From assembly GCA_030424715.1 (NCBI GenBank), contig JAUHWH010000004.1:32437-96436 (forward strand): a stretch of DNA of 64,000 nt, written 5' to 3'. Position 1 is the first letter of the stretch; every line of letters starts with the position of its first letter. The translations under genes and the position numbers were made by a program. Below, piece by piece: positions 1 through 64,000 of the stretch. The DNA comes from Bdellovibrionia bacterium (GTDB lineage: Bacteria > Bdellovibrionota > Bdellovibrionia > Bdellovibrionales > JAGQZY01). The notes beneath the pieces are model-generated. The model did not search any database, had not been told where the DNA came from, and saw only the letters and a program-made list of their open reading frames with translations.

Positions 1-959
1 TGGTCTTGGTTCCACTCAAAGTTGACATCGACTTTTGGTAAAATGTTGTTTGTCCCCAAGCGGACATCCAGCTCTGCTTGTTTTTCTTGAGACCGTAACT
101 CTTGAAGCTCAAGGCTTTTGGCTTTTGCTTGTTGATAGACAGGGAGACTGTCTGGGATCGAAGTTAAAACTTCATTAGAGATATCCGGGATCTCGGCGCC
201 AGTGAGCGACTGTGGGGTTCCGTTAACGTCACGATAAAATAAAGATAAGTAGTAGCTGGCTTTTTTAAACTCATATTCGCTTTTTAAAACACTGACCCGA
301 CGTTTTTGAATGTACTGATTGTTCTCAGCTTCATATATGCGAGCCAGGTCTCCTGCTCGAATGCGTTTTTTGAGATTACGAGCTCTGTCCAGAGCAAGAC
401 TGAGGATGTTTTTAAAAACCTTTAACTCGTGCCCTTTGATGACCCAAGTCCAGTAGGCTTGAAGCGCCATGGTCTGAACATTAATCTTCACTTGTTCCAA
501 GCGAATCTTGGCCTGTAAGGTATCTTGTTGACGAATCCGCCAAGTGTACCGGTTTTTATCGATCAGTGAGTCTCGCAAAAGAGACAGCGAGACACCGGCG
601 TAGTTCTCGCCACCGGAGAGAGTTTCAAACTTTCCTTCGTAACTCGGAAAGCTCCCGTACGACTGCCTTTTGCCGGCATAAACTTTTGTGTTTAAAAAGG
701 TAAAGGGTTTTTCAATTTGCGCCTTATAGGCATCGCCCGAATAGTAGCCCTTCGTGCGCGCATCAACTTCAGATTTAATTTTAGCGTCAAAGGCTCCGAG
801 AGATTCTCTGGCTTGTCCTTCGTTCATCTCGACACTCTGGATGGCTTCGATAACCTTAGGGAAGTGCTCCAAGCTCGATTTCACGACATCCTCTGGGGTG
901 ATCGCAAAAGCCGCCAAGGGCAGAAAGCTTACAAGAAATGAGCAACACCAAGATCTCAT
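1..959 (-). CDS. TolC-family outer-membrane channel protein (partial; 3' end runs off the left edge)
   Basis: Absent from the ORF track because it has no stop inside the window. My hand translation of the minus strand from ATG 959-957 stays open to base 1: MRSWCCSFLVSFLPLAAFAITPEDVVKSSLEHFPKVIEAIQSVEMNEGQ... It has a signal peptide and a TolC/OEP-like helical repeat pattern. Its ATG overlaps the TGA of the upstream gene (ATGA). Confidence 0.7.
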   Translation of the reverse strand, partial: MRSWCCSFLVSFLPLAAFAITPEDVVKSSLEHFPKVIEAIQSVEMNEGQARESLGAFDAKIKSEVDARTKGYYSGDAYKAQIEKPFTFLNTKVYAGKRQSYGSFPSYEGKFETLSGGENYAGVSLSLLRDSLIDKNRYTWRIRQQDTLQAKIRLEQVKINVQTMALQAYWTWVIKGHELKVFKNILSLALDRARNLKKRIRAGDLARIYEAENNQYIQKRRVSVLKSEYEFKKASYYLSLFYRDVNGTPQSLTGAEIPDISNEVLTSIPDSLPVYQQAKAKSLELQELRSQEKQAELDVRLGTNNILPKVDVNFEWNQD

Positions 960-3001
960 TTCTTAGACCCTGGCTGAGAGAGGTTACCGGGAGCATTCCT
1001 CATCGATTTAGGAAAGCCATTAATTTGTCGCCAGATTTCGTATCCAACAGAAACTTCATCAAGAAGAACGATCCCGATGGCGCGAGAGCCTTGGCGCAAA
1101 ATGGTTTGGTCGGGCCAGCTAACAGGGTCATCCGGGTCGGGCTTGATCAAAATGCGGAAGGTTCCGTTGGCAGAAACAGAAGGGTCGACCACAGAAACAA
1201 TACCCCCAAAGCTACCGATGGCAATCGAGGGCCATCCACTAAACTGAATGGCGGGCCAGCCCTCAAATTGCAATCTCACTTTGCGCCCGGCGAAGACGAG
1301 GGGTAAGTCGTTGCCATCGATAAAGAGCTCGACAGCATTGTCGTTAGACTGAGGGACAAATTCAACCAGAGCTTCTCCCACTTTGACGTTGGTGGTCCCA
1401 GAGCCTAATAAGATTCGTAAGATTTGGCCATCGCGAGGGGCGGTGATCACTTGCTGTTGCTGTCTGGAAACTTCGACTTCTGCTTTGGCTAAACTGGCAG
1501 CAGCGGCGGCCTCTTCGGCTCGAAGCTTTTTGTATTTAATCTTTGCTGATTCAAACTCTTTGGGGGAGCTGAGGCCTTCAGCAACAAGCTTTTCTTGTCG
1601 GTGAAAATTAAGGCGGCCAGTGTCGCTGGCCTCTCGAGCGGCTTCAAACTTTGCCACGGCGGCGTCGCGCTGGGCCTCGAGTCGCACTAAATAGTTGGGG
1701 TCGTTGTCGATCACGCGAACAATAGGATCACCCTTTTTGACAAATTGCCCATCTTGGATGAGCCACTCTTCCACTACACCTTTTACCGTAGCTGTGATCG
1801 TTTGCACGCGATCATTGGGGTTGTAGGCCAGCACTTGTCCTTCGCCGCGGCTAAACTGTTGCCAAGGGGCAATGAGGAGAACAACGACAACGGCCAGAGT
1901 TCCAATCAAAAAATTTCGAAAAATGGTTTTGTAGTTCTCGGGGCTGTAAATCGAACGAATGGACTTGAAGCCTTCGTGAAAAAGCTGGTTTTTTCTGTCG
2001 ATTAAAGGGTTTTCGTTTTTACTCTCTTTGGGCGCTGTTAGCTGGCAGTCTTCGATGTACTCGTAGAAGATGTGAACTTTCTTGGAGGCCGCAAAAAGAT
2101 CATAAAAAGACTCGAGATACTTTTTTGCATATAAGAAATGCGAAAGAATGGCGTTGACCACAATCTCCGCCGCAACTAGCTGTCCAACACTCAGTTGGTT
2201 CTTGATGACGAGGTATCCCCCCAGTGCCAGCAATAGGGCATTGAGCAAGGCATAAAAAGAAACGTACATAATGTTTTGTATAAAGACGGTGCGAAAGTGG
2301 TGAGCTCTTTTGTTTAAGAAACCTTGGATGGCGTCGTCCGTTGTCTGCAGCTTCTCTTCGAAGTGCTCTTCGCTCATGGCATCGATGTCGAGCTTCTTTA
2401 TGTGATTTGCGACCACATATTTTTGGGTCGACTCGTCAACGGAGGACTGCAGTCCCTTGGCTCCTAAAAGAAACCAAGGCGTTACAATAGCAATGATGAT
2501 CAATAATCCGAAAATAATAAAGAAGGGGTGGTAAAGGGTGATCAGAATAAGGCCGATACAGGTCTGCAGCGCAACAGCAACACCATCGGTGATGAGGTAG
2601 GCCAGGTTTTTATAGACCAAGATGACATCAAAGTAGCGGTTGGCTTTGTCGTCGATGACGCGGTTGCCGACTTTATGTTTGATTAAGTAAGCACGACTAA
2701 TATTTGCCGTCACTTTTGCGTAAAGCTTTCGCTGCAGGTACTCGACCAGGAGAAACTGTAAAGATTTCATGAGTCCGAGAATGGTCAATAGACCAAGCAA
2801 GATCATGCTCAAAACAAAAATGGGTTGGAAATAGGGCCCAAAAGAAAAGGTGTTTACCAAAGACTGCACCGAGATCGGTGTGGCTAAAGTGAGTATGCTA
2901 ATGCAGATCGAATAGATCACGATGATTGGGTAGTATTCGCGAAATTGAACGATGATGCCCTTGAGAGCTTTGAGATTAGTCGATTCCATTAACATCTCCA
3001 A
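956..3001 (-). CDS. Fusion protein: ABC-exporter-type transmembrane domain (6 TM, no ATPase domain) joined to a HlyD-family membrane-fusion (periplasmic adaptor) domain
   Basis: The N-terminal ~320 aa have the ABC_membrane pattern (TM pairs, ...ANRYFDVILVYKNLAYLITDGVAVALQTC...). An extra TM follows, then a HlyD-like lipoyl/coiled-coil/beta-barrel region (VKGVVEEWLIQDGQFVKKGDPIVRV... ITAPRDGQIL). No Walker A/B or ABC signature is present. Confidence 0.7.
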   Translation of the reverse strand: MEMLMESTNLKALKGIIVQFREYYPIIVIYSICISILTLATPISVQSLVNTFSFGPYFQPIFVLSMILLGLLTILGLMKSLQFLLVEYLQRKLYAKVTANISRAYLIKHKVGNRVIDDKANRYFDVILVYKNLAYLITDGVAVALQTCIGLILITLYHPFFIIFGLLIIIAIVTPWFLLGAKGLQSSVDESTQKYVVANHIKKLDIDAMSEEHFEEKLQTTDDAIQGFLNKRAHHFRTVFIQNIMYVSFYALLNALLLALGGYLVIKNQLSVGQLVAAEIVVNAILSHFLYAKKYLESFYDLFAASKKVHIFYEYIEDCQLTAPKESKNENPLIDRKNQLFHEGFKSIRSIYSPENYKTIFRNFLIGTLAVVVVLLIAPWQQFSRGEGQVLAYNPNDRVQTITATVKGVVEEWLIQDGQFVKKGDPIVRVIDNDPNYLVRLEAQRDAAVAKFEAAREASDTGRLNFHRQEKLVAEGLSSPKEFESAKIKYKKLRAEEAAAAASLAKAEVEVSRQQQQVITAPRDGQILRILLGSGTTNVKVGEALVEFVPQSNDNAVELFIDGNDLPLVFAGRKVRLQFEGWPAIQFSGWPSIAIGSFGGIVSVVDPSVSANGTFRILIKPDPDDPVSWPDQTILRQGSRAIGIVLLDEVSVGYEIWRQINGFPKSMRNAPGNLSQPGSKK

Positions 3002-3168
3002 ATTTGCTGAAAGTATATAAAATTATGCAGACGGAGGGAAGGATTATAAGCCTTGGCTCGGGACTCCAAGGAAATTCTTTGTGCCTTGTTTCCCCTCAAG
3101 ATCAGGTTCTGCCGTGGGTGAGATCCAGTGAGTTTTTCCATAGAAGCCTCTGAAGTCGGCCGTGCGGC

Positions 3169-4101
3169 TTAGACTTTGTAAATGATCTGCACCAGTTGAT
3201 AGAACAGGGGAATCCCTACCAGAACATTAAAAGGAAATGTTACGCCCAGAGAGCTTCCCAGGGAAAGGCTTAGGTTGGCTTCGGGTAAAGACAGTCGCAT
3301 TGCTGCCGGAACAGCGATATACGACGAACTGGCACCAAGAATCGTTAAAATGAGGGTGCCGCCCATGGATAGCCCCATAGCATAACCCATGGCCATGGCA
3401 ATGGTGCCGGATAGCATCGGCATTCCGATTCCGAATCCAATGATAAAAGCGCCATGACGTCGGACTTCACCGAGCTTTTCAGTCACCGTAAATCCCATTT
3501 CTACAAGAAAAAGAGCTAGGACACCGTAAAAGAGATCTACGAAAAGAGTGTTATAAGGTGTCAGCTTTTCCGGCCCGGCAATCCAACCTATGATCATGCC
3601 GCCCAGAAGTAGGACCACAGCTTTACTTCTCAAGGTTTCTTTGAACAGCGAGGGAAAATGGGTGTTTTTAGACTCTCTTTTCGCAATGATAAGTCCAACC
3701 ACGATAGCGGGAACCTCCAGGATGATAATAAACAGCGGTACATAGGGCTCAAAACTGACATTGTGGGCGTTCAAAAAGGCTATGCAAACGGCAAAGGTAC
3801 CCACACTGACTGAACCGTAGTGGGCGGCGAGGGAGGCAGAGTCAACCAGGCTAATATGCCCAACTTTATTTAAAATAGGAAAGGCAATCATCGGAATAAT
3901 GAGGCCCAGGCTAGACACCATCAACACCGTTGGGAGAAGGTCAAAGAGATTTTGACCATACAGCTCCATCCCACCTTTCAGTCCAATCGTTAATAGTAGT
4001 AGAATCGTAAGGAGTTCGCTAATGGGTGCACTAAACTTGATCTGGCACTTTAGAACTCCGGCAATGATACCAAACAGAAAAAACAATATAATGGGGTCCA
4101 C
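3169..4101 (-). CDS. SbtA-like sodium-dependent bicarbonate transport family permease (DUF897)
   Basis: Polytopic membrane protein with a GTG start. The C-terminal pattern LGASSSYIAVPAAMRLSLPEANLSLSLGSSLGVTFPFNVLVGIPLF parallels cyanobacterial SbtA. Confidence 0.7.
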   Translation of the reverse strand: MDPIILFFLFGIIAGVLKCQIKFSAPISELLTILLLLTIGLKGGMELYGQNLFDLLPTVLMVSSLGLIIPMIAFPILNKVGHISLVDSASLAAHYGSVSVGTFAVCIAFLNAHNVSFEPYVPLFIIILEVPAIVVGLIIAKRESKNTHFPSLFKETLRSKAVVLLLGGMIIGWIAGPEKLTPYNTLFVDLFYGVLALFLVEMGFTVTEKLGEVRRHGAFIIGFGIGMPMLSGTIAMAMGYAMGLSMGGTLILTILGASSSYIAVPAAMRLSLPEANLSLSLGSSLGVTFPFNVLVGIPLFYQLVQIIYKV

Positions 4102-4109
4102 GTCGAATC

Positions 4110-4244
4110 CTATTTCTTAGAGATTTTGATGTTTTGATTTCTATCTCTTTGTAAGAAATCCACGAGGCAGAGTGAGACGACGATCCCGATGACTAACATC
4201 GAGGCTTCTAGGTTGTACTGCAGGGATGTGACCATATCGCTCAT
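4110..4244 (-). CDS. Unannotated 44-aa single-TM micro-protein upstream of the SbtA-like gene
   Basis: Hand-translated: MSDMVTSLQYNLEASMLVIGIVVSLCLVDFLQRDRNQNIKISKK*. A GAAGGAG Shine-Dalgarno lies 5 nt upstream of the ATG, and the stop is 8 nt before the sbtA-like GTG. It is below the 60-aa cutoff of the ORF track. Confidence 0.35.
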   Translation of the reverse strand: MSDMVTSLQYNLEASMLVIGIVVSLCLVDFLQRDRNQNIKISKK

Positions 4245-4364
4245 GAGGACTCCTTCGGTTGGTCAGGGACATCGATGTCACTGATTGATTTCAGCATACC
4301 GAAGAAGCAGTGTTCATTTAAATATATAGTAATTATAATATTTATCGCTAAAAACGATTAATTC

Positions 4365-5255
4365 TTAAGCCAAGAAATCATCGATCAGCTTTTGATGAAA
4401 GCTCTTTTTAAGGGAGATGGCGTAAAAGTCCACTGCTGTGAGTTCATCGAGACGAATACGAGAGAGCTGCCCGGAGTCGAGGTCTTCTTGGACGCCGATC
4501 TCGGGGACAACGGCCACGCCGCGCCCCGAATTGGCCATAAAGCGTAGCAGCGAGATGTCGTCGGTGGTCATAGGAACCTGGGCTTGTATATTAAAACGAG
4601 GTTCAAGAACCTCTGGTACCACATTTTTTTCGTAGTAGTGGCTAAAGAGAAAAACAGGCATGTCGATTTGTGTTTTGCGCTTTGTTTTGAGTTTCTTGAT
4701 GAGCTCTGGTTTACCCGCGATACAAATCGAACTGGATTTCACCTTACGGAAAACCATGTCGATAAGGTCTTTTTTACGGGGGATCTCAAGACTAAAAATG
4801 AGGTCGACTTCTAGGGATTTAAGGAGCTGACTGAGCTCTGAAAAGGACCCATCAATGATGTTCATATGGGGTTGTTCATTCTCGCTCATATGCTGGATGA
4901 TCATTCGGAAAATAAAGTTTCTTGAAATGCCACCGACGATGCCAATGCGAATTTGCTGGTTCGGGACCAGATCATTTTTATCGCGAAAGATATGGTTGAT
5001 TTCGGTACTTTTATTAAAGATATCGTCGGCGTATTTTAAAAGATCGGCGCCCACAGGAGTGATTTTAAGGGAGCGGGTGGTTCTCTCCAGCAATTGTTCG
5101 CCGAGGTAGTCTTCGAGCTGAGAGACTTGGTCGCTGATGGCTGATTGGGACACTAATATTTTGTTTGAGGCCTTCTGAAAGCCCCCGTAGCGGCAAACGG
5201 ACCAAAAGGCGTAAAGATGTCTAAAGTTTAACCATTCCATACTTCGATATATCAT
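4365..5255 (-). CDS. LysR-family transcriptional regulator (NhaR-like N-terminus)
   Basis: N-terminal HTH LNFRHLYAFWSVCRYGGFQKASNKILVSQSAISDQVSQLEDYLG, followed by a LysR substrate-binding-type C-terminal domain. Confidence 0.8.
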   Translation of the reverse strand: MIYRSMEWLNFRHLYAFWSVCRYGGFQKASNKILVSQSAISDQVSQLEDYLGEQLLERTTRSLKITPVGADLLKYADDIFNKSTEINHIFRDKNDLVPNQQIRIGIVGGISRNFIFRMIIQHMSENEQPHMNIIDGSFSELSQLLKSLEVDLIFSLEIPRKKDLIDMVFRKVKSSSICIAGKPELIKKLKTKRKTQIDMPVFLFSHYYEKNVVPEVLEPRFNIQAQVPMTTDDISLLRFMANSGRGVAVVPEIGVQEDLDSGQLSRIRLDELTAVDFYAISLKKSFHQKLIDDFLA

Positions 5256-5363
5256 AATTTTCGATAAATACCATATTTTTTATATATTTTTTCAAGGCTC
5301 GATTCTGGGTTACTTTTAAGGAGTGGAGGACTCATCCTCTACCACGATCAGAAGGAGCAACCA

Positions 5364-5798
5364 ATGAGCCGGCTAGACGTAGATAAAATCTCAGGCAAGA
5401 CCCTACAATTTGTGTGGCAAGATTCTATGCATGAAACCTCCGTGAGAGTTTGTCTCCCGCATCTTGACGGTATCAAGCCGTCTGTTTGGGGCGACTGGGG
5501 ACCTGTGTATAATTTTTCGTTATCAAATGATCAGGTTTTACGCTTCTATTACGACGACAACCACACCGATGTTTCTGCTAAAAATCTAACGGTGCATTCT
5601 CCTGTTCTGGCGAAAGATCGAAAGGTGTACCCTTTTGCCATCCGGGTCGAGGACCCAGAGCGAGGACTGGTTCTTTGCTTTTTCCTAAAGCATAGCTATG
5701 AAGTGGGTAAAGTCGAAGTGGAAAGAGCGAAAGACAACGTCAAATTGTTCACCCAAAGTCTCGACGAGTCCAATATCCAAGAAGCGCGGGCCATGTAG
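5364..5798 (+). CDS. Hypothetical cytoplasmic protein
   Basis: 144-aa ORF with a GAAGGAG RBS 7 nt upstream. No motif recognised. Confidence 0.5.
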   Translation: MSRLDVDKISGKTLQFVWQDSMHETSVRVCLPHLDGIKPSVWGDWGPVYNFSLSNDQVLRFYYDDNHTDVSAKNLTVHSPVLAKDRKVYPFAIRVEDPERGLVLCFFLKHSYEVGKVEVERAKDNVKLFTQSLDESNIQEARAM

Positions 5799-5886
5799 TC
5801 CATGCGGCCATGGGTCCCTCAGTCACCAGCTCAGAGGGCCGGATCAATCCTTGCTGGAAAAGAGGAGGGAATTGTGACAGTCTCTT

Positions 5887-6555
5887 ATGGTGTTTTGTCG
5901 TTGTCCTCTCTCTCTTTTTAGTCTTCTGGCGATCCTCGTCTTGGATGCTCGTGCTGACACCGTGCAGAGGCCCCAGGCTTGGAGTATTCTACGCTACAAC
6001 CATGACTTGAGTGATGATGAGTCCCTGGGCGCTCAAGCCCAAAACCGCTATGACTTTCGGTCGAACCTGGGTTTTGAAGAGCAGTTCAATTTTTTTTACG
6101 ACCGTCCTCTTTGGGGGCAGCCCGTCACTTTTATTCTCACTCTTGGAAGCACAAAGGGTTACCAGCGCTTGAGTGAACTACGATACGCGCTTCAGGGTGG
6201 GCGCAATTACACGGTCAATTCTCGATGGCAATACAACTGGCGTCTTCGTCATGAGCTGCGTGACTTCAGAAGCGGTGAGCCCATTGCCCATCGGTTCCGT
6301 ATTCGTAACGAAGTTTCGAGGTCCCTGACTTCCCAATGGATTGACGAGTTGAGCTTGAGTGGTGAGTTTAATTTTTACCTCAATAAGGTGATGTCGCAGC
6401 GACAGGGGCTCTCTTCTTATCGTACCATCCTAGGCGGAACTTGGGAGGCCTCGTGGGGGACTTGGGGACTCGCTTACCTTAACGACTTTCGATGGCAACC
6501 CAACGGTAAGGAGATCCGCCACGTCCTTGTATGGTCAATGCTTTATGGGGAGTAG
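5887..6555 (+). CDS. Secreted beta-rich protein, possibly an outer-membrane beta-barrel (DUF2490-like)
   Basis: Signal peptide MVFCRCPLSLFSLLAILVLDARA. Alternating aromatic/polar beta-strand pattern, rich in R/Y/W/N. Confidence 0.4.
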   Translation: MVFCRCPLSLFSLLAILVLDARADTVQRPQAWSILRYNHDLSDDESLGAQAQNRYDFRSNLGFEEQFNFFYDRPLWGQPVTFILTLGSTKGYQRLSELRYALQGGRNYTVNSRWQYNWRLRHELRDFRSGEPIAHRFRIRNEVSRSLTSQWIDELSLSGEFNFYLNKVMSQRQGLSSYRTILGGTWEASWGTWGLAYLNDFRWQPNGKEIRHVLVWSMLYGE

Positions 6556-6561
6556 CGCTTG

Positions 6562-6906
6562 ATGAAAAATGATTCTGATATTGGAGTCAAAATTGATTTG
6601 GCTGGTGAACGTGAGTTGCGAGTTCCCAAAGGGATCAATTTACGTCAGGCTTTGCGCGGCGAGTTTTCGTTTCTTTACCACCCCAAAATGCGCCCCATCC
6701 ATTGCCGAGGCTTGGGCACCTGTGGCACCTGTGCGGTGTCAGTCAAAGGGTTGGTTTCGCCTCCAACAGCTATGGAACGCTGGCGGTTGAATTTTCCTCC
6801 TCACAAAATGTCTTTGGAGAAGGGGCTGCGCCTGGCTTGCCAGACCCAGGTTTTGGGCGATGTCGTGGTTGAAAAGAAGGCGGGGCTGTGGGGCTCAATT
6901 TCTTGA
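6562..6906 (+). CDS. [2Fe-2S] ferredoxin-like iron-sulfur protein
   Basis: Cys pattern HCRGLGTCGTCAV ... RLACQT, typical of plant-type 2Fe-2S binding domains. ATG at 6562 (the track starts at TTG 6559). Confidence 0.6.
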   Translation: MKNDSDIGVKIDLAGERELRVPKGINLRQALRGEFSFLYHPKMRPIHCRGLGTCGTCAVSVKGLVSPPTAMERWRLNFPPHKMSLEKGLRLACQTQVLGDVVVEKKAGLWGSIS

Positions 6907-6922
6907 AGCCGAGCTTCAAAAT

Positions 6923-6950
6923 AAAAAAGAGGCTTCGGCCTCTTTTTTTT
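6923..6950. terminator. Rho-independent bidirectional terminator
   Basis: AAAAAGAGGC-TTCG-GCCTCTTTTTTTT: a GC stem flanked by an A-run and a T-run, lying between convergent genes. Confidence 0.75.
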
Positions 6951-6984
6951 AGTTCTCAATTAACGATGAATGTTTAAAAAATCA

Positions 6985-8295
6985 TTACCATTCGGGCCAA
7001 TCTGGAACTTCGCACCCCGGCACTGAGTTCACGAGATCCAATACGTCTTGGCGCTTGTTTAGCAGCATGGTCCGGTCGAAATTCGGCGCTTCGTCTCGGG
7101 CACCACGTACGATGGCACATTCGATGAGGGCTTCCGAAATTGTTTTATACCCAAGCGTCCAATAGTTCCAACCAGTAGCCCTGGGGTCACGGTTGAACCA
7201 TTCACGATAAATATCACGGACGAAGCGCTGACGATCAAAGAATTCAGAATTGTCGTTTGGAGCTGATGCCGTGTAGTTATTGACGCACTCGTTGGAGGAC
7301 GGGCTGCACCCCTGGCCTTCGCGAACTTCGACAGCGCTATCACACTGTTGAGCCATTCGATTTTCTAGTTCAATTTCAAAATTAGGCGTGTCACTCGAGA
7401 CAGTGCCAGTGAGTCCACTGTTGACCATCGTGGCCTCGGCCCCTGAAATCGTACTCCATTGGCTATTTTCACAACGTCGGTTTTGTTTGAAACACGTGGC
7501 AGCTACATTAAACCGACCGGCGTTTTGGCCAGTGGTCTCCCAAGAGACATTGGTGACAACGATGGGGACAACGGCATTTTGCCCGGGCTCAGTCGTCACC
7601 GTTTCTGATGTTGCCACAGAGCTACCGTTTTGGTAGATGCGAGACTCACAGGATCCGGGAGTGGCATCCCCCCCGCCTGGGTTCAACCAAGCGTAGACTG
7701 GTTGGTTCAAAGACTGGATAAAGTTTCGTGCCATTTCGGCTTTATTAGCGAGAACATAGTTTTTGTCCGACTGAATAGGGCCTTCAAGAAAAAGATATTC
7801 TGCTTGGGTGCGACTGACTGTTTGTAGAACGCCAACCCAATAGTCTTTACCGTCGACATCGGGCGTGCGACCGAACCACTTTAAGTAGAGGCCATCCACA
7901 AAATCAGAGTCCCCATTTGATGAAGAAGAATTACAGGTGTAACTCAGACAACCACCAGCGACCGATTGATTCAGTGTCTGACCGGCGCCGCAGGTTGGGA
8001 TACCAAGAGATGGGTTACACAAAGGAGTGCCTGGGTTACGAGAGCCACCGTCGCCGCTGCCACTGCAGGCAAATTTGGGGCAACCATTGGAGTGATAGTG
8101 TTGCGGTAGGCTGTCAATGCCGGTGCAGTCCACAAAAGTCGTGCTGTCGGAACAAAAAGCCATGTCTCCGTTCGTTGAGTTGGTTTGTGACTGGGGTGTC
8201 GACTTGACGCCTCCGCAGTTTTGAAAGCCAACGACAACGGCGACCGCTGCGACAAGATAAGCAACCTTTAATGAATGTTTACGAAAAATAGACAT
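6985..8295 (-). CDS. Cys-rich lipoprotein with two DUF4214-like repeats
   Basis: Lipobox ...VVVGFQNCGG. Repeats DGLYLKWFGRTPDVDGKDYWVGVL and VRDIYREWFNRDPRATGWNYWTLGY. The ATG at 8295 has a GGGAG RBS (the track starts at 8310). Confidence 0.6.
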   Translation of the reverse strand: MSIFRKHSLKVAYLVAAVAVVVGFQNCGGVKSTPQSQTNSTNGDMAFCSDSTTFVDCTGIDSLPQHYHSNGCPKFACSGSGDGGSRNPGTPLCNPSLGIPTCGAGQTLNQSVAGGCLSYTCNSSSSNGDSDFVDGLYLKWFGRTPDVDGKDYWVGVLQTVSRTQAEYLFLEGPIQSDKNYVLANKAEMARNFIQSLNQPVYAWLNPGGGDATPGSCESRIYQNGSSVATSETVTTEPGQNAVVPIVVTNVSWETTGQNAGRFNVAATCFKQNRRCENSQWSTISGAEATMVNSGLTGTVSSDTPNFEIELENRMAQQCDSAVEVREGQGCSPSSNECVNNYTASAPNDNSEFFDRQRFVRDIYREWFNRDPRATGWNYWTLGYKTISEALIECAIVRGARDEAPNFDRTMLLNKRQDVLDLVNSVPGCEVPDWPEW

Positions 8296-8567
8296 ATCTC
8301 CCACCCCCATGTTCGATAATGCTTAAGTCATAATGTTAGCATGTTTTTTGTATCGGTCTTGAATTTTCGCTTTCCTGTTTCGTAGTGAGACAGGACCGTC
8401 TCAAAATGATAAATTAGGCTCTAAGATCGACGTTGGGCTGTCGCGTGGCTGCCTAAAAACAGTGCTAAAACGAACGGACCTTGGTTGGGGTGGGGGCACT
8501 GAATCACACTTGGTTCCAATCAAGAATCGTACTATAAAAGCATTGCACGCCAAGAAAAGGAGTCATC

Positions 8568-9110
8568 ATGGGCCAGGTTGTGGGCATTATCGGCAGTCTT
8601 AGAGAAAAATCCTATCATCGCCTTATTTTTAATCAATATAAAGACATGGCGAAAGACAGCTTTGATCTCGTAGAAGCACCCATAGGGGAGATCCCCATGT
8701 TCAATCAAGACGTGCTCGATTCTGATGGACTTCCGGCCTCGGTATCCTCAGTGGTTGACCAGATTCGTCAGGCTCAAGGGGTGATCTTCTTTAGTCCGGA
8801 GTACAACTACTCCGTACCCGGTGTTTTAAAAAATGCTTTGGATTGGATCTCAAGAGCGGATGATCAACCCCTTAACGGTAAGCCGTCGGCGATCATCGGA
8901 GCCAGCCCGGGCAATATCGGGACGGCTCGCATGCAGTACCATTTGCGTCAAATTGCTGTGTTTCTAAATATGAACGTACTCAACAAGCCAGAGGTGATGA
9001 TCTCTCGCGTGATGGAAAAAGTTGCAGAAGAAAAAATCTCAGACTCCAAGACAGAGGAGTTTCTCAAGAAGCACATTGCCGTCTTTGCCAAGTTTGCGGA
9101 GAAGTGGTGA
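8568..9110 (+). CDS. NAD(P)H-dependent FMN reductase family oxidoreductase
   Basis: Flavodoxin-like fold motifs VGIIGSLR...FFSPEYNYSVPGVLKNALDWISR. AAGGAG RBS. Confidence 0.8.
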   Translation: MGQVVGIIGSLREKSYHRLIFNQYKDMAKDSFDLVEAPIGEIPMFNQDVLDSDGLPASVSSVVDQIRQAQGVIFFSPEYNYSVPGVLKNALDWISRADDQPLNGKPSAIIGASPGNIGTARMQYHLRQIAVFLNMNVLNKPEVMISRVMEKVAEEKISDSKTEEFLKKHIAVFAKFAEKW

Positions 9111-10018
9111 GCCGAGAAAGCATGGATTCTGTCGACCAAGAGCGCACCGAAGCGCCTTGCTCTGGTGTGATTCGTTTGATTCACGCACGCGATAAAGATT
9201 TGGGTGGGTTTTCGGTTGGCAGAGTTCTGCCTTATCGAAAGCAACACATGGTAGGGCCATGGATATTCTTTGACCATATGGGACCAGCGACATTTCCTCC
9301 CGGCCTTGGTGTTAACGTGCGCCCCCATCCTCATATCAATTTGGCCACAGTGACTTATTTATTTGAAGGTGAAATTTTTCACCGCGATTCTTTAGGAAAT
9401 GCACAGTCTATCCACCCTGGAGATATCAACCTGATGGTGGCTGGGCGGGGAATCACCCATTCTGAACGCGAAACCGATGAGCAAAAGCAGCGCTCGCGGA
9501 AACTCAATGGTTTGCAGCTTTGGATGGCTTTACCCGAGGACTCTGAAGAAGTCGAACCCGAATTTCTTCATCACTCTTCCTCTGACATTCCGGATATCGA
9601 TGTGGACGGCGTGCCGGTGCGAGTGATGATGGGTGAGGCCTACGGGGCAACCTCTCCAGTGAAAACTTTTGGCGCGACTCTTTATGTCGAGGCTCGTTTG
9701 AAAAAAGGGCAGGCTCTAGTTTTGCCACCGGCTGACGAGCGCGGCCTTTACGTTGTTGAAGGTGAGCTGTTGATTGAAAATCAGACGGTAGAGGCTCGCT
9801 CCATGGCGATCTTGGACACCTCAGAAGTTAAAGTTGTGGCTCAGACCGACACCACAATTGCTTTGGTCGGCGGAGCACCCTTGGGCGAGAGACATATTTT
9901 TTGGAATTTCGTGTCGTCGAGCAAAGAGCGCATCAATAAAGCAAAGGCGGACTGGCGTGAAGGCCGATTCCCTAAAGTTCCGGGTGACGAAATAGAGTTT
10001 ATTCCTTTGCCGGAATAA
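9104..10018 (+). CDS. Pirin family protein
   Basis: Cupin metal-site motifs HPHINLATVTYLFEGEIFHRDSLGN...GITHSE. An alternative ATG lies at 9122. Overlaps the upstream gene by 7 nt. Confidence 0.85.
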   Translation: MVSRESMDSVDQERTEAPCSGVIRLIHARDKDLGGFSVGRVLPYRKQHMVGPWIFFDHMGPATFPPGLGVNVRPHPHINLATVTYLFEGEIFHRDSLGNAQSIHPGDINLMVAGRGITHSERETDEQKQRSRKLNGLQLWMALPEDSEEVEPEFLHHSSSDIPDIDVDGVPVRVMMGEAYGATSPVKTFGATLYVEARLKKGQALVLPPADERGLYVVEGELLIENQTVEARSMAILDTSEVKVVAQTDTTIALVGGAPLGERHIFWNFVSSSKERINKAKADWREGRFPKVPGDEIEFIPLPE

Positions 10019-10083
10019 GGCGCCGGAGGGTGAAGAGATTGAAATTGCTTGGGGTTGTCTCTTTGCATAGGTGAAGAGAGAAA

Positions 10084-11622
10084 TTGGGGGAAGCCATCGA
10101 AGAAAAGTCTATAGACAGTCAGTTGCAAAAAATTTTTAATATGTCCTCCTTTCGTTTGGGACAAAAAGAGATCATTGAATCTGTTATGTCTCAAAAAGAT
10201 GTGCTCGCCGTCATGCCCACGGGTGGTGGGAAATCCCTATGCTATCAACTACCCGCGATGATGAGTGATGGCATCACCATCGTGATCTCTCCGTTAGTGG
10301 CATTGATGAATGACCAGGTGGCCAATCTGCAAAAGATGGGTGTGCCGGCGGGAGCCATTCACTCGGGTTTGAGTGTTGACGAAAAAAAACGTGTGTTTCA
10401 GGAGATGGCCACTTCGGAACGTTTTCTACTTTACGTTTCTCCAGAGCGCGTGCAGAAAGCGGGCTTTGCGCCCTGGTTGGCCCAACAGAAGATCAATCTG
10501 TTTGCTATCGACGAGGCTCACTGTGTTTCTCAGTGGGGGCATGACTTTCGAACCGAGTATGGGCAACTGTCCCTGTTAAGAAAAATCAAGCCCGACACCC
10601 CGATGATCGGTCTGACGGCCACTGCCACACCTCTGGTCAAGCGAGACATTATTACGCAACTGGGGCTGACCGAGCCGGATGAGCATGTGTACGGTTTCTA
10701 TCGGCCGAATCTTTATTACCAAGTTGAGTTCTGTGACCACGAGTCTGAAAAAGAAGCTTTCGTTTTGAGTGCACTTGAAAAAACAAAACAAGGGCGAATC
10801 ATCATTTATTGTGGCACCCGTAAAAAAACGGAGGAGTGGTCGGATCTGTTACTATCACGGGGGGAAAGTGTGGGGTTCTACCATGCTGGCCTCGGCGCTT
10901 CAGAGCGACAACAGATTGAACAAGATTACCGCGAGGGTAAAATACGTATTCTCGCTGCGACCAATGCTTTTGGCATGGGTGTGGACCATCCGGATGTGCG
11001 TCTGGTCGCACACATTCAGATGCCGGGTAATATTGAGTCCTATTATCAAGAGATCGGGAGAGCCGGCCGTGATGGTCAGCCGTCGACTTGTCTTCTCACT
11101 TACTCTAAGAAAGACAAAGGTCTTCAGTCTTTCTTTATCACTCAATCTGACGCTAGTAAGCAGATCAAAGTGCAGCGCTGGTCGGCACTGAATGCGATGG
11201 TACAGTACGCTGAAGGGTCAGAGTGCAGGCACGCTGATATTTTAACTTACTTTAAAGATCAAAAGCGCATTGATAAATGCGGGCATTGTGATTCTTGTGA
11301 CCCCAGGTCCGACCGTCGTGTTCTTGCAACCATCAAGGTCGCGGCCACTAAAAAGAAAGCGAGAAAGAAGAAAGACGAGGCCCTGTTCGTTGCCCAATTG
11401 TCTGATGAGCAGCAGTGGAGAATCGACACGCTTCGGGATTGGCGTAAAGAGTATGCCAAAGAAAATGACATCCCAGCCTTTATGGTTTTCAGTGACAAAA
11501 CACTGCGTGACCTGGTTTTGCGCGCTCCGAAAACAACCGATGAGTTGGCTCGCGTCTATGGTTTAGGAGAAAAAAAGATCGGTGTGTTCGGCGAGACTCT
11601 GATAAACAAACTGCACCCCTGA
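10084..11622 (+). CDS. recQ: RecQ-family ATP-dependent DNA helicase with C-terminal HRDC domain
   Basis: Motifs MPTGGGKSLCYQLPA, DEAHCVSQWGHDFR and the zinc-binding CRH...CGHCDSC. HRDC-like tail AFMVFSDKTLRDLV. The start is uncertain (TTG 10084 or ATG 10141). Confidence 0.9.
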   Translation: MGEAIEEKSIDSQLQKIFNMSSFRLGQKEIIESVMSQKDVLAVMPTGGGKSLCYQLPAMMSDGITIVISPLVALMNDQVANLQKMGVPAGAIHSGLSVDEKKRVFQEMATSERFLLYVSPERVQKAGFAPWLAQQKINLFAIDEAHCVSQWGHDFRTEYGQLSLLRKIKPDTPMIGLTATATPLVKRDIITQLGLTEPDEHVYGFYRPNLYYQVEFCDHESEKEAFVLSALEKTKQGRIIIYCGTRKKTEEWSDLLLSRGESVGFYHAGLGASERQQIEQDYREGKIRILAATNAFGMGVDHPDVRLVAHIQMPGNIESYYQEIGRAGRDGQPSTCLLTYSKKDKGLQSFFITQSDASKQIKVQRWSALNAMVQYAEGSECRHADILTYFKDQKRIDKCGHCDSCDPRSDRRVLATIKVAATKKKARKKKDEALFVAQLSDEQQWRIDTLRDWRKEYAKENDIPAFMVFSDKTLRDLVLRAPKTTDELARVYGLGEKKIGVFGETLINKLHP

Positions 11623-11728
11623 CTCTTGGAGTTGGTGGCCTCTCGGCATTGATGGAAAGGGCGGGCTTTAGCAACCAAGACTTTCTAACACGACCACACA
11701 ATATGAGGCCTAGGGATTTGCCTAAGTC

Positions 11729-12307
11729 TTAGTAAAAATGAACACCCAAGCTGATATTAAAAGTAGTGATCTCTATGCCCTGCAGCCTCCAAAGTCGGAG
11801 GCCGAGCTCTGGAGCGATACCGACCTCGCTCCAAGCCAAAAACTCCCAACCGGCACCAGCGTAGAAGCTTGCTCCGTTTTGCGAAGTTAAAGCCGCCTTC
11901 GAGTCGAGCAGGCTCCAGTAGAGTCCGGCGCGAACAAAAAGCGGTTTTGGATTATCGAGGGGAAAGTATTTCGCCTCAACTCCCAAAAAATAAAGCTGAA
12001 TTGTTTCACCGATACCATTCGGGGCGGTTTCATCAGTTCGAGCACTGCCGAAGAGAGAGCCTCCGGCCAGGCCCACAGATAGGTCGAACGGCTTTTCGTA
12101 CCAAAAATTAATGGTGTTACTAAACCCCTGGTATTTCACATTTTCGTTGTTGTAAGTAAGGGAATGCTGATCGTAGTGCTCTCGGGCCCGAAAGCGAAAC
12201 TCGCCAGCTTGGCAAAGGTCACTTGTCGCGATGAGTATGAACAAGCCAAAGAGAGTTGGGGCGAGGGCAGTGGTTAAGCCACTCTGAGAGGTTCTAAAAG
12301 AGGTCAT
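11729..12307 (-). CDS. Small outer-membrane beta-barrel protein (hypothetical)
   Basis: Signal peptide, alternating beta-strand pattern, and a C-terminal aromatic residue (...SLGVHFY). Confidence 0.5.
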   Translation of the reverse strand: MTSFRTSQSGLTTALAPTLFGLFILIATSDLCQAGEFRFRAREHYDQHSLTYNNENVKYQGFSNTINFWYEKPFDLSVGLAGGSLFGSARTDETAPNGIGETIQLYFLGVEAKYFPLDNPKPLFVRAGLYWSLLDSKAALTSQNGASFYAGAGWEFLAWSEVGIAPELGLRLWRLQGIEITTFNISLGVHFY

Positions 12308-12529
12308 AATTGATTTTATAGTGAGGAGGCGCTATTGAATGCACCATTTTTCTTTGAAGTTTAGAAACTATGAAAGATTTTCAAGAAACGCTATCTGCGT
12401 GAGAATGTCTTCTGGTGCTTTGGGGGTGAGATGAATTGGGGACGGGGCGGTTTAGCCCTCGCGCTAAGAATGTCATGAAGCTACGAAAGAGGGTGGACAA
12501 ATTCAGAGGCTTTTTAGTAAGACCTCTGA

Positions 12530-13285
12530 GTGAGATTATTTCTAACCGCCTTTCTTTTTCTTTACAGCTCGACAGGTTTAGCACAATTCTCTTGTCGCGA
12601 AGCTTTTTCCTTGCAGGAGACTGATTCGAGAGCGTCTGTATCGTCCGCGGGCTTGGCAAGCCCCCAAACCTCATCTTTGAGATCGAGTCGGTCCGCAACG
12701 GAGACCACCGTCTACCGGGATTCCGAACTTCTTCGCATGCTTATTAAAAATCGTCGCTACCTCTCTATGTCTCAGGTGAATGGGGAGGGAAACAAAAATT
12801 CTTGGTTTTTAAGTCAAAGTGACAATGGAAGGCTTTATCGAGTGGTTGTTAATACGGATCGCTCAGGAAAAGTTTTAGACATGTACGCCGACAAGCCGAC
12901 TGCTCGAACTGAAAAGTGGTATTATCAAGCGATGGGACGCAGTTTAAACATGAGTCCGCTTCGGGGAACAATCAACCTACCTCGAAAAGGTAAGCGTGAA
13001 CTCTGGGTCGATCCTTCTGTTTTGGTAAAGTTGGACGTCAAACATAACCTTTCAGAAGAATCGTTAGTTCAAGCCTTAAGGCGTGTGCCACCTAACGTCA
13101 AATATTTTGACGTCCAAGTTTCAAGTGCTGGAAAGAAAGACTCCTTCCTATTTTTTATGGATGTTGGACTGCAACACCCACTTAAAGTCATTATGGTCTA
13201 TGAGAAAAACACTTACTTTCTCGTCACGGCCCATTTGGATGATATCCATCAGGTGCGATTCAGAATGGTTAATCGCGATTTTTAA
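12530..13285 (+). CDS. Secreted hypothetical protein
   Basis: GTG start, signal peptide MRLFLTAFLFLYSSTGLAQ. No motif recognised. Confidence 0.45.
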   Translation: MRLFLTAFLFLYSSTGLAQFSCREAFSLQETDSRASVSSAGLASPQTSSLRSSRSATETTVYRDSELLRMLIKNRRYLSMSQVNGEGNKNSWFLSQSDNGRLYRVVVNTDRSGKVLDMYADKPTARTEKWYYQAMGRSLNMSPLRGTINLPRKGKRELWVDPSVLVKLDVKHNLSEESLVQALRRVPPNVKYFDVQVSSAGKKDSFLFFMDVGLQHPLKVIMVYEKNTYFLVTAHLDDIHQVRFRMVNRDF

Positions 13286-13328
13286 AATACGCCTTGTTCC
13301 ATTGCCTTTTGCTCTTTAGACTCAAACC

Positions 13329-13994
13329 ATGAAAAATCTATATTCAGTTATTTTAGTGCTCGCTTTGTTTGGTACACCTGCCATGGCAAACGTGGGCAAG
13401 GTGGTTCACGTCAATGGAGAGGTGTTTCGGGTGGACCGAGCTGGAAACTCTCAAGCGGCGAAACCTAAGATGATACTTGAGACTGGGGACTCTTTAAAGA
13501 CAGGCAACAAAAGCCTTGTTGTTTTCTCTATAAAAGATCTTGCGACCCACAAACTCGGAGAGAACAGTCTATTCAAAGTTACAGCCCCGGTAGAAAAAGG
13601 CTTGGTTGAGCTTATTACGGGCAGTCTATTTAGTCTCGTGGTGAAAAAGAAACAGAAGTCCGGTGTGCATTATCGTATAAAAACACGTGCGGCTGTGGCT
13701 GGCGTGCGGGGCACGCAGTTTTTTGTATCTTATGGTGGTAAATCAAGGCCTTCCGATGCTTGGGTCTGTGTGAATGAAGGTGAGGTTGAAGTATCCAGTC
13801 TGGTGTCGAAGTCAAAAGTCTTGGTCAAAGAGGGCTTCGGTGTTTCTGTAAAAGGTGCTGCAGTATCGGCACCCGCCCAATTGCCGTGGACTCGAAAGCT
13901 GAATTGGAATATGGATTCTTCGAAAGGGGAACTTCAAAACCCAGTGTCGATCGACGAAGCCTACGGTGATCTCCTTGACGTCGACTATGACTAG
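13329..13994 (+). CDS. Secreted FecR-domain protein
   Basis: Signal peptide. FecR-like pattern GEVFRV...LETGDSLKTG...AVAGVRGTQFFV. Confidence 0.6.
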   Translation: MKNLYSVILVLALFGTPAMANVGKVVHVNGEVFRVDRAGNSQAAKPKMILETGDSLKTGNKSLVVFSIKDLATHKLGENSLFKVTAPVEKGLVELITGSLFSLVVKKKQKSGVHYRIKTRAAVAGVRGTQFFVSYGGKSRPSDAWVCVNEGEVEVSSLVSKSKVLVKEGFGVSVKGAAVSAPAQLPWTRKLNWNMDSSKGELQNPVSIDEAYGDLLDVDYD

Positions 13995-14727
13995 AATTTT
14001 ACTTTTCTTCCTGTTGTTGCCGGTTATCACCATGGGCAGAGCCACAGACCCCAATGGCAAAAAACATTCGATGCAAGAGGTCAGTGCAAAGTACATCTCC
14101 AGCGGATCCGATTGGAAGGTCATTGCCGGCCTGCAAGCCAGAGAGTCCTTTGCCGATCGTGTTTACTCTCATCTTCAGTTGGAGCTTCGTGACAAGCTGT
14201 CTCGGCATTTTCAATGGGGAGTCTTATACAGAGCGCAGATCAACAACCGCAACAACGAAAATTGGCAACTGACCCCTGCTGGACATCGGTGGACCGAAAA
14301 CAACAATGGCATTGAGAGTGTGTGGGGAGGCTATGGTATGGCGCGAGCCATGTTAACCGAGCAGCTGCGCTTTGAGGCCAAGATACAATACGAGTGGAGC
14401 ACGCTCTTTTCGCAGCAGACCCTCCGCTACCGCTCCAACCTCACCCACTTCTGGCCAACAGCTCAAGGACCACCGACCCATGTCTATATTCAGCACGAAA
14501 TCTTTATCCCTCTCAATTATCAGCACCAGCAGATCAATCAACGGTGGGTTTATTTAGGTGTCAATTGGCCCATGCCATCGGGGGCTTTTTGGGGTCTCAG
14601 CTTGGCTTTTGCTGAATGGGTTTGGACTGAATCAGAAAGTTTTGAAAAGAGCTTTCCCGGAGATCAATATAAGATTTCCGATCAAGCTTTCATTCTTTCA
14701 TTGCATGTTCTTTTTCTCGGAAGCTGA
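13987..14727 (+). CDS. Secreted beta-rich protein (possible DUF2490-like barrel)
   Basis: The ATG at 13987 overlaps the FecR-domain gene by 8 nt. Signal peptide MTRILLFFLLLPVITMGRA. W/Y/R/Q-rich strands. Confidence 0.45.
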   Translation: MTRILLFFLLLPVITMGRATDPNGKKHSMQEVSAKYISSGSDWKVIAGLQARESFADRVYSHLQLELRDKLSRHFQWGVLYRAQINNRNNENWQLTPAGHRWTENNNGIESVWGGYGMARAMLTEQLRFEAKIQYEWSTLFSQQTLRYRSNLTHFWPTAQGPPTHVYIQHEIFIPLNYQHQQINQRWVYLGVNWPMPSGAFWGLSLAFAEWVWTESESFEKSFPGDQYKISDQAFILSLHVLFLGS

Positions 14728-14801
14728 TCGGCATTCTGAAAGAGCGAGCGTTGCAATGGCTTTCTTTTGGGGGGGCCACACGACAGGTGGCGCAAAAAAA
14801 T

Positions 14802-14990
14802 CTATTGCGCTCGCTCTGCTGACAAATTCACGATCTGCCCATCTTCAACGGTGTAGCTGATCTCAATCGGGTTGCAACAGGTCTCGCAGTCCTCAATATA
14901 GGTTTGCGAACCATAGAGTTCTTCTAAAAGCATGGAGACTTGCTGCGCGCAATAGGGGCAAGTAAAAAATTTTTCAGATTCAAAGTCCAT
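14802..14990 (-). CDS. CPXCG-motif cysteine-rich (zinc-ribbon) protein
   Basis: FTCPYCAQ ... CETCCNPI, a two-CxxC knuckle arrangement in 62 aa. Confidence 0.6.
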   Translation of the reverse strand: MDFESEKFFTCPYCAQQVSMLLEELYGSQTYIEDCETCCNPIEISYTVEDGQIVNLSAERAQ

Positions 14991-15050
14991 GGATGACCTT
15001 TCTTAAAATCAACCATAAGATCATACTTTAATTTCACGAAGGGAGTCAAA

Positions 15051-15716
15051 ATGAGTCGAAATGTTATTATTGTCGGGGCGAATCGGGGCATTGGTCTTGA
15101 ACTTGTGAAGTGTTATAAAAAACAGGGCGATGATGTCATAGCGGTATGTAGGCAAGCGTCTGATGAGCTAAAAGCACTCGATGTGACTCTTGTTGAGGGC
15201 ATCGACGTGAAAAAAGACACCACAGTGGCCGACTTGGCTTCTAAAATTCCATTTTCTAAAATTGATATTCTGATTCACAACGCCGGAATCCTAAGAGGAG
15301 ATAGCTTCCAGAATCTCAATCTCGAAGACATGCGAGAACAGTTTGAAGTCAACTCTTTAGGGCCGTTAAAAACGGTGATGAGTCTCCATGAACTTTTCAA
15401 AGAGGGTACGAAAGTCGGATTGGTGTCGAGCCGAGTGGGTTCTATCGACGACAACAGCAGTGGGCAAAACTATGGGTATCGAGCTTCAAAAACGGCATTG
15501 AATATGATTGGAACCAATCTGGCTTTAGAGTTTAAAGACAAAGGTGTGGCGTTTGCTCTTCTGCACCCAGGATATGTGAGAACAGAAATGACCGGCGGTG
15601 GTGGGTTGATTGATCCCGACGAAGCGGCAGCGGGCCTTTATCAAAGAATGGAAGAACTTAGTATCGAAACGACAGGGTTATTTGTTCATTCTAGTGGAGA
15701 AAAACTCCACTGGTAG
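15051..15716 (+). CDS. Short-chain dehydrogenase/reductase (C-factor-like SDR)
   Basis: VIIVGANRGIGLE cofactor motif and YRASKTALN catalytic motif. Confidence 0.85.
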   Translation: MSRNVIIVGANRGIGLELVKCYKKQGDDVIAVCRQASDELKALDVTLVEGIDVKKDTTVADLASKIPFSKIDILIHNAGILRGDSFQNLNLEDMREQFEVNSLGPLKTVMSLHELFKEGTKVGLVSSRVGSIDDNSSGQNYGYRASKTALNMIGTNLALEFKDKGVAFALLHPGYVRTEMTGGGGLIDPDEAAAGLYQRMEELSIETTGLFVHSSGEKLHW

Positions 15717-15820
15717 TGTTGCGACGCTTGTTGGTTTGTCGTGGAGTCAAGACTGTGGGCTCCCATCTCGAGAATGCTACGAAGGCTCCCCTTTGTTTTC
15801 ACGTGAGGATTTTGTAAATC

Positions 15821-17242
15821 ATGAAAATAGCAATTGCGGGAGCCTCGGGCTTCATTGGCACAAATTTAATTCATAAACTCTTAACCTCAACCGGTCACGA
15901 AGTCGTGGCTCTGAGCCGTAGTGAGTTTCAGGCCACTCAAGAACGAATCAGTTCTCGAAAAGTCAATTTGTACTCGCTATTAGAGTGTGAGGAAGCCCTT
16001 GAGGGGTGTGATGTCGCGATTTATTTGGTCCACTCCATGTCTCCATCGGCCCGTCTTGCCCAGGGAGAGTTTCAAGATTTTGATTTTATATTAGCTGATA
16101 ACTTCGCGAAAGCCGCAGAAAAGTGCCAGCTCAAGCAAATTATCTACGTTGGTGGCATTATTCCTAAGCTAGAGTCCCTGTCACTTCATTTGGAGAGCCG
16201 ACTTGAGGTCGAGCAGGTTCTATGCGCCCATAAAACTCCGGTGACGACGCTGCGCTGCGGTCTCGTGATCGGTAAAGACGGGTCGTCATTTCGTATAGTA
16301 GAACGCTTGATCGACCGCCTACCCATATTAGGCTTACCGACATGGACGAGAACGGAGCTACAAGCGGTTTACATCGATGACTTGGTTTCTATCATCGCAA
16401 AAGCCATCGATTCGCAACCGCAAGCCGATGGTTCCTATGATGTGGGTGCTCCCGACAAAATTGAATATCGTGATCTTTTAGTTTCTGTTTCTAAGATCAA
16501 GGGAAAGAACAATATTTTTATACCTATTCGTTTTTTGACAACGGGGCTTTCTAAGTTTTGGGTAAGGCTAATAACCAGGGTCCCCAAGGGTCTAGTGTAT
16601 CCGCTGGTTGATTCCCTGAGGCACCGAATGGTGGTTAGTGAAAGTCGCAAGCTTCCGGATGGTTTGACCGTTGAGTACACCTCCTTGCAATCGGCCATGG
16701 AGCAAAGTCTTAGAACCGATCCCACTCCGGATTTGGGGATGCGCAAAGTGAACCGCGCCTTGCAAGGCAAGGGTTCTCTGGTGCAGTCTGTCCAGCGGTT
16801 ACCCTGCCCGTTGAATTGGTCAATGAAGGATGTAGCAAAGTACTACATGGTTTGGGTGCCTCGTTTCTTATGGCCGTTTTTTAAAATTGTCCCCGATGGC
16901 GATGATTTGGAGTTCTATTTTCGCTTTTTTAAAAAGCCACTCTTGGTGCTAACACTCTCTCACGAGAGAACCTTCGAGGGGCGTGAACTCTTCTATATCA
17001 CAGGTGGAATGCTCAATTCCCCCCATCCCAAAGCGCGTATCGAGTTTCGAGAAGGCTGTGACAGAGAATATTTGATTGTCGCCATCCATAGTTTTCGTCC
17101 GAGCTTGCCTTGGTTTGTTTACAAATTCACCCAAGCTCCTCTTCACAAGTTTGTCATGTGGCGATTTGGGGTCGAGCTCTCAAAGATCGCTGATAATAAG
17201 AAGGCGGCGATTCAAGAACAGCGGGCAAAGGAAAGCCCTTGA
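15821..17242 (+). CDS. NAD(P)-binding (atypical SDR/NmrA-like) protein with DUF2867-like C-terminal domain
   Basis: N-terminal Rossmann motif MKIAIAGASGFIGTNLI. An extra ~170-aa C-terminal domain, as in SDR+DUF2867 proteins. Confidence 0.6.
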   Translation: MKIAIAGASGFIGTNLIHKLLTSTGHEVVALSRSEFQATQERISSRKVNLYSLLECEEALEGCDVAIYLVHSMSPSARLAQGEFQDFDFILADNFAKAAEKCQLKQIIYVGGIIPKLESLSLHLESRLEVEQVLCAHKTPVTTLRCGLVIGKDGSSFRIVERLIDRLPILGLPTWTRTELQAVYIDDLVSIIAKAIDSQPQADGSYDVGAPDKIEYRDLLVSVSKIKGKNNIFIPIRFLTTGLSKFWVRLITRVPKGLVYPLVDSLRHRMVVSESRKLPDGLTVEYTSLQSAMEQSLRTDPTPDLGMRKVNRALQGKGSLVQSVQRLPCPLNWSMKDVAKYYMVWVPRFLWPFFKIVPDGDDLEFYFRFFKKPLLVLTLSHERTFEGRELFYITGGMLNSPHPKARIEFREGCDREYLIVAIHSFRPSLPWFVYKFTQAPLHKFVMWRFGVELSKIADNKKAAIQEQRAKESP

Positions 17243-17252
17243 GCCTGATTTT

Positions 17253-17612
17253 CTAGGGAAGATTTATTTCATAGAAGGCGCTGGCTGAGAAAATGCCAAT
17301 ATTTAAAATAAAATAAAAAATAGCGGGAAACATCTTGAGTAGAGAGTCACCAATGCGTTGCCGAGCCACAATGCCAAAAAACATCATAGCGATGATGAGA
17401 GCCGATCCCGCCAATATCGCCAGAGGGATATAAAAACCAATAGAAAGAATAATACTGGCGAGAATTTGCATTACCCCAGCAAAGACTCTGAGCTGGGGCA
17501 ATCGATAGCGTTTGAATTCAGCGACCATGTACTGGGTCGCTAAGCAGCTGATACCGTAGCCAACAAACGACACCAGATTAAAGAGGTAGGTATAAAAAAA
17601 GAAAGTTTCCAC
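17253..17612 (-). CDS. DoxX-like 4-TM membrane protein
   Basis: 119 aa with four hydrophobic helices. Confidence 0.5.
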   Translation of the reverse strand: METFFFYTYLFNLVSFVGYGISCLATQYMVAEFKRYRLPQLRVFAGVMQILASIILSIGFYIPLAILAGSALIIAMMFFGIVARQRIGDSLLKMFPAIFYFILNIGIFSASAFYEINLP

Positions 17613-17688
17613 ATAGGCAATAGATCACAAAATGACCGTCTTGCCTATAGGATCAAAGGCAACATATATAAAAAAAGACGATTCGCCC

Positions 17689-18069
17689 TCAGTACCCGCT
17701 AGGTAATGACAGGGCGACAATGCTTAAACTCATGGCCAGCATCAAAGCGGCTGGCAGGGACTTCAGCAAAGGATCTTTTACTTTAACGTGCATCAGAAGG
17801 GCTCCCACCATCAAAAAGGCGACAACACCTGCTGGATAAATAGCAATGGATGGCAACCAAAGGCTGGCAAGCAGCGCAATGGCAGAGCCCACCTTCAAAA
17901 ATCCAACCAAATAGAAAACCCCGAGGGGAAGCCCATAGGCCAAAAATTCTTGTTTCAGGTTTTGCGAGTCGGCGCCTCGGTAATCGGTGCTTTTCGATTG
18001 GCGTACTAGCCAAACATTTAAAAGACCCAAAGCCACAATCAACCGTAAAATAACACTTAGAACTACCAT
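17689..18069 (-). CDS. DoxX-family 4-TM membrane protein
   Basis: 126 aa with four TM helices. N-terminal LLNVWLVR... pattern. Confidence 0.5.
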   Translation of the reverse strand: MVVLSVILRLIVALGLLNVWLVRQSKSTDYRGADSQNLKQEFLAYGLPLGVFYLVGFLKVGSAIALLASLWLPSIAIYPAGVVAFLMVGALLMHVKVKDPLLKSLPAALMLAMSLSIVALSLPSGY

Positions 18070-18227
18070 CCGTTGTCTCCTCGCTGCAGCAACCGAGGTC
18101 AGTCAATGACATGTCTCAGTTGAACCCCAGTACCGTGTAATGTTTCGACGCCAACGGTACCACTTCTTTATTGATGATAAAACACAAAAAAACAGGCCTC
18201 AGCGATCGTGGGACATGCAGAGACTTC

Positions 18228-19235
18228 TTAGACGGGGCTCCACTGGCGTCCGAGTCGAATGATCTTCTGCAAAAGACTTTTGTAGGTGTAGCCCGCCTTT
18301 TTGGCACTTTCAGAGAAGTCATCAAACTCTGAAATGTCAGGGTTGGGGTTGGCCTCAAGTAGATACATCTGACCTGCTTCGTCGACTCGCATGTCCATCC
18401 TTGCGTAGCCATTAAGGCCAAGGGCTCGATAAGCACGTTTTGCCAGTTTCCGCATCGCTAGAGACTGCTCCTCAGAAATGTCGGCAAGGCCTGTTGAGAT
18501 CCCTTTGCGTCCTCGATAGTCCACGTTAAATTTAGCCGCTGACGAGTAAAACTCGTTCTCTGGGTGATCCGAACCCTCAAATTTTAGCTCCCAGACGGGC
18601 ATGGTTTCTAATCGATAATTGCCCATGACTCCCACAAAATACTCTCGGCCCGCAATAAACTCTTCTGCGATGGCATCTGTTTTGAACTTGGCGTGAATGT
18701 AATTCACTCTCTCTCGCAGTTTTTCTTCATTATGGACCACAGAAGCTTGTGATAGGCCCAGCGAGGCCTCTTCGTTCAAGCATTTGACAATCAGTGGAAA
18801 GGTTTTCAGTAGAGTTTTTCTTCGAGAGTTATTTCTCGGAAAGACTTGAAACTTTGGTGTCTTAATCTTGTGGTAGCTCAAAATCTTTTTAGACAAGGCT
18901 TTGTCGCGCCCTATGATAAGTCCCTTGGGGTTTGACCCTGTGTAAGGCACTCCGAGAAGTTCGAGATAGCTAACCACGTTTTGATCAAAGATCGCCTCAC
19001 CCTTGAATTCCTCTAAGAGATTAAAAATAACCTGGGGTTTCCATTCTTCGATGTGAGAACGAATAACCTTGAGGTTGTCTGAAACTCCTAAAACTTTAAC
19101 GTCATAGCTAAGAGAATCTAAGCACTTTTTAACATCATACTCTGTGGCCCAAGGAACACTAGCCCAGTCCAGGTCTTTTTCAACAACGTTGTCGGGTGGA
19201 ATGAGGTCTTCGTGGACCAGCAATGTGACTTTCAC
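18228..19235 (-). CDS. ATP-grasp ligase (D-alanine--D-alanine ligase-like family)
   Basis: Pre-ATP-grasp N-terminal domain plus an ATP-grasp core (...GRDKALSKKIL...FIAGREYFVGVMGN...ARMDMRVDEAGQMYLLEANPNP). Confidence 0.7.
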   Translation of the reverse strand: MKVTLLVHEDLIPPDNVVEKDLDWASVPWATEYDVKKCLDSLSYDVKVLGVSDNLKVIRSHIEEWKPQVIFNLLEEFKGEAIFDQNVVSYLELLGVPYTGSNPKGLIIGRDKALSKKILSYHKIKTPKFQVFPRNNSRRKTLLKTFPLIVKCLNEEASLGLSQASVVHNEEKLRERVNYIHAKFKTDAIAEEFIAGREYFVGVMGNYRLETMPVWELKFEGSDHPENEFYSSAAKFNVDYRGRKGISTGLADISEEQSLAMRKLAKRAYRALGLNGYARMDMRVDEAGQMYLLEANPNPDISEFDDFSESAKKAGYTYKSLLQKIIRLGRQWSPV

Positions 19236-19237
19236 GT

Positions 19238-20260
19238 CTACATCGCAATTTTATGGTGACCCGAATTAATGTAATTCAGGGTTTGGGCCGTGAGCATGCC
19301 GACTAAATCCAGTCGCGTCTCTCGCTCGCTTTTAGTTAATCGTAGTTTTTTCTCGCGACAACTGATAATCACCTCTTTGAGCATTTGATCGATGGTGTAC
19401 TTATACTGCCCTGTCCATCGCGAGACTTTCTCTCGGATTAACTTTTTTTCTTGATTGATAAATTGCGAGGCGAGCTTGTTGCCCGCGAAATCGGCCTCAT
19501 TAGAGAAGAGCCGAAATAATAACGGGTCCATGTAAAAGCCTTGATCCAGACCCAGGTCTTCAATTTTTTCGCTGTAATAGGTTTTCAGCTTCCGGCGACT
19601 GCGTTTGATTGAGCCGGGCTCAGCCTTTTTGTTCACTGAGGGGCGCTGGTTACTGATTTCACCCATGATCTCATCGACCAGCTTGAGCTTATTAACCGCT
19701 GGCCATCGGGCGTAACGCTTGCGCCAGTTTGAATGTGGGTTGAGCCATACGGCGAAAGTTTCAGCCCAGTCCTCGTCAGGATGAGCCTGTGCATACCATG
19801 AGTTAAGATGGACCACATACTTCCTGGAATAGGCTCGCGGGGCATATTCTTCGGGGTAGGGGGTTGATGATAGGCCGAACAGCTTTTGACGTTTTCTGGA
19901 CTTTCGAAGCCGGTAGGCGTTGTCAATGGCATGGCCGGTTTCATGACGGAGCAACTTAATACACTCGCGCTCCGCGAAGCCCTCAGCATCGAAGAGCAGC
20001 TTTTTCTGCAGGCGAGCCAACCGTTCGTTAACTACAAAAAAGGGAATGGCAATCCCTGGAATGCCATCCACCGAAAACCAGTCTTCCGAGACCCAGACGT
20101 GGGGTTCGAAGGGCAAGCCCTTTTTTCTCAACTCTTTGTAGAGTCTCTCAACAACGGATTCGACCCGGCTACCTTGAATCTTTAGGCCCAAATCGGAGAA
20201 CTTCAGTTCAAGAAGTTCATTGTCGGAGAGCTTTTCCCAAGAATATTTCGCACGTGCCAT
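19238..20260 (-). CDS. Putative zinc-binding metallopeptidase (HExxH)
   Basis: HETGHAIDNAY motif. The stop lies 2 nt before the ATP-grasp start, giving an operon pair. Confidence 0.6.
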   Translation of the reverse strand: MARAKYSWEKLSDNELLELKFSDLGLKIQGSRVESVVERLYKELRKKGLPFEPHVWVSEDWFSVDGIPGIAIPFFVVNERLARLQKKLLFDAEGFAERECIKLLRHETGHAIDNAYRLRKSRKRQKLFGLSSTPYPEEYAPRAYSRKYVVHLNSWYAQAHPDEDWAETFAVWLNPHSNWRKRYARWPAVNKLKLVDEIMGEISNQRPSVNKKAEPGSIKRSRRKLKTYYSEKIEDLGLDQGFYMDPLLFRLFSNEADFAGNKLASQFINQEKKLIREKVSRWTGQYKYTIDQMLKEVIISCREKKLRLTKSERETRLDLVGMLTAQTLNYINSGHHKIAM

Positions 20261-20543
20261 TTCTAAATCATAGATCGATCTTTTTTCGATGTCATATTGA
20301 GGTGCATTGAGGGAACTTTAATCCCGCATTTTCGATTTCATACCAAAAGGTCCCGGTTGCCAGGTGCTGGGCCTCGTGCGAACCCGAGGCTGAAGTCCTT
20401 TGGGGGCAAGGGCTAGCCTCTGAAACTTTATACCGCCAGAAGAGGGCTATCAATCAGACCAGGATTGGGGTAAAAAAGCGGAGTCGTTGGTTGCGTTAGC
20501 AAACTTGACGGCTCAAAATGAAGATTACTGTAAACGGTGAGGT

Positions 20544-21035
20544 TTGGTTTTGGCGCGTCAAATATGTGTGCTCTGTAATAAGAATAAGACATCTCTATTT
20601 TGTGATTCTTGCGGCGATGTGAGTTGTAAAAATTGTGTGGAGTTCATCGATGAGGACCATTTCGAGTGGCTTTCCCTCTTGCCGGATGACCTCAAAAACC
20701 GAACCTTTTGTCGCAACTGCTACAATCAAGGGATTGACGACAGAATCATCCGCTATCGCGACATCGCCGAAAAGGCCAAGAAGGTCGACGTCTTCAGCAA
20801 GACCCAAACCAAAGAGACTCGAAGAATCAAACGGGTGGAAGACCCCATTCGGGTGGTCGACTGCGAGGACAAAGCCGAAGCCTTACTGAAGCTGGCTTTT
20901 ATCACCGCAGATAAAGGCTTTGATACCATCATTGATACGGAGATCACCTCTAAAAAAGTGGGCGAGGGCAAGAGTTACAAAAAACTCATTTGGTCTGGCA
21001 CTGGAGTGCCCGCAGATCCGTCCCTTAAAAAGTAA
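20544..21035 (+). CDS. Cys-rich zinc-finger protein (hypothetical)
   Basis: CVLCNKNKTSLFCDSCGDVSCKNCVEF...FCRNCY, i.e. four CxxC pairs. TTG start after GGTGAGG. Confidence 0.45.
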   Translation: MVLARQICVLCNKNKTSLFCDSCGDVSCKNCVEFIDEDHFEWLSLLPDDLKNRTFCRNCYNQGIDDRIIRYRDIAEKAKKVDVFSKTQTKETRRIKRVEDPIRVVDCEDKAEALLKLAFITADKGFDTIIDTEITSKKVGEGKSYKKLIWSGTGVPADPSLKK

Positions 21036-21064
21036 TTTTCTATATTTTCAAGAAAGCCGTCACG

Positions 21065-22465
21065 CTATTTGAACACTCTGGAGTTTTTCGATTTTCCGGG
21101 CGATGTTTTTTTAGAGCTCTTCTTAAAAGACTTGGCCGATTTGCCGGGCTCCGACTTCTTTGACGAAAAAGATTTTTTGTTGTCACTGCGCTTGAACTTC
21201 TTTTTGGAGCCGGATTTGGATTTGTCGTTTTTGCGAAACGGCTTGCGGCCCTCTTGTCTACGCTGGGTTTCTAACTTCTTTTTTGCCTTGCCGACCTTCA
21301 TAACAGCCGCGTCTTGCGCCTCTTGGCTATGATAAGGGTGATCGGTGTCCACCGGGATTTTTTGACTGGTGGTCTTTTCGACATTCACAAAGTAGGACTT
21401 TTCATCGGCTGTTACAAGAGAGATCGCTGTACCATCAGCTCCTGCGCGGGCGGTTCGACCAATTCGGTGCACGTAGCTCTCGGCAATGTTCGACAACTCA
21501 AAGTTGATGACGTGGGTGATGCCACTAATATCAATGCCACGGGAGGCAATATCGGTTGCGACCATCACTCTCACTTTGTCGTCTGTAAAATCTTTGATCG
21601 CCTGCTGCCGGGCATTTTGTGATTTATTGCCATGGATAGCCACAGCTCGAATGCCATTGGCTTCGAGCTTTTCAGTCACTCTGTTGGCCACATGTTTCAT
21701 CTCTACGAACACAAGAGTTTTTTGCTGTTTTTTGTCTTTTAACAGGTGAACGAGTAAATTAATTTTGTCTTTCTTTTCGACAAACAAGACCGACTGATCG
21801 ATGCGTTTGACGGTCGTGGCAGGTGGAGTCACTTCGACAGTTTTTGGGTTTTCTAATATTGTGTTGGCGAGCTTTTCAATTTCAGTGGGCATGGTCGCCG
21901 AGAAGAATAGATTATGACGTTTTTGGGGAAGCATCGGGAGAATCTTTTTGATATCTCTCATAAAGCCCATGTCCAACATGCGATCGGCTTCGTCGAGGAC
22001 AAAAACTTCCACACGGTTGAGTTTAATATAGCCTTGATCAATCAGATCCAGCAGGCGCCCGGGAGTGGCCACCAGTACATCGACACCACCCTTCATTTCT
22101 TTGACTTGCTTACCCTGCCCGACGCCGCCAAAAATGACGGAATAGTTTTGACCCATGTTTTGGCCATAGGTCTTCAGGTTCTCATGAATCTGAATGGCCA
22201 ACTCACGGGTGGGGGTTAAAATAAGGGCCCGTGGACAGCGAGATTCCCGTTTGATTTTGTTTTTGGCAAGGGAATGAATCATGGGGAGGCAGAAGGCCGC
22301 TGTTTTTCCGGTGCCCGTTTGAGCGATGCCGAGCACATCATGCCCTTGGAGAACGAGGGGGATGGTCTGTTGTTGAATCGGCGTGGGAGTTTCGTAGCCA
22401 ATTTTTGAGAGAGCCTCTTGGATAGGGGCGGCGAGTTTGATGTCCGAGAATTTATTTGCAGTCAT
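21065..22465 (-). CDS. rhlE: DEAD-box ATP-dependent RNA helicase (RhlE-like) with basic C-terminal tail
   Basis: Q-motif, AQTGTGKTAAF, DEAD, SAT and HRIGRTARAG motifs. Lys-rich tail. Confidence 0.9.
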   Translation of the reverse strand: MTANKFSDIKLAAPIQEALSKIGYETPTPIQQQTIPLVLQGHDVLGIAQTGTGKTAAFCLPMIHSLAKNKIKRESRCPRALILTPTRELAIQIHENLKTYGQNMGQNYSVIFGGVGQGKQVKEMKGGVDVLVATPGRLLDLIDQGYIKLNRVEVFVLDEADRMLDMGFMRDIKKILPMLPQKRHNLFFSATMPTEIEKLANTILENPKTVEVTPPATTVKRIDQSVLFVEKKDKINLLVHLLKDKKQQKTLVFVEMKHVANRVTEKLEANGIRAVAIHGNKSQNARQQAIKDFTDDKVRVMVATDIASRGIDISGITHVINFELSNIAESYVHRIGRTARAGADGTAISLVTADEKSYFVNVEKTTSQKIPVDTDHPYHSQEAQDAAVMKVGKAKKKLETQRRQEGRKPFRKNDKSKSGSKKKFKRSDNKKSFSSKKSEPGKSAKSFKKSSKKTSPGKSKNSRVFK

Positions 22466-22592
22466 GATATCCGATCAAAGCGTAAACTTTGCAATATCAC
22501 TATCTCGAAACGATCAGGGCGTCCACCACGATTTTGGCAGAAGAATACTTTGCAATCTTAGGAGGCAACAGGTTAGCTTTCGAGGCAGTATT

Positions 22593-23327
22593 ATGAGTAT
22601 TAATTTTGAAGAAATCGATTTTAAACCCACTTCTCTAGGTGCACTGATCCTGCGGCGCCGGCGCATGCCCCGCTTTGGCGATCTAGACATCTACGAGGTC
22701 AAGTTGGGTGACGACTTTCTTATGACAAGCCTGTTTCACGAAGCCGAGGACCAGTTGGCCCATCTGGGGCTGGCAGCCCTGGCGGGAGATGGCTTCAAGG
22801 GTGACCTCGATATCGTTGTGGGTGGTTTAGGCTTGGGGTATACGGCCGTGGAGTCCCTCAGAGACCCCCGAGTTCGTTCGCTGGTGGTCGTGGATTTCTT
22901 GCAAGAGGTGATCGACTGGCACCAGAAGGAGCTTGTTCCCATGGGGCGTATTTTAAAGGATGATGTTCGTTGTCACCTGGTGCAGGGTGATTTTTTTGCT
23001 CTCGCGAAAATACAAAGTCAGGGGTTTGATCCTCGTACTCCCCAAAAAAAGCATCACGCCATTCTGCTTGATATTGATCACACTCCTGATCAGGTTTTGA
23101 GTCCGTCCAATGTCGAGCTTTACACTGAGAAGGGCCTAAGTGAGCTGGCCACTCACTTGCTTCCCCAGGGGGTCTTCGCCTTGTGGACGGATGGCGTGGC
23201 TCTCGAAGAATTCCGGTTGCGTCTCGAAAAAGTGTTTGGAAGTGCCCAGGCTCACACCATTACTTTTGACAACCCCTTGCATGACGGGGCTTCTACCGGG
23301 GCGGTGTATGTGGCGCGACTTTTATGA
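22593..23327 (+). CDS. Spermidine-synthase-like SAM-dependent methyltransferase-fold protein
   Basis: VVGGLGLGYT SAM-fold glycine motif. The ATG at 22593 follows an AGGAGG-like site; the track's 22437 start overlaps the helicase gene. Confidence 0.55.
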   Translation: MSINFEEIDFKPTSLGALILRRRRMPRFGDLDIYEVKLGDDFLMTSLFHEAEDQLAHLGLAALAGDGFKGDLDIVVGGLGLGYTAVESLRDPRVRSLVVVDFLQEVIDWHQKELVPMGRILKDDVRCHLVQGDFFALAKIQSQGFDPRTPQKKHHAILLDIDHTPDQVLSPSNVELYTEKGLSELATHLLPQGVFALWTDGVALEEFRLRLEKVFGSAQAHTITFDNPLHDGASTGAVYVARLL

Positions 23328-23579
23328 TCAGAGATCTTTAAGGTTCGCGAGAATTTTGTCTTCGCTGCCGCGCAGGGGTTTGAAAAGGTATTCAAGCCCG
23401 TTCACTTTCACTTCGTAGACGATAGACAGCAGGCGTCCGATCTCTCCCTCAGGATACCCTTTATTGTTAAACCAGTTCACATAGGCCTCTGGCAGGTCGA
23501 CCAAGACGGTGCCAGCATAACGCCCAAACGGCATTTTATAGTTTGCCAAGGTGACTAAGTCTTTGGGTTCAAAAATCAT
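23328..23579 (-). CDS. DUF3820-family protein
   Basis: KMPFGRYAGTVLVDLPEAYVNWF signature. ATG 23579 with a GAAGGA RBS. Confidence 0.6.
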   Translation of the reverse strand: MIFEPKDLVTLANYKMPFGRYAGTVLVDLPEAYVNWFNNKGYPEGEIGRLLSIVYEVKVNGLEYLFKPLRGSEDKILANLKDL

Positions 23580-23815
23580 GATTGTCCTTCTCGGGCACAA
23601 GTTTAAAGCTCCCCCAGTATCCTAGAATAGGTAATTTATGGCAAATGGGATGTCTTGATTCATAGATATCGTCCCGTCCGTTCGTAAAGACCCGTCATCT
23701 CGCACTTTTATATGCCACGTCACTAGTGAAGAACTTGGGGGTTTTTGGTATTGTCGAGGGGTTGTCTCTATTGTTTGTTTTAAGAGTCAGTTAATGAGTG
23801 CCACTAGGGAGGCCC

Positions 23816-24520
23816 ATGGGCGGAATCGATCTTTATCAGTTGTTTGAGCCTAAATCTTCAACCTACACTTATATTTTGGTCGACCCTAGCGCACGAGAGG
23901 GAGTCATCATCGACTCTGTGGTCGACACTGTCGAAAGAGACCTTCAGCTCATCAAAGAGTTGGGTGTAAAAATAAGCCATGCTCTAGAAACCCATGTCCA
24001 TGCCGATCACATTACAGGAGCGGGGATTGTTCGAGACCAACTTGGAGCAAAATATGGAGTTTCGAAGCATTCGGGTGTGAGCTGCGCGGACCTTCTTGTT
24101 GAAGATGGTCAAGACCTTGTCTTTGGTAACTATAAGATAAAGGTCATGGAGACACCCGGACATACTGACGCTTGCACAAGCTTTCTTTGTGACGGCAAGG
24201 TTTTTACGGGAGACACTTTGTTGATCCGTGGTTGTGGAAGAACCGACTTTCAGCAAGGGAGTCCCCATAAACTTTTTAATAGCGTGAGAAATAAGTTGTT
24301 CAACTTACCAGATGACACCCATGTGTATCCGGCCCATGACTACAAGGGACACACGCGCTCAACCATTGGCCTGGAGAAAGCCTTTAACCCAAGGTTGAAT
24401 TTAGAAATCTCAGAAGAGAAGTTCACCGAGATAATGAACAACCTCAACCTCCCGCACCCGAAGCAAATTGACCAAGCCGTACCCGGTAACATGGCTTGTG
24501 GTATGAAGCAGCCTGTCTAG
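23816..24520 (+). CDS. MBL-fold hydrolase, ETHE1-like persulfide dioxygenase / glyoxalase II family
   Basis: THVHADHITG metal motif, TPGHT, and YPAHDY. ATG 23816 after GGGAGG. Confidence 0.8.
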   Translation: MGGIDLYQLFEPKSSTYTYILVDPSAREGVIIDSVVDTVERDLQLIKELGVKISHALETHVHADHITGAGIVRDQLGAKYGVSKHSGVSCADLLVEDGQDLVFGNYKIKVMETPGHTDACTSFLCDGKVFTGDTLLIRGCGRTDFQQGSPHKLFNSVRNKLFNLPDDTHVYPAHDYKGHTRSTIGLEKAFNPRLNLEISEEKFTEIMNNLNLPHPKQIDQAVPGNMACGMKQPV

Positions 24521-24602
24521 AAGCGATTCTGCACAAGGGTCTCTTTTTGAGATTGATGCTGCTGCCTGGCAGAATTTCTAGACCGAATTGAAAAACTGGA
24601 TC

Positions 24603-24633
24603 TTGATTTTTTACCGACAATGGCTATTATAAT
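24603..24633 (+). promoter_or_regulatory. Sigma70-like promoter candidate
   Basis: TTGATT (24603-08), a 16-nt spacer, then TATTAT (24625-30), overlapping a perfect TATAAT at 24628-33. Confidence 0.35.
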
Positions 24634-24710
24634 TATACAGCCCAACTTGTTTAAGATGTGGGTGCTAACTTTTTAATTGAGCAATCGTTCAACCAAAGAA
24701 GGAGGTGCAA

Positions 24711-24794
24711 ATGTCTTTGCTCAGCAAGGTTATCAAGAAAATTCAAAATCTTTTTAAAGTGTTTCGTCCCCCGGACGCCCGTCCATCCATTTAA
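24711..24794 (+). CDS. Unannotated 27-aa cationic micro-ORF
   Basis: MSLLSKVIKKIQNLFKVFRPPDARPSI*. A strong AAGGAGGT RBS lies 5 nt upstream of the ATG. Confidence 0.35.
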   Translation: MSLLSKVIKKIQNLFKVFRPPDARPSI

Positions 24795-24842
24795 ATTATC
24801 GTAAAAGTTATATTTTTTTTGAAAATAGAATAGGAGGTACTT

Positions 24843-25175
24843 GTGTCTTACGATTTTTTAAAGATTCAATATGAAAACTTCAGTCCAAAATGGGATCAAA
24901 AGCAGCTGGCCTTAGCAGTGATGAGAAATATTGAATTCGCTGCCCCTAGCGATTCTTGCGTGCGTTTTGATGTGACGAAAGCGGATCAAGGGTACAGAGG
25001 CCGCTGTCGAGTGACTTCAGCCTCTGGCGTATTTGCAGCGGAGAGTGAGGCCACCAGCCTCGAAGCCCTGGTGGTCGACATCGAAGGTGTGATCCACGAC
25101 CAGCTGAACTCCTGGAAGGCCACTCGGTTTCGCAACACGAGCGACCCATCGCCCACTCTGGCATCAGCATCATAA
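24843..25175 (+). CDS. Hypothetical protein, possibly HPF/RaiA-like fold
   Basis: GTG start after TAGGAGGT. A beta-alpha-beta-beta-beta-alpha-like pattern with ...SLEALVVDIEGVIHDQLNSWK, resembling the ribosome-hibernation-factor layout (weak, judged by eye). Confidence 0.45.
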   Translation: MSYDFLKIQYENFSPKWDQKQLALAVMRNIEFAAPSDSCVRFDVTKADQGYRGRCRVTSASGVFAAESEATSLEALVVDIEGVIHDQLNSWKATRFRNTSDPSPTLASAS

Positions 25176-25188
25176 AAAGGGGGGAGCA

Positions 25189-25557
25189 ATGAATTACTCA
25201 CAAGCATATTTTTACGATATCTCTTGCTTGGGACTAGCTGAGCCAGAGGTTTTTGAAGCACAGGCAAGAAAAGTTATTAACGAGATCAATCAAACCGTCG
25301 GCTGGGATGGCTGTACCAAAGTTAATCTCGAGCCCTTGTCGGAGTCGAAAAAGCTATTCTCTCTTTCGATCTACACTGAAATGAATCGGCACCCCATCTT
25401 TGTCACAAAACAGGGCCGAAAACCTTCGAGCCTTTTGAGTAAGGCTAAGAAAGCCGTTAAAAAGAAGGCGAGGGAGATTCAGTTTAGAGACACGAAAAGG
25501 CAACGCTTGGGTCATCACTCAGGGTTAGATTTTTCCACTTACGGGGAAGCCTCGTAA
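25189..25557 (+). CDS. Hypothetical protein, distant paralog-like partner of the previous ORF, with a basic tail
   Basis: GGGGGAG RBS. Similar layout with ...SSLLSKAKKAVKKKAREIQ. Confidence 0.45.
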   Translation: MNYSQAYFYDISCLGLAEPEVFEAQARKVINEINQTVGWDGCTKVNLEPLSESKKLFSLSIYTEMNRHPIFVTKQGRKPSSLLSKAKKAVKKKAREIQFRDTKRQRLGHHSGLDFSTYGEAS

Positions 25558-25561
25558 TATC

Positions 25562-25602
25562 CGAGGAGACCTCTCTCGCTTTAGAGTGAGGGGGGCTCCT
25601 CG
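25562..25602 (+). terminator. Hairpin downstream of the 25189 ORF (terminator-like, no clear T-run)
   Basis: CGAGGAG ... CTCCTCG 7-bp stem enclosing a second CCTCTC/GAGGGG pairing. Confidence 0.3.
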
Positions 25603-25704
25603 CCTCTTATAATTAAGATTTGTTTTTGTGCTGGAACCGATCTAACCTTCTCTTTATTATCCTGTTGATCCGTCGTTATTCGATACAACCGAAGGGAGCG
25701 TCCC

Positions 25705-26106
25705 GTGTCACTTGCAGCGAAACTAAAAGTTGGTCTTTTTTCACTTCGCATCGGTGTTTTTGTAGTGATGATCATGTGGACCATCGATAAGTTTGTAAAC
25801 CCGGGGCACGCGGCGCGGGTTTTTCAAAAGTTCTATTTGATCGAGGGCCTTTCCGTACCGTTTTCGTATCTTGTCGGCGGTCTGCAGTTGATTGTGGTTC
25901 TGGGCTTTTTGGTGGGCGCCTATAAAAAGTGGACTTACGGAACTCTTTTGATTTTGCACGGCATCTCTACTTTGAGCACTTGGCAGATGTATCTGGACCC
26001 CTGGGGCCCACGAAATTTACTCTTCTTCGCCGCTTGGCCTATGCTCTCCGCCTTGTTTTGCTTATTTCTGCTAAGAGACGAAGACAGGCTACTCAGCCTT
26101 CACTAG
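25705..26106 (+). CDS. DoxX-like 4-TM membrane protein
   Basis: GTG start. 133 aa with four hydrophobic helices. Confidence 0.5.
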   Translation: MSLAAKLKVGLFSLRIGVFVVMIMWTIDKFVNPGHAARVFQKFYLIEGLSVPFSYLVGGLQLIVVLGFLVGAYKKWTYGTLLILHGISTLSTWQMYLDPWGPRNLLFFAAWPMLSALFCLFLLRDEDRLLSLH

Positions 26107-26278
26107 AAATTCCCTTTCCCGTAGTGGGCGAGTTTTCTTTGCCAGCCTCTTGCGGGTGTTCGAAGGGAAAGTCGCGGTCCAATCAGCTGGTTGACGTGTC
26201 ATTTTGTATAATCCTCTTGATCTCAGTCTGTTTTTTGTGAAGACTTCCATCGAACAAAAATTCACTGAAGGAGAAGTA

Positions 26279-27289
26279 ATGCGAACACTTATACTATTTT
26301 TAGGGATCATCAGTTTGTCGGCCTGTAATGGCGGCGGCGGCGGTGGTAATGGCGCCAATGGTGGCGGTGTTCCCGGGGGCGAGCTCCCCGCACTTACGGA
26401 GACCCAAAAAGATCGAATGTCTCAGGTTTCTGCTGAAGCCTCTGAGATCGGAACAGTGGCTGATGCCTATGGCGAGCCGAAGCCTAATCAACCCGGCCAA
26501 CAAACTGAACAAGGAACTGCGAATCCCTTCGACCTTGGCGCCACGGTCAATCGTCAGCTCAGAGCTGCAGGAAAATTGTCTAAAAAAGGCACCCAATTGA
26601 AAAGCGAGATGGACTCAGCCATGTGGCAGGGGGCCTGTACAGTAACAATGCAACCCGCAGTGGGTAACAGCAATGGCAGTGTGGGTTCGCTTGAGAATGT
26701 TGAGGTCGGTTTTGTTATAGCAAATTCAAAAAACTCTGCTAGTCAGTGTCCGATCTATTACAAAAGTACCAGCAAGACATCGAACGTTGGAACGGAAGCC
26801 AACACCAAGTCTTCAACCCAGTCTTTTAATGAGTTCCGCACAAACAGTGATCATTCGGTGCATGAGCTAATGGATGTGACGGCGTTTCAATTCGATATGA
26901 CTTCTGACGTCAGCTCGGTCGTTGAGAATCAATCTGCAGTGACGATGTCCATGGCAGCCAAAGGCACGGGATCATTGGTATCAAAAACTGAGGGTGAAGT
27001 ATCTATAAATATCGGCCTATCCGGTGGTGGACGTTTCGTGGCCGCCGAAAATACGGGACAAGCCACGGGATCTATGAATATGAGTTTTACCTACACAGTT
27101 ACCTTGTCTGATTTTGCAGCGGTTGGTCACTCCACTGTGAATATGACCATGAACGGCAACGAGCCTCAGATTGACGCCAAGTTTTTTATAAACGGTGAAG
27201 AAGTCTCAGAAGAAGAGTTCGGTCAAATTTTTCAGCAAGAGGCGGTGCTGGGCACCGAAGATGTAGAGTCTATGTTCAACGCCCAGTAA
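26279..27289 (+). CDS. Lipoprotein with Gly-rich linker (hypothetical)
   Basis: ATG 26279 after GAAGGAG. Lipobox LGIISLSACNGGGGGGNG. S/T/N-rich beta-type sequence. Confidence 0.6.
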   Translation: MRTLILFLGIISLSACNGGGGGGNGANGGGVPGGELPALTETQKDRMSQVSAEASEIGTVADAYGEPKPNQPGQQTEQGTANPFDLGATVNRQLRAAGKLSKKGTQLKSEMDSAMWQGACTVTMQPAVGNSNGSVGSLENVEVGFVIANSKNSASQCPIYYKSTSKTSNVGTEANTKSSTQSFNEFRTNSDHSVHELMDVTAFQFDMTSDVSSVVENQSAVTMSMAAKGTGSLVSKTEGEVSINIGLSGGGRFVAAENTGQATGSMNMSFTYTVTLSDFAAVGHSTVNMTMNGNEPQIDAKFFINGEEVSEEEFGQIFQQEAVLGTEDVESMFNAQ

Positions 27290-27336
27290 TTCGGGTAAGA
27301 TTTTTGCTAGAACCTCGGTTCTAAAAAATTAAAAAA

Positions 27337-27364
27337 GGGAGCGCCATTGCCGCTCCCTTTTTTT
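27337..27364 (+). terminator. Rho-independent terminator
   Basis: GGGAGCG-CCATTGC-CGCTCCC followed by TTTTTTT, and preceded by an A-run. Confidence 0.75.
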
Positions 27365-27543
27365 ATTGTGAGAGAGAGCTCTTTGTCACCTGAGTACCTG
27401 TTGTTGTGGCTAGATCATTAAAAATCAAATTCTGTGTATTGATTGTTTGATTTGCTGTTCGGGATGGGACAGCATGGTGGTCTCGAGCCCTAGTAAATCA
27501 CCTCTCTGGGTGATTCAGGGTTTCGTTTTCATGGGGGTCTGGG

Positions 27544-28176
27544 GTGCGTTACTTATTAGTATTTTTAGTAGTTTTCTACTCGGCGACCGTTCTTTCTTAC
27601 GACCGTGCTGAATGGCGCCATTGGATTGATGCCGATCGAGACTGTCAAAATACCCGAGCCGAAGTTCTGATCGCATGGAGCATCGAAGATGTAAGTTTTA
27701 AAAGAGGGAAAAATTGCGTGGTTGAATCTGGTTTTTGGGTCGACCCTTACACTGGCAAGGCGATCACTCAGGCCTCTCAAATGGATGTCGACCATGTGAT
27801 TCCGCTGAAGTTTGCCCACGAGAACGGTGCCGGTGGCTGGAGTCGGGATGATAAAAAGGCTTTCGCCAATGACTTCGTCAATCTGACCCCCGTTTCTCGG
27901 TCCGCCAATAGATCAAAGGGAGCGAAGGGCCCTATGCAGTGGATGCCGTCCAATAAGCTTTACACCTGTGACTATTTAATGGCATGGCAAAGAGTGCTCA
28001 AGCGATATCCCATTCAATCGACAGAAGTCACAAAAATTCAAAAGACATACGTTAGCCAATGCAGCAAGACTCCGGTTCGAAGGCCCGCCTCAGGCCGGCC
28101 GGCAAATAATACCGGATCAAACTCTGACAAGTCCGGAGATAATACTGCCGGTTCTGGGCCTCTGAAAACCAACTGA
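27544..28176 (+). CDS. Secreted HNH/DUF1524-type endonuclease
   Basis: Signal peptide MRYLLVFLVVFYSATVLS. DVDHVIPLKFAHENGAGGW...VNLTPVSRSANRSKG motif. Confidence 0.65.
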   Translation: MRYLLVFLVVFYSATVLSYDRAEWRHWIDADRDCQNTRAEVLIAWSIEDVSFKRGKNCVVESGFWVDPYTGKAITQASQMDVDHVIPLKFAHENGAGGWSRDDKKAFANDFVNLTPVSRSANRSKGAKGPMQWMPSNKLYTCDYLMAWQRVLKRYPIQSTEVTKIQKTYVSQCSKTPVRRPASGRPANNTGSNSDKSGDNTAGSGPLKTN

Positions 28177-28330
28177 GTTGGTCCTCTCTGTCGAAAATAC
28201 AAACAGTCAAGACGACTGATAAGGGCCGCTCTTATATCAGAATTCTGCGATTCGTTGTGGCTGATCGGAATTGATACCCCTAGATATGTAATATTTTATA
28301 TTCTGATCCAACATTGAGGTAGCGAAACAA

Positions 28331-30728
<2,398 letters not shown>

Positions 30729-30757
30729 CGGTTGTTCGTCAGCACAAAAGTGAAGAA

Positions 30758-32107
30758 TCAAAGGTTAAGTCTTTTCTTTTTCCTGAGCATGAGTAACATA
30801 ATGGTTCCTCCAAGAAACCCAAAGCCTGACATGATGACGTACCAGTACAAATAACCACTGGTTTCTTGGGTCATACTGAGAACCTTTCCGGTAATTAAAA
30901 AGGATACTGCACCACCATAGTATTGAAAAGAGTCGATCACGCCAGAGGCAAAACCCGCCATTTTCTTGCCGCCAATGTCCATGGGAGCAGCGGCTCCCAC
31001 CAAGGAGTGAGTCGAGTTCACGGTGAGCGATATTAAGATGAGAATCAAGCAGCCAACCAACACACCCGAGGGGCCAGGGCCGACAAAATCGTTAAGCAGC
31101 AAGATGGCTGCGCCAGCAATGGTGAGTGCCTCTAGATAGTAAAGCCCTGCGGCCACTGGGCCTCGCTCACCCTTCCAGAGTTTATCAGAGACAACACCTG
31201 ATCCTAGGGATCCAATAAAAGCCACAAATGGCATAGCCATGAGCGTGGCTGAGGCGATAAAGGGAATGTTGGATTGCATATCAAAACCGAGTTGGTCTCG
31301 AAAATACAGAATCGCAAGTTGGTCTAATGAATGTCGCACGCCCCCAGTGCATGCATAGGCCCCTGCATAGAACCAGATCAACGGGTGAAACAATATAGTT
31401 TTTAAACTGTCTCGCAGAGACGTCGTGACACCTTCAGAATTGTCGATCTCGTCAACGATAACACCAGGGTAGCCGGCGTCATCAGGACTTGGCTTTACAA
31501 TAAAATAAAAGGCGACAGCGGCACACACCGTAAAGAGGGGTGGAAAGCGAAACACCGAGCGCCAATCACCAGACTCCGCCAGGATCACCGATCCAATAAC
31601 AAGGCCACCATTAAGAAGGACCGGTGCCATTTTACTTATGGACACCTGTCCCAGCTGAATCATTCCGCCGAAAATACCAGCAAAGCTACCGCGTTCGGTT
31701 TTACGAAACCATGCCGCATTTATTTTAATCATACCCGGGGCCCCGAAGGACTGAAAATAGCCATTCATAAGTGCAAGTAAGGCGAAGGCAGCAAACTGCG
31801 AAACCAGTGATGAAAAACCAAAAAAAGCATTGATACCAATGGTGCCAACGGCACCAATCAACATACTTTTGCGTCCGCCAATGACATCAGAAAACAGTCC
31901 GTTGACGAGTTGACCCGTTCCGTAGGCCACTGACCATGTGGCAAAGATGAGTGAGACGTCATTGATATCAAAACCAAATTCATCTTGCAGGCCCGGCACA
32001 GCAAAGCGAAAATTATAGCGACACATATAAAAAGAAGCATACAAAAAACCAATAGTGACCCAGTTTTGGGCCCGGCGGGGGCGAAATCCTTGAGGGTATA
32101 CTGACAT
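30758..32107 (-). CDS. MFS transporter, organophosphate:Pi antiporter (GlpT/UhpC-like) family
   Basis: 12-TM protein. The N-terminus ...WVTIGFLYASFYMCRYNFRFAVPGL resembles OPA-family signatures. Confidence 0.75.
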   Translation of the reverse strand: MSVYPQGFRPRRAQNWVTIGFLYASFYMCRYNFRFAVPGLQDEFGFDINDVSLIFATWSVAYGTGQLVNGLFSDVIGGRKSMLIGAVGTIGINAFFGFSSLVSQFAAFALLALMNGYFQSFGAPGMIKINAAWFRKTERGSFAGIFGGMIQLGQVSISKMAPVLLNGGLVIGSVILAESGDWRSVFRFPPLFTVCAAVAFYFIVKPSPDDAGYPGVIVDEIDNSEGVTTSLRDSLKTILFHPLIWFYAGAYACTGGVRHSLDQLAILYFRDQLGFDMQSNIPFIASATLMAMPFVAFIGSLGSGVVSDKLWKGERGPVAAGLYYLEALTIAGAAILLLNDFVGPGPSGVLVGCLILILISLTVNSTHSLVGAAAPMDIGGKKMAGFASGVIDSFQYYGGAVSFLITGKVLSMTQETSGYLYWYVIMSGFGFLGGTIMLLMLRKKKRLNL

Positions 32108-32475
32108 GATATTCCTATTTTTAGTACTAGGGCTTCTTAACCATAAGTCTTCGGACTCATGGAGCGACCCGTGACAGATTTCAGAAACTATTGATTAACC
32201 AACGGCTCTCCAAAATCAAGGACAAAAGAACTCCCTGGGATGGAAAGTCTTTGGTTTAAAATCTCCGCCGAAGGCAGGACAATAGCGGAGAGACCAGAAA
32301 GGGGCGCGGTGTGTGAGCCGATAAAGTCCAATTACAATCATTTGGCCTTGGCGGGAGCGGTCGTTGTCTCAGAATGGACCGAACTCACGACTTTTTTGGG
32401 CTCAATCCTTTAAATTGGGTGGGTTGCCTCCTATAATAATCAATAATTGTTTTAATTTTTGGGAATGGGGGATTC

Positions 32476-33294
32476 ATGCCAAAATTTATTTTAGCTTTGA
32501 CCGGCTTGTTTGCGGTCATATTGGCTTTTCAAAACTGTGGTGGACCTATGGCTTCCACAAACAGTGTTCAGTCCTCATCGACGAATGAGCTTTTGTGCCA
32601 AGAGGGTGAATGTCAGCAGTACCGCGATGGCGAATACGTTGGCGATTGGAACTTCAATAGTGATTTTAATTCAGCGGATCAGTTTGTATTGCCAGACGCT
32701 GATGACGGCGATATTCCTCCGGGTCCAGTGAATGGCGAACAAGATAGTGGCAATCATGGTAATAATAACCAAGATGCTAACAACGACAGTAGTGGTTCTT
32801 CAAGTGGAGGACAAGATAGCGGCTCCTCTGGTGGGAGCGAATCAGCCGACAATAGTAATTCCGGTGGCAGTGGTTCATCAAATAACAACCCGCTCCCAGC
32901 ACCACAACAAAACCCACGCGATGGCAAAATGTTTTTTGCCGTGGCCGCTTGGGAAACCAGCAACGGCCGCATTGCTGTGGCCACCACAGAGCAAGGTGGT
33001 GGCGGAGGAATGACCGCTAGCAAGGCCGATGATCGCTGCTATGACTTTAAAACATACTCAGGCTCAGATGGTGGCTTTCAGAATCATAAAAATGCAGCGG
33101 CCTATATCTGCGTTCAGGGGGGAGAAGCCTTCTCTTATAAAAGTGGTATTGCTGCCTATATCAAGAGTTCTTGCGGAAAATCTCTGAGTTTGGGGAGACG
33201 CTGTGTGAACGTCCACGAAGAAATCCTTAAAAAGTTGCGCGAAATGGAAAGTTCCGACACCGCAAAGTACGAGGAGTACCTCACACGCCAGTGA
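32476..33294 (+). CDS. Lipoprotein with low-complexity G/S/N/D linker (hypothetical)
   Basis: Lipobox ...VILAFQNCGGP. SGNHGNNNQDANNDSSGSSSGGQDSGSSGG linker and a Cys-containing C-terminal domain. Confidence 0.6.
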   Translation: MPKFILALTGLFAVILAFQNCGGPMASTNSVQSSSTNELLCQEGECQQYRDGEYVGDWNFNSDFNSADQFVLPDADDGDIPPGPVNGEQDSGNHGNNNQDANNDSSGSSSGGQDSGSSGGSESADNSNSGGSGSSNNNPLPAPQQNPRDGKMFFAVAAWETSNGRIAVATTEQGGGGGMTASKADDRCYDFKTYSGSDGGFQNHKNAAAYICVQGGEAFSYKSGIAAYIKSSCGKSLSLGRRCVNVHEEILKKLREMESSDTAKYEEYLTRQ

Positions 33295-33344
33295 AACGAA
33301 CTCTTTGTTTACTGACACGCGCCAGTTAAATCCCCGTCGGAGGA

Positions 33345-34838
33345 TCAGTGACTGGCGATTCGTTTACTAAAGTCAGATCCTTTTTCGACTTCGTCTAGTA
33401 AAGTTGCGAAGTTGAGTCCGTGACGATTGCGAAACCAGTTGTTGATTTCTTCATCAATTTTCGCCAGCGGTGAAGCGTTACATTTATAAACACTATTGAT
33501 GAAGCTCACCATTGAAGAATTATCAAAAGAGTTCGGGCAGTAGCGATTCACCCACTCTTTGTTCAAAGCGGTTTGAAGCTTTGTCGAGTTAGACTCCAGC
33601 GAGCTCTGCAGCCACGGCAGTGGATCGACGGATTTGTCAGGTCTTGGATAGATGCCAATGGCAGGCATCCGAGCAGTGTGAGTGAGCCCACTGACATTGT
33701 ATTGATTGTTGATCGGCACGGAGATCTGTCGGCGACCAAGTCTCAGCTTTAGTCCCCCTGAAAGCAGTAACGATTGTTCATAATGGTGTCCTGAGATTGT
33801 TTGGGTGCGTCCCTCTTGACGATACTTGGTAACTGGCGCCTGTACGGTCCTGTATTGGGTTCGGTACCTGGTGACGTTTTTCTGTGAGGTCTCCCCCGTT
33901 TTTGGGTCAACTACTGTTTCAAGGCTGTTGTAGGGCTCCTGATAGGACTCCTCCCTTGACTCGTAAGCCGTGTAGGGAATGTCGACGGTGTAGTCCTCAT
34001 GAATCACTGTCGGCCTACGCTCGTGCCTTTGGTCAAAGCGGCCGCTGAGTTGGGCGACGATTTTTCTGTTGGATTGTGGATTGAACCAGGGGCTTGCCTC
34101 CAAAGCTTTTTGCACATTGCTGGAGATCAGGGCTTGCGAGCGAGAGTCGATGCCGTCGATGTTTCCTTTGATCGATACCGACGAAAAAGCAAAGGCCGCA
34201 TTGGCGGTTAGAGCGGCGATGTCACGGTGGCCAGAAGTCACCCCCCAATAATTGCAGTACTGGTTAGTGAACATGGTGAAAAAGGGAAAGTTACCCTGGG
34301 CGGAATCCTTAAGCTTTTTGCATTGTGCAACACCGCTGTCATAGGTCGCTTGAGATATTTTTTTGAGGTCGAGAGAGCGTCCTGGCGATTCATAAAAGCG
34401 TTGGTGCTGCTTGATCATTCTATTGGCGGCAATAGGGTGGGCGTTGATCTTTTGTTTGATTTTCCTAGAAATGTATTCAGACAGAATCTCAGCCTCTTGT
34501 CTTTGGGTCGAAAAAGCGGCGGCATCAGGGCTCATGTCCCATTGGCTTTGGTTTGTAAAAATCCCTTGCATTAGGGTGATGGCGGATTCAAAGTTTTGCG
34601 ACAAGCGGGCCTTCCGCACATTGATCAGTTGCGCGTTGATCCAACGTTTACGAGTCTTAAAAAGCCCAATTTTAGCCTCGTTGTTTTCAGGATCTTGTTT
34701 CAGAGCCTTGTTGTACATGCGGATTGCAGAGTCATAGTCACCGGCCTCGTAAAGTTCGTTGGCAAGGTCGGTGGTTGAGGCGCAAGCGGATAAAAGCAAG
34801 CAGAGTGTCATGACGAAGGCAAAGCGACAGTTTTTCAT
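33345..34838 (-). CDS. TPR-containing lipoprotein (hypothetical)
   Basis: ATG 34838 gives MKNCRFAFVMTLCLLLSACAS (lipobox). TPR-like ELYEAGDYDSAIRMYNKALKQDPENNEA. Confidence 0.55.
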   Translation of the reverse strand: MKNCRFAFVMTLCLLLSACASTTDLANELYEAGDYDSAIRMYNKALKQDPENNEAKIGLFKTRKRWINAQLINVRKARLSQNFESAITLMQGIFTNQSQWDMSPDAAAFSTQRQEAEILSEYISRKIKQKINAHPIAANRMIKQHQRFYESPGRSLDLKKISQATYDSGVAQCKKLKDSAQGNFPFFTMFTNQYCNYWGVTSGHRDIAALTANAAFAFSSVSIKGNIDGIDSRSQALISSNVQKALEASPWFNPQSNRKIVAQLSGRFDQRHERRPTVIHEDYTVDIPYTAYESREESYQEPYNSLETVVDPKTGETSQKNVTRYRTQYRTVQAPVTKYRQEGRTQTISGHHYEQSLLLSGGLKLRLGRRQISVPINNQYNVSGLTHTARMPAIGIYPRPDKSVDPLPWLQSSLESNSTKLQTALNKEWVNRYCPNSFDNSSMVSFINSVYKCNASPLAKIDEEINNWFRNRHGLNFATLLDEVEKGSDFSKRIASH

Positions 34839-35222
34839 AAAGAACTCCCTGATTCCGCTAGATTTGTAGAATAATGCAATCGAGTCAAGAGGGGAAGGCC
34901 ACTGAGTGGCCAAAAAGTGAATCTCAGTAGCATCTCTGGGGCGAGCTCTACTGGGATCGGGGGATGCTGGCTTGCCAACTCAAGGGATAGACATGGGCTT
35001 TAGAAGATTCGTGTAAGGCGAACTGCCAGTCCTGGTTTATTGGTCTGGAGGCGCGAGGTTGTCGGGGCTATCGAGTCAGGCGCCAGACCGGCTCCTCGTC
35101 GACTGACAAAAAGCGCCCATTGAACACTAATTGCTTACCCGTTCGGTGTCTTTTTTGAACTGACTGTACTATATTCCGGCACGAAATTTGTACTGTATGA
35201 GAGTATCGCCCCTGGAGTCGTC

Positions 35223-37262
35223 ATGTTCAAAATGTCTTTTAAAGTCAAAATTTTCGCATTGGTGTTGTTTTTTCTCTCGTCTGCGGTCGTTGGCTGTTTA
35301 CCAAAAAGTGAGAAATACGAAATCGAACCCATCAAAATGCCAGAAGTTCCGGAGATCAAACTCCCCAGCGGAGACCTTTTAACCGGTCTTCCTGACGTCC
35401 ATATCGATGACGCCGTTTGGGCCGAGGAAGTGAGAGGTCGCGCTCAATCTTGCGTTGAATCTCTCTGCTCCATTCCCTCCACGACATACTTTGAACTGGA
35501 AGATGAGGGATACCTTCTTCAGCAAGCCGAAATCGATGAACTCCCGCAAGCTCACCAAATATTTGAAACTGAAATTTGGCCCAAAATGCTGAACTTCATC
35601 GAAGAAGATCGAACAGTTAGCAAGAATCAGCTCGTCGATCTGCTCAACTTCTACGAGATGTCTCCTGTGGACTCTCAATTTAATGTTACAGAATTCACCG
35701 CCAGCTATATTCGTTTTCTATACTCACAAAATTTATTGACCCCTTACGCGGCAGACGATTTTGACTATGATTTTTTAGTGAGTGACAAAGAGTTGAGGCT
35801 GAAAGAAGCCGCAATGAATCGAGTGCCTGACGACCAAAAAGCCGATGTGACGTTGGGTCTTAAAATCCTGTCGAGGCTCATTTATAGCGATGCCTATCAA
35901 AACGCCCGATTGATTGAGAAACATGGGTTAAGAACATTCTTACTATATAATTATAAAACAGACATCGTGACTGCTAAAAGACAGTTTGTGTCTGAGATCA
36001 ATGAAAGTCTCGACGCTGTTGGACTGCATCTCCCTATCCTTGCCAATCAGATAAAAGGCAGTGTCGGCTTTAGTAAGTTATTGGCTGGAGAGGACATGCT
36101 GCCCGTTGAAGAGTCTGATGTCGCCTCGACTTACCAGACCTCTCTAATGTTAAGTTCATTTTTGAATGAGCCATGGCAGGAGCTAGCCGATCTCAGTTTA
36201 GACATCGACTCTCTGGTTGATCGTTCATCCATAATTGATTCAATAAAACAGATGATTGCACGCGACAGCGACGAAAGGTTTCAAGCCTCTCGTGATAAGG
36301 CTCATGAAATATGCAAGCAAAGTCTGGCGGCTCACTTGGGCAGTCGGCCGACAGCTGCTCAAATTGACACCTTTAGTGAGGCTGTCGAAACAATTAAACA
36401 AGAGGCGAAGCTTCAAGCGAACCAACTATATCCTAACCAACAGCCTTCTATCCAGCAGATGATTGATAGTGCTAACTTTTTACTTCCGACCACTCAGGAT
36501 GGGGCGCTTCGCGAAATTCGAGACTCTGTACAGTTCTTAGTTGATGGACTCGAGGAGCTTGCCGATATGAAAAGTCTATCGCCCATAGATGCGCAGAACG
36601 TTGGTGGAATGTTGGTGGGGAGCTATAGGTACTCCTTTGATGGGGAAGATGATTCTTTTCAAGGTCTATCGGATATGTGCTTAAAATATCTCCCCAAAGG
36701 CCTGGTCGACCACACTTATACTTTTGAGAATAAAGTCGTTGTATCGACCAACACGGTGAAGACTCCCCAGGCGGGTGCTGCAATTGTGGCCCACGAGCTG
36801 GGACACAGAGTTCAGGCCGAGTTAGGCAAGCCTGGTCGAGCCGGTTTAAACCAGTGCTTGGTGGATCGACATTTCTCCGGGATCAGTCAGGAGGGCGATC
36901 AGAGCGATGAGGGCCTCAATCAGTTTTTCGATGAAGATTTCGCCGATAACTTTTCAACAAAAATTATGGTGTCATTGGATATGACCGAGAAAGAAAACAA
37001 CCTGGGTTGTCTTTTGTTCGGAAGTGCAAATGAGTCCGCTGGCAGGGTCAACTATTTCGGTAGCAACACCGTCCACCCACTGGTGATAAACAATACCGAT
37101 GACGTGCATGCCGCCAGTTTGCATCGTCTGCTGCAAGTGGCGCACGACTTTGGTAGCACCACTCAGATCTGCAAGGACTTCTATACTGAAGAAAAGAAGA
37201 ACATATATTTCGTGAATGGCACAAAAATTATTACAATTCCAGAAATCAAGACGTGCCACTAA
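35223..37262 (+). CDS. Large lipoprotein with gluzincin-type metallopeptidase motifs near the C-terminus
   Basis: Lipobox LSSAVVGCLP. AIVAHELGHRVQ is followed ~45 aa later by DEDFADN, an HExxH ... ExxAD arrangement like M13 peptidases. Confidence 0.5.
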   Translation: MFKMSFKVKIFALVLFFLSSAVVGCLPKSEKYEIEPIKMPEVPEIKLPSGDLLTGLPDVHIDDAVWAEEVRGRAQSCVESLCSIPSTTYFELEDEGYLLQQAEIDELPQAHQIFETEIWPKMLNFIEEDRTVSKNQLVDLLNFYEMSPVDSQFNVTEFTASYIRFLYSQNLLTPYAADDFDYDFLVSDKELRLKEAAMNRVPDDQKADVTLGLKILSRLIYSDAYQNARLIEKHGLRTFLLYNYKTDIVTAKRQFVSEINESLDAVGLHLPILANQIKGSVGFSKLLAGEDMLPVEESDVASTYQTSLMLSSFLNEPWQELADLSLDIDSLVDRSSIIDSIKQMIARDSDERFQASRDKAHEICKQSLAAHLGSRPTAAQIDTFSEAVETIKQEAKLQANQLYPNQQPSIQQMIDSANFLLPTTQDGALREIRDSVQFLVDGLEELADMKSLSPIDAQNVGGMLVGSYRYSFDGEDDSFQGLSDMCLKYLPKGLVDHTYTFENKVVVSTNTVKTPQAGAAIVAHELGHRVQAELGKPGRAGLNQCLVDRHFSGISQEGDQSDEGLNQFFDEDFADNFSTKIMVSLDMTEKENNLGCLLFGSANESAGRVNYFGSNTVHPLVINNTDDVHAASLHRLLQVAHDFGSTTQICKDFYTEEKKNIYFVNGTKIITIPEIKTCH

Positions 37263-37299
37263 ATCGCATATGACATCCTTTGTCGGCTGCCAGTATCAC

Positions 37300-38280
37300 T
37301 TAGTTGTTGGCTAGGTAGTCTAAAACTCCATGAATCGTCGCCCGCTGGGCGGCGATGGCCTCCTGGGAGCCTCTTGGCTCAGAGTGGATCTCTGGGTAAA
37401 TCTCTGTGGTGAATGAGTTGTCAGAGATTGTCTTCATGTAGGCCTGATTCAAGCCTTGGTGAGTGGGAGAATCGCCTTTTGAAATCACAACACCTTCTTC
37501 GTTCTTTTCTCCATGAATTTCTGGGTCGGGCGCTATGGGAGTGACCTTGCGAACACTCTCGATGATCTTTGTTGCCATCTGAGGTGAGCGATTGGCAACG
37601 TTTGAGATTAGGTAATAACCATTCGGAATTAAGATATCATCTGCCGTTAAATTGATACCATAGCGTTGGTATTGGGGAGGCATCATGGTTTTATCACGAT
37701 CGGGGGTTTCGTGTAGGTCCACGGCCGCGGCAAAATCGCGACCAATACTCTTGTGAGCTTTGTCTAAAACATCCATCACTAGCTGTGCCTCGGGTACGTA
37801 GGGCTTTGAGCGATCGAAGCTACGGTTTGGGTCCCAAGCGTCGTGGGTCCAGCGTTGATTCACCTCAAAGGCAAAAGGACTAATGCACGGGAACACCATA
37901 AAGCTAAAGTGATCGCTGTAATTGGCAGCGTCTTTTTCAAGAAATTCAAGGGCTCCGTACACGCCACTCTCCTCATAGCCGTGGGTACCGCCAGTGATAA
38001 TTATGTTTGGCTTGCTGTCGGTGATGTCACCCACCTCGGCGTAATACAGTGGGTAACGATCTTGGTATTCCTGGGCTGTAAGAGTCGTGCCGTCAATGGC
38101 AAGTTCCTCTCGGCCCTGCAGGGTGAGGTTGCCGTAGGGTAGAATTTTAAGGTGGTCACCCGCTTGTTTGAGCTTCTCAATCCGAGTGAGCACCTGTTCA
38201 GCATAGGACCTTTGCAAAGTTTGCTTCGCCAGCCATTCTAATTTGTCTGCTTCTTTCCATGTGTCTTTGCGTGGATCCAT
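37300..38280 (-). CDS. M14-like zinc carboxypeptidase / AstE-AspA superfamily protein
   Basis: IIITGGTHGYEESG (HxxE) and VDLHETPD (third His ligand). Confidence 0.6.
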   Translation of the reverse strand: MDPRKDTWKEADKLEWLAKQTLQRSYAEQVLTRIEKLKQAGDHLKILPYGNLTLQGREELAIDGTTLTAQEYQDRYPLYYAEVGDITDSKPNIIITGGTHGYEESGVYGALEFLEKDAANYSDHFSFMVFPCISPFAFEVNQRWTHDAWDPNRSFDRSKPYVPEAQLVMDVLDKAHKSIGRDFAAAVDLHETPDRDKTMMPPQYQRYGINLTADDILIPNGYYLISNVANRSPQMATKIIESVRKVTPIAPDPEIHGEKNEEGVVISKGDSPTHQGLNQAYMKTISDNSFTTEIYPEIHSEPRGSQEAIAAQRATIHGVLDYLANN

Positions 38281-38470
38281 TAAAACCTCCGTTGTAGGGT
38301 CAATAAATTCTGGCTCACGTTATTAAATCCTGGTGGTCGTAGCAAGTGACTATGTATAAAGAGGGGTTTTTATAGAAAAGAAACATTAAGGGTCTGCCAA
38401 GACGATGTCGTTCTCATAGAAATGCGAATCTTGAGCTGGATTTGTTCCTTGAAATTCAGTCGTTATTTCA

Positions 38471-39973
38471 CTAATCGCAGTCAACAGACTGAATCCGAAC
38501 CCCTTCTGAATAAAGGTTGTCGACGTCGTCAAGATCGAACTGCATATCAGCGCACTGCCGGCGGATGATTGCAGCGGCCTTCGCTGTGTTGCTCACTATC
38601 TGCCGAACCTCGGAGTCAGAAAGACCGAGGTTGTTGTTCACCCACTGGAAGATGGGGCCTTGTGCTTGAAGGTCACTATCGAGACTCATTAATCTGTGGT
38701 AAATTTTGGCACTATAATGTTTCAGATTGTTCAACATACCTGTTGATTTCGAGAAGTTGGCATAGGCCACTCGCCCTCCGGCATCGTTGTCGTTGATGTG
38801 AGTCCGTTGAATCAGTAGGGCGTTATTATCTCTTAATTTTTCAGGGACAGAAATTCGCTGCATTTCACGACGAGAAAGACTTTCATACTCGTCTCTTTTT
38901 TCTCGTTTACTCTTTGTGGCGCCATCGTTTAAGTAGACCCAGTGCCAGGTGTAGTCGATGTTTCCGACTCGGTCTTGCTGGCTAAAAATATAGTCGAGAA
39001 GGGTTATTTCGATCAGTTCGCGCATCCAGAAAGCCACTTGCACTTGCCCCTGCATGCCATCAAGGCCCACCAAGTCTCGGCGCATTTTTCTATCCTTGGC
39101 AGCCTGTCGAACAGCGCCAGGGATCGCTTCTGCTAAAGGCAGAGGCGAGCGCAGGGCTAAAAATCCCGGAGTTTTTTGGAAGTCGCGGTTCTGACCTTTG
39201 CCCCAGCCACTGGCCCGTGTGCCATTAAACTCTGTTGCATAACGTTCACCTTTGTCGTCATACATGGTTCCATAAATTTTGGTTCGGTCATTGGTGAAGA
39301 TGTCGTCAGTCGGTCGATACGAAGAGGGGTTGGTCTCGGCGCGGACCATCAGGTCCCAGCCAGCAGCGATCATCCCAGACGACGTCAGTCGGCGTCCTTT
39401 ACTGGACACTCGCTCAAGGTGAATGTCGCGGTCCATCTCGCGATAGACAGCGACAGGAACCTTTACCTTGGTGTCGAAATAACGAGAAAAATGATAGTAC
39501 AAAAGAGCAGACTGCGAGAACGTACCACTTGTCCCGCTGGCGTTCATTGAGGTCTTCAGTTTGGCCGCTGTTTTGACCCTCGCCCCCTTGGCCTTCTGGC
39601 CACAGTGACTTGAAGTCTCATAGCTCTGTTGGTCGAAAGAGCTTTTACCCAAGTCGTAAACCATAGTCCCTGGGCTGGTGCTCCAAGTTTTTGGACAAAG
39701 AGCGTAGCTGTCGTCGTAAAAGTTGATTGCGCAAAGTAGATTTTCATCTTCACGATCCGATTTTGAGTAGTCCCCATTGGGGAGCTTTGCAAGAGCTGCA
39801 CACTCCTCCTGAACGTCGTTGGCAGACAAGAAGACGCTGACCTTTTCATCGACGGCACCTTGGGCGAACTCGGCATCAGCACTTGCTTTGGCAATCTCCT
39901 CTTGCTGTTCGGTGACGGCTCCACCGTGAAGGCAATACAGTAATATAAATAAAACGTAGATACTTTTTCTCAT
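38471..39973 (-). CDS. Secreted hypothetical protein, possibly with a Fam20/four-jointed-like atypical kinase fold
   Basis: Signal peptide. By-eye motif parallels to Fam20C: LLYYHFSRYFDTKVKVPVAVYR; LLDYIFSQQDRVGNIDY (compare FDFLIGNMDRHHYE); LIQRTHINDNDAGG (compare LIHLDNxRGFG). Confidence 0.5.
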   Translation of the reverse strand: MRKSIYVLFILLYCLHGGAVTEQQEEIAKASADAEFAQGAVDEKVSVFLSANDVQEECAALAKLPNGDYSKSDREDENLLCAINFYDDSYALCPKTWSTSPGTMVYDLGKSSFDQQSYETSSHCGQKAKGARVKTAAKLKTSMNASGTSGTFSQSALLYYHFSRYFDTKVKVPVAVYREMDRDIHLERVSSKGRRLTSSGMIAAGWDLMVRAETNPSSYRPTDDIFTNDRTKIYGTMYDDKGERYATEFNGTRASGWGKGQNRDFQKTPGFLALRSPLPLAEAIPGAVRQAAKDRKMRRDLVGLDGMQGQVQVAFWMRELIEITLLDYIFSQQDRVGNIDYTWHWVYLNDGATKSKREKRDEYESLSRREMQRISVPEKLRDNNALLIQRTHINDNDAGGRVAYANFSKSTGMLNNLKHYSAKIYHRLMSLDSDLQAQGPIFQWVNNNLGLSDSEVRQIVSNTAKAAAIIRRQCADMQFDLDDVDNLYSEGVRIQSVDCD

Positions 39974-40102
39974 AAACCCCTTCTTTTCCAGACGGAAAGG
40001 AGTCTAACAAAAAAGACGATGAGAGCTGAAACGTGAGAGGTTGTCCGTGGTTTTATGTAAAAGTTTTAGAGTGAATTAAGAGCCGATGACTCTATTTTAC
40101 AA

Positions 40103-41212
40103 CTAAAGATCCTGTCGTCGATAGAGGATTCTTTGCTGTGGATCAAGCATATGGCTTTGGGGGAACTTAGAGCAGCTTTTGCAGAGAGAGGAGTTCTGGG
40201 CGGGAATTTGAATTGTGGTTGGGAATGACTCATCAAGAATAAGATTAAAGCCTCTCGCCTGCCGGTGCTGCAGCTGCCAATGGCCTTGCTCGTCATATTC
40301 AATCACTAGAAAAGCCTGCGGGCTGCGCTCGTTCACAGATCCTGTGCCGATAAGGTAACGTGATCCACTCCCTAAAAGAGGAACGCTAATATACTGAGTG
40401 TGCTGATCGCGGCGTCCGGGGTAGTAGACATGAGAGTGGCCGCTAAAAAAAACATCCACTTTGTGGGCTTCAAAAAGGTCTTCCACTTTATTTAAAAATG
40501 CAGCGCTTCCACGAGCCACGTATTCCGTTTCTTTTTTAAAGGCAAATGGGAGAAGGGGCACGTGACCGTATACAAACTTGAGAGAGCGTTGACTCTCTTG
40601 AGTAAAGACTTTCTCAAGCCAAACGAGAGTGTTGTCTGACCAGTTTCGTACCGCCGTATTGTCAAGAGCTACAAAAAGAGCGTTTCCAATAGTTAGGGCG
40701 TACTGGAATGGAAAGTCTTGCTCCACTCCTTCGACCCATCTTATGTGCTTAGCCACACTCAGGGGGTTTTCTTGTAACCAACTGTTACGGTAGTGATCGC
40801 GTTCAATCTTTCGAGTTAAATGGGCGTCATGATTCCCGGGGGAGGGAAATAGTGGAATCTCTTTCTCGAGAAGCTTTCGAGTTACTGTTGAGTGAAAGGC
40901 TTCCCACATGCCTAGGTAGTCTAAGTTTTTCTTTTGTCCGGCCACCATGTCACCTGTGGATAGGATAAAATCAATTTTGTTATTTGCGTCCGCGAGATAG
41001 GAAACAGCACTTTTGACAGCCGAGTTATAGGTTTTGGAACCATAGCTACTGTTGAGGTCAGAGATGATGGCAAAGCGCCAAGTCTTAGTTGCCGTTTTCG
41101 GCTCGGCTTTTGTGGGGCCGGCTGCGGCTTCGTCTATTGTGGTTGGTGGTTGGCTGGCGTGGCCGCAATGAAGAAAAACGAATGAGACTAGTATGATAGA
41201 CAGAGATTTCAT
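40103..41212 (-). CDS. Exported calcineurin-like metallophosphoesterase
   Basis: Motifs SDLN.., GDMVAGQ, GNHD and GHSHVY. N-terminal signal/lipobox (FVFLHCG). Confidence 0.8.
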   Translation of the reverse strand: MKSLSIILVSFVFLHCGHASQPPTTIDEAAAGPTKAEPKTATKTWRFAIISDLNSSYGSKTYNSAVKSAVSYLADANNKIDFILSTGDMVAGQKKNLDYLGMWEAFHSTVTRKLLEKEIPLFPSPGNHDAHLTRKIERDHYRNSWLQENPLSVAKHIRWVEGVEQDFPFQYALTIGNALFVALDNTAVRNWSDNTLVWLEKVFTQESQRSLKFVYGHVPLLPFAFKKETEYVARGSAAFLNKVEDLFEAHKVDVFFSGHSHVYYPGRRDQHTQYISVPLLGSGSRYLIGTGSVNERSPQAFLVIEYDEQGHWQLQHRQARGFNLILDESFPTTIQIPAQNSSLCKSCSKFPQSHMLDPQQRILYRRQDL

Positions 41213-41746
41213 AGAGAGATCTTCTCAAACACTGCTTAATATTAGAATCCTAGACTATTCTTAGGTCCAGTAGTCCGAAATGGCGCGACACCAGTATCTT
41301 GATGCTCGGACAACCTGGGAGACGACGCCTGAAATACACCCAAGCATACCTTCTCGTCGAGATAGGAAGAGTATTTGCAACAGCGGTCCCACTTGCGATT
41401 TCAGACTGGATTTGTAAAGACCCACACCAAGATTCAATAAGTGTTTTCAAGGTTGATAAGCCGAGGCTATTTCCAAAACTTTTTGAAGAGTGTTCGGTGC
41501 TTTAAATTTGGGGGCGATTTTTAGAATTTACGCCGGTCCCGTAACCTTGAATTTTTAGCAACAGCCGACTGGGATCGCCCTTTAGGGTAGAACCGTCCGA
41601 TTCCTAGGGCTCGGACCTTTGTCCCGTTTTTTGGACGTGATATCCGGACAAATGAGTCTCTACAGCTTTTAGCTTTGATTTGGGCCACAAACAACTTTGG
41701 TACTAAGCTTGCTCTTACCTTTGATTGAAATGAGATCGGAGGAACC

Positions 41747-42409
41747 ATGAAAACCATACTCACTGTTTTAGTCACAATGTTTGCGGCGTCATCCGATGTT
41801 GTCGCTGCCACGTATTCAGAGGCACAGAAGACAATAACGGAGAATGAGGCCACCATTAAAAGCCTAAATGCCGAATTCTTAGCCTTACTGAGTCTAGATG
41901 AAAAATTGCAGACGGTGAGCGCGAAACTTGTAAACAAGAGTCATCTTCTCAACAACATGTTGATTGTTGCTGAACAAAACAAAGATAGTCTCGCTGGTCT
42001 TGGCTACTTTATTGAAGCAGAGCATTTTGAATTCTTCCAACTACCCGAAACCTTCCAAAATAAACGGCTCCAAGAGGTTGGAGCTGAGGCCCTTCCCGTA
42101 ATTTTTACTTTAATCGAAGATCTCGAAAAAGAGTCTTTCGAACTGCCGGCAGCTCCAACGAGAGAGGACATCGCAAACTTGAGTAGGAACACAATCAGTG
42201 TTTATCGAGCCGTTGCTAAGCAGATAACTTTGATCCAATTCCACATCAGTTTAGGGATGCAATACAAAAAAGCGACTATAGCAGGACTTAAGAGGGCGAA
42301 CAGATCACTGAAAGAGGTTCCAGCTCCGAAGAAGAAGCAGGAGAAAGTTGTTCAGCGGCCCCAAGACACCAAGCACTACTGGAACAGCCGAGGTTTGGCG
42401 GTGCCGTGA
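41747..42409 (+). CDS. Secreted alpha-helical protein (hypothetical), first gene of the 41.7-49.4 kb operon
   Basis: GGAGGA RBS. Signal peptide MKTILTVLVTMFAASSDVVAA. Coiled-coil-like sequence. Confidence 0.5.
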   Translation: MKTILTVLVTMFAASSDVVAATYSEAQKTITENEATIKSLNAEFLALLSLDEKLQTVSAKLVNKSHLLNNMLIVAEQNKDSLAGLGYFIEAEHFEFFQLPETFQNKRLQEVGAEALPVIFTLIEDLEKESFELPAAPTREDIANLSRNTISVYRAVAKQITLIQFHISLGMQYKKATIAGLKRANRSLKEVPAPKKKQEKVVQRPQDTKHYWNSRGLAVP

Positions 42410-42482
42410 ACACAAAAATGTAATGACTGAGAGAAAGACCAAACAAACAAGCCAACAAACAAAAAAAAGAAAGGAGATGAAA

Positions 42483-42944
42483 ATGAGAGCAATTTTACTA
42501 ATTTTAACAATACTAGTGGCCTCGGCCGGGAACACCGCCAATGCGGGGGTCTGCATCACAGAGGTGTATGGAAAAGGACTGATGTTGGAGGGGCACTCGA
42601 ACCTCCAGGGGGACGCAGGTGATATCTACCTAGCATCTTTGACCTGCCAAGAGCTCGAGGACATTAACAACGGAGTGCAGGTCGTTGCCATCGGCTTTTC
42701 TGGTGCGGGGATTTACGCGGCTTGCACTGGCGTTGGTCTACCGGCAACTGTCGCGTTAGAGACTGGGGCTTTGGCTCTATCGGCGATCGGATTGATCATC
42801 ACAAACCTAGATTGTGACGATAATGAAAGTGAAAAGATGATTAAAGAAAAAGTGGACCAAGCCGTTTGTGCTTCTTTAGAGGCCCAAGGTTTAGAATGTG
42901 TTCCACCCCTTAACCAAAACAACAACGATATATTTAGTATCTAA
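42483..42944 (+). CDS. Small secreted Cys-containing protein with a Gly/Ala-rich hydrophobic hairpin
   Basis: AAAGGAG RBS. Signal peptide MRAILLILTILVASAGNTANA. Central segment VVAIGFSGAGIYAACTGVGLPATVALETGALALSAIGLIITNL. Six Cys. Confidence 0.5.
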   Translation: MRAILLILTILVASAGNTANAGVCITEVYGKGLMLEGHSNLQGDAGDIYLASLTCQELEDINNGVQVVAIGFSGAGIYAACTGVGLPATVALETGALALSAIGLIITNLDCDDNESEKMIKEKVDQAVCASLEAQGLECVPPLNQNNNDIFSI

Positions 42945-42958
42945 AAAAGGAGACTATC

Positions 42959-43819
42959 ATGAATGTTAAAGTATTTTTTATAAGCTTACTCATTACAACC
43001 CAAGGATTTGCAAACGCTGTGGAAAGCGCACGTTGCGCATCACGTTTTGATTCTTTAGGGCAAGATGTTGCAAAAGGTCGAGCCTCCTGGGCTATTAAAT
43101 GCTTTCCTGATCTAAAGTGGCAAGCCGATGCGGATGGGCAGTTTTATTTGTTTGATGCTCAAAATCAGGTGAAGCAGCTCGGCTATCCAACCTTCATTAA
43201 GCTGGATGCCAATGGTGCCCCCCAAGAATGGGTTGCTCCCACTGATGCCAACGCTGGCTGTGTCAGTCCGGAGATTCACAAATTCGCGGGGTTTTGTCGT
43301 GCTGGTTGCTACACTCCAGATCAAATGCTTCTTTTTTCGGATGGTTATCATTCCATTGAGAGTGCTCGTCGCTCGCTACGAAGTGATATTGTTTCCGTAT
43401 CGCGGGACTCAACAATTGATCAGATCGACTTTCAACTGAGCGAGTTGCGGTCTTACACTGTCGACCCCAAAGCGAAACTGCAAGAGATTTTAACTATTAC
43501 AACTGAAGAAGGGGGCGAGTTGAAGGTGACTCTAAACCATCCTTTGGTCGTCAGTAGCGGTGATATTAAAGAGGCTCGTGACCTTAAGGTTGGTGACAAG
43601 TTGATCAGCGAAGCTGGCACGTTCGAGCCGATCCACTCTATTCAAGAAATTCAATATTTTGGAAAAGTATTGAATGTAGAACTGACCAATCGCAATCTTT
43701 TAAACAATATTGTAGTCGCGCAAGGTTACCTCAATGGGTCGGTTATGTATCAAAATACCGCCACAAAAGAAGTGAACAGACAAGTCTTGAGAACGTTGAT
43801 TCCTGACGCCATTTTGTAA
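42959..43819 (+). CDS. Secreted Hint (Hedgehog/intein-like, BIL-type) domain protein with a ~95-aa N-terminal domain
   Basis: Signal peptide. Hint block A at AG|CYTPDQMLLFSDGYHSIES (Cys117, codon 43307-09). TxxH block KVTLNHPLVV. ...DLKVGDKLIS... and terminal block NNIVVAQGYLNGS. Confidence 0.7.
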   Translation: MNVKVFFISLLITTQGFANAVESARCASRFDSLGQDVAKGRASWAIKCFPDLKWQADADGQFYLFDAQNQVKQLGYPTFIKLDANGAPQEWVAPTDANAGCVSPEIHKFAGFCRAGCYTPDQMLLFSDGYHSIESARRSLRSDIVSVSRDSTIDQIDFQLSELRSYTVDPKAKLQEILTITTEEGGELKVTLNHPLVVSSGDIKEARDLKVGDKLISEAGTFEPIHSIQEIQYFGKVLNVELTNRNLLNNIVVAQGYLNGSVMYQNTATKEVNRQVLRTLIPDAIL

Positions 43820-43864
43820 TTGACGAGGGGGCGAGGTCGCTCGCCCTTCTCTTTGGAGGTCCTT

Positions 43865-45844
43865 ATGTTGATCGTAGAATTAATGAAATTTGCTTTGCTC
43901 ACCTTTTTAGCTACAAGTTGTGTCGCCGCCCATACCGACCAACCTTCATCGCAGTCGCAAGTCAGTCCGCCATTGGTAGAAGCAGAGTTACCTATTCTGA
44001 CTTGTAAGAGAGTCACCGACATCGTTATTGAAAATAGTGATCAAGAGCCATTATGTGTGGACCCAAAAAGAGAGAATGTTTGCTTGCGCAATGATATAAG
44101 CTTTGTGGCGGCCCTTCAGCACCCTGAGAAAGCAATTTTTGAATCGTGCTTGATCTTCGGAGAACCGGCAAGTCTGGCCGCTCTGAATGTGACCCTCAAA
44201 AGAATGCCCGTACGTGTTGATCTTAATGTTGAGTTCAACGAGAAGCAGCGATTTGCCCATTGGGCGGATCAGCATCGAGTGCTACTGAAAGGTCTGCGAG
44301 GCTTTGCAACCAGTTCAAACTTTGGTGAGATTGTGTCTGTGAGTCAGACACCCAGTCCATTTCTTGTGCAAGGTGTTTTGGACCCGCAACTAATGAGTGT
44401 CGATTTCGAGTCAAGCCGTTCATGGCCTCATGCTCCTCAATTGTTAGGCTCTGTCACAGAGCTTATTAAGTACCTGCAAGCAGGAACCCTGAAGGAAAAA
44501 TTTCAAGGTCTTAACACCACTGAGGCTAGACTTCTGGAGTTGAGTAAAAATGCTCCGGTCACTGAGGTTGTTGAGACCTATCGTGAAAACGCCTGTCAAT
44601 CCACTTGCATTAAAGAGTCCGATAAAATCTCACTTGGATCGGGCCAAACATTTTTTAGAGAGTACTTTTCAAGAGGAACAGTCTACAGAAGTGAGTGGGT
44701 CCTTGAGAACTCCGATCAACAAATTGTTGGCTTGTTGTACATGGCAAAGAGCTTTCCCGCTCTATTTGCGAGAATCGAGCGCCACAGTTCCGGAGTCGCG
44801 AAGAGCATTGAGGTAATTAACCGGCAAGGGGCGGTGGTTTTTCAAAAACAGTGGGATATTTCTGATTTAGTGAAGCCGCAGCCTATCGAGGGCCTTGTGG
44901 ACTTCGACTCCATTGAACTACCCAAGGTGGGGTTGTGCGAAGAGTCTCTTGTCCCAGAAATTTTCACGGACCAACACCCTGAAAGTTTCATCTTGAGGGG
45001 CCCGCGTTCGCCAGACAGCTTTTACGGGTGGACGGATGGTTCACAATCGCTTTCAGGTCGAGAGTACGTCAACAAGCTATCTCTGCCGTTGGATCAGTTC
45101 TTTCTTGGTGAACATTCTTTGGATGTAGCCGGTGAGCTGGCGCAAGGAGAGCCGGTCGGCATCATACCTCTTGGGATCAGTGCCTGCCTCAAGCCAAGAG
45201 CCGCCCATGATTGGTGGCCGTCGTTTATCGAAAGTGGCACCCGTGTGATTAATCTGTCGGTGCGCAACCGTGATGACGAGCCAACCTGTCGTGAGTGGAT
45301 CAGGCAACATCCCATCGAGAGTGATCGTGAATCCGTGTTGTGGGTTGTGGCTGCAGGTAACCAAGGGGTTGATGGTCCCAATGGTTGTCCGCAGTATCTC
45401 TCCGGACGACCCAATATCATCGTGGTTGGCGCATCTCAGAGGGGCCGAGTGCACCCCAATAGCAACTACGGTGAAAGTTTAGTTGACATATTCGCTAATG
45501 GAAAAACGTTCGACGGTATGGCGTGGGGGACAAGTTTTGCAGCGCCTAAGGTGGCGAAGGTAGCAGCCGTGATTTTCGCACGCTTCCCGGACCTTACTGT
45601 GGAGCAAGTGAAGGCCGCAATTTTACTGTCAGTGGAGTGGCCGTGGCGAAAGTTGGAGTCCCGAACCGGTGGTGTTTTGGATGCGTCTTCAGCCCTTGAT
45701 TTAGCCGAGTTGATTAATCAAAAGCAGGGCAACATTGATCAAGCCCTCCAAGAAAAGTACGGGAATTTTATAATCAGCTATGAATACGAAAAGAGAAAAG
45801 AATTATGGAAGAAAATATTCAAAGGAGAAAAAAATGAAGAATAG
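43865..45844 (+). CDS. Lipoprotein with C-terminal S8 (subtilisin)-like domain
   Basis: ATG 43865 after GGAGG. Lipobox LTFLATSC. LWVVAAGNQG (oxyanion Asn box) and AWGTSFAAPKVAKVAA (Ser box). The Asp box looks altered (see findings). Confidence 0.65.
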   Translation: MLIVELMKFALLTFLATSCVAAHTDQPSSQSQVSPPLVEAELPILTCKRVTDIVIENSDQEPLCVDPKRENVCLRNDISFVAALQHPEKAIFESCLIFGEPASLAALNVTLKRMPVRVDLNVEFNEKQRFAHWADQHRVLLKGLRGFATSSNFGEIVSVSQTPSPFLVQGVLDPQLMSVDFESSRSWPHAPQLLGSVTELIKYLQAGTLKEKFQGLNTTEARLLELSKNAPVTEVVETYRENACQSTCIKESDKISLGSGQTFFREYFSRGTVYRSEWVLENSDQQIVGLLYMAKSFPALFARIERHSSGVAKSIEVINRQGAVVFQKQWDISDLVKPQPIEGLVDFDSIELPKVGLCEESLVPEIFTDQHPESFILRGPRSPDSFYGWTDGSQSLSGREYVNKLSLPLDQFFLGEHSLDVAGELAQGEPVGIIPLGISACLKPRAAHDWWPSFIESGTRVINLSVRNRDDEPTCREWIRQHPIESDRESVLWVVAAGNQGVDGPNGCPQYLSGRPNIIVVGASQRGRVHPNSNYGESLVDIFANGKTFDGMAWGTSFAAPKVAKVAAVIFARFPDLTVEQVKAAILLSVEWPWRKLESRTGGVLDASSALDLAELINQKQGNIDQALQEKYGNFIISYEYEKRKELWKKIFKGEKNEE

Positions 45845-46532
45845 GACAGTCGCTATTTTTGTCGCGGTTTCGACGATGTTGGTTGTGCTGAGCACCCTGT
45901 GGTTGCAGACCAGTCGAAAGCAGAGGTCAGAAGAGAGAACCAATCGGTTGATTGAAAAAACCGTTAAAGAACGAGTTGATCATTTGAAAATAGAAAAAGC
46001 TACACCGGTTGATGATAGTTCCGCAAAGCATGTTGGAGAGAAACCTTCGGGTATTGATGCTTATTTGTCTAAGATAGAAAAGATTATTCGACTAGAACGC
46101 AAGGTGATTCGAAGTGCTTCGGACAATTCGAGTCTAGAGAAAGCCTTAGCTAATCGAAAGTTGATCAACCAATCCTTGTTGTTTCTAAGTGATGTGGAAC
46201 TTGTGGGTTCTCTTGGTCTCAAGGGCAACCAAGAGCTCAGGATGCAGGCAACGCTATTTTTGTCTCGTGCCTTGGAGTGGCAACAAAACCCTGAGCTTCC
46301 TTGGATACTCGACAAGGTGGGCGACTTTGTGGGTGCTGACAGTCTCAGTGCTATTAAAGATCTTGAAGTCCGCCGCTCTTTTGCTGCCGATAAAGTCGAG
46401 TTGTTTACCAATTTAAAAGATATTTATTTCGAAAAGGGTCTGCAGATTGAACATGAGAATCAGTCAGAAACCAACGCGCGACTCTTTCGCTTTGCCAACA
46501 ATTTTTATAAACTGAATAAACGGGAGATTTGA
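45834..46532 (+). CDS. N-terminally membrane-anchored alpha-helical protein (hypothetical)
   Basis: ATG 45834 after AAAGGAG, overlapping the upstream gene by 11 nt. TM segment VAIFVAVSTMLVVLSTLWL. Confidence 0.5.
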   Translation: MKNRTVAIFVAVSTMLVVLSTLWLQTSRKQRSEERTNRLIEKTVKERVDHLKIEKATPVDDSSAKHVGEKPSGIDAYLSKIEKIIRLERKVIRSASDNSSLEKALANRKLINQSLLFLSDVELVGSLGLKGNQELRMQATLFLSRALEWQQNPELPWILDKVGDFVGADSLSAIKDLEVRRSFAADKVELFTNLKDIYFEKGLQIEHENQSETNARLFRFANNFYKLNKREI

Positions 46533-46533
46533 A

Positions 46534-49392
46534 ATGAGAATTCTAATGGTATTATTTTGTCTAAGCTTTCCGATGATAGCGTTTGCTAATCATAGTCTAC
46601 CAGCCGGAGAGGATAAAGAGGCCGTGCTAGGGATGGGTTTTGATTCTGAAAAAGAGAAGTTCACGGGAACCTGTCTCAAAGGAAAGCTGGTGCGTCGAGG
46701 AAAGCAAGAGGCGAATGTCGCTTTCGAACAAAGTTTAGATCAAAACTCTATGAAAAAAGAGCTGGGTATTGATGCTGGGACCCGATTTCGCTATGGCGAG
46801 GCAACGGTGAAAGCCAGCGCCAAGTTTATGAAATCCAGTCGTAGTGACGGATTTTCTATTTCTGCCGTTTATTCGGGCGACTACAAATTTAAAAACGATA
46901 TTCTTTACTTCGAGGATTCTGCGGACACTCAAGATATAAAGGGGCTTGAGAAACAAAGGTTAACTGATATCGGGAAAGCTGTGCGAAATGACGATGATCG
47001 CTGGCGTGAAACCTGTGGTGATGAATACGTCACGCAAATTGTGCGAGGGGCGAAGTTATTCTATTCAATTAAAATCGAATTTTTAACACAAGAAGAAAAG
47101 GACCTGTTTGAAACGGCCTTTAGTTATGATTCCACATTTGCTTCTGTGAAAGCCAGTCTGAAAAACATTTCTGAGAATTTCAGTAAAAGAACAAAAATCA
47201 CGGTCGGGGCTTTGCAAATTGGTGGGGACACGCGAAAAATTACCGAACTCTTTTTCGACAACAAAGAAACTGGTGACAGTAGTTCAATGGGATTTGTGAA
47301 ATGTTCATTTGGGGACCTTGCCAAATGTGACCAGGTGATGGCTAATGCGATTCGCTACGCCACCAAAGACTTTAAAGACCAACTGGAGTCAAAACCGGAT
47401 CAGCCGAGCTACGAGGGTGGACCCGCAGACCTACGCTATATTACCGCTCCCTATGCTGATGCTGGAATTTTTCCAAAGTTTTCTTCGATTTTAACCGCAG
47501 CAGTCCGAGCGAAGCGATGGGAACTAGAGACCTTGTTTGATCGTCTCATGGACAACCTAGGTACGGTCAATTCCCTGTTAACCTCAAGTTCCGTGGTTTT
47601 GAGCCCGAGGCAAAATGGACTCCTAAAGACGGTGAAGCAAGAACTCGACAAAGACGTCAGAAGCCTCATTTTGGCGGCAGAGACTTGTTACAACTCTGTC
47701 GAGGAGTGTGTTGCCACAGCGGATTCGATCACACCAAAACTGAGTGAGTTTGATGAGAATTCAGTGATCATTTTACCTGAAACCTTTCGACAGTACTGTG
47801 CCCGGTCAGAGAGTACCCTTTCGACTAAAAAGCTAAGCACCTCGATTCGGGGGATGTTGGATGCTGCTCGAGAAATCGAGCCAGACAGCTTTAGTAGTGA
47901 TCCTGGGGGCAAGACAGATTCTTGTTTGCAGGCTCATAATGTGTTTATGAGAAATAACGAGATAAGAACGTTTTCTGGTAAAAAAATTAGTACGTTGGTG
48001 CCTCTACAGGAATATAGCCATTTTGTAGCCGTCGACTTTTCTGAGAACTCTATCGATGACCTCGAGCCGCTCCACGACTGGAAAAACCTGGAGGAGTTGG
48101 ACTTAGGCGACAATAAGATTCGCGATCTGGTTTTTTTAGAGAGACTCGTTAACTTGAGGTTATTATCCTTAAGCAACAACCACCTGCGAGACATCAGTCT
48201 TTTAACAAAACTCCCCATGCTTGAGCGGGTTGATGCGAGAAACAACTTCGAGACGGTGAGCTGTCAGAGCTTTTCGCAAGACGTTGTTTGCCTTAGTGCA
48301 ACCGTGCGGACTGACGCGAAGTTTGTCCATACGTCGACGACAACATCTCGACCACTGTTTATGCCGTCTTTAGTGGATTTGCGGGGTGGGGAGTTCTTGG
48401 TCCTCAGTGATAACCAAGATGTGCAAACTTACCGTTTGGCTGACAATAGCTTTAGTATCACGGGACGTTTGAGTCTTAAGTCTCGTGGTCGGGTCGCGAC
48501 ACAGTTGGCTGATGGTGACATTTTGATCACCGGCGGTTGGTTGTCGGGTAATTCTTTAGCTATTTACAACCCAGAGCTTGGCCAGATGATGCAAGAGTTC
48601 AAAGGGCTGCAGGTACAGCGTGTTGGACACACCAGCACACTTCTTGACGATGGACGTGTGCTTTTGGCGGGCGGCTGGGAAGGCGGAGTGAGTTTCTCCG
48701 GGACAGATGCCACTTATACGGCTGAGGTTTTTGATCCCGAGACAAATTCGACTTATCCGGTGGGCAACCTGCATGCACCAAGAGCTTGGCACACAGCAAC
48801 TAAGCTCTTCGACGGGAAAGTTCTGATTGTTGGTGGCTTTGACTGGAGCAGCGGTATCGCCACGGCCGAGATCTTTGACCCCGAGACCAATGAATTCACT
48901 CAGCTAGAATATTCTATGGCACAAGGGCGTGGGGCTCACTCAGCCACTGTGCTGGCCAGCGGAAAGATCTTACTCGCCGGGGGATTTGATTTGGGTGCCC
49001 AGGCCATTGATCGTGCTGAGCTGTTTGATCCTGCGGTCGGTAAATTTTTGCCCATCAAAGAGACTTTGAATTGGGCTCGCGGCATGCACTCAGCAGTGCG
49101 ACTCAATAATGGCAAGGTTCTATTGGCGGGTGGTTCTGTTGAGCCTTTTGCTCCGGACCATCCCGTCGATTTCACTCCCAATGATCATATCGATCGCGGT
49201 GAGCTTTATGACCCTGTTGAGAACAGCTTTATGAAGGTACCAGGAAAGATGGCTGTTCCGAGAGCACGCCACGGAATGTATGAAACCAAACCCGGAACCG
49301 TATTAATTATGGGTGGTTTAACCTGGGAATCAGCAAATAAGCTCGAAATCTTTAACTATGTGGATGTGAATACAACTTCACCACTGCAGTGA
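46534..49392 (+). CDS. Secreted MACPF-like pore-forming domain / leucine-rich repeat / six-blade Kelch protein
   Basis: Signal peptide. MACPF-like LGMGFDSEK... and CGDEYVTQIVRGAKLF (compare the (Y/W)GTHYvxxxxxGG signature). LRRs NLEELDLGDNKIRDLVFLERLVNLRLLSLSNNHLRDI. Six Kelch units of the type DGxvLxxGG(w/f). Confidence 0.7.
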   Translation: MRILMVLFCLSFPMIAFANHSLPAGEDKEAVLGMGFDSEKEKFTGTCLKGKLVRRGKQEANVAFEQSLDQNSMKKELGIDAGTRFRYGEATVKASAKFMKSSRSDGFSISAVYSGDYKFKNDILYFEDSADTQDIKGLEKQRLTDIGKAVRNDDDRWRETCGDEYVTQIVRGAKLFYSIKIEFLTQEEKDLFETAFSYDSTFASVKASLKNISENFSKRTKITVGALQIGGDTRKITELFFDNKETGDSSSMGFVKCSFGDLAKCDQVMANAIRYATKDFKDQLESKPDQPSYEGGPADLRYITAPYADAGIFPKFSSILTAAVRAKRWELETLFDRLMDNLGTVNSLLTSSSVVLSPRQNGLLKTVKQELDKDVRSLILAAETCYNSVEECVATADSITPKLSEFDENSVIILPETFRQYCARSESTLSTKKLSTSIRGMLDAAREIEPDSFSSDPGGKTDSCLQAHNVFMRNNEIRTFSGKKISTLVPLQEYSHFVAVDFSENSIDDLEPLHDWKNLEELDLGDNKIRDLVFLERLVNLRLLSLSNNHLRDISLLTKLPMLERVDARNNFETVSCQSFSQDVVCLSATVRTDAKFVHTSTTTSRPLFMPSLVDLRGGEFLVLSDNQDVQTYRLADNSFSITGRLSLKSRGRVATQLADGDILITGGWLSGNSLAIYNPELGQMMQEFKGLQVQRVGHTSTLLDDGRVLLAGGWEGGVSFSGTDATYTAEVFDPETNSTYPVGNLHAPRAWHTATKLFDGKVLIVGGFDWSSGIATAEIFDPETNEFTQLEYSMAQGRGAHSATVLASGKILLAGGFDLGAQAIDRAELFDPAVGKFLPIKETLNWARGMHSAVRLNNGKVLLAGGSVEPFAPDHPVDFTPNDHIDRGELYDPVENSFMKVPGKMAVPRARHGMYETKPGTVLIMGGLTWESANKLEIFNYVDVNTTSPLQ

Positions 49393-49404
49393 TTGTAAAG
49401 GGAG

Positions 49405-49425
49405 AGGGGCCGCCGGCTGAGGCCC
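49405..49425. terminator. GC hairpin between convergent genes (terminator-like)
   Basis: GGGGCC-N9-GGCCCC, 12 nt after the stop of the MACPF gene. No strong T-run. Confidence 0.35.
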
Positions 49426-49443
49426 CGATTCTAATGACCCGGA

Positions 49444-49821
49444 TTATTTCCTATTCATCTCTCTGCGTCGCATGGGCATCGCATCTATAGCGTTGTAAAT
49501 CGACCCCATTGGCGTTGGTTCCAAATACTCTTGTTTGATCGTCCCGTCTTTTCCAATCAACAGCATTTTAAACTCACCGTTTTGAAAGCGAAACTTTTTC
49601 CACAACTCTGATTCACTTTCACTAACAGGCAATAGCAAGAGGTCTCGGTCAGAGGTTTCTGCCGGATCAGCAGCAAAAGTCTTCTTTTGCACAGAGAGGC
49701 CCTGTTCGGCAGAGCTATTCACAACCAAAAGCCTATTAGTCCACTTGTAGCTGTCCAAATCCATAGGTTCTCCTAGGGCCGGTAAAACACACAAAATGAG
49801 TGCCATCACGAAGATTTTCAT
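49444..49821 (-). CDS. DUF4174-domain secreted protein
   Basis: ATG 49821 gives the signal peptide MKIFVMALILCVLPALG. YKWTNRLLVV...MLLIGKDGTIK...IDAMPMRRREM. Confidence 0.6.
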   Translation of the reverse strand: MKIFVMALILCVLPALGEPMDLDSYKWTNRLLVVNSSAEQGLSVQKKTFAADPAETSDRDLLLLPVSESESELWKKFRFQNGEFKMLLIGKDGTIKQEYLEPTPMGSIYNAIDAMPMRRREMNRK

Positions 49822-49907
49822 AGATTCACGTATAGCGAATAATTGGATGGAGGTCAGTGAAAAGTTAAAATAGTGACAGACTCCCATTTTTTGGTGATGA
49901 TAGCGTC

Positions 49908-50267
49908 ATGACGACTTCACTTCTCACGTATTTGGCATTCGCTATTGGTAGTGTCGCTTTTATAATAGGCCTCTTAGCCATGTTGTTACCGACCAAGATG
50001 AGCGAAGGATTTGGTATTGCAGTCTCAGGGGCGGGCGTTCACTACGTTCGAGCTTTAGGAGTTCGAGATGTCTTTGTGGGGCTCGTGGTATTATTGCTTG
50101 GGTATTACGAGCAATGGACATCTCTAGGCTACGTATGTATTGCCATAGCCATTGTCGCAGCCAGTGATTTTTATACAGTCTTTCGGTACGGCCAACGCCA
50201 AGCCAGTTTCGCGCACCTGGCAGGTTTTGTTTTAAGCCTGGTGTTCTCGGCAGTCTTTTTTTGGTGA
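49908..50267 (+). CDS. DUF4267-like small membrane protein
   Basis: Four hydrophobic helices. ...RALGVRDVFVGL... pattern. Confidence 0.5.
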   Translation: MTTSLLTYLAFAIGSVAFIIGLLAMLLPTKMSEGFGIAVSGAGVHYVRALGVRDVFVGLVVLLLGYYEQWTSLGYVCIAIAIVAASDFYTVFRYGQRQASFAHLAGFVLSLVFSAVFFW

Positions 50268-50718
50268 CCCACATCCCTTGTACCTAAACCTATCAATAGA
50301 GTTCACTATTCGGCCGAGTAGATCTCCGACGTCGTTTGGAGTGGCGGTAACCTCTGCGAAACGCCACGAAAGCCTACCCTAGAACTGAGCACCATAGGCC
50401 CTAGCTGTAAGAAACTAGAGAATAAGCGCCAGATTGACTGAAGCCAATTATCGTTTATTCAGGTTCAAAGCAAGTAAGTCATTTTCTCTGAAGAGGTAGA
50501 AGTGGCATTTCACGGCCAAGAAGGTTGATTTAATTGTATCGCAGCTGAGAGTTTGCTCTATTTTTGTCCGGAATTCGGAATACTCAGCCTAAGTAGTGGA
50601 AATTAGATAAGTTAGTGGGTGTAAAATTACCAATATAAAGTGTTTAAATTGACTCAAAAATGCATATTCCATACAAGAGGTCCCTATGAACCTTGAGATT
50701 AACAAAGGGAAATATTAG

Positions 50719-51024
50719 ATGAACAAATTTAAGAACACGATCTTGGCACTAGCTTTCGTTTTTTCGCACTCACCAGCCTTTGCTGAGATGTGCATTTTGG
50801 GTAAGCAAGAAATTGTTTTGGCTGACGACTTTATTGAGTCTTTGACACCTGAGCAAAGAAAGTATCTCGATGCCGCTTTGAAAAAAGCTCAAGCCGATCC
50901 TGAAATTGAGCTTGAATATCAGCCAGGATGGGAAGAGTTCGATCTTGATAGCCTCGAAGCTACGGCCTGTGGCACACTTTCAAGCAATACGAATCCGACA
51001 GCTTCCGCGGGCGAACATTTTTAG
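50719..51024 (+). CDS. Small secreted acidic protein with an S/T/C-rich C-terminal tail
   Basis: Signal peptide MNKFKNTILALAFVFSHSPAFA. Mature part of 78 aa ending ...LEATACGTLSSNTNPTASAGEHF. Confidence 0.5.
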   Translation: MNKFKNTILALAFVFSHSPAFAEMCILGKQEIVLADDFIESLTPEQRKYLDAALKKAQADPEIELEYQPGWEEFDLDSLEATACGTLSSNTNPTASAGEHF

Positions 51025-51047
51025 TCGTCCTTGCCCAAGTACGTACG

Positions 51048-52097
51048 ATGAACTTTCTTGGAGACGCCCATAATTTTGGACAAAAAGTTAACAGGGAAGA
51101 CGACATCGTCAAAAAGCCACGTCCCGTCTTTTGGGAGTGGCTTTTTTTAGATACGGAAAGTGAGTTAAGACAGCTTCTCTCAAAAAGATCTCGGTTAGTC
51201 AGTACAGAAGACCCATTTTTATCATTTCCAAATTTGAATGTTAAAGAAGCCCCTGGGCTTCATGGTTTTCCGGCGGGAGTCGTTGATTACTTTCAAACGA
51301 CTGTTCCGGAAAAATCAGCAATGACTGATTCGTTAGCGAAAGCTGTTGGAAGAGCGATAGGAGTTGCTCATTTTTTTGGTCTCAGTGACCTTCATATTGA
51401 AAACTTTGGTGTTTCACAAATTACAAATGGCTGTTTCTTCTTTCCATTGGATATCGAAGTTATATTCAATCGTCTCAAATTAGCTTCTCAAACCTATATT
51501 TTAGACAGCGTAAAGAATGAATCTAAGATTGTTGGTCTGTCTTTGATGAGAAACAAAAACTTAAATATAGCGGCAGTTATTAGTAGTTACCTGCTGACCA
51601 TAGAGTTTTTGAATACTAATTTGAAAGAAATTAACGATGTTCTCGTTAAGTTAAATGTGAAAAGTATACCGATCAGGTGTATTGTGAAGCCATCGATGGA
51701 GTATGCTGATTATCTCAGGACCGATAACATCGAGTCCTCGGTCTTTTACCCAGAGGAACTGGAGCAGCTCGAGAGAGGGGACATCCCCTATTTTTTTCAC
51801 TATCTGGGCGACTATAGCATTAGATATTTAACTAAGGATGGCGAGAAAGTTACGAGTTTTTCATGGGAAGATGTATTCAAAATGGATTTGATATCGGAAA
51901 GTCAAATTGAACAACCAGTGTCTGTAGTTGATGAAAATGCAATAAAAGCCTCGATTCTGCAGATAGCAAGAACTTTAGACACTACCGTTGAGAATGACTT
52001 TTCGTTTGAAGCCACAACTGTTTCGTTTCAGGGTGACTCAATTTTTATAAAGTGTGGAACGGGTTGGAAGCTGAAATGCCAAAGGATGTCAAAATAG
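51048..52097 (+). CDS. Stand-alone DUF4135 protein (LanM N-terminal kinase/dehydratase-like domain, no LanC cyclase domain)
   Basis: LGDAHNFGQKV...IVKKPRP; GLSDLHIENFGV...FFFPLDIEVIF; IRCIVKPSMEYADYL; ELEQLERGDIPYFF. These blocks parallel those of class II lanthipeptide synthetase N-domains. No signal peptide. Confidence 0.6.
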   Translation: MNFLGDAHNFGQKVNREDDIVKKPRPVFWEWLFLDTESELRQLLSKRSRLVSTEDPFLSFPNLNVKEAPGLHGFPAGVVDYFQTTVPEKSAMTDSLAKAVGRAIGVAHFFGLSDLHIENFGVSQITNGCFFFPLDIEVIFNRLKLASQTYILDSVKNESKIVGLSLMRNKNLNIAAVISSYLLTIEFLNTNLKEINDVLVKLNVKSIPIRCIVKPSMEYADYLRTDNIESSVFYPEELEQLERGDIPYFFHYLGDYSIRYLTKDGEKVTSFSWEDVFKMDLISESQIEQPVSVVDENAIKASILQIARTLDTTVENDFSFEATTVSFQGDSIFIKCGTGWKLKCQRMSK

Positions 52098-53566
52098 CTA
52101 GATCTGCCCTCGTGTTTTTTCTTTTCATCCAAGCAAATCTTTCGGTGGCTTCTTCCGAGTTAGGTGTTGCTATACCTTCCTATATTGAAACCTATGAACC
52201 GAGTAAAGGGTGGAGCTTTTACCAACGTTTTATTATGAATTGCGTGTATCAGCGACTTTTCTCAATTGACCAGTTCGGTCAGGTTGAAGGTGAGCTTGCC
52301 GAGAGCTGGTTCTTTTCAAAATCTGGTAAGACTCTTACCTTAACAGTGTCTGATAAAGCGCGCTTCAGCGATGGTTCACCGGTTACCCTTGATGATATAT
52401 TCCTGTCATTGTCAAAACCGTTTGCGACTCCCGAAGATAGTTATGTTAACAGAGTTCTCGGGCCAGCTATGGGCTTGAGGGCTCCATTAAAAGTGGGTGA
52501 GATTCTTCCCAATCTTAAGCGGTTGGGTGGCCGCAGTTTTGCGATTGAGATGCAGCAAGTCTACCTTCCACTTATTGATATTCTGGGTAGCTACCTTTTT
52601 CCTGTGATGAAAACTACGGATAACTTACTCGGTTCAGGACCTTACATAGCGAAAAAAGAGAGACGAGGCCTGTGGACCCTCTATACAAATCCCTTTCATC
52701 AGGAGGGTGCTAAAAAAATTAAGAAAATAAAAATTTTGACGGAATTCTCGCAAGAAAAAGTCCAAAAATTGATTCAAAACAAAGAGATACACTTTGCTAT
52801 GGGATTCCACCTTCGAGACCTCCAGGATCAAGAAGGGACCTTCACAATCAAAAAGGTTTTGAAAGCAGGTTACAATCATTTCTATTTCAACCTCGAGAGT
52901 AGGTCTCTAAAAGATAAAAGTTTTAGAGCTTATCTTGGGCATATACTTAAAGACGTAGCAAGAAACCATTACTCACGGTTTGAGGAGTTCGTGCCACGAT
53001 TGCTTCCTCGAGGGCTACTACCCCTCGCTTATCATTCGCAGACGGTTGCGGCCCCAAAAGTCACCTTGCAACAAACGAAACTAAATATGCCAAGGTCGCG
53101 GATTAAGCTTTTATTTGTTGGGCGACACTTTGCGGATGGATTCTTCGAAGAGCTTCAAGCAGCTTTAGATAAGTCAGGCATAGATGGGAATATTGAGATT
53201 TTAAAAGGACCAGAGTATAACAAAGTAATACAAGAGAGAAAATTTGATGTGATTTCTTACCCGGTGATTCCTTCTTATCATGATCCAGATGGTTATTTTG
53301 CTGACCCAACCTATTTTTCAATTTGTGGTGATAAAAGGACCTGCCCCTATAAAAAAATGCTTTTAGCGGCAAGGTATGTAAAAGACAAGACGAAAAGAAG
53401 CGACCTTTTTTCTAAACTTTTTCGTAAAATTGAGTCGGATTGGATTCTTGTGCCTGGCTTCAAGACATCTATTCCGATTGCTATTTCAAATGATTTGATT
53501 TTGCCTCCGATTAACTACCGTGATCAGGTGAAGCTTTGGAAAATGGAGTTCAGAAATGCAAAGTAG
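52076..53566 (+). CDS. Periplasmic solute-binding protein, family 5 (peptide/nickel-type)
   Basis: Signal peptide. ...GELAESWFFSKSGKTLTLTVSDKARFSDGSPVTLDDI..., typical of SBP_bac_5. Overlaps the upstream gene by 22 nt. Confidence 0.7.
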   Translation: MPKDVKIARSALVFFLFIQANLSVASSELGVAIPSYIETYEPSKGWSFYQRFIMNCVYQRLFSIDQFGQVEGELAESWFFSKSGKTLTLTVSDKARFSDGSPVTLDDIFLSLSKPFATPEDSYVNRVLGPAMGLRAPLKVGEILPNLKRLGGRSFAIEMQQVYLPLIDILGSYLFPVMKTTDNLLGSGPYIAKKERRGLWTLYTNPFHQEGAKKIKKIKILTEFSQEKVQKLIQNKEIHFAMGFHLRDLQDQEGTFTIKKVLKAGYNHFYFNLESRSLKDKSFRAYLGHILKDVARNHYSRFEEFVPRLLPRGLLPLAYHSQTVAAPKVTLQQTKLNMPRSRIKLLFVGRHFADGFFEELQAALDKSGIDGNIEILKGPEYNKVIQERKFDVISYPVIPSYHDPDGYFADPTYFSICGDKRTCPYKKMLLAARYVKDKTKRSDLFSKLFRKIESDWILVPGFKTSIPIAISNDLILPPINYRDQVKLWKMEFRNAK

Positions 53567-54908
53567 CACTCCAAATTTGAAAAATAAGATTATTCTCCCC
53601 ATCATAGTTTCGAGCTTGATTATCCTTTCTTTTTTCACGGTTGTTTTATTTTTTACCTTTAATGATAAGCTCCTTGAGATTTCCAGTAGACAATATGAGG
53701 CTACTCTAGAGGTTTTTTCCAGGTCCATCCGTGATAGTTTTCTTAGAGGGCTCGATGGAGAAGTAAACCAATACTGTCGACTTATCCTCGCTGATGAGAA
53801 TGTTTCTTATGTTTCCGTGACTCGTGCTGATGGTGGAAAGATTTGTGATCTCCGGGGCGATAGGCCTTATGATCAGGCGATTGTTTTAGAAAGAGATATT
53901 CGTTTTAAAAAAGGTGGCGAGTCAGCTGGAGTTGTGGAAGTGCATTTCAATAGTGCGTATTATGGGTTGTTGATTGTTTATTTGGCATTGTCTTTATTTC
54001 TCTCGTTGTTTCTTTCCGTTATTCTATTCTCTTTCTTTGGCTCTAAATTCATAAGTCAGCAGATCGAACCCTTCTCACACCTAGCCGATCGTCTTTTTAG
54101 AGGGAAGGTTGAGGAACTTCAGGAGATTAACAAGATGCCGGGGGCCAATAGAAATTTCGAAATCCGAAGCTTAACAGATGGGGTCTCTTTCTTGGCGAAC
54201 TCCTTTATTTCCTATCAAGGAGAGATGGTAAAGTCGGAACGCCTCGATGCGATCAATGAGTATTCGAGATTGATTGCTCACGATATTAAAGCGCCAATAG
54301 CAGGAATTAAAGCAGGGGTGGATCATTTTAAAGCAAAGCCAGAAGCTTCCTTGAGGTTAATCTCTAGGAGTCTTGAGCGTATTGAATTCATGGTTGAGAG
54401 AATCCTAGAAAAAAATAAAATTGATGGGATTAAGCCGGAGCTGGAGCTCGTAAACTTCCAGAGTTGGTTTTTCACCTTAGAAGCGCCGTCTTTTGACGAG
54501 CTGGGGTATGATGAATCTAAACTCGAATTTGAACTGGTTGGTGACAAGAATGATGTTCTTTGCTTAGTCGATAGAGATCTCTTACTGCGAGCGGTATTAA
54601 ACTTACTAAAAAACTCGAAGGAAGCTATAGAGTCCACGGTAAAACCAAAGGTTCATGTAAAGGCGACATTGTCAGAAAAAGTGGTTATGCTTGAGATTAG
54701 AGATAATGGGCCTGGTTTCCCAAAAGAAGTTCTTGAAAACGTGGGGTCTCAAGGACTTACAATCGGTAAAGAAGGTGGAAGTGGGCTTGGAATCTATCAG
54801 GTCAAGAGGTCTGTGGAAATCATGGGAGGCGTGTTCTCGATTTCCAATCCGGTGGCGGGAGGAGCTTTTGTGGAGATTCATTTGCCCGTAAATAGTGGGA
54901 GTTTATAG
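53556..54908 (+). CDS. Sensor histidine kinase (2 TM, ~130-aa periplasmic loop), with no cognate response regulator nearby
   Basis: H-box SRLIAHDIKAPIAGI. N-box LLKNSKEA. DNGPGF and GGSGLGIYQV ATP-lid motifs. Overlaps the binding-protein gene by 11 nt. Confidence 0.85.
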   Translation: MQSSTPNLKNKIILPIIVSSLIILSFFTVVLFFTFNDKLLEISSRQYEATLEVFSRSIRDSFLRGLDGEVNQYCRLILADENVSYVSVTRADGGKICDLRGDRPYDQAIVLERDIRFKKGGESAGVVEVHFNSAYYGLLIVYLALSLFLSLFLSVILFSFFGSKFISQQIEPFSHLADRLFRGKVEELQEINKMPGANRNFEIRSLTDGVSFLANSFISYQGEMVKSERLDAINEYSRLIAHDIKAPIAGIKAGVDHFKAKPEASLRLISRSLERIEFMVERILEKNKIDGIKPELELVNFQSWFFTLEAPSFDELGYDESKLEFELVGDKNDVLCLVDRDLLLRAVLNLLKNSKEAIESTVKPKVHVKATLSEKVVMLEIRDNGPGFPKEVLENVGSQGLTIGKEGGSGLGIYQVKRSVEIMGGVFSISNPVAGGAFVEIHLPVNSGSL

Positions 54909-57013
54909 TGTTGAGTTTTGCTAATTTTATGAAATGGATTTTCTTCTTATATGTTTCATGCCTTTTACTTTCTTGTTCCACTACGGATAGAGACTACAAG
55001 TATGAAGACAATTTCTCTTTTTTGGAGACGCCTGACGCTAAGACGCAAAATTTTATTAAAACTCACAATAGGATTGCCAAAGAGAGCTTACTGTCAGACC
55101 CTTCACGCTTAAAGGAGAACGAGAGTATACTTGTCTCTAGTCAAACCAATCCTCGTATGACATTCGTGGGCCCCTACGTCTTCAAACTTGAAAAAAACAA
55201 GAGAAATCCACGCGGAAGGCTTCTTTTTACAGCCATAGACAAAATAGGTCAGAGATCTTCAGTTTGGAAGTCTGCCATTGACTTCGACAGACTATCGGCG
55301 AAAGAGAAAATCAAATGGTCCTTTTCAAAAATTGATTGTCTGTTGCCGGAAGCCAATTCTTGCCTTGTCCATCTCTCTAAAGATGGTGGCGATAAGGTCG
55401 AGGTAAGAGAATTTGATCTTCGAAAAAGACGGTTTGTAAAGAAAGGCTTTCGAGTCCCTATTGGCTTTACGAAAACGGCCTGGATCAACCCCAGCCAGAT
55501 TATGGTTGCAACGAACGTTGGTGACGGTACTGTCGGCTCTGGGGGACTTGCCAACCAGGTCAGACTGATCAGTCGGGGACAAAAGCTTACTGCCGGCAAA
55601 ATCATTTTTGGTCTTCAACCAGATTATATTAGTCTTTATTTTCAGGGACACCCCTATAAAAATTCTCAGCTTGTCATCGGAAGTCAGTTCGCTTCAGAGA
55701 AGAAAAATGATTTTTGGGTCCTGACTTCAGCAGAGCCTCAAAAAATTCCCACGCCCAAGGCGTCTATCTTTTATGGAATTCACAATGACTACCTTGTCTT
55801 CCAATGTTGGACTCCTTGGTTAGTGGGCGCGAAGCGTTGTGGAAAAGGGGATTTGATCGGAATACATATCGATCAAGCGGGGAGTAAACAGGCCTCTGAA
55901 GATAAGGTTATTGTTTTGTACAAAGCTCGCCCTGAATCATCTATTTACAGCGTCGGAGTCAGCTCCAAGGGTATTCTTGTAAATTATCTCGAGAATGTGA
56001 TTGGGAAGATTGTGGGCGTAAAAATTGACTCCAATCAAAAAAAACAGTCGCTACGACTTCGACGACTGTCTGGACACCTGCGGCTTCAAGAAGTCGACTA
56101 CAGAAAGGGTCGTTTTTTAGTCGGCAGCCAAGATTACCTCAACCCCGCAAGGCTTTCTTTATTCGATATCGATGAAAACAAAGCCTCGATCGTAAAAACA
56201 CAAGAGGCAAGTTTTGATTCAAAGGGCATGACTTATCAACAGCTTTGGGCCACCGCACCTGACGGTGTAAAGATCCCTTATTTTGTTGTTGGAAAGAAGA
56301 AAGCTTTAGCTAGTGGAAATGCTCCGACCATTGTTTTCTCTTACGGAGGTTTTGGTATCACCTATACTCCAAAGTACGATTCGTTGTTGGGAAAGAACTG
56401 GCTTGAGAAAGGCGGTCTTTACGTCCAGGCTGGCATTCGTGGTGGTGGCGAATTTGGTCCAGATTGGCACAAAGCCGCGTTACGAGAGAAGCGGGTAGTG
56501 GCCTTTGATGATCTTATTGCCGTTTTAAAAGACCTTGTTATTCGTAAGCTGACCACTAAGTCTAAGCTTGGGGCCTACAGCGGTAGTAATGGGGGCTATC
56601 TCTTAGGTGGGGTTATGGTGCGTGAGCCGAATCTCTTGAAAGCTGTCGCTCTTAAGGTGCCCTTGTTCGACATGCTCAATTTTCATCGCTTTCTTGCAGG
56701 TTCGAGCTGGGTTAGCGAGTATGGAGATCCAAGAGTTTCAAAAGACCGAGCTTTTCTAGAAAGGCTTTCTCCATATCAAAACTTATCTAAAAAAGTGAAT
56801 TATCCATCGACGTTTGTTTATACCTCTTCATCAGATGATCGTGTCCATCCAAGCCATGCTCGCAAGATGGCCGCCAAATTATTAGACTACGGGAGCGAAG
56901 TCTATTTTTATGAAAGTCAGGAGGGTGGCCACGCTGGAGCAGCAACACTCAAACAACAGGCTTATTGGGAGACCATGATGTTTCAGTTTTTCCAGTTAAA
57001 GCTTGGTCTGTAA
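54908..57013 (+). CDS. Prolyl oligopeptidase (S9A) family serine peptidase, lipoprotein
   Basis: GTG start after GGGAG, overlapping the kinase stop by 1 nt. Lipobox SCLLLSCS. Beta-propeller N-domain. Catalytic GSNGGYL (Ser), SSDDRV (Asp) and EGGHAG (His). Confidence 0.85.
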   Translation: MLSFANFMKWIFFLYVSCLLLSCSTTDRDYKYEDNFSFLETPDAKTQNFIKTHNRIAKESLLSDPSRLKENESILVSSQTNPRMTFVGPYVFKLEKNKRNPRGRLLFTAIDKIGQRSSVWKSAIDFDRLSAKEKIKWSFSKIDCLLPEANSCLVHLSKDGGDKVEVREFDLRKRRFVKKGFRVPIGFTKTAWINPSQIMVATNVGDGTVGSGGLANQVRLISRGQKLTAGKIIFGLQPDYISLYFQGHPYKNSQLVIGSQFASEKKNDFWVLTSAEPQKIPTPKASIFYGIHNDYLVFQCWTPWLVGAKRCGKGDLIGIHIDQAGSKQASEDKVIVLYKARPESSIYSVGVSSKGILVNYLENVIGKIVGVKIDSNQKKQSLRLRRLSGHLRLQEVDYRKGRFLVGSQDYLNPARLSLFDIDENKASIVKTQEASFDSKGMTYQQLWATAPDGVKIPYFVVGKKKALASGNAPTIVFSYGGFGITYTPKYDSLLGKNWLEKGGLYVQAGIRGGGEFGPDWHKAALREKRVVAFDDLIAVLKDLVIRKLTTKSKLGAYSGSNGGYLLGGVMVREPNLLKAVALKVPLFDMLNFHRFLAGSSWVSEYGDPRVSKDRAFLERLSPYQNLSKKVNYPSTFVYTSSSDDRVHPSHARKMAAKLLDYGSEVYFYESQEGGHAGAATLKQQAYWETMMFQFFQLKLGL

Positions 57014-57183
57014 AATCTTATCAGTTACTGCGTAATCAGCTGGTCATAAATGCTCTGTCTTGCGCCGAGGATTCATATCAGCCGCTCGCTAGTAACCAGC
57101 CATGCCAGGCCTCCAGAACAACCGAGACTCCCGAGGTAAGCCCGGTCACCCCAAGCTACGCCGAGAATCTTACTCTAACCAAC

Positions 57184-57453
57184 TTAGGTACCGTGACATC
57201 CGCGACGGACTTCTGAGCGGTGCTTTAATTTTCGTAAGCCACTCCCCCCCCCCCAAGATTCTTTTGTGATAGGCACCTCGCCCGCCTGCAAAAGGTAGAA
57301 GGGGTTGTGTCCTAGTTCGTGAGCAAGCGAAATGGCGAGATCAAAATCACTAAATTCTGATTCTGGGCAGAGACTCATGGTAAGCAAACCAAGGGTAGAA
57401 TAATTACTTCCACCGCCACCGATATAGTGAGTTTGCTCTTGTTTTTTTAGCAA
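57184..57453 (-). pseudogene. Remnant of a reprolysin/adamalysin-like (M12B-type) zinc metalloprotease
   Basis: ...STLGLLTMSLCPESEFSDFDLAISLAHELGHN matches the (gl.....mC ... AHELGHN) layout, but the GxxH(D) third ligand is missing. There is no ATG or RBS. The ORF carries a G11 tract and is short in all frames. Confidence 0.4.
57244..57254. repeat. C11 (G11 on the minus strand) homopolymer tract
   Basis: Read directly from act-ccccccccccc-aag. Confidence 0.95.
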
Positions 57454-57489
57454 CCAAATGTCTGATAAGCAAAAGGTCCGCCAGTCAGG

Positions 57490-58620
57490 TTATCTATTGA
57501 GTTTAGAGCCCTCAAAAAGAATATAGTTCTCCGCGATAGAAGGAGCCAACCTTTCTACCAGCCACTCATAAACATGTTGAGGTGGGTGAATATCAAAGTA
57601 CTCGTCTCCTGGGCGCTGATCACAAATGGAGTAGTTTCTGACATTGGGGCAATCAGACCCATTGGAACATCGTTGCTTTTGTCGTTCTTCCTTGCAGTAT
57701 TTTTTACCAATGGTATCCAACCGAAGCCAGGGAATGTCAGGATACTCCTCAACCACTTTCAGCCACTCACGTCGACTGATTTCCTGGGCGTAGGCCGAGA
57801 ACAGTGCGTGAATTTTGTGCATGCAAAACAACTTTGTATTTCTCTTCTCACAGCTAGCTCTGCGACTTCTTATAATGTTACGATTTATCATTAGCCAAAA
57901 GTATCGATAGAAGGCGCTCCTTAATACAAAAAACCGATGCCAAATTGGATATTCATCCCCTCGCTTGATAAGCAAAGGAATACTCTCGAGCCAAAGATCC
58001 CTATTTCTTTTCAAACGAACATTATATTCCTCATCGCGATAAAAAAAGGCCCTCCTGCCGGAGTTTGCATCCTGAACAATAACCAGGTCTGGGGCCAGAC
58101 GTGGAATCAGCTCTCTTGCATACGCTACTTTCTGAGACATCACATAGGCACTAAGTCCGGCATTCCAAACTTCGACTTTCTTCTTTAGCTTCATTTCATT
58201 TAATTTCTTTTCAAGCAGAGCGGGATAAGTCCCGTCATCGGAAACAGAGACTCCAAAAGTATTTGAGCCTCCAAGAACTAATATCCTATAAACATTTTCA
58301 GCTTTGACAAGAGAGTGACGACGACCGCGAAATCCAAATTCGTTCACACTAAGCTCGATATCACCCGTAATCACCTCGTCTTTATGTCGACAATTCTGCG
58401 TACAAATAGCTTTCGATTGAGGAATCAATTCATACACTCGCTCTGCGTTTTCAGACGGCCGGTAAAGCTCCACGCCTCCCTTGTAAGAAAAATCACCTTC
58501 AACAAAATAGGCTGTTGGCCAAAACTCTTTAACATCGAGATCTGTCGCTCTAATAACGATTTCTAGTGTCGCAAGGGATACAATAAATCCCACAAGAGTC
58601 AGAACAATTTTTCTAAACAT
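57490..58620 (-). CDS. SGNH/GDSL-like hydrolase with N-terminal membrane anchor
   Basis: Block I ILVLGGSNTFG. Block III VWNAGLS. Block V YFDIHPPQHVYEW. N-terminal TM helix. Confidence 0.55.
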   Translation of the reverse strand: MFRKIVLTLVGFIVSLATLEIVIRATDLDVKEFWPTAYFVEGDFSYKGGVELYRPSENAERVYELIPQSKAICTQNCRHKDEVITGDIELSVNEFGFRGRRHSLVKAENVYRILVLGGSNTFGVSVSDDGTYPALLEKKLNEMKLKKKVEVWNAGLSAYVMSQKVAYARELIPRLAPDLVIVQDANSGRRAFFYRDEEYNVRLKRNRDLWLESIPLLIKRGDEYPIWHRFFVLRSAFYRYFWLMINRNIIRSRRASCEKRNTKLFCMHKIHALFSAYAQEISRREWLKVVEEYPDIPWLRLDTIGKKYCKEERQKQRCSNGSDCPNVRNYSICDQRPGDEYFDIHPPQHVYEWLVERLAPSIAENYILFEGSKLNR

Positions 58621-58954
58621 CGTTTAAATTCGCAAGTGGCGCTACATCACAACGTAGTGAGATGAGTCGATTAAACAAACTATTCATTTTTTGTTTCTCC
58701 CGCAGAAATTCTACCAATTTTAAGTCCGAAACTCAAAAAAAATGTCAACACTATTTGTCTAACTGACCTGCCCGGGCTAACTGGGTCTACTAACAACTAC
58801 TTGGTTCGCTGGGTGCGCCGATTTTAGGTTGGCTTAGTCGAAGTCGGGTTAGATTCTAAAATTAAGTGATGCTAAAATCCAGTGAGCCAGTCCGGACACA
58901 TTCTCCAGTGGGGACTCAGCATGGGGAGAGGGGATCAATTGAAACTCTTTGTTT

Positions 58955-59152
58955 TCATTCTTCATGAAAAACTTTCTGAACACTAAAAAAGAGCTGGATA
59001 TCAAAAACTTTTTTGTCTTTGGGATCCGTGCGATCCTCAATCTCAATCCCGTCTGGGATACTATCGCCATCCGTGTCAGCGTTGTTGGGATCTGTTTTGT
59101 ATTTCTTGATCTCATCCCCATCATTGATGCCATCTCCGTCAGAGTCCGCCAC
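58955..59152 (-). pseudogene. Isolated thrombospondin type-3 (calcium-binding Asp-rich) repeat fragment
   Basis: MADSDGDGINDGDEIKKYKTDPNNADTDGDSIPDGIEIEDRTDPKD. It has no signal peptide and no flanking domain, and sits among other remnants. Confidence 0.4.
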
Positions 59153-59165
59153 TTTTGGTATTTTT

Positions 59166-59249
59166 GTGAGCCAAACCTCTCAAAAGCTGTCGCTCCCAAG
59201 GTGCCATTATTTGGAATGCTCAACTTTCATCGTTTTCTTGCAGGTTCGA
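59166..59249 (+). pseudogene. 84-nt fragment of a diverged prolyl-oligopeptidase paralog
   Basis: Ungapped hand alignment to 56622-56705 gives 71/84 identical. It encodes EPNLSKAVAPKVPLFGMLNFHRFLAGS versus EPNLLKAVALKVPLFDMLNFHRFLAGS in the intact gene. Confidence 0.6.
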
Positions 59250-59303
59250 AGGCTAGATCTCTGAACGATTGTCAACGATCCGGCATTGTGCTCTATTTTA
59301 TAC

Positions 59304-60125
59304 ATGAAAAAAATAATTTGTTTAATTAGTTTCTTGAACTGTGCCAGCTGTATCACCACGCCCTCAGCAAGTATCGTCTCTGACGGGAGCCAGGATCTTA
59401 AGGTTTGGTATCAGGTTTATAGGCCCAGTGAGGAAAAAGCCTTAAACAGGACCGTTATTATTTTTCCTCCCACCGGTGGTGTCACATACCTAGAGAGGTC
59501 CTATGCTTCTGCGTTAGTCAAAAAGGGAGCCACGGTAAAGGTCTTGCAAAAGTGGAGCGGAATGGATGAGTCCAGTGTTGAGCTTGAATTGCACCAGAGA
59601 TTACACGAAAAGGCCATGCAAGCCGTTGAACAAGTCATAAGCAGTTGTCCCGAGACTCACAAGATCTCATTGATGGGCACGAGTGTGGGCGGGATTTTCG
59701 CAGCTGTAGCAGCCAGTAAATTTCAGAGAATTGACAGAGTTCTCTCAGTTGCAGGAGGCAGCCCGATACCAGAGTTGATCGTGCACTCGGACTATAAAAC
59801 CATAAAGGAGCTGCGAGAAAAGCGTTTCGAGAAATTCGGTTTTGAGAATAAAGCCGAGTACCTGAGAGAACTCAACAGTCGATTCAAGCTCAACCCCCAT
59901 ACAATGCCACACAGATTTATGGATAAAAAACTAGGTCAGGTTATTCTCTTAAGAGACAAGTCTGTTCCGACCTTATCTCAAAAGAAGCTACAACAGCTTT
60001 GGGAGCCGACTTTTCTGCGTACAATTGATGCCGGCCATTTTTTTGGTATCGTTAAGGCCTGGTGGTTTTTTTCTGACGAAATAGTGAGCTTTCTTGTCAG
60101 TCAAAAGGATGCAAACCAGCATTAG
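59304..60125 (+). CDS. Alpha/beta-hydrolase lipoprotein
   Basis: Lipobox LISFLNCASC. Nucleophile elbow LMGTSVGG. Confidence 0.55.
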   Translation: MKKIICLISFLNCASCITTPSASIVSDGSQDLKVWYQVYRPSEEKALNRTVIIFPPTGGVTYLERSYASALVKKGATVKVLQKWSGMDESSVELELHQRLHEKAMQAVEQVISSCPETHKISLMGTSVGGIFAAVAASKFQRIDRVLSVAGGSPIPELIVHSDYKTIKELREKRFEKFGFENKAEYLRELNSRFKLNPHTMPHRFMDKKLGQVILLRDKSVPTLSQKKLQQLWEPTFLRTIDAGHFFGIVKAWWFFSDEIVSFLVSQKDANQH

Positions 60126-60226
60126 CACCATTCATACTTAGAGGTCTTAAAAACCAGAATGTAGCGAAGAAGGACTACGCACGCAGTGACAGCGGAGCTT
60201 TAAGAAAACCGCATTTTTAAGAACTT

Positions 60227-61021
60227 TCAACGGGTCATCGGGAGACTCAACGGAAGTTTTTTAAGATGCTTCCAGACATAGCTCTTGCCCCGCAGAATAA
60301 CTAATCGTGCAATTTCTGCCGTGGCTAGAGCCGCAGCTTGTGAAGATCCTGTTAATTTTCCGATACGGTTACCCGGCAAAGTTGAACTGATCTCAAATCC
60401 GGGAAAAAAGTAGTTAGTTTTGTTCGAGTTAATATTACTTGTCTCCATAACCTCACCTTGTGGCCCCGTACCGACCACGGAAATAACATTCGGAAAATTG
60501 TAGGCTGCGGGATAAAAAGCAAAGTTCACCTGCGCTGGTTTTTTATTACCGGCCGCCGCGACAACCAAAATATTTTGTTTATAGGCTCTTTGAAGAAGTT
60601 GGCTCTCCATCTCCGAAGGCTTCGGTCCACCGGCTGAAATATTAATAATATCGACGTTCAAACGGATCGCTTTGTCGATGGCTTCGGCCAAAGACAGCGT
60701 CAACTCTTGGTGATTTGAAGAGCTTTGGTAGTAGCGAATGGGAACAATCTCGATACGATCATTGAGCTGTCTTTTTGTAAGGGTGCTAGCAATAATGCCA
60801 GCGATGTGGGTTCCGTGGCCGGTAAGGTCGATTCCATCACTTTTCGAGGGAATCCTCACCATAGCTTGTAGAAGTTCGTGTTCAAAGTCGACTCCTGTAT
60901 CGATAACAGCAATCTTTAAAGGAGGCTGTTGCCGTAAGGTCACCGATGTTCGGCTGTGGCCAAAGAAAGGAAACAACAAAAAAGATATAAAAAAGAAATG
61001 GAGACTGCCTGCTCTTAACAC
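60227..61021 (-). CDS. S8 family (subtilisin-like) serine peptidase, compact
   Basis: Complete triad boxes IAVIDTGVD, GHGTHIAGII and LTGSSQAAALA, plus AAAGN. Confidence 0.85.
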   Translation of the reverse strand: MLRAGSLHFFFISFLLFPFFGHSRTSVTLRQQPPLKIAVIDTGVDFEHELLQAMVRIPSKSDGIDLTGHGTHIAGIIASTLTKRQLNDRIEIVPIRYYQSSSNHQELTLSLAEAIDKAIRLNVDIINISAGGPKPSEMESQLLQRAYKQNILVVAAAGNKKPAQVNFAFYPAAYNFPNVISVVGTGPQGEVMETSNINSNKTNYFFPGFEISSTLPGNRIGKLTGSSQAAALATAEIARLVILRGKSYVWKHLKKLPLSLPMTR

Positions 61022-61120
61022 CCCTCTATTTTAGCGAAGTGTGCAGGAAATCTCCAGGAAATGTGAACCAAAATTCACATTAATAGGCTAAGGCCCTTCG
61101 CGAGGGCCGGGAATCTTCAA

Positions 61121-61582
61121 TTAGTAGCGCTTGTCGTTGGTTCCAGTGTTGGAATCATCGCGCATGTTGCTGTCCATACTATTTGGCTGAGAGTAGTCGT
61201 TGTCGATACTGGCAGGTTGTCGGGTCTGCTCCATGCTGTCGTTTGAATTAGTGGCGGTGTTAATTTGCAGCGCTGCCACGGTTTCTTGATTCAATTCACC
61301 TGTTTTTGTATACAGCCCTTGGTCTTGTTGAAAAGAGGCGAGAGCATTTCGGGACTGAGTCCCTAGGATACCGTCAACATCCACTGAATAGCCTTTTTTG
61401 TTCAGTGTTCTCTGTACATCCATCACGGTGTCTTTCGAGAACTTATCGTGCTGTTTGTATTCAGAATTCATTTTATGGTCATTCATCTTCGAATGAGAGC
61501 CGTGACTTCCTGGTCCAGCGACAACCTGTGCGGTCCATAGCATTGCGATCATTGAAATTGAGTACTTGATAAATGTTTTCAT
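61121..61582 (-). CDS. Secreted peptidoglycan-binding (PG_binding_1) domain protein
   Basis: ATG 61582 after AAAGGAG. Signal peptide. VQRTLNKKGYSVDVDGILGTQSRNALASFQQDQGL. Confidence 0.7.
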   Translation of the reverse strand: MKTFIKYSISMIAMLWTAQVVAGPGSHGSHSKMNDHKMNSEYKQHDKFSKDTVMDVQRTLNKKGYSVDVDGILGTQSRNALASFQQDQGLYTKTGELNQETVAALQINTATNSNDSMEQTRQPASIDNDYSQPNSMDSNMRDDSNTGTNDKRY

Positions 61583-61864
61583 AACATCTCCTTTGTATAG
61601 CAAGAGAATCTCAAGATTTGCAGATTTTGTCTTGTTGCAGGTGTTGATAGCCTGTGAAAAGTTCAACACATCTTTTTAGGGTACCTATTCTTTCTCCCGT
61701 GCGGTGTCTCTTCAGTCGATCAAACCCTCGAAGTCGTTAAGGCGCGGCAAGGAGGTGGTGGGTTTATAAACCTATTTTACTGCCTGTAGAATCCAACCTA
61801 CTGAGGATGACATGGAGAGGGGGCGGTATCAGCTGAGTGACGGGTGATCTGCGCAAGGTGGTTG

Positions 61865-62551
61865 CTACGCTGCCTTTTTCTTCTGTCTCTGCTTATTTCT
61901 CGCGCGGCGAAATCCCTTAGCCACAGCTTCCTTCACAGTCCTTACAAAGTGCTCTCCATTTTCAGGGTGAATCTTCACTTTGTCATAGTAGGGATCAAAG
62001 GGGAGGTGGTAGATCTTTTCACCTTTGGAGTTCACATTGCACTTCACTAAAGCGTAGGTCTTTTTCAGTGGCTCTGTACTGAGTTCAATGCCCAAGACTT
62101 CTGCGACTTCTTTGGCTTTCTTGGTGTATTGGGCCGTTGTGTAAAAACGAGCAAAAACTTCGTGGCCCCTTCTTTTTGAAGTGCGTTTGAAGTGTTCCAT
62201 TGATCCGTAAAGTTGAAAAATGGAGTTTTCATGTATCTGTTTATAGCCAGCCCAGCACTTGGTTTGCACAATGACTGTCTCTTTGGCCTCGTAACTTGTG
62301 ATTATGAGATCTCGCCCCATGTCGCTAAAGCCATTGAGAGCACCGTGATAGTTGACGTGGTAGCCTTCAAGCTCGTACAGGTGACCAATGTATCTTTCGT
62401 AGAAAGTGCCTATTTCCAGTGGTGAAAAGTCCCCCTTTAAATACTGATCGAGACTCTTTTGCGCCTGATAGTTTTCATCGAGAACTCGGCGAATCCAGAA
62501 GATTAGAGTAGCCAAAATCCCGATGGCTAAAACAACAGGGATATATTCCAT
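61865..62551 (-). CDS. Membrane-anchored restriction-endonuclease-like (Mrr_cat) protein with a basic C-terminal module
   Basis: N-terminal TM. YERYIGHLYELEGYHV...SDMGRDLIIT...VIVQTKCW (PD-(D/E)xK-type core). The C-terminal VKCNVNSKGEKIYHLPFDPYYDKVKI module is seen on many DNA-associated proteins. Confidence 0.6.
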   Translation of the reverse strand: MEYIPVVLAIGILATLIFWIRRVLDENYQAQKSLDQYLKGDFSPLEIGTFYERYIGHLYELEGYHVNYHGALNGFSDMGRDLIITSYEAKETVIVQTKCWAGYKQIHENSIFQLYGSMEHFKRTSKRRGHEVFARFYTTAQYTKKAKEVAEVLGIELSTEPLKKTYALVKCNVNSKGEKIYHLPFDPYYDKVKIHPENGEHFVRTVKEAVAKGFRRARNKQRQKKKAA

Positions 62552-62705
62552 ATAGAGATATCGGGTTTGTTTGGCATAAAAATTACGGACCTAGGTCGTT
62601 GATTATGACCTTAAAACTTGCAGACATTAGCCAATCTTTAAGTTTTGGAACGAATTAGAATATTTGGGAAGGATTTAGAGTCTATTCTGGGGCTGTTGTT
62701 AGGAG

Positions 62706-62759
62706 ATATTCAATATTCAAATTTAGAATATTGAATATTGCGTCGCAATCTGATAGCAT
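62706..62759 (+). promoter_or_regulatory. 33-nt near-perfect palindrome overlapping a candidate extended -10 promoter for a leaderless transcript
   Basis: ATATTCAATATTC-AAATTTA-GAATATTGAATAT (62706-62738). TTGAAT (62731-36), 17 nt, then TGaTAGCAT (62751-59). The ATG at 62766 is only 6 nt after the -10 element. Confidence 0.45.
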
Positions 62760-62765
62760 CTGAGT

Positions 62766-63284
62766 ATGAGACAAAAGGATTCCCTTAAGCCACAAGATAT
62801 TGTTTTAATAGCTAAACTTATGCTCCTCCCTGAAGAGGACTGGAGGCAGATTGATGTCGCTAATGCATTACTGTTGCCCCAGGGTGAGGTGGCAAAGGCG
62901 CTTGTACGATTAAAAAAATCAGGTTTACTCACAAACAAGAGAGTTAATGTTTCTGGAGCCCTGGAATTTCTTTCGCATGGCCTAAAGTACGTTTTTCCTG
63001 CTGAACTTGGGGCAGTTGCTGTGGGTATTCCAGCAGCTATGTCGGCACCATTTTTCGACCCCGATTTATTACAAGGTGAAGGTGACCTCTATGTTTGGCC
63101 CAGTTCACTAGGTAAAACGAGGGGGCAAATAATCATCCCTTTCTATCCCAAAATGCCAGAAGCTGTTTTTAAAGACAAAAGTCTTTACGAATTGATGGCC
63201 TCAATTGAGGTTTTAAGAATTGGAAGAGCTCGTGAGAGAAAAATAGCCTTTGAAAAAATAAAGAAAGTAGTACACGTGAAATGA
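62766..63284 (+). CDS. Winged-helix DNA-binding protein (antitoxin-like partner)
   Basis: The N-terminus ...DIVLIAKLMLLPEEDWRQIDVANALLLPQGEVAKALVRLKKSGLL looks MarR/wHTH-like. Its stop overlaps the next ATG (ATGA). Confidence 0.5.
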   Translation: MRQKDSLKPQDIVLIAKLMLLPEEDWRQIDVANALLLPQGEVAKALVRLKKSGLLTNKRVNVSGALEFLSHGLKYVFPAELGAVAVGIPAAMSAPFFDPDLLQGEGDLYVWPSSLGKTRGQIIIPFYPKMPEAVFKDKSLYELMASIEVLRIGRARERKIAFEKIKKVVHVK

Positions 63285-63991
63285 ACAAAACAGAGTTGGT
63301 AGAACATATACGTTTGGTCGCCCATATTCTTGGAGATATAGGAGACAAGGCAGTTTTTGTAGGCGGAGCTACAATTCCATTTTATATCCCGGAAGAATAT
63401 TGGCCAAGAGCAAGGGCAACAAAAGATATTGATATTGTGTTAGAGATTTTGTCGCACCAAGAAAATTGGAAGCTAGAAGAGAAATTAAGAAAAAAAGGCT
63501 TTGTAAATGATACCAGGGAAGGAGCTCCCCTTTGCCGATGGATAGTCCAAGAAATTACTGTTGATATAATGTCAGTTGAAGAAAAAATTTTTGGTTTTAC
63601 AAACAAATGGTATAAAGAGGGGTTTAAAAAAGCTTTTCAGTTAAGGGCACCATTGCCTGAGGTCAAAATACTTCCTCTTCTCTATTTTTTAGCTACGAAA
63701 GTCGAAGCCTTTCTTGGGCGTGGAGAGGGTGACTTTTATGGTAGCCACGATATGGAAGACATCATTTCACTGCTAGAAGTGGTGAGCGCTGAAGATATTT
63801 CCCAAAATATGGAGGCGGCATCTGAAGAGCTTAAAGAGTACTTAGGTTTGCACTTAAAAGCTTTCAAAGAAAATTCAAGTTTTCGAGATGCTGCCCCCGG
63901 AGCCGTATTTAACCGATTACAACCTCGAGAGGGATTAAAAAAAGTTCTTGATAAGGCCGACTCAATCATTGAAGGATGCAAAAGTGAGTGA
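63281..63991 (+). CDS. Pol-beta-superfamily nucleotidyltransferase (AbiEii-like toxin candidate)
   Basis: VFVGGATIPFYIPEEYWPRARATKDIDIVL fits G(G/S)-x(n)-DxD. 4-nt overlap with the upstream wHTH gene. Confidence 0.5.
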   Translation: MNKTELVEHIRLVAHILGDIGDKAVFVGGATIPFYIPEEYWPRARATKDIDIVLEILSHQENWKLEEKLRKKGFVNDTREGAPLCRWIVQEITVDIMSVEEKIFGFTNKWYKEGFKKAFQLRAPLPEVKILPLLYFLATKVEAFLGRGEGDFYGSHDMEDIISLLEVVSAEDISQNMEAASEELKEYLGLHLKAFKENSSFRDAAPGAVFNRLQPREGLKKVLDKADSIIEGCKSE

Positions 63992-64000
63992 GAGAGGAGT

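Follow-up and report, generated by a model that had tools for sequence, protein, structure and literature searches.

The window analysed here, a stretch of 64,000 nucleotides (64 kb) from a Bdellovibrionia bacterium, holds six co-directional + strand open reading frames (41747-49392; g1 to g6). We think, with our judgement about evenly divided for and against, that they may represent a sigma-54-controlled operon whose core, g3 to g6, would serve predatory bacteria as an exported, pore-forming toxin module, including a processing protease of its own, a small domain released by a Hint protein and a membrane-anchored partner. Judging from the sequences compared, the gene cluster is real and conserved in predatory bacteria, namely Bdellovibrio relatives and some myxobacteria. 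No description of a Hint-S8-g5-MACPF cluster was found in the literature, in line with an earlier sequence-only reading, according to which this is not a described bacterial system. The pore-forming or effector-maturation function that this reading put forward seems plausible. The features are the following.

41612-41653, no strand assigned: candidate activator-binding sites, palindrome CGGAC-CTTT-GTCC (41612-41624) plus GGAC half-sites
41698-41712, + strand: sigma-54-type -24/-12 promoter element, TGGTAC-N5-TTGC, 50 nt upstream of the g1 ATG
41747-42409, + strand: g1, 220 aa, secreted, no Cys, probably helical (ORF)
42483-42944, + strand: g2, 153 aa, small secreted protein (ORF; start may be 42477)
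42959-43819, + strand: g3, 286 aa (ORF)
42959-43306, + strand: g3 signal peptide (aa 1-20) and N-domain (aa 21-116), from an alignment of 37 homologues and an AF2 model
43307-43819, + strand: g3 Hint autoprocessing domain (aa 117-260) plus 26-aa C-terminal helix, from Foldseek and invariant residues
43865-45844, + strand: g4, 659 aa (ORF), lipoprotein, S8 subtilase, from Pfam Peptidase_S8 and an 11-sequence alignment
45834-46532, + strand: g5, 232 aa (ORF), N-terminal membrane anchor (aa 4-26) and conserved helical domain of ~150 aa, from a 20-homologue alignment
46534-49392, + strand: g6, 952 aa (ORF)
46606-47433, + strand: g6 MACPF/CDC-like domain, about aa 25-300, from AF2 model, Foldseek and signature
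47434-47913, + strand: g6 helical Cys-containing region, aa 301-460, conserved across the family and helical in the model
47941-48303, + strand: g6 leucine-rich repeats (LRR), about aa 470-590, from Pfam LRR_4 (1.2e-11) and LRR_8
48331-49392, + strand: g6 Kelch beta-propeller, about aa 600-950, from Pfam Kelch_1, Kelch_4, Kelch_6 and Kelch_2
49406-49426, no strand assigned: GC-rich hairpin GGGGCC-N9-GGCCCC, read directly in the sequence

The intergenic distances are 73, 14, 45, -11 and 1 nt, as given previously, with g4 and g5 overlapping by 11 nt. An alternative in-frame ATG of g2 at 42477 would yield 'MKMRAILL', similar to the MK... starts of its orthologues, so that 73 and 67 nt are both possible for the gap between g1 and g2. 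Each of the six products starts with a hydrophobic stretch (maximum KD12 2.0-2.9; residues 3-22 in g1), and the export signal, lipobox or membrane anchor ascribed to each of them was recovered. g2 has six Cys and a Gly/Ala-rich hydrophobic hairpin at about residues 70-115, including a TM-like segment at 88-107. The only g1 homologue found was in L003 (28% identity), and no family matched it in Pfam, NCBIfam, PADLOC or PHROG; g2 has orthologues only in L003 (60%) and L004 (51%) and no known family in Pfam or NCBIfam. Both appear to be lineage-specific accessory genes, present only in the closest relatives. The GC hairpin noted after the last gene lies 14 nt past the g6 stop, where the g6 and DUF4174 genes converge; it is without a T-run, and the terminator scan made no call there.

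A genome search for co-occurrence of the Hint and MACPF-LRR-Kelch genes found the four-gene core of Hint, S8, g5 and MACPF-LRR-Kelch colinear in seven genomes (the window, L003/L013, L004/L007, L009, L010, L011 and L021), with genes overlapping or closely spaced, and variants of this core in L015, L025, L035 and L012. The identity of g6 to its nearest orthologues is 67, 61 and 47-48%. The cluster is more than a chance neighbourhood, because homology stops exactly at g1 and g6 and the flanks of related loci are unrelated. The six-gene unit originally proposed holds for g3-g6, which are conserved together, but not for g1 and g2, confined to the closest relatives. Among 185,579 species genomes, 33 Hint loci were found, 30 of them labelled Bdellovibrionota or Myxococcota and the remaining three just 'Deltaproteobacteria' or 'bacterium'. 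At least 11 Myxococcota loci and one Bdellovibrio plasmid have Hint and g5 but neither S8 nor MACPF, and L001, L002, L040, L041 and L043 have a MACPF-LRR relative but neither Hint nor S8. Since each is found without the rest, the parts are separable and the Hint/g5 pair would have a function of its own; for the same reason, the idea that Hint and S8 serve the maturation of the MACPF protein is too simple. Nor are the modules specifically 'eukaryote-like', as they had been called: they are widespread in bacteria.

The region 41213-41746 does measure the 534 nt reported for a non-coding leader, but it is a divergent intergenic and promoter region adjoining a minus-strand metallophosphoesterase gene; no Rfam family matched it. 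The sigma-54 element in it is the sole match on both strands of the 64-kb window, against an expectation of 0.22 (at least one match arose in 19 of 100 shuffled sequences), and a 5' UTR starting from it would be ~25 nt long. Equivalent elements precede the first cluster gene in L003, L008, L009, L011, L017 and L025, and near-matches do so in L004, L005 and L021; over 428 kb-strands of Bdellovibrionota loci, 6 of 11 strict matches sit upstream of the first cluster gene. Besides the palindrome there are GGAC half-sites at 41634-41637 and 41646-41649, with CCGGACAAAT at 41644-41653, and the blocks TCGGAC...GTCC and CGGACAAAT are kept in a pairwise alignment with the L003 upstream region, which is diverged elsewhere. 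These are candidate sites for an activator. The 64-kb window contains no sigma-54 activator gene, which counts against the reading that we prefer. The gene order, kept across contexts and often with overlaps, together with the conserved promoter, supports the earlier prediction of one co-transcribed functional cluster.

The Hedgehog-like build ascribed to g3 was found in full: signal peptide, Cys-rich N-domain, invariant Gly-Cys junction and Hint fold. Four Cys of the N-domain (C26, C48, C101, C113) are conserved in the 37 homologues, its final residue, Gly116, is invariant, and no Pfam family, HH_signal included, matches this domain. The Hint residues are Cys117, Thr191-x-x-His194 and the terminal Asn259-Gly260-Ser261, followed by the conserved 26-aa helix, with G116, C117, T191 and H194 invariant. 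The AF2 model (pLDDT 80; 75-96 across most of the N-domain) allows us to predict a Hint fold with confidence; among its Foldseek matches are inteins, the BIL domain 2lwy (TMt 0.84, rmsd 2.2 A) and, at TMt 0.73, Hedgehog 1at0/6tyy. By sequence, the top PDB match is also a BIL domain, and the Pfam matches, Intein_splicing and PT-HINT, are below threshold. Splicing is unlikely because the residue after the near-invariant Asn259 is a Gly and cannot serve as nucleophile.

g4 is a lipoprotein with an S8-like domain, as had been said. Its lipobox Cys19 (LATS|C) is kept in 11/11 homologues; a Cys-rich, uncharacterised N-terminal half (aa 20-350) precedes the S8 domain (about aa 350-620). Pfam Peptidase_S8 scores 2.6e-18, covering profile positions 107-273 only, and the alignment with subtilisin BPN' extends across AAGN...GTSxAxP. 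The catalytic residues are Glu359 instead of Asp, His417, the oxyanion Asn499 and Ser557, the last three invariant in the diverged 11-sequence alignment; the acid position, which follows the conserved Cys358, is Glu in 8/11 and Asp in 2/11 sequences and not clear in L035. In g5, the anchor looks uncleaved and the motifs RKVL, W..NPE and SxAxDKxELF are shared by 20 homologues from Bdellovibrionota and Myxococcota; no relative was found in Pfam or PDB. No other gene accompanies Hint as constantly: g5 lies directly 3' of the Hint or S8 gene in most loci.

This constancy could suggest a secreted effector and its partner as the core, in which the N-domain released by Hint would act as a small toxin or a ligand, with g5 as its membrane-anchored immunity protein or receptor, MACPF and protease being added in some lineages as a delivery device. 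We rate this as unlikely, even if Hint with g5 is the most widespread combination, in two phyla and often multicopy per genome or in tandem, and g5-like genes stand beside a Hint fusion lipoprotein on the Bdellovibrio plasmid. L040, without Hint or S8, has its MACPF-LRR-Kelch gene flanked by a g5-like gene and what may be an N-domain-only protein; the N-domain match there is weak (E 2e-4 pairwise). A MACPF/CDC pore-former is coupled, genetically or functionally, to a serine protease or small effector in perforin with granzymes and in streptolysin O with NADase (cytolysin-mediated translocation), which the arrangement would resemble by analogy only; translocation is not implied, and the lipid-anchored g4 is improbable as cargo. 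Moreover, polymorphic toxins swap in unrelated toxin domains, whereas the N-domain is homologous family-wide, and it has no similarity to known toxin or immunity families.

For g6, the MACPF assignment stands in part. All 50 PDB matches listed by Foldseek (350,542 PDB chains) come from the MACPF/CDC superfamily or from allied pore-formers, the top one with E 1e-4 and probability 1.0, at TM values of just 0.2-0.27, and a MACPF-like signature, C161-G-D-E-Y-x6-G172-A and Q228-I-G-G231, is present with its Gly-Gly invariant. In a profile-PDB search, the best two of four listed matches, Aeg-L and stonustoxin (E 0.17 and 0.25, not significant), align over the signature region. On the other side, Pfam MACPF matches neither g6 nor 56 relatives, the N-domain falls in no Pfam family, and the model has a pLDDT of 61.7. 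We therefore predict a MACPF/CDC fold with moderate confidence. Periodicity analysis places beta-amphipathic segments at about 56-105 and 176-225, flanking the signature region; they are candidate membrane-inserting hairpins at the TMH1/TMH2 positions. The region aa 301-460 (C385 invariant, C392 nearly so) is part of the same family-specific N-terminal module. The LRR and Kelch assignments were borne out by Pfam, the Kelch scores being 1e-12 to 5e-21, and the LRR region also matches an NCBIfam internalin-type LRR.

Binding modules such as LRR and Kelch would also suit a non-lytic surface recognition or adhesion complex, with a structural MACPF-like or unrelated N-domain in g6, LRR/Kelch attached to molecules of the prey or host surface, and protease and Hint protein remodelling the surface. 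Non-lytic MACPF-fold proteins such as astrotactin are among the Foldseek matches, and MACPF support at the sequence level is absent from Pfam searches; still, the top structural matches are lytic toxins, the signature motif and Gly-Gly are conserved in the family, and the two amphipathic segments are where TMH1 and TMH2 should be, so we give this possibility somewhat less credence again. Hedgehog-like cell-cell signalling, in which the Hint thioester would move the N-domain onto a lipid or other molecule and g5 would sense the tethered signal in social or predatory bacteria, seems to us very improbable. The architecture and catalytic residues of g3 agree with it, as do the conserved helix where Hedgehog has its sterol-recruiting region and the confinement to two phyla with complex behaviours, but the N-domain is unlike the Hedgehog signalling domain in Pfam, there is no known acceptor, no signalling output domain can be recognised in g5, and linkage to pore-former and protease suits a weapon better. 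A gasdermin-type abortive-infection system against phage (pore-former, protease and repeat-domain sensor) is already disfavoured to the point of being hardly credible: a pore-former-like protein with repeat domains does lie beside a subtilase, two distant MACPF-LRR relatives (L001, L041) are near defence-like or phage-like genes and PADLOC gives weak subtilase matches, but export signals on all six proteins make phage sensing in the cytoplasm impossible, PADLOC matched no defence-system family beyond generic subtilase similarity, and g6 matches MACPF/CDC rather than gasdermin.

In the pore-forming toxin module that we prefer, an enhancer-binding activator would switch on the promoter at 41698-41712 and Sec would export all six products. 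g3 would cleave itself at Gly116|Cys117 through a Hint N-to-S acyl shift (Cys117, Thr191, His194), releasing a disulfide-bonded N-domain of ~96 aa, and Asn259 may additionally cut away the C-terminal helix. Anchored to a membrane by its lipid, g4 would be an active Glu/Asp-His-Ser subtilase that processes a partner, most likely the g6 pro-form and/or g3. g6 would bind its target via LRR and Kelch and oligomerise, the MACPF/CDC-like domain inserting two beta-hairpins to form a pore. In the producer's inner membrane, g5 may bind or hold the N-domain as a protective or receptor partner, with g1 and g2 as accessories. The silence of Pfam on MACPF, the modest g6 model and the separable parts were counted against this reading, as was the lack of an evident path through the outer membrane; the CDCL precedent in Bacteroidota was counted for it.

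CDCL are exported antibacterial toxins of the MACPF/CDC superfamily that are activated by a surface protease, and their operon encodes a membrane-bound protective protein (PMC11169675). The cluster is like the CDCL/BSAP MACPF toxins in having a predicted exported protein of this superfamily in a Gram-negative bacterium, with a separate target-binding part (PMC11169675, PMC11952106, PMC12853789); surface-protease activation, an operon-encoded membrane-bound protector and use against bacteria would be further common points. No sequence similarity to the CDCL/BSAP systems was detected. The protease here is an operon-encoded S8 lipoprotein, whereas that of CDCL is a C11 protease on the target; a putative single-chain pore-former fused to LRR and Kelch takes the place of a two-component toxin; g5 is helical, TM-anchored and unrelated to the lipoprotein BcdI; and a Hint autoprocessing protein is present.

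g3 resembles Hedgehog/Hog and BIL proteins in its signal peptide, N-terminal domain with conserved Cys, Gly-Cys junction, Hint fold with Cys1 and TxxH block, and short C-terminal extension. It differs from Hedgehog in that its N-domain is unrelated to HhN and its 26-aa tail is not a sterol-recognition region. Among secreted bacterial proteins, Burglin noted in 2008 a group whose C-terminal domain is Hint-like (PMC2362128) and whose motif A is NSC|MAEGT, compared with GC|YTP(D/E)Q in g3. g4, in turn, shares with the subtilases (MEROPS S8; subtilisin BPN', mycosins, PatA/PatG) the AAGN oxyanion, GTSxAxP serine and histidine blocks, with Pfam above threshold. Where these have their catalytic Asp block (D-T/S-G), g4 and its homologues have C-E/D-x-G/S/A, with Glu in the window and most homologues, and an extra Cys-rich, 330-aa N-terminal half and a lipid anchor are present.

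The cluster consists of six genes, g1 to g6, located in the window as follows:

41747-42409, + strand: g1, open reading frame of 220 aa
42483-42944, + strand: g2, open reading frame of 153 aa, with an alternative start ATG at 42477
42959-43819, + strand: g3, open reading frame of 286 aa (Hint protein)
43865-45844, + strand: g4, open reading frame of 659 aa (S8 lipoprotein)
45834-46532, + strand: g5, open reading frame of 232 aa (membrane-anchored protein)
46534-49392, + strand: g6, open reading frame of 952 aa (MACPF-like, LRR and Kelch protein)

As the sequence-only reading had claimed, the genes are co-directional, with gaps of 73 (67 from the ATG at 42477), 14, 45, -11 and 1 nt, and a hydrophobic N-terminal segment is found by sequence analysis in all six products; g4 has a lipobox (LATS directly before C19) and residues 4-26 of g5 form an anchor that is apparently uncleaved. 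The G+C content over the region is unremarkable. The GC hairpin described after the last gene is present 3' of g6 (GGGGCC-N9-GGCCCC, 49406-49426), but it lacks a T-run and was passed over by the terminator scan, which gives it no support as an intrinsic terminator.

The 534-nt interval upstream of g1, previously taken for a non-coding leader, is instead a divergent intergenic region, and an RNA element within it was dropped as a candidate since Rfam gives no match there. Alignment with the upstream region of L003 (such handles denote related loci in other genomes) revealed a conserved TGG(C/T)AC-N5-TTGC element. The window's copy (41698-41712) precedes the g1 ATG by 50 nt and is the only match in 64 kb, with 0.22 expected. 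Its GG and GC doublets, 10 nt apart and upstream of the first gene, are those of the sigma-54 consensus TGGCAC-N5-TTGC, dependence on RpoN and on an activator being predicted. In six loci (L003, L008, L009, L011, L017 and L025) a strict match precedes the first cluster gene by 39-146 nt, and near-matches occupy the equivalent place in L004, L005 and L021; the 428 kb-strands of Bdellovibrionota loci contain 11 strict matches, 6 of them at this position, against a chance expectation there of about 0.06. The conserved GGAC repeats at 41612-41653 could be bound by an activator, and no sigma-54 activator gene was found within the window. L003 also has a second strict element at 4622, 78 nt upstream of an unannotated 333-aa gene that precedes the cluster.

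The LRR (approximately aa 470-590) and Kelch (approximately aa 600-950) modules attributed to g6 are solid. Its N-terminal 460 aa match nothing in Pfam, NCBIfam, PADLOC or PHROGs, nor anything in a PDB sequence search at E<=10. The Pfam MACPF (PF01823) and thiol-cytolysin profiles have no match to g6 at E<=1, aa 25-300 included; scans of 57 family members (E<=0.01) and of 17 N-terminal domains (E<=10) were likewise empty. At the structural level the outcome is mixed: all 50 PDB matches listed by Foldseek are pore-formers of MACPF/CDC type, whereas the AlphaFold model, built from a six-sequence alignment, has a pLDDT of 61.7 and the TM scores are 0.15-0.27. The best of these 50 matches reach E 1e-4 with a probability of 0.98-1.0, and the list includes complement C8, BT_3439, Plu-MACPF, Mpf2Ba1, stonustoxin, TgPLP1, pneumolysin and perforin.

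The MACPF fold has a bent central beta-sheet and two flanking helical clusters that refold into hairpins, and its signature is Y/W-G-T/S-H-F/Y-x6-G-G, followed by a conserved Gly-Gly after TMH2. Set beside this consensus, g6 reads C-G-D-E-Y-x6-G-A (161-173) and Q-I-G-G (228-231), and C161, G162, G172, A173, Q228, G230 and G231 do not vary among 17 family members. In HMMER the stretch aligns, though at E 0.17, to YGDRFIADFIKGG of the pore-former 9uj0. A 17-sequence profile gives four matches in the PDB, the two best being the pore-formers Aeg-L (E 0.17), aligned over the invariant, MACPF-signature-like C-G-D-E-[YF]-x6-G-A, and stonustoxin beta (E 0.25); ribosomal protein uL29 accounts for the remaining two. 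In addition, beta-amphipathic periodicity is strongest at residues 56-95 and 166-235, two segments that flank the motif where TMH1 and TMH2 would be. The evidence on the fold leans towards MACPF/CDC membership, and we think it quite probable that the N-terminal domain of g6 adopts this fold; oligomeric pore formation by it is a prediction.

By an exhaustive profile search (E<=1e-3, clustering at 50% identity), this domain belongs to a family of 2,377 clusters, of which 512 have E<=1e-30. LRRs are present in 43 of the 57 members scanned, Kelch repeats in 23 and a Pfam MACPF match in 0; the domain defines a large family missing from Pfam, mostly fused to LRRs and often to Kelch repeats. A word-indexed homologue search returned only 4-5 matches and missed orthologues of 61-67% identity in NCBI MAGs, so its low count is no sign of rarity; a look-up of the window's own g6 in the contig collection had no match.

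In g3, the intein and PT-HINT profiles of Pfam and NCBIfam match below threshold, and the best PDB sequence match is a bacterial intein-like (BIL) domain. The structure backs the Hint assignment of the sequence-only reading: the AlphaFold (AF2) model, with a pLDDT of 80, superposes in Foldseek on the BIL structure 2lwy (TMt 0.84, rmsd 2.2 Å, probability 1.0) and on the Hedgehog structures 1at0 and 6tyy (TMt 0.73, probability 1.0), and inteins superpose as well. Gly116, Cys117, Thr191 and His194 are invariant in all 37 aligned homologues, giving the catalytic residues of Hedgehog/Hog-type domains, i.e., a first-position Cys after Gly and the Thr-x-x-His of block B. At the end of the last Hint strand, Gly260 of Asn259-Gly260-Ser261 is invariant and its two neighbours are each conserved in at least 90% of the 37. 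Splicing as in an intein is unlikely, since the +1 position after Asn259 is the invariant Gly260, not a Cys/Ser/Thr nucleophile, and the host C-extein is missing, with only a 26-aa tail in its place. This tail is conserved in the 37 homologues and is a single helix in the AF2 model; as the only C-terminal extension, it leaves g3 without a sterol-recognition region. The description of g3 as built like Hedgehog thus stands for the architecture but not for the N-domain, which has four conserved Cys in the 37-sequence alignment and no match to HH_signal or to any other Pfam family on aa 1-116. In 2008 Burglin noted, but did not characterise, a group of secreted proteins from bacteria that end in a Hint-like domain and have conserved Cys upstream of it (PMC2362128); g3 has the same architecture but a different motif A, and its placement in that group was rejected.

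By analogy with Hedgehog, the Hint thioester might couple Gly116, the C-terminal residue of the small N-domain, to a lipid or else to g5, g6, the envelope or another partner, which we regard as a long shot. Were it true, there would be a covalently armed component working with a previously unrecognised MACPF-like family, that is, a bacterial system of Hedgehog-type ligand and pore-former specific to predatory lineages. In any case, g3 is a bacterial protein that displays the Hedgehog architecture cleanly, and g5 is its fixed genetic partner, which makes the long-open role of secreted bacterial Hint proteins directly testable.

The S8-like domain claimed for g4 is confirmed by a Peptidase_S8 match in Pfam of 2.6e-18 and 66.8 bits (gathering cutoff 21.8), covering only profile positions 107-273, the C-terminal two thirds of the profile. 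Subtilisin BPN' aligns with g4 over the AAGN and GTSxAxP blocks, and His417, the oxyanion Asn499, Ser557 and the lipobox Cys are kept in all 11 homologues aligned. The D-T/S-G site of subtilases reads C-E/D-x-G/S/A in this family, and the acid, whose placement is an alignment reading, is Glu in 8 of the 11 (Glu359 of the window and seven others), Asp in 2 and ambiguous in 1. As we read the alignment, g4 would be an active Glu/Asp-His-Ser subtilase, and one with Glu at the acid position is an enzymological oddity worth studying in its own right. The N-terminal 330 aa of g4 belong to no known family in Pfam or the PDB.

Searches of Pfam, NCBIfam, PADLOC and PHROGs assign g1, g2 and g5 to no known family. 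The product of g2 contains six Cys and a hydrophobic hairpin rich in Gly and Ala. In the aligned g5 family, a variable linker separates the TM anchor from a helical domain of some 150 aa, which carries the motifs RKVL, W..NPE and SLAGDKVELF; neither g5 nor the proteins consisting of the N-domain only have a Pfam or PDB relative.

A search of 185,579 species genomes with the Hint-protein alignment yielded 33 loci, 30 of them labelled Bdellovibrionota or Myxococcota and 3 in MAGs labelled only 'Deltaproteobacteria' or 'bacterium'; the nearest relatives of the window genes are in Bdellovibrionales MAGs, which makes this order the most probable origin of the window. Co-localisation, checked by tblastn and ORF mapping, is well established: the full core (Hint, S8, g5 and MACPF-LRR-Kelch) is colinear, often with overlapping genes, in seven genomes (the window, L003/L013, L004/L007, L009, L010, L011 and L021) with unrelated flanks. 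Chance adjacency is ruled out by this synteny. L015, from Myxococcaceae, has Hint-S8-MACPF-Kelch and no g5, the core families of L025 are rearranged, L035 reads S8-Hint-MACPF-MACPF, and in L012 the contig ends after Hint-S8-g5. The window and the related loci cease to be homologous exactly at g1 and at g6; a counterpart of g1 was found in L003 only, and one of g2 in L003 and L004 only. The cluster of L005 (12998-13610) is decayed: Hint and S8 are followed only by a 55-aa anchor-like ORF and a 178-aa fragment matching the g6 Kelch at 49%, which suggests deletion of g5 and of the MACPF part. In L010 (10879-12952) two overlapping ORFs of 458 and 254 aa take the place of a single S8 gene, possibly through a frameshift or an assembly error in the MAG.

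Regarding the surroundings, a 500-aa signal-peptide protein with no Pfam match is encoded at 38471-39973 (- strand), two genes upstream of the cluster. Downstream, a + strand set at 50719-57013 comprises a 101-aa secreted protein, DUF4135 (LanM N-terminal-like), SBP_bac_5, a histidine kinase and an S9 prolyl oligopeptidase, and an SBP_bac_5-YcaO-HATPase trio lies directly upstream of the L004 Hint cluster. No orthology is detectable between the two sets, which could be neighbours for peptide modification or peptide sensing.

We think that the cluster has about an even chance of being an exported, sigma-54-controlled pore-forming toxin module, the best-supported reading, in which a processing protease, a small domain released by Hint and a membrane-anchored partner would accompany the pore-former. 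The main rival is an effector and partner pair, Hint and g5, to which a delivery pore has been added. This rival draws on the separability of Hint/g5 from S8/MACPF, which implies that the pair has a role of its own. At least 11 Myxococcota loci have Hint and g5 alone, in some cases in tandem. On plasmid pBdHAGR2 of the cultured Bdellovibrio sp. HAGR004 (L042, 5093-8547), a 911-aa Cys-rich lipoprotein ends in the N-domain and Hint, and its gene is overlapped at the 3' end by a g5-like gene (hhalign probability 84%); this strain is a tractable organism for the study of the pair. Pyxidicoccus xibeiensis (L006, 8359-11807) has two tandem Hint genes, between which a 129-aa secreted protein matches the N-domain only (30% over 88 aa), with a g5-like gene afterwards.

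Conversely, relatives of the MACPF-LRR protein occur without Hint or S8 in L001, L002, L040 and L041, and also on an Acidisarcina plasmid, Pseudoalteromonas chromids and a Piscirickettsia plasmid. In L040 the MACPF gene is flanked by a g5-like gene and, by a weak match, possibly by an N-domain-only protein; the small Gly-rich protein of this locus has no homology to g2, nor has g5 any to the gene upstream of the L001 relative. The relatives in L001 and L041 are distant ones with defence-like or phage-like genes nearby, among them DNA methylase, Mrr, GIY-YIG, ORC/CDC6-like and ThyX genes in L001, and AbiTii and an integrase in L041, which looks like Bacteroidota.

A non-lytic adhesion role is less likely, and so is a Hedgehog-like signalling role. 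An anti-phage role similar to that of gasdermins, also less likely, is rejected because it conflicts with the predicted export of all six products.

If the toxin-module reading is correct, predatory Bdellovibrionota, together with some myxobacteria, possess a perforin-like module that is dedicated to killing and regulated. The literature searched shows no MACPF-type weapon in either group and no description of MACPF proteins in Bdellovibrio or Myxococcus, nor any paper linking bacterial Hint domains with MACPF, in agreement with the claim that the combination is not a described bacterial system. We would class the cluster as a putative exported MACPF/CDC toxin locus with three uncharacterised protein families and an atypical-acid subtilase. 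By analogy, its nearest functional precedent would be the CDCL system of Bacteroidota, in which exported CDC-like toxins become active only through a surface protease, and a membrane-bound protein encoded in the operon guards the producer (PMC11169675). No homology links the cluster to the toxins, immunity lipoprotein or activating protease of the Bacteroidota loci (the CDCL, BcdI, DpnB and BSAP proteins): CDCL structures (8g32) come only far down the Foldseek list of g6, the protease of the cluster is S8 instead of C11, and g5 has no PDB or Pfam relatives; the likeness between both systems is functional only.

Follow-up and report, generated by a model that had tools for sequence, protein, structure and literature searches.

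What does a Hint domain do when it stands at the very end of a secreted bacterial protein? Protein thioesters made by Hint domains serve splicing in inteins, sterol attachment in Hedgehog and ubiquitin-like ligation in Tetrahymena BUBL. From a bacterial family that is conserved and has the complete Hog layout, one could learn what a pre-metazoan Hog-type system does, and the origin of Hedgehog autoprocessing would become testable in the tractable Myxococcus xanthus, Bdellovibrio and Vibrio azureus. The window analyzed here, a stretch of 64,000 nucleotides from a Bdellovibrionia bacterium (contig JAUHWH010000004.1), encodes a candidate for such a family (Table 1).

Judged from its translation, the gene product is a secreted bacterial precursor laid out like animal Hedgehog: a predicted signal peptide is followed by a 97-residue N-domain, a Gly116-Cys117 junction, a Hint domain (residues 117-261) and a tail of 25 residues. 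The parts named in the initial annotation, namely a signal peptide, a Cys-containing domain ending in FCRAG at residue 116 and a set of quoted motifs, are all present in the translation. The motifs are CYTPDQMLLFSDGYHSIES (residues 117-135), KVTLNHPLVV (residues 189-198, including T191 and H194) and NNIVVAQGYLNGS (residues 249-261). The hydrophobic N-terminus with its AxA-like end is kept across the family alignment.

Table 1. Features of the Hint-bearing gene and its downstream neighbors in the window.
Feature	Coordinates	Strand	Description and basis
Hint-bearing gene	42959..43819	+	286 aa; ATG start; AGGAG ribosome-binding site upstream
Signal peptide, residues 1-19	42959..43015	+	Predicted Sec type without lipobox; MNVKVFFISLLITTQGFANA followed by V(ES), next codon at 43016; cleavage site placed by eye from the translation
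N-domain, residues 20-116	43016..43306	+	Presumed released cargo; four conserved Cys, Gly116 end
Gly116/Cys117 junction	43304..43309	+	Predicted scissile bond and N-to-S acyl shift site; conservation, profile alignment
Hint core, residues 117-261	43307..43741	+	Block A CYTPDQ; block F position N239; terminal block VAQGYLNGS
Asp169	43463..43465	+	Candidate counterpart of Hedgehog Asp46; acidity in the family, weak hhalign alignment
Block B TxxH (T191-L-N-H194)	43529..43540	+	Invariance, alignment to inteins
N259-G260-S261	43733..43741	+	End of the last Hint strand; conservation in 78 relatives
C-terminal tail (262-286) and stop codon	43742..43819	+	Consensus xxYQNExxxxxNRxxLRxxIPxxxx
S8-like lipoprotein peptidase	43865..45844	+	Likely start ATG 43865 after a GGAGG site; Peptidase_S8 match
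tm230	45834..46532	+	N-terminal TM anchor, variable linker, conserved helical domain of ~150 aa
LRR and Kelch beta-propeller protein	46534..49392	+	952 aa; Pfam Kelch and LRR matches

The identity of residues 117-261 as a Hint domain lies far beyond chance. Positions 1-83 of NCBIfam TIGR01445 align to residues 117-198 with Cys117 at position 1, and the family profile matches solved mini-inteins in the PDB (E 4.9e-6), its VTlnHP lying over VTpTHP of intein block B. An hhalign alignment to the Npu DnaE intein runs end to end and starts with Cys117 on Cys1 (87% probability, E 4e-6). The AlphaFold2 model of the protein (pLDDT 80) gave 61 PDB matches at E<1e-3 in Foldseek, and all matches listed have the Hint fold, including inteins, bacterial intein-like (BIL) domains and Hedgehog HhC. 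Target-normalized TM scores were 0.84 for the Clostridium thermocellum BIL domain 2lwy, about 0.8 for mini-inteins and 0.73 for the Hedgehog structures 1at0 (E 1.6e-6) and 6tyy; 2lwy was also the top single-protein PDB match by sequence. The earlier placement of Cys1 and TxxH is thus upheld by TIGR01445, the family profile, hhalign and AlphaFold/Foldseek alike.

As judged from profile matches, the sequence affinity of this domain is nearer to inteins and BIL domains than to Hedgehog. The window protein scores under the threshold of each curated Hint model: 26.8 bits for Pfam Intein_splicing (cut-off 35.8), 21.5 bits for TIGR01445 (24.5) and 21.5 bits for PT-HINT, PF07591 (Pfam cut-off 27.7). 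These bit scores refer to the window protein, whereas the Pfam tallies cover 37 family members, of which 22 touch Intein_splicing, 18 touch PT-HINT and one touches the Hedgehog Hint model PF01079 (E 0.003), to which the window protein itself has no match; hhalign against Drosophila HhC reached 7.6% probability.

Among 78 unique relatives, six residues (C113, C117, T191, H194, P195 and N239) never vary, and position 116 always holds a small residue (68 Gly, 9 Ser and 1 Thr). The block F motif VYN is common to the C. thermocellum BIL domain, and the hhalign comparison shows Asn in place of the block F Asp. The active site of Hedgehog comprises C1, D46, T69, H72 and C143 (PMC12054796). Asp46, which acts as general base towards the incoming nucleophile, has a candidate equivalent in D169, which is acidic in 70 of the 78 relatives (59 Asp, 11 Glu; 8 without an acid), lies 22 residues ahead of T191 as against 23 in Drosophila Hh-C, and falls one residue off D46 in the weak hhalign alignment (7.6% probability).

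At the other end of the domain, the determinants of splicing are missing. Residue 259 is Asn in 60 of the 78 relatives and one of S, T, V, A, E and Q in 17; G260 is kept in 76, and 74 carry Ser or Thr at position 261, where no Cys occurs. It is S261, not N259, that falls on the terminal Asn of Npu DnaE in the hhalign alignment; residue 261 sits at the terminal or the +1 position, in a register uncertain by about one residue. There is no penultimate His (block G His-Asn), position 262 varies (V, G, A, L, Q, S, I and others) without ever being Cys, and no extein is encoded beyond the 25-residue tail. N259 is ruled out as a catalytic terminal Asn by its presence in just 60 of 78 relatives and by an alignment that favors the position of S261. 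Since there is neither a conserved terminal Asn nor a +1 Cys, splicing is unlikely, and the C-terminal features listed above bear out the earlier inference against a splicing intein.

The statement that almost no C-extein follows passes over a conserved tail, as the last 25 residues are not a negligible remnant. Q265 is kept in 76 of the 78 relatives, N273 in 68, R274 in 72 and R278 in 73, and AlphaFold draws the tail as a helix with low confidence. The tail is confined to Hint-bearing forms, large PKD/TSP1 proteins included. By analogy, it may correspond, in shortened form, to the adduct-recognition region of Hog proteins. N-domain-only paralogs lack it, and therefore the tail would lie outside the mature product.

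The N-domain, in turn, is an autonomous unit. Modelled alone, it reached pLDDT 91.7 and pTM 0.83, and a PDB fold search with this model yielded neither a structural relative (E of about 1 at best, TM <0.3) nor a toxin-like fold or motif. A profile search with the domain recovered 202 proteins of three architectures. Besides the form seen in the window, the domain stands alone, occurs in tandem and is found at the end of large PKD/TSP1 lipoproteins. The stand-alone proteins are complete, secreted or lipoproteins, and end a few residues past the last Cys; P0044 on contig L008 is one such complete open reading frame. These N-domain-only paralogs lie both adjacent to and away from Hint-bearing genes. 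In the large forms, the whole N-domain-Hint-tail cassette terminates PKD/TSP1 proteins of 650-1100 aa, most of which have a lipobox-like N-terminus as judged by eye. The existence of N-domain-only paralogs strengthens the Hog analogy; nematode Hedgehog-related genes likewise include cargo-only paralogs (PMC1636047).

The N-domain is divergent in sequence (31% mean column identity), and its conserved cysteines are C26, C48, C101 and C113. Cysteine counts in the domain are even (4, 2 or 6), and myxobacterial N-domains have jointly lost C48 and C101, retaining C26 and C113 as their only cysteines. From this joint loss, the survival of C26 and C113 alone and the even counts, we infer the disulfide pairs C26-C113 and C48-C101. 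The oxidizing periplasm could act as a trap for Cys117, which speaks against autoprocessing. A redox trap of the form C113-xxx-C117 was considered and set aside, since pairing with C26 in a disulfide accounts better for C113.

The genes around the Hint gene form a recurrent neighborhood. The commonest genomic partner is tm230, found downstream of 27 of the 43 Hint genes that could be evaluated. It is missing from the other 16 loci and is therefore not obligatory, and an initial idea of tm230 as universal partner was scaled back on these counts. Searches of Pfam, NCBIfam and the PDB found no relative of tm230, and all 52 of its clusters are 'hypothetical' or nameless and come from the same taxa as the Hint family. 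Its alignments contain no invariant Lys, Ser, Thr or Cys, which makes tm230 unlikely as a covalent acceptor. Both N-domain-only genes and tandem Hint genes occur without a tm230 of their own, and N-domain-only genes adjoin Hint genes, which blurs whether tm230 tracks the N-domain or the Hint domain.

Two further genes join the cassette in Bdellovibrio-type loci. Directly downstream of the Hint gene, chiefly in Bdellovibrionota loci, lies the S8-like lipoprotein gene, whose product matches Pfam Peptidase_S8 at 2.8e-18. Among its orthologs, the lipobox Cys and residues H432, N514 and S572 never change, and the position of the catalytic Asp is Glu in five of six. The LRR/Kelch gene is the fourth of the cassette, a position kept in loci L001, L005 and L006.

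In a genome scan that relied on two narrow peptide patterns, the hosts were mostly predatory or competitive bacteria. The claim of a restriction to predatory phyla was withdrawn in view of the narrow patterns and of a member found in Vibrio azureus. The concentration in predatory bacteria points to an unexplored envelope or cell-cell function. Tandem paralogs are found in myxobacteria.

Taken together, the best reading of this protein is a Sec-exported precursor that probably matures by single-turnover, Hint-catalyzed, Hog-like autoprocessing, the cleavage being suggested by conservation. The signal peptide would be taken off first, and the 97-residue N-domain would fold with two disulfides. 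Cys117, helped by T191 and H194, would then turn the Gly116-Cys117 peptide bond into a thioester, which would be resolved without splicing, with water as the default nucleophile and a specific acceptor as a possibility. This would free the N-domain with a Gly116 end, and the fragment made of Hint domain and tail would be thrown away. The N-domain would thus be the functional product and the 25-residue tail a part of the processing module. At the envelope, tm230 may work with this product, in Bdellovibrionota together with the S8-like lipoprotein and the LRR/Kelch protein; most plausibly, these co-encoded proteins are binding partners of the N-domain product. Head-to-tail cyclization, in which the N-terminal amine of the N-domain would itself be the nucleophile, is ruled out as a general mechanism, because the cassette ends proteins of 650-1100 aa and because N-domains also stand alone.

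Should a specific acceptor rather than water attack the thioester, or an ester branched at Ser/Thr261 by analogy with Hedgehog C143, the result would be true Hog-type transfer, an outcome that we regard as rather unlikely but worth setting out. The N-domain or the PKD/TSP1 forms would be covalently joined through their C-terminal Gly to a lipid, peptidoglycan or another envelope molecule; the tail, with N273, R274 and R278, would be the adduct-recognition region, D169 would activate the nucleophile and tm230 would be the membrane partner. Several observations agree with such a transfer: the conservation of the tail and its exclusive presence in Hint-bearing forms, the acidity of D169 in 70 of 78 relatives close to the position of Hedgehog D46, and Ser/Thr261 in 74 of 78, at or beside the place that the +1 nucleophile takes in inteins and C143 in Hedgehog. 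The large lipoproteins that end in the cassette would gain a second anchor, and a membrane-anchored partner, tm230, is genetically linked. One of the best fold matches, the BIL domain of Tetrahymena BUBL, hands its N-terminal cargo over to an amine. However, the tail is polar and has 25 residues where the hydrophobic sterol-recognition region has roughly 70 in the sequence given in PMC12054796, tm230 offers no invariant Lys, Ser, Thr or Cys for an acceptor role, residue 261 is Asp in the sister group described below, and any acceptor is purely hypothetical. Were the thioester passed on in this way, bacteria would have a novel mode of protein anchoring, with potential as a tool for protein ligation; the system would also be a bacterial counterpart, and possibly an evolutionary forerunner, of Hedgehog cholesteroylation.

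The neighborhood of the gene also brings to mind a toxin-immunity pair, in which the N-domain would be an antibacterial or predation effector freed by a pretoxin-type Hint domain and the inner-membrane tm230 its immunity protein. The PT-HINT matches (18 of 37 members), the small membrane-anchored protein gene immediately 3' in many loci, the tandem paralogs of myxobacteria, the largely predatory or competitive hosts and the divergence of the N-domain (31% mean column identity) would all fit. In polymorphic toxins, the Hint domain stands before a C-terminal toxin, whereas here only a conserved tail comes after it. In addition, the N-domain has no toxin-like fold or motif, the same cassette terminates large adhesin-like lipoproteins, tm230 is missing from 16 of 43 evaluable loci, and N-domain-only genes and tandem Hint genes lack a tm230 of their own. 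On balance, such a pair seems distinctly improbable.

Very unlikely, in view of the C-terminal residues, is BIL-type double cleavage or nucleophile-free splicing, by which Asn259 would cyclize, the bond between residues 259 and 260 would be cut and the Gly260 amine would attack the thioester and so link the N-domain with the tail. In favor of this, splicing without a C-flanking nucleophile is described for A-type BIL domains (PMC5874633), 2lwy tops both the single-protein PDB sequence matches and the normalized fold matches (TM 0.84), the VYN block F is shared with it, and most members have the Asn-Gly pair, with G260 in 76 of 78. Yet N259 is substituted in 17 of 78 relatives while the N-terminal catalytic residues are invariant, the terminal-Asn position is taken by S261 in the profile alignment, and the penultimate His is missing. 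Moreover, stand-alone N-domain paralogs have no tail, and hence the tail would not belong to a mature product. That the Hint domain is catalytically dead, a structural or binding module in a protein that works uncleaved, is scarcely credible despite the subthreshold scores of the curated models and the Asn in place of the block F Asp, as Cys1 and the block B Thr and His are invariant in 78 of 78 relatives over two phyla plus a Vibrio, position -1 is small without exception and the C. thermocellum BIL domain with the same VYN block F is reported active.

How, then, does a putative Hog-like autoprocessing precursor of this kind compare with the known Hint systems? With Hedgehog and the Hog proteins (including nematode Warthog, Groundhog and Quahog) it shares a signal peptide, a cargo, a Gly-Cys junction, a Hint domain with Cys1 and TxxH and a short C-terminal extension, as well as the absence of a terminal Asn and of an extein for splicing. 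Block A reads CYTPDQ here and CFTPES in Drosophila, and Hint-free cargo paralogs recall the nematode Ground-like and Wart-only genes. The differences are equally clear. The sequence affinity is to inteins and BIL domains, with PF01079 touched by one of 37 members; block F is VYN rather than APLT; Ser/Thr261 takes the place of the catalytic Cys143 of Hedgehog; the polar tail of 25 residues is several times shorter than a sterol-recognition region; the cargo and Hedge have unrelated folds; and the host is bacterial, with the protein in the periplasm or at the cell surface. The Hedgehog-type layout of the initial annotation is upheld, whereas the sequence of the domain is intein- or BIL-like.

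Canonical inteins have the same Hint fold, Cys1 and TxxH, and the profile alignment to Npu DnaE covers the full length (87%). Unlike them, the window protein is no insertion in a host protein and has no terminal Asn, no extein with +1 Cys/Ser/Thr and no homing endonuclease; its Hint domain is a vertically conserved, fixed C-terminal module. PT-HINT domains (PF07591) resemble it in a weak profile match (18 of 37), secretion and a small gene downstream, but they free a C-terminal toxin, whereas here the released part would be N-terminal and no C-terminal domain is present. BIL domains of the A and B types are likewise bacterial Hint domains of secreted or variable proteins; they cleave themselves, as is predicted here. 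The BIL domain 2lwy is the nearest solved structure by normalized TM (0.84), with block B and the VYN block F in common. BIL domains are, however, internal to larger proteins with true C-terminal flanks, and those of the A type end in His-Asn, whereas this family has no conserved terminal Asn and its Hint domain is always at the extreme C-terminus, behind one particular cargo domain.

A further comparison is with a bacterial C-terminal Hint-like group of this general kind that has already been noted (PMC2362128). This group of Dassa & Pietrokovski and Bürglin (2008) includes MXAN_6253, STIAU_1829, plu1731 and proteins of Reinekea, Serratia and Yersinia; a literature search found no experimental characterization of either this group or the family of the window protein. 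Members of both are secreted, with a conserved upstream Cys, a C-terminal Hint-like domain with motifs A and B and a short tail, and both occur in myxobacteria and gammaproteobacteria. The C-terminal pattern VYN ... AxG[FY]LxG[SD]xx[YM]Q is shared, Q265 of the tail aligns with a conserved Gln of the group, and hhalign, run on fragments from an OCR supplement and covering the C-terminal 70-85 residues only, gave 91% probability (E 1e-6). On the other hand, the junction is AG-CYTPDQ here and NS-CMAEGT or YG-CIAEGT there, Ser/Thr at position 261 contrasts with Asp in the group, and the tail motif is NRxxLR here and LxxLP there. A Silvanigrellaceae paralog (L036) has the intermediate motif VAAGGVIVGDLSWQNQ. 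On these sequence features, the family of the window protein appears to be a sister branch of the group. What is new here is the N-domain, which has no solved relative, with its different architectures, the linkage of tm230 and the Bdellovibrio-type additions of the S8-like and LRR/Kelch genes.

The ORF that the initial annotation had read as a Hedgehog-like protein with a Gly116/Cys117 junction is present as described, behind an AGGAG ribosome-binding site. The curated Hint models agree on this protein, all with scores under their cut-offs: Pfam Intein_splicing gives 26.8 bits (cut-off 35.8), PT-HINT 21.5 bits (cut-off 27.7), and residues 117-198 align with exactly positions 1-83 of NCBIfam TIGR01445. 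A homolog search yielded 38 clusters, mostly 282-339 aa long, and in their alignment G116, C117, Y118, T191, H194 and P195 are invariant, while the AQGxLNGS block and the tail are both conserved. Among solved structures, the family profile matched mini-intein 6rpp (4.9e-6) and the C. thermocellum bacterial intein-like (BIL) domain 2lwy, with VTlnHP opposite VTpTHP, and hhalign paired it end to end with the Npu DnaE intein (87% probability, E 4e-6), Cys117 falling on Cys1. The AlphaFold2 model (mean pLDDT 80; Hint part mostly >85) has 61 PDB matches at E<1e-3, with a Hint fold in every match listed; target-normalised TM-scores are 0.84 for 2lwy, about 0.8 for the RecA and DnaB mini-inteins, 0.73-0.75 for Tetrahymena BUBL BIL2 and 0.73 for Hedgehog 1at0 and 6tyy. 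Blocks A and B were therefore placed correctly at the outset.

Features of the Hint protein (residue numbers) and of its locus (window positions)
Feature	Position	Strand	Description
Sec-type signal peptide			MNVKVFFISLLITTQGFANA, then VES; cleavage site judged by eye
N-domain	ends at 116		97 aa, four Cys, C-terminal end ...FCRAG
Hint block A	opened by Cys117		CYTPDQ
Hint block B	includes T191, H194		KVTLNH
Hint terminal block	last residue 261		NIVVAQGYLNGS
Tail	262-286		25 residues after Hint
Predicted secreted protein	41747-42409	+	upstream of Hint gene
Predicted secreted protein	~42477-42944	+	upstream of Hint gene
Hint gene	42959..43819	+	286 aa
GC-rich hairpin	43829-43854	+	GGGCGAG-GTCG-CTCGCCC, then TTCTCTTT; seen by eye; past the Hint stop codon, ahead of the S8 ribosome-binding site
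Terminator-scan site	43845-43859		weaker; overlaps the hairpin
S8-like lipoprotein	43865-45844	+	ATG at 43865; directly downstream of Hint gene
tm230	45834-46532	+	start overlaps end of S8 gene
LRR + Kelch beta-propeller protein	46534-49392	+	952 aa; start 2 nt past tm230 stop
DUF4135-like ORF	51048-52097	+	349 aa; borderline Pfam match (30.6 bits, cut-off 29)

Residues were tallied over 78 unique sequences, pooled from 37 homologs, from ORFs in 48 loci and from a number of large forms. C113, C117, T191, H194, P195 and N239 occur in all 78, position 116 is always small (68 Gly, 9 Ser, 1 Thr), and D169 is acidic in 70. Towards the end of the domain, G260 is kept in 76 and Ser/Thr at position 261 in 74, and position 262 is variable and Cys in none. 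N259 was considered as the canonical terminal Asn and rejected: it is Asn in only 60 sequences (otherwise S, T, V, A, E or Q), and alignment with Npu DnaE sets GYLNGS opposite GFIASN, so that S261 takes that position, give or take about one residue. By tally and alignment together, the family keeps all residues required for the N-terminal acyl shift and has neither the conserved Asn nor the +1 nucleophile of C-terminal cleavage and splicing. The Asp of block F is replaced by N239 (VYD to VYN), a change shared with the C. thermocellum BIL (KVYNF). The Hedgehog active site comprises C1, D46, T69, H72 and C143, the last of which forms a branched thioester like the intein +1 Cys (PMC12054796); the Drosophila HhC query used for hhalign agrees with the sequence printed there. 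D169 lies 22 residues ahead of T191, compared with 23 from D46 to T69, but its equivalence to D46 is only a lead because the alignment is weak (7.6% probability) and offsets the two by one residue. C143 may have its counterpart in Ser/Thr261.

The N-domain, modelled alone from its own alignment (pLDDT 91.7, pTM 0.83), resembles no PDB structure (best E ~1, TM <0.3) and has no match in Pfam or NCBIfam. Its profile, run against 1.84 billion representative proteins, found 202 proteins of three architectures. The first is signal peptide, N-domain, Hint and tail (~290 aa in total). The second comprises N-domain-only proteins of 105-190 aa, either secreted or lipoproteins, whose sequence stops a few residues past the last Cys, together with one tandem double N-domain (P0059). 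In the third, of 650-1100 aa, PKD and TSP1-like repeats (Pfam) precede N-domain, Hint and tail; the junction is VCVSS, then CATPEQ, and most have a lipobox-like N-terminus by eye. These large forms (locus L009 6001-8760; proteins P0083, P0096, P0100, P0101, P0081 and P0159) have Cys-bearing thrombospondin-type-1-like repeats, and the P0100 cluster comes from Bdellovibrionales MAGs. P0044, of the N-domain-only kind, is a complete 115-aa ORF that lies inside its contig, directly ahead of an N-domain-Hint gene; Hint genes in L004, L045 and L047 likewise have N-domain-only genes next to them. Nematode Hedgehog-related genes show a like coexistence of cargo with and without Hint (PMC1636047). N-domains have an even number of Cys (four in 48 sequences, two in 18, six in 3), and myxobacterial members retain only the first and last of the four, which suggests disulfides C26-C113 and C48-C101, as expected of an extracytoplasmic domain.

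A scan of reference genomes seeded with two narrow peptide patterns returned 33 loci from two phyla only, Bdellovibrionota (Bdellovibrionales, Bacteriovoracaceae, Silvanigrellaceae, Oligoflexia) and Myxococcota (Myxococcus, Corallococcus, Citreicoccus, Pyxidicoccus, Cystobacter, Archangium, Polyangium, Byssovorax, Kofleriaceae). Restriction to these phyla is ruled out by a gammaproteobacterial copy, Vibrio azureus WP_021708277.1 (junction CVSS, then CYTPDQ), which has tm230 right after it and N-domain-only neighbours. Given the narrow patterns and this member, the family is concentrated in predatory bacteria, not confined to them. The Vibrio locus (L045 2058-6047, strain NBRC 104587) encodes on one strand a 279-aa secreted protein, the N-domain-Hint-tail protein and tm230; genes for a tandem double N-domain and for the N-domain alone diverge from these. 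Several Myxococcota genomes (L004, L019, L025, L026, L034) hold multiple tandem or nearby Hint paralogs, some of which share a single tm230.

In the window, the Hint gene, S8-like lipoprotein, tm230 and LRR/Kelch genes are tightly packed in this order, and the four-gene cassette recurs in relatives down to 36% identity; the LRR/Kelch gene is the conserved fourth member of the Bdellovibrio-type cassette (L001, L005, L006). By HMM annotation of all loci, 27 of the 43 Hint genes that could be evaluated are followed by tm230 on their own strand. It directly adjoins 15 of them, an arrangement typical of Myxococcota and also of the Vibrio locus and L009's large PKD form, and lies past the S8 gene in 11, as is typical of Bdellovibrionota. 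It also occurs upstream (L028) or on the opposite strand (L007, L032) and is probably frameshifted in L003; the same annotation shows no tm230 for the tandem paralogs or for the members of a divergent clade (L035, L038, L039). In the protein, a TM anchor is joined through a variable Pro-rich linker to a helical domain of ~150 aa, with conserved motifs RKVL, RM..V.YL..ALEW..NPER and R.SLAGDK.EL; it has no relatives in Pfam, NCBIfam or PDB, and its 52 clusters, all named 'hypothetical' or unnamed, come from the same taxa. S8-like orthologs invariantly keep the lipobox Cys, H432, N514 and S572, the catalytic Asp position is Glu in five of six (VC[E/D]xG), and the first ~430 residues, among them conserved Cys, resemble no known family. 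The hairpin after the Hint gene may be an attenuator, letting this gene be expressed above its partners. The two upstream predicted secreted proteins match no known family and recur only in the closest relative (L001, L002); one has 220 aa, and the other, of ~153 aa, has six Cys and a hydrophobic stretch rich in Gly and Ala. Downstream of the DUF4135-like ORF come genes for an SBP_bac_5 protein and a histidine kinase.

The best explanation, which we consider probable, is single-turnover autoprocessing in the style of Hog proteins, with a cut at Gly116/Cys117. Cleavage would free a disulfide-bonded N-domain of unknown fold, whose partners at the envelope would be tm230 and, for Bdellovibrionota, the S8-like lipoprotein and the LRR/Kelch protein as well. 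Transfer of the thioester to an acceptor instead of simple hydrolysis is rather unlikely; tm230 has no invariant nucleophile, which makes a binding role more likely for it than an acceptor role. BIL-type splicing of the N-domain to the tail is a less likely reading. The tail is well conserved (Q265 in 76 of 78, N273 in 68, R274 in 72, R278 in 73) and modelled as a helix with low confidence; being found only in company of Hint, it is part of the processing module and no extein remnant. A toxin-immunity pair, suggested by the recurrent gene pairing, and a dead Hint, set beside the invariant Cys117, T191 and H194, are likewise less likely.

The window protein would work like a Hog protein, yet by sequence it falls outside the Hog, intein, BIL-A and PT-HINT families. 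Some members already bear the NCBI name 'Hint domain-containing protein', and Bürglin 2008 described bacterial proteins with signal peptides, two conserved upstream Cys and a C-terminal Hint-like domain, such as MXAN_6253, STIAU_1829, plu1731 and members in Reinekea, Serratia and Yersinia (PMC2362128); the literature search found no experimental study of either set. In the fragments of that paper recovered by OCR, the junction reads NS, then CMAEGT, or YG, then CIAEGT, unlike the AG, then CYTPDQ of the window family. The C-terminal halves in these OCR fragments match the window-family profile (91% probability, E 1e-6), with fAgGfLVGDxxmQ opposite VAQGYLNGSxxYQ, an Asp opposite S261 and a conserved Gln opposite Q265. 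A Silvanigrellaceae paralog carries a motif intermediate between the two, and the window protein is best filed within this little-studied bacterial C-terminal Hint group, as a new variant.

Follow-up and report, generated by a model that had tools for sequence, protein, structure and literature searches.

The window, a stretch of 64,000 nucleotides from a Bdellovibrionia bacterium (contig JAUHWH010000004.1), carries an open reading frame (ORF) of 952 amino acids at positions 46534-49392 of the + strand, which runs from an ATG to a stop codon and has a GGGAGA Shine-Dalgarno sequence 8 nt 5' of the ATG. Along this ORF, the order of modules is signal peptide, MACPF/CDC-like domain, helical bundle, LRR, and Kelch propeller. 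Directly upstream lies the gene for a small partner (45780-46532, +, 250 aa as listed), which has a membrane anchor at the N-terminus and a conserved C-domain, and 1 nt separates its stop codon from the start of the 952-aa ORF. ATG 45834 is a likelier start for the small partner than the listed one, and the protein matched no Pfam, NCBIfam, or PADLOC family. The next gene upstream (43820-45844, +) encodes an S8-like (subtilase) peptidase (Pfam Peptidase_S8, E=2.8e-18), a probable lipoprotein whose listed TTG start is probably too early, with ATG at 43865 or 43886 as the candidate starts. The His, Asn, and Ser motifs and a lipobox-type Cys are conserved in the peptidase, and a conserved Cys-Glu is found at the position of the canonical Asp motif, which is missing. 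A secreted Hint-domain protein of 286 aa (42959-43819, +) was recognized by the Pfam models Intein_splicing (E=5e-6) and PT-HINT (E=2.9e-4), and its AGC-(Y/F)TP nucleophile and TxNH block are conserved. The run of same-strand genes begins with those for two small signal-peptide proteins (41747-42944, +; 41747-42409 and ~42480-42944). They had no family matches, have orthologues solely in the closest locus, L003 (28% and 60% identity), and are doubtful members of the cassette. The surrounding genes are ordinary chromosomal genes.

The first 19 residues of the 952-aa protein (46534-46590, +; MRILMVLFCLSFPMIAFA, followed by NH) read directly as a Sec-type signal peptide, with one basic residue, a hydrophobic core, and an A-F-A end. 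Over the full length, the protein is 67% and 48% identical to its orthologues at loci L003 and L004, respectively. Ten cysteines past the signal peptide are invariant in an alignment of nine orthologues with LRR and Kelch modules, a pattern that fits an exported, disulfide-bonded protein.

The C-terminal half consists of two well-recognized binding modules. Residues 471-590 (47944-48303, +) form four to five internalin-type LRRs of 22 residues and a Cys-containing cap, of which four units (LxxLxLxxNxIxDIxxLxxLxx) are clearly legible in the sequence and the cap residues C577 and C586 are invariant in orthologues. Pfam LRR_4 matched residues ~480-575 (E=1.2e-11) and LRR_8 was also matched, while sequence matches in the PDB included a Roco LRR (E=3e-29) and internalin A (E=1.4e-22, aa 474-565). 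This agrees with the original prediction, which was made from the DNA letters and had placed internalin-like repeats at ~47950-48250. Residues 612-952 (48367-49389, +) form a six-bladed Kelch beta-propeller, matched at aa ~660-930 by Pfam Kelch_1, Kelch_4, and Kelch_6 (E=5e-21 to 1.5e-16) and also by Kelch_2 and Kelch_3 (weakest Kelch match E=1.6e-8). The PDB matches of this module were KLHL20, Keap1, and the designed six-blade SAKe proteins. The six units predicted earlier at ~48490-49330 were thereby recovered, each with its GG pair (GDILITGGW, GRVLLAGGW, GKVLIVGGF, GKILLAGGF, GKVLLAGGS, and GTVLIMGG). A degenerate set of strands at aa ~612-655 probably closes the propeller.

The N-terminal part is different, in that residues 1-478 had no Pfam match even at E<=10, and no Pfam, NCBIfam, or PADLOC model matched the N-domain. 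None of 72 family members matched Pfam MACPF (PF01823) or CDC at E<=1. The Pfam CDC model Thiol_cytolysin was not matched either, and in place of CDC domain 4, with its undecapeptide and cholesterol-recognition motif, the C-terminal part has LRR and Kelch modules. The predicted structure of this domain (aa ~30-312, 46621-47469, +) was of high quality (AF2, pLDDT 90.2, pTM 0.86), and all top 50 Foldseek matches of the model in the PDB belonged to the MACPF/CDC superfamily. The best were stonustoxin (E=1.9e-6), the fungal Aegerolysin-L (Aeg-L) pore (E=2.1e-5), and pneumolysin (E=9.5e-5), followed by Bth-MACPF (E=1.2e-4) and C8β (E=1.8e-4), all with a probability of 1.00. In a viral structure library, the six best matches were all MACPF (MAC/perforin) proteins of giant viruses, and they were the sole significant ones. 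The original prediction of a MACPF layout at residues ~30-330 was therefore borne out by predicted structure and fold search, although the domain is not a member of Pfam MACPF.

Strand and helix assignments in the model (DSSP) give strand 59-66, three helices within 70-102, strand 108-118, helices within 135-161, strand 164-182, two helices within 186-212, and strand 221-229. This order is predicted with high confidence to be that of the MACPF/CDC core, in which two helical clusters flank a central bent sheet, the arrangement proposed earlier as the test of the assignment. At the same time, the matches to solved structures had low TM-scores (0.2-0.33), RMSD of 8-22 Å, and modest E-values, and the likeness of the modelled domain to MACPF/CDC structures is one of fold only. 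These values, together with the lack of a Pfam match and an hhalign probability of 1.7%, would suit an unrelated alpha/beta domain with generic secondary-structure similarity. We consider such an artefact very unlikely, since an earlier model from a low-depth alignment gave the same exclusive PDB match list as the model from the deeper alignment, the independent viral library returned MACPF proteins alone as significant, and both the topology and the conserved Gly positions agree with the superfamily. Moreover, the best PDB profile matches, although marginal, were Aeg-L (E=0.017) and stonustoxin-beta (E=0.3), the same two structures that lead the fold search.

The original prediction had also placed CGDEYVTQIVRGA where the MACPF signature is expected, and profile alignments put it in register with YGDRFIADFIKGG of the solved Aeg-L pore and with YGDCFITDFVRGG of a fungal relative. 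The strings quoted in that prediction are all present, with LGMGFD at aa 32-37 and CGDEYVTQIVRGAKLF at aa 161-176, in addition to the Kelch units. The family signature, C-G-D-E-Y-x6-G-A (aa 161-173, 47014-47052, +), lies where the long core strand begins. Relative to the MACPF signature, the spacing, the first Gly, the aromatic residue, and one Gly are retained, but D-E replaces T/S-H and Ala the second Gly. C161, G162, and G172 are fully or almost fully conserved, and the signature, whose general form in the family is C-G-x-x-Φ-x6-G-A, occurs in 143 of 154 members. None of these 154 members has the strict MACPF signature Y/W-G-T/S-H-F/Y-x6-G-G. The CDC/CDCL motif F/Y-F/Y-Xn-YGR, which in that family is situated where core strands 2 and 3 bend (PMC7527733), is likewise missing from all 154, and YGR was found anywhere in just three. 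A second conserved element, Q-x-G-G (aa 228-231, 47215-47226, +), lies where the fourth core strand ends (model strand 221-229), occurs in 153 of 154 members, and is invariant in A2, A3, and A5. CDCs and CDCLs have a conserved Gly pair after core strand 4 (PMC7527733). Q-x-G-G resembles this pair in position and may correspond to G324-G325 of PFO. With 2,474 clusters at 50% identity, the N-domain family is large, distinct, unnamed, unannotated, and outside PF01823.

Stonustoxin (SNTX, 4wvm) and Aeg-L (9uj0), which represent divergent MACPF/CDC branches, were thus the nearest structures both by Foldseek and by profile. A motif ET-C/Y-GD-x-Y/F-x6-G-A/G is common to the 952-aa protein, Aeg-L, and the fungal relatives. 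Stonustoxin is built of a MACPF/CDC domain and a helical (FAT-like) bundle, followed by thioredoxin and PRYSPRY domains, and Aeg-L acts with an aegerolysin partner. In the 952-aa protein, the pore-forming-type domain is followed by a modelled helical bundle (aa 313-470, 47470-47943, +; helices 322-350, 358-387, 389-402, 432-448, and 463-473). The Foldseek match to stonustoxin extended over 458 columns and therefore covered both the pore-forming domain and the bundle, and in an HMM alignment the bundle was weakly co-linear with residues 252-321 of stonustoxin-beta. The first two modules of the stonustoxin order are thus consistent with those of the 952-aa protein (sequence E=0.3), whereas Pfam detected neither a thioredoxin nor a PRYSPRY domain in it. 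The protein further differs from stonustoxin and Aeg-L, to which its identity is ~10%, in being bacterial, Sec-exported, Cys-rich, and terminated by LRR and Kelch modules, and sequence statistics do not establish homology to either.

Both helical clusters have the features of candidate transmembrane hairpins. The first (candidate TMH1, aa 67-107, 46732-46854, +) has helices 70-77, 83-89, and 94-102 between strands 59-66 and 108-118, and the second (candidate TMH2, aa 183-220, 47080-47193, +) has helices 186-195 and 202-212 between strands 164-182 and 221-229, giving segments of 41 and 38 residues. Hydropathy averaged over the family had a period-2 power of 1.81 at aa 72-87 and 1.24 at aa 186-201, compared to <=0.66 in helical regions beyond aa 240. 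In the first cluster, the alternation of hydrophobic and polar residues is legible in ELGIDAGTRFRYG and TVKASAKFM. Judged from the model and this periodicity, both clusters could refold as membrane hairpins.

Some MACPF-fold proteins are not known to form pores, astrotactin and others among our matches being examples. The 952-aa protein might accordingly be a non-lytic surface adhesin or recognition protein, with the LRR and Kelch modules binding prey or matrix and the N-domain having a structural, oligomerising, or signalling role. This would account for the strict MACPF and CDC motifs missing throughout the 154 members, for the structural matches to astrotactin-2 and other proteins of no known lytic activity, and for public annotations that see internalin-like or kelch features alone. 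We nevertheless regard it as unlikely, because the N-domain is the most conserved module (77% and 58% identity to L003 and L004, compared to 58-66% and 43-55% for LRR and Kelch), the hairpin-type amphipathic periodicity is kept family-wide in both clusters, the hinge-type glycines G172 and G230-G231 are invariant, and the gene is tightly linked to those of a protease and a small membrane protein, as in the lytic BSAP and CDCL systems. Rather probable, in our assessment, is that the Sec-exported product of ~105 kDa is built as a receptor-targeted beta-barrel pore-former. From these features we infer that its function is most likely that of a receptor-targeted pore-former, for which activation by a protease is possible.

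The domain order, of which the original prediction was aware of no characterised case, is not confined to this protein. It turns up repeatedly in Bdellovibrionota, and N-domain, LRR, and Kelch were found together in 27 of the 153 best family representatives. The named hosts of this class are a Bdellovibrionales MAG, a Pseudobdellovibrionaceae MAG, and Halobacteriovorax marinus, all members of Bdellovibrionota. The cassette of S8-like peptidase, Hint protein, and small partner was present at seven of eight independent LRR+Kelch loci, the S8 and Hint genes being missing at L017, and absent from 12 loci of other classes of the N-domain family. Orthologues of the small partner lie directly upstream of the candidate pore-former gene at L003, L004, L014, L015/16, and L018, and weakly at L017. 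Those of the peptidase were found at L003, L004, L014, L015/16, L018, and L020, and those of the Hint protein at L003, L004, L015/16, L018, and L020.

A pore-former-like gene adjoining a subtilase recalls an intracellular abortive-infection effector of the gasdermin-plus-protease type, in which the protease frees the pore-former and the infected cell dies, and the S8 partner did weakly match generic PADLOC subtilase and IetS models (E=8.6e-5 to 1.5e-3). Such a role appears extremely improbable here, given that the 952-aa protein itself had no match among PADLOC defence systems and that the neighbourhood is an ordinary chromosomal one. In addition, a signal peptide, a lipobox, or a membrane anchor is found in every cassette protein, and cysteines are conserved, and therefore the cassette proteins would act outside the cytoplasm.

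Closer functional precedents for a receptor-targeted pore-former are found among antibacterial toxins. BSAPs combine a MACPF domain with a receptor-binding C-terminal domain aimed at outer-membrane proteins or LPS, and these C-terminal domains are variable, some being propeller-like glycan binders (PMC12853789). BSAP-1 is directed at a receptor, is activated by a protease, and assembles into a 13-mer beta-barrel (bioRxiv 10.64898/2026.08.05.742979). The 952-aa protein resembles BSAPs (BSAP-1, Bt_3439) in its N-terminal fold, with 3kk7 among the top five Foldseek matches, and in having a Gram-negative producer. However, BSAPs match PF01823 and are surface lipoproteins of Bacteroidota, whereas the 952-aa protein has no PF01823 match, a plain signal peptide, and LRR and Kelch modules, and is encoded together with an S8-like protease, a Hint protein, and a small membrane protein of its own. 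A surface lipoprotein protease activates CDCLs, and BcdI, an immunity lipoprotein whose gene lies immediately upstream, blocks them (PMC11169675). The likeness to Bacteroidota CDCLs lies in the superfamily fold (8g32 and 6nal were among the Foldseek matches) and in the parallel between their ~30 kDa envelope-anchored immunity protein and lipoprotein protease and the small upstream partner and S8-like lipoprotein of the cassette. The locus differs in having one pore-former-like gene instead of a long/short pair, and its protease is S8-like and co-encoded, while CDCLs are cut by a C11 protease that belongs to the target cell. No family match pointed to homology between the cassette partners and BcdI.

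In the proposed mechanism, the LRR and Kelch modules would attach the protein to a target cell by way of a protein or glycan on its surface, and the docked N-domains would then oligomerise as a ring, in which the two amphipathic clusters would turn into beta-hairpins and enter the membrane to give a large beta-barrel. The co-encoded S8-like lipoprotein peptidase would process or activate the pore-former, and the small membrane-anchored protein would protect or chaperone the producer. These last two roles are proposed because of the conserved linkage and the analogy with BSAP-1 and CDCL toxins, and are inferred by analogy, not homology. The linkage to both a subtilase and a Hint protein suggests a processing step of a kind that is not known from any MACPF/CDC toxin.

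Since all named hosts of the architecture belong to Bdellovibrionota, the target is most likely the envelope of prey bacteria, which is the least supported step of the explanation. The same pore mechanism might instead be aimed at eukaryotic grazers or hosts, such as protists and small animals. Eukaryotic proteins are classic ligands of both internalin-type LRRs and Kelch propellers, the nearest structures are eukaryotic or eukaryote-directed toxins (stonustoxin, Aeg-L, CDCs), and the wider N-domain family also occurs in non-predators (Paraburkholderia, Pseudarthrobacter, Acidobacteriota, and cyanobacteria). We hold a eukaryotic target to be unlikely, as the LRR+Kelch class with the cassette has so far been named in Bdellovibrionota only and the closest functional precedents, MACPF/CDCL toxins that have receptor domains, are activated by proteases, and are preceded by an immunity gene, are antibacterial. 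Returning to prey bacteria, we tentatively propose, as a possibility that is still doubtful as a whole, that the four-gene cassette (Hint, S8-like peptidase, small protein, and MACPF/CDC-like-LRR-Kelch protein) is a predator-specific, receptor-targeted, pore-forming weapon with which Bdellovibrionota, both Bdellovibrionales and Halobacteriovorax, breach or kill Gram-negative prey, the pore-former being activated by the co-encoded protease and the producer shielded by the upstream partner, and that it would be the founding characterised member of a large bacterial MACPF/CDC branch of ~2,500 clusters nearest to fish stonustoxin and the fungal aegerolysin-partner pore.

The way in which predatory bacteria breach the envelope of their prey is not yet fully understood, and an exported pore-former cassette conserved in distant predator lineages would be a concrete candidate, with one member in the cultured Halobacteriovorax marinus SJ (WP_014244349.1). 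The N-domain represents a large bacterial family of predicted perforin/CDC fold that is missed by current domain databases. Its recognition would widen the reach of the superfamily and provide a bacterial link to stonustoxin-type and fungal aegerolysin-partner toxins. Public names such as 'internalin A-like exported protein' or 'kelch repeat-containing protein', both given to the H. marinus orthologue, reflect the internalin-family LRR and bacterial Kelch proteins that match the C-terminal half, and overlook the N-terminal 470 aa, the most conserved part, with its predicted pore-forming fold. Thousands of proteins now called 'hypothetical', 'internalin-like', or 'kelch repeat' could thus be re-annotated.

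The gene under study is a 952-aa ATG-to-stop open reading frame whose coordinates in the ORF list are exactly 46534..49392 (+), as the original prediction had placed it, with a GGGAGA ribosome-binding site 8 nt upstream of the ATG; the gene before it ends, stop codon included, 1 nt 5' of this ATG. The peptide strings quoted in that prediction were all found in the protein, and its LRR and six-unit Kelch modules were confirmed by Pfam, PDB sequence matches, and direct reading. Pfam matched LRR_4 (E=1.2e-11) and LRR_8 at aa ~480–575 and Kelch_1, Kelch_4, Kelch_6, Kelch_2, and Kelch_3 (E=5e-21 to 1.6e-8) at aa ~660–930. The PDB sequence search matched the LRR part to a Roco LRR domain (E=3e-29) and internalin A (E=1.4e-22), and the Kelch part to KLHL, Keap1, and designed six-blade Kelch proteins. 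Direct reading of the sequence showed four clear 22-residue repeats of the internalin type and six Kelch units with GG, and the propeller is probably closed by a degenerate strand set at aa ~612–655. Cysteine was invariant at 10 positions across nine aligned LRR+Kelch orthologues, as would suit a protein that is exported and disulfide-bonded. An exact look-up of the protein among public assemblies gave no match.

For aa 1–478, no Pfam match was found even at E ≤ 10, nor did the N-terminal part match anything in NCBIfam or PADLOC. A word-indexed search of 5.8 billion proteins returned five relatives of the N-domain, the MACPF/CDC-like front part of the protein. The extreme rarity that this indicated was overturned by an exhaustive HMM search from the alignment of these five, which yielded 2,474 cluster representatives at E ≤ 0.001, of which 539 reached E ≤ 1e-30. 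The family is large and simply lacks annotation; a Paraburkholderia RefSeq member is named 'hypothetical protein'. Neither the strict MACPF signature nor the CDC/CDCL motif F/Y-F/Y-Xn-YGR (as defined in PMC7527733) occurred in any of 154 family members, and CDC/CDCL membership was rejected because of the absence of the latter. The members share the motifs C-G-x-x-Φ-x6-G-[AG] (143/154) and Q-x-G-G (153/154), and no Pfam MACPF or CDC match at E ≤ 1 was found among the 72 members scanned.

The fold predicted for the N-domain is that of MACPF/CDC domains, and this model-based assignment is solid. AlphaFold gave a mediocre model from six sequences (pLDDT 59) and a confident one from 109 sequences (pLDDT 90.2, pTM 0.86), and for both models alike the 50 best Foldseek matches in the PDB all belonged to the MACPF/CDC superfamily. 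Matches of the confident model were led by stonustoxin alpha (E=1.9e-6) and beta (5.2e-6) and the Aegerolysin-L pore (2.1e-5), and other leading matches were pneumolysin, Bth-MACPF 3kk7, complement C8beta, perfringolysin O, TgPLP1, Plu-MACPF, MPEG-1, C6, C9, CDCL, and astrotactin-2. A search of an independent viral library gave six matches at E ≤ 0.05, all of them giant-virus proteins annotated MAC/perforin. DSSP of the model followed the order of the MACPF/CDC core from N to C: a strand (aa 59–66), three short helices (aa 70–102), a strand (aa 108–118), helices (aa 135–161), a 19-residue strand (aa 164–182), two helices (aa 186–212), and a strand (aa 221–229). The two helical clusters span 41 and 38 residues, and their family-averaged hydropathy showed the period-2 alternation expected for amphipathic segments able to form beta-hairpins. 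TM-scores to solved structures were low (0.2–0.33), so the relation lies at the fold level and is distant from every solved member. These scores might suit the rival explanation that the fold call is an artefact, against which stand the uniform PDB matches of both models, the viral proteins, and the core-like order of elements. The original MACPF call thus stands as to fold and falls as to Pfam MACPF membership: the N-domain is a new, separate family of the MACPF/CDC superfamily, outside Pfam MACPF, CDCs, and CDCLs.

Within the superfamily, the family is nearest to the branch of stonustoxin and Aeg-L, which head both the profile and the fold searches; the profile statistics are marginal, yet they agree with the fold result. 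Seventeen diverse N-domains were combined in a profile whose top two PDB matches were Aeg-L (E=0.017) and stonustoxin-beta (E=0.3, along two stretches in co-linear order) and which placed the family motif CGDEYVxQIxxGA opposite YGDRFIADFIKGG of Aeg-L. When alignment A5 of the N-domain was compared by hhalign with the longest fungal Aeg-L-relative fragment, the signature motif alone was aligned, opposite YGDCFITDFVRGG (E=0.029, probability 1.7%). Both alignments fall on the site where the MACPF signature had originally been located. All that the search for Aeg-L relatives recovered were short pieces of fungal genes lacking Pfam domains, so that no proper Aeg-L family profile was possible. Aeg-L (PDB 9uj0), the closest solved structure by sequence, belongs to a fungal family whose relatives (P0174–P0179), including an Ascochyta hypothetical protein, also carry no Pfam domain. 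The Foldseek match to stonustoxin covered 458 columns and was accompanied by a weak HMM stretch, which suggests, without proving, that the helical bundle at aa 313–470 corresponds to the helical domain following stonustoxin's pore-forming domain.

Among the best 153 of the 2,474 cluster representatives, 27 had the N-domain + LRR + Kelch architecture (858–1020 aa, all but one 933–1020), 72 had the N-domain with LRR, and 54 had another C-terminus or none. Four of these 54, found among the 72 family members scanned, carry LGFP repeats, and these and other C-termini in other phyla suggest that the same putative pore-forming module has been retargeted by domain swapping. The domain order, for which the original prediction was aware of no characterised case, is a recurrent, lineage-associated architecture within a conserved four-gene cassette. 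With this correction and that of family membership, the overall interpretation as a putative targeted pore-former was supported. Our literature search found no description of the N-domain family, the LRR+Kelch fusion, or the cassette.

Within the LRR+Kelch class, the MACPF-like module (aa 30–312) was the most conserved part, with identities of 77% and 58% to the proteins of two related loci, L003 and L004, respectively, compared with 56% and 39% for the helical bundle (aa 313–470), 58% and 55% for the LRR (aa 471–585), and 66% and 43% for the Kelch part (aa 612–952). A genome scan, based on alignment A2 since A3 was too diverse, used one genome per species and a single peptide pattern and was non-exhaustive, missing Halobacteriovorax marinus. 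It recovered close relatives in two MAGs, one from Bdellovibrionales (68% identity) and one from Pseudobdellovibrionaceae (50%), and distant N-domains in Bryobacterales, Terriglobia, Paraburkholderia, Pseudarthrobacter, Actinomycetota, and one cyanobacterium. The LRR+Kelch representative of H. marinus SJ (CBW26568.1 / WP_014244349.1) is annotated as 'putative internalin A-like exported protein' or 'kelch repeat-containing protein'; public annotations recognise the LRR and Kelch parts alone. With every named host of the full architecture in Bdellovibrionota, a member of this phylum is very probably the source of the window. Two same-strand N-domain paralogues lie ~1.7 kb apart on an unclassified bacterial contig (L011, 3260–4279 and 6001–7050) and could form a two-component arrangement like the CDCL long/short pairs. 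A Terriglobia MAG copy (L010, 6001–7107) has an in-frame stop; either the copy is a pseudogene or the stop is a sequencing error.

The target closes a series of genes on the same strand whose junctions are tight or overlap. Directly before it lie genes for a Hint-domain protein with a signal peptide (42959..43819, +), an S8-like peptidase (43820..45844, +), and a small protein whose N-terminus forms a membrane anchor (45780..46532, +). Orthologues of all three occupied the same positions at L003 and L004. HMMs built from the cassette orthologues were used at more distant LRR+Kelch loci and found all three partners in H. marinus (L018) and at L015/L016, where the S8 and Hint order was swapped; the S8-like and small partners at L014; the small partner only at L017; and Hint and S8-like proteins plus a positionally equivalent 161-aa gene at L020. 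At the 12 loci of other architectural classes (L001, L002, L005–L013, L019) none of the three was found, and BLAST of the window's small partner against the upstream genes at L001 and L002 showed no similarity. The linkage of the LRR+Kelch class to the partner genes is thus demonstrated. No paralogue of any cassette gene occurred elsewhere in the window. A promoter and terminator consensus scan of 41000–50400 found sites no more numerous than in shuffled sequence, so the operon boundaries are those given by gene spacing only.

In the S8-like protein, the His, Asn, and Ser motifs are retained, a lipobox-type Cys is conserved, and the canonical Asp-motif position is taken by a conserved Cys-Glu in 5/5 orthologues; the listed TTG start of its gene is probably too early, with an ATG at 43865 or 43886. 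At L020, a second S8-like paralogue (11082–12971) lies just downstream of the pore-former gene, besides the upstream one. The Hint protein consists of a signal peptide, a Cys-rich ~95-aa N-domain, a nucleophile region of AGC followed by (Y/F)TP(D/E)Q, a TxNH block, a C-terminal (Y/F)QN, and a ~20-aa tail. The Cys nucleophile (AGC before Y/F-TP) and the TxNH block are conserved, and the whole layout suggests autoproteolysis or thioester chemistry outside the cytoplasm. The small membrane-anchored protein matches no family, has conserved C-terminal motifs (NQ..RM..FL, AADK.ELF, FA.NFY.LNK), and is always directly upstream of the pore-former gene, often overlapping it; immunity and chaperoning are its candidate roles. 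Two small signal-peptide proteins, one with a Gly/Ala-rich hydrophobic stretch, head the gene run (42480–42944 and 41747–42409, both +) and have orthologues only in the closest locus, L003.

By observation or confident prediction, the target is exported and combines a MACPF/CDC-fold domain bearing two amphipathic helical clusters with LRR and Kelch binding modules; its function we wholly infer. The LRR and Kelch modules would dock on a ligand of the target surface, the N-domain would oligomerise, and the helical clusters would refold into hairpins and form a beta-barrel. In BSAPs, which are MACPF toxins, the C-terminal domain alone decides which outer-membrane proteins or LPS glycans serve as receptors (PMC12853789), and BSAP-1 forms a receptor-targeted, protease-activated, 13-mer pore (bioRxiv 10.64898/2026.08.05.742979). 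CDCL toxins require cleavage by a surface lipoprotein protease and are inhibited by the lipoprotein BcdI, encoded immediately upstream of the pore-former (PMC11169675). By analogy, the cassette resembles these systems in its putative pore-former, lipoprotein protease, and small envelope-anchored protein directly upstream, but the parts show no detectable homology and the Hint protein is extra. A non-lytic MACPF-fold adhesin, a rival explanation, would also use the binding modules, while the hairpin-type amphipathic periodicity of the clusters and the BSAP/CDCL-like gene arrangement argue for a pore-former. What points to a prey-directed role for such a pore-former is host taxonomy only (3/3 named hosts of the full architecture are Bdellovibrionota), and a toxin against eukaryotic grazers, another rival, would also fit the predicted domains. 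A gasdermin-like defence effector was rejected because all cassette components are exported and PADLOC assigned no defence system.

Elsewhere the window resembles ordinary chromosome, with genes for RecQ, a DEAD-box helicase, PEP carboxylase, and an MFS transporter, and Rfam and tRNA scans of the window returned nothing. A same-strand run at 51048–57013 (+) encodes a DUF4135 protein resembling the LanM N-terminal region, a family-5 solute-binding protein, a histidine kinase, and an S9 prolyl oligopeptidase; it looks unrelated to the cassette and may be a peptide-processing or sensing locus.
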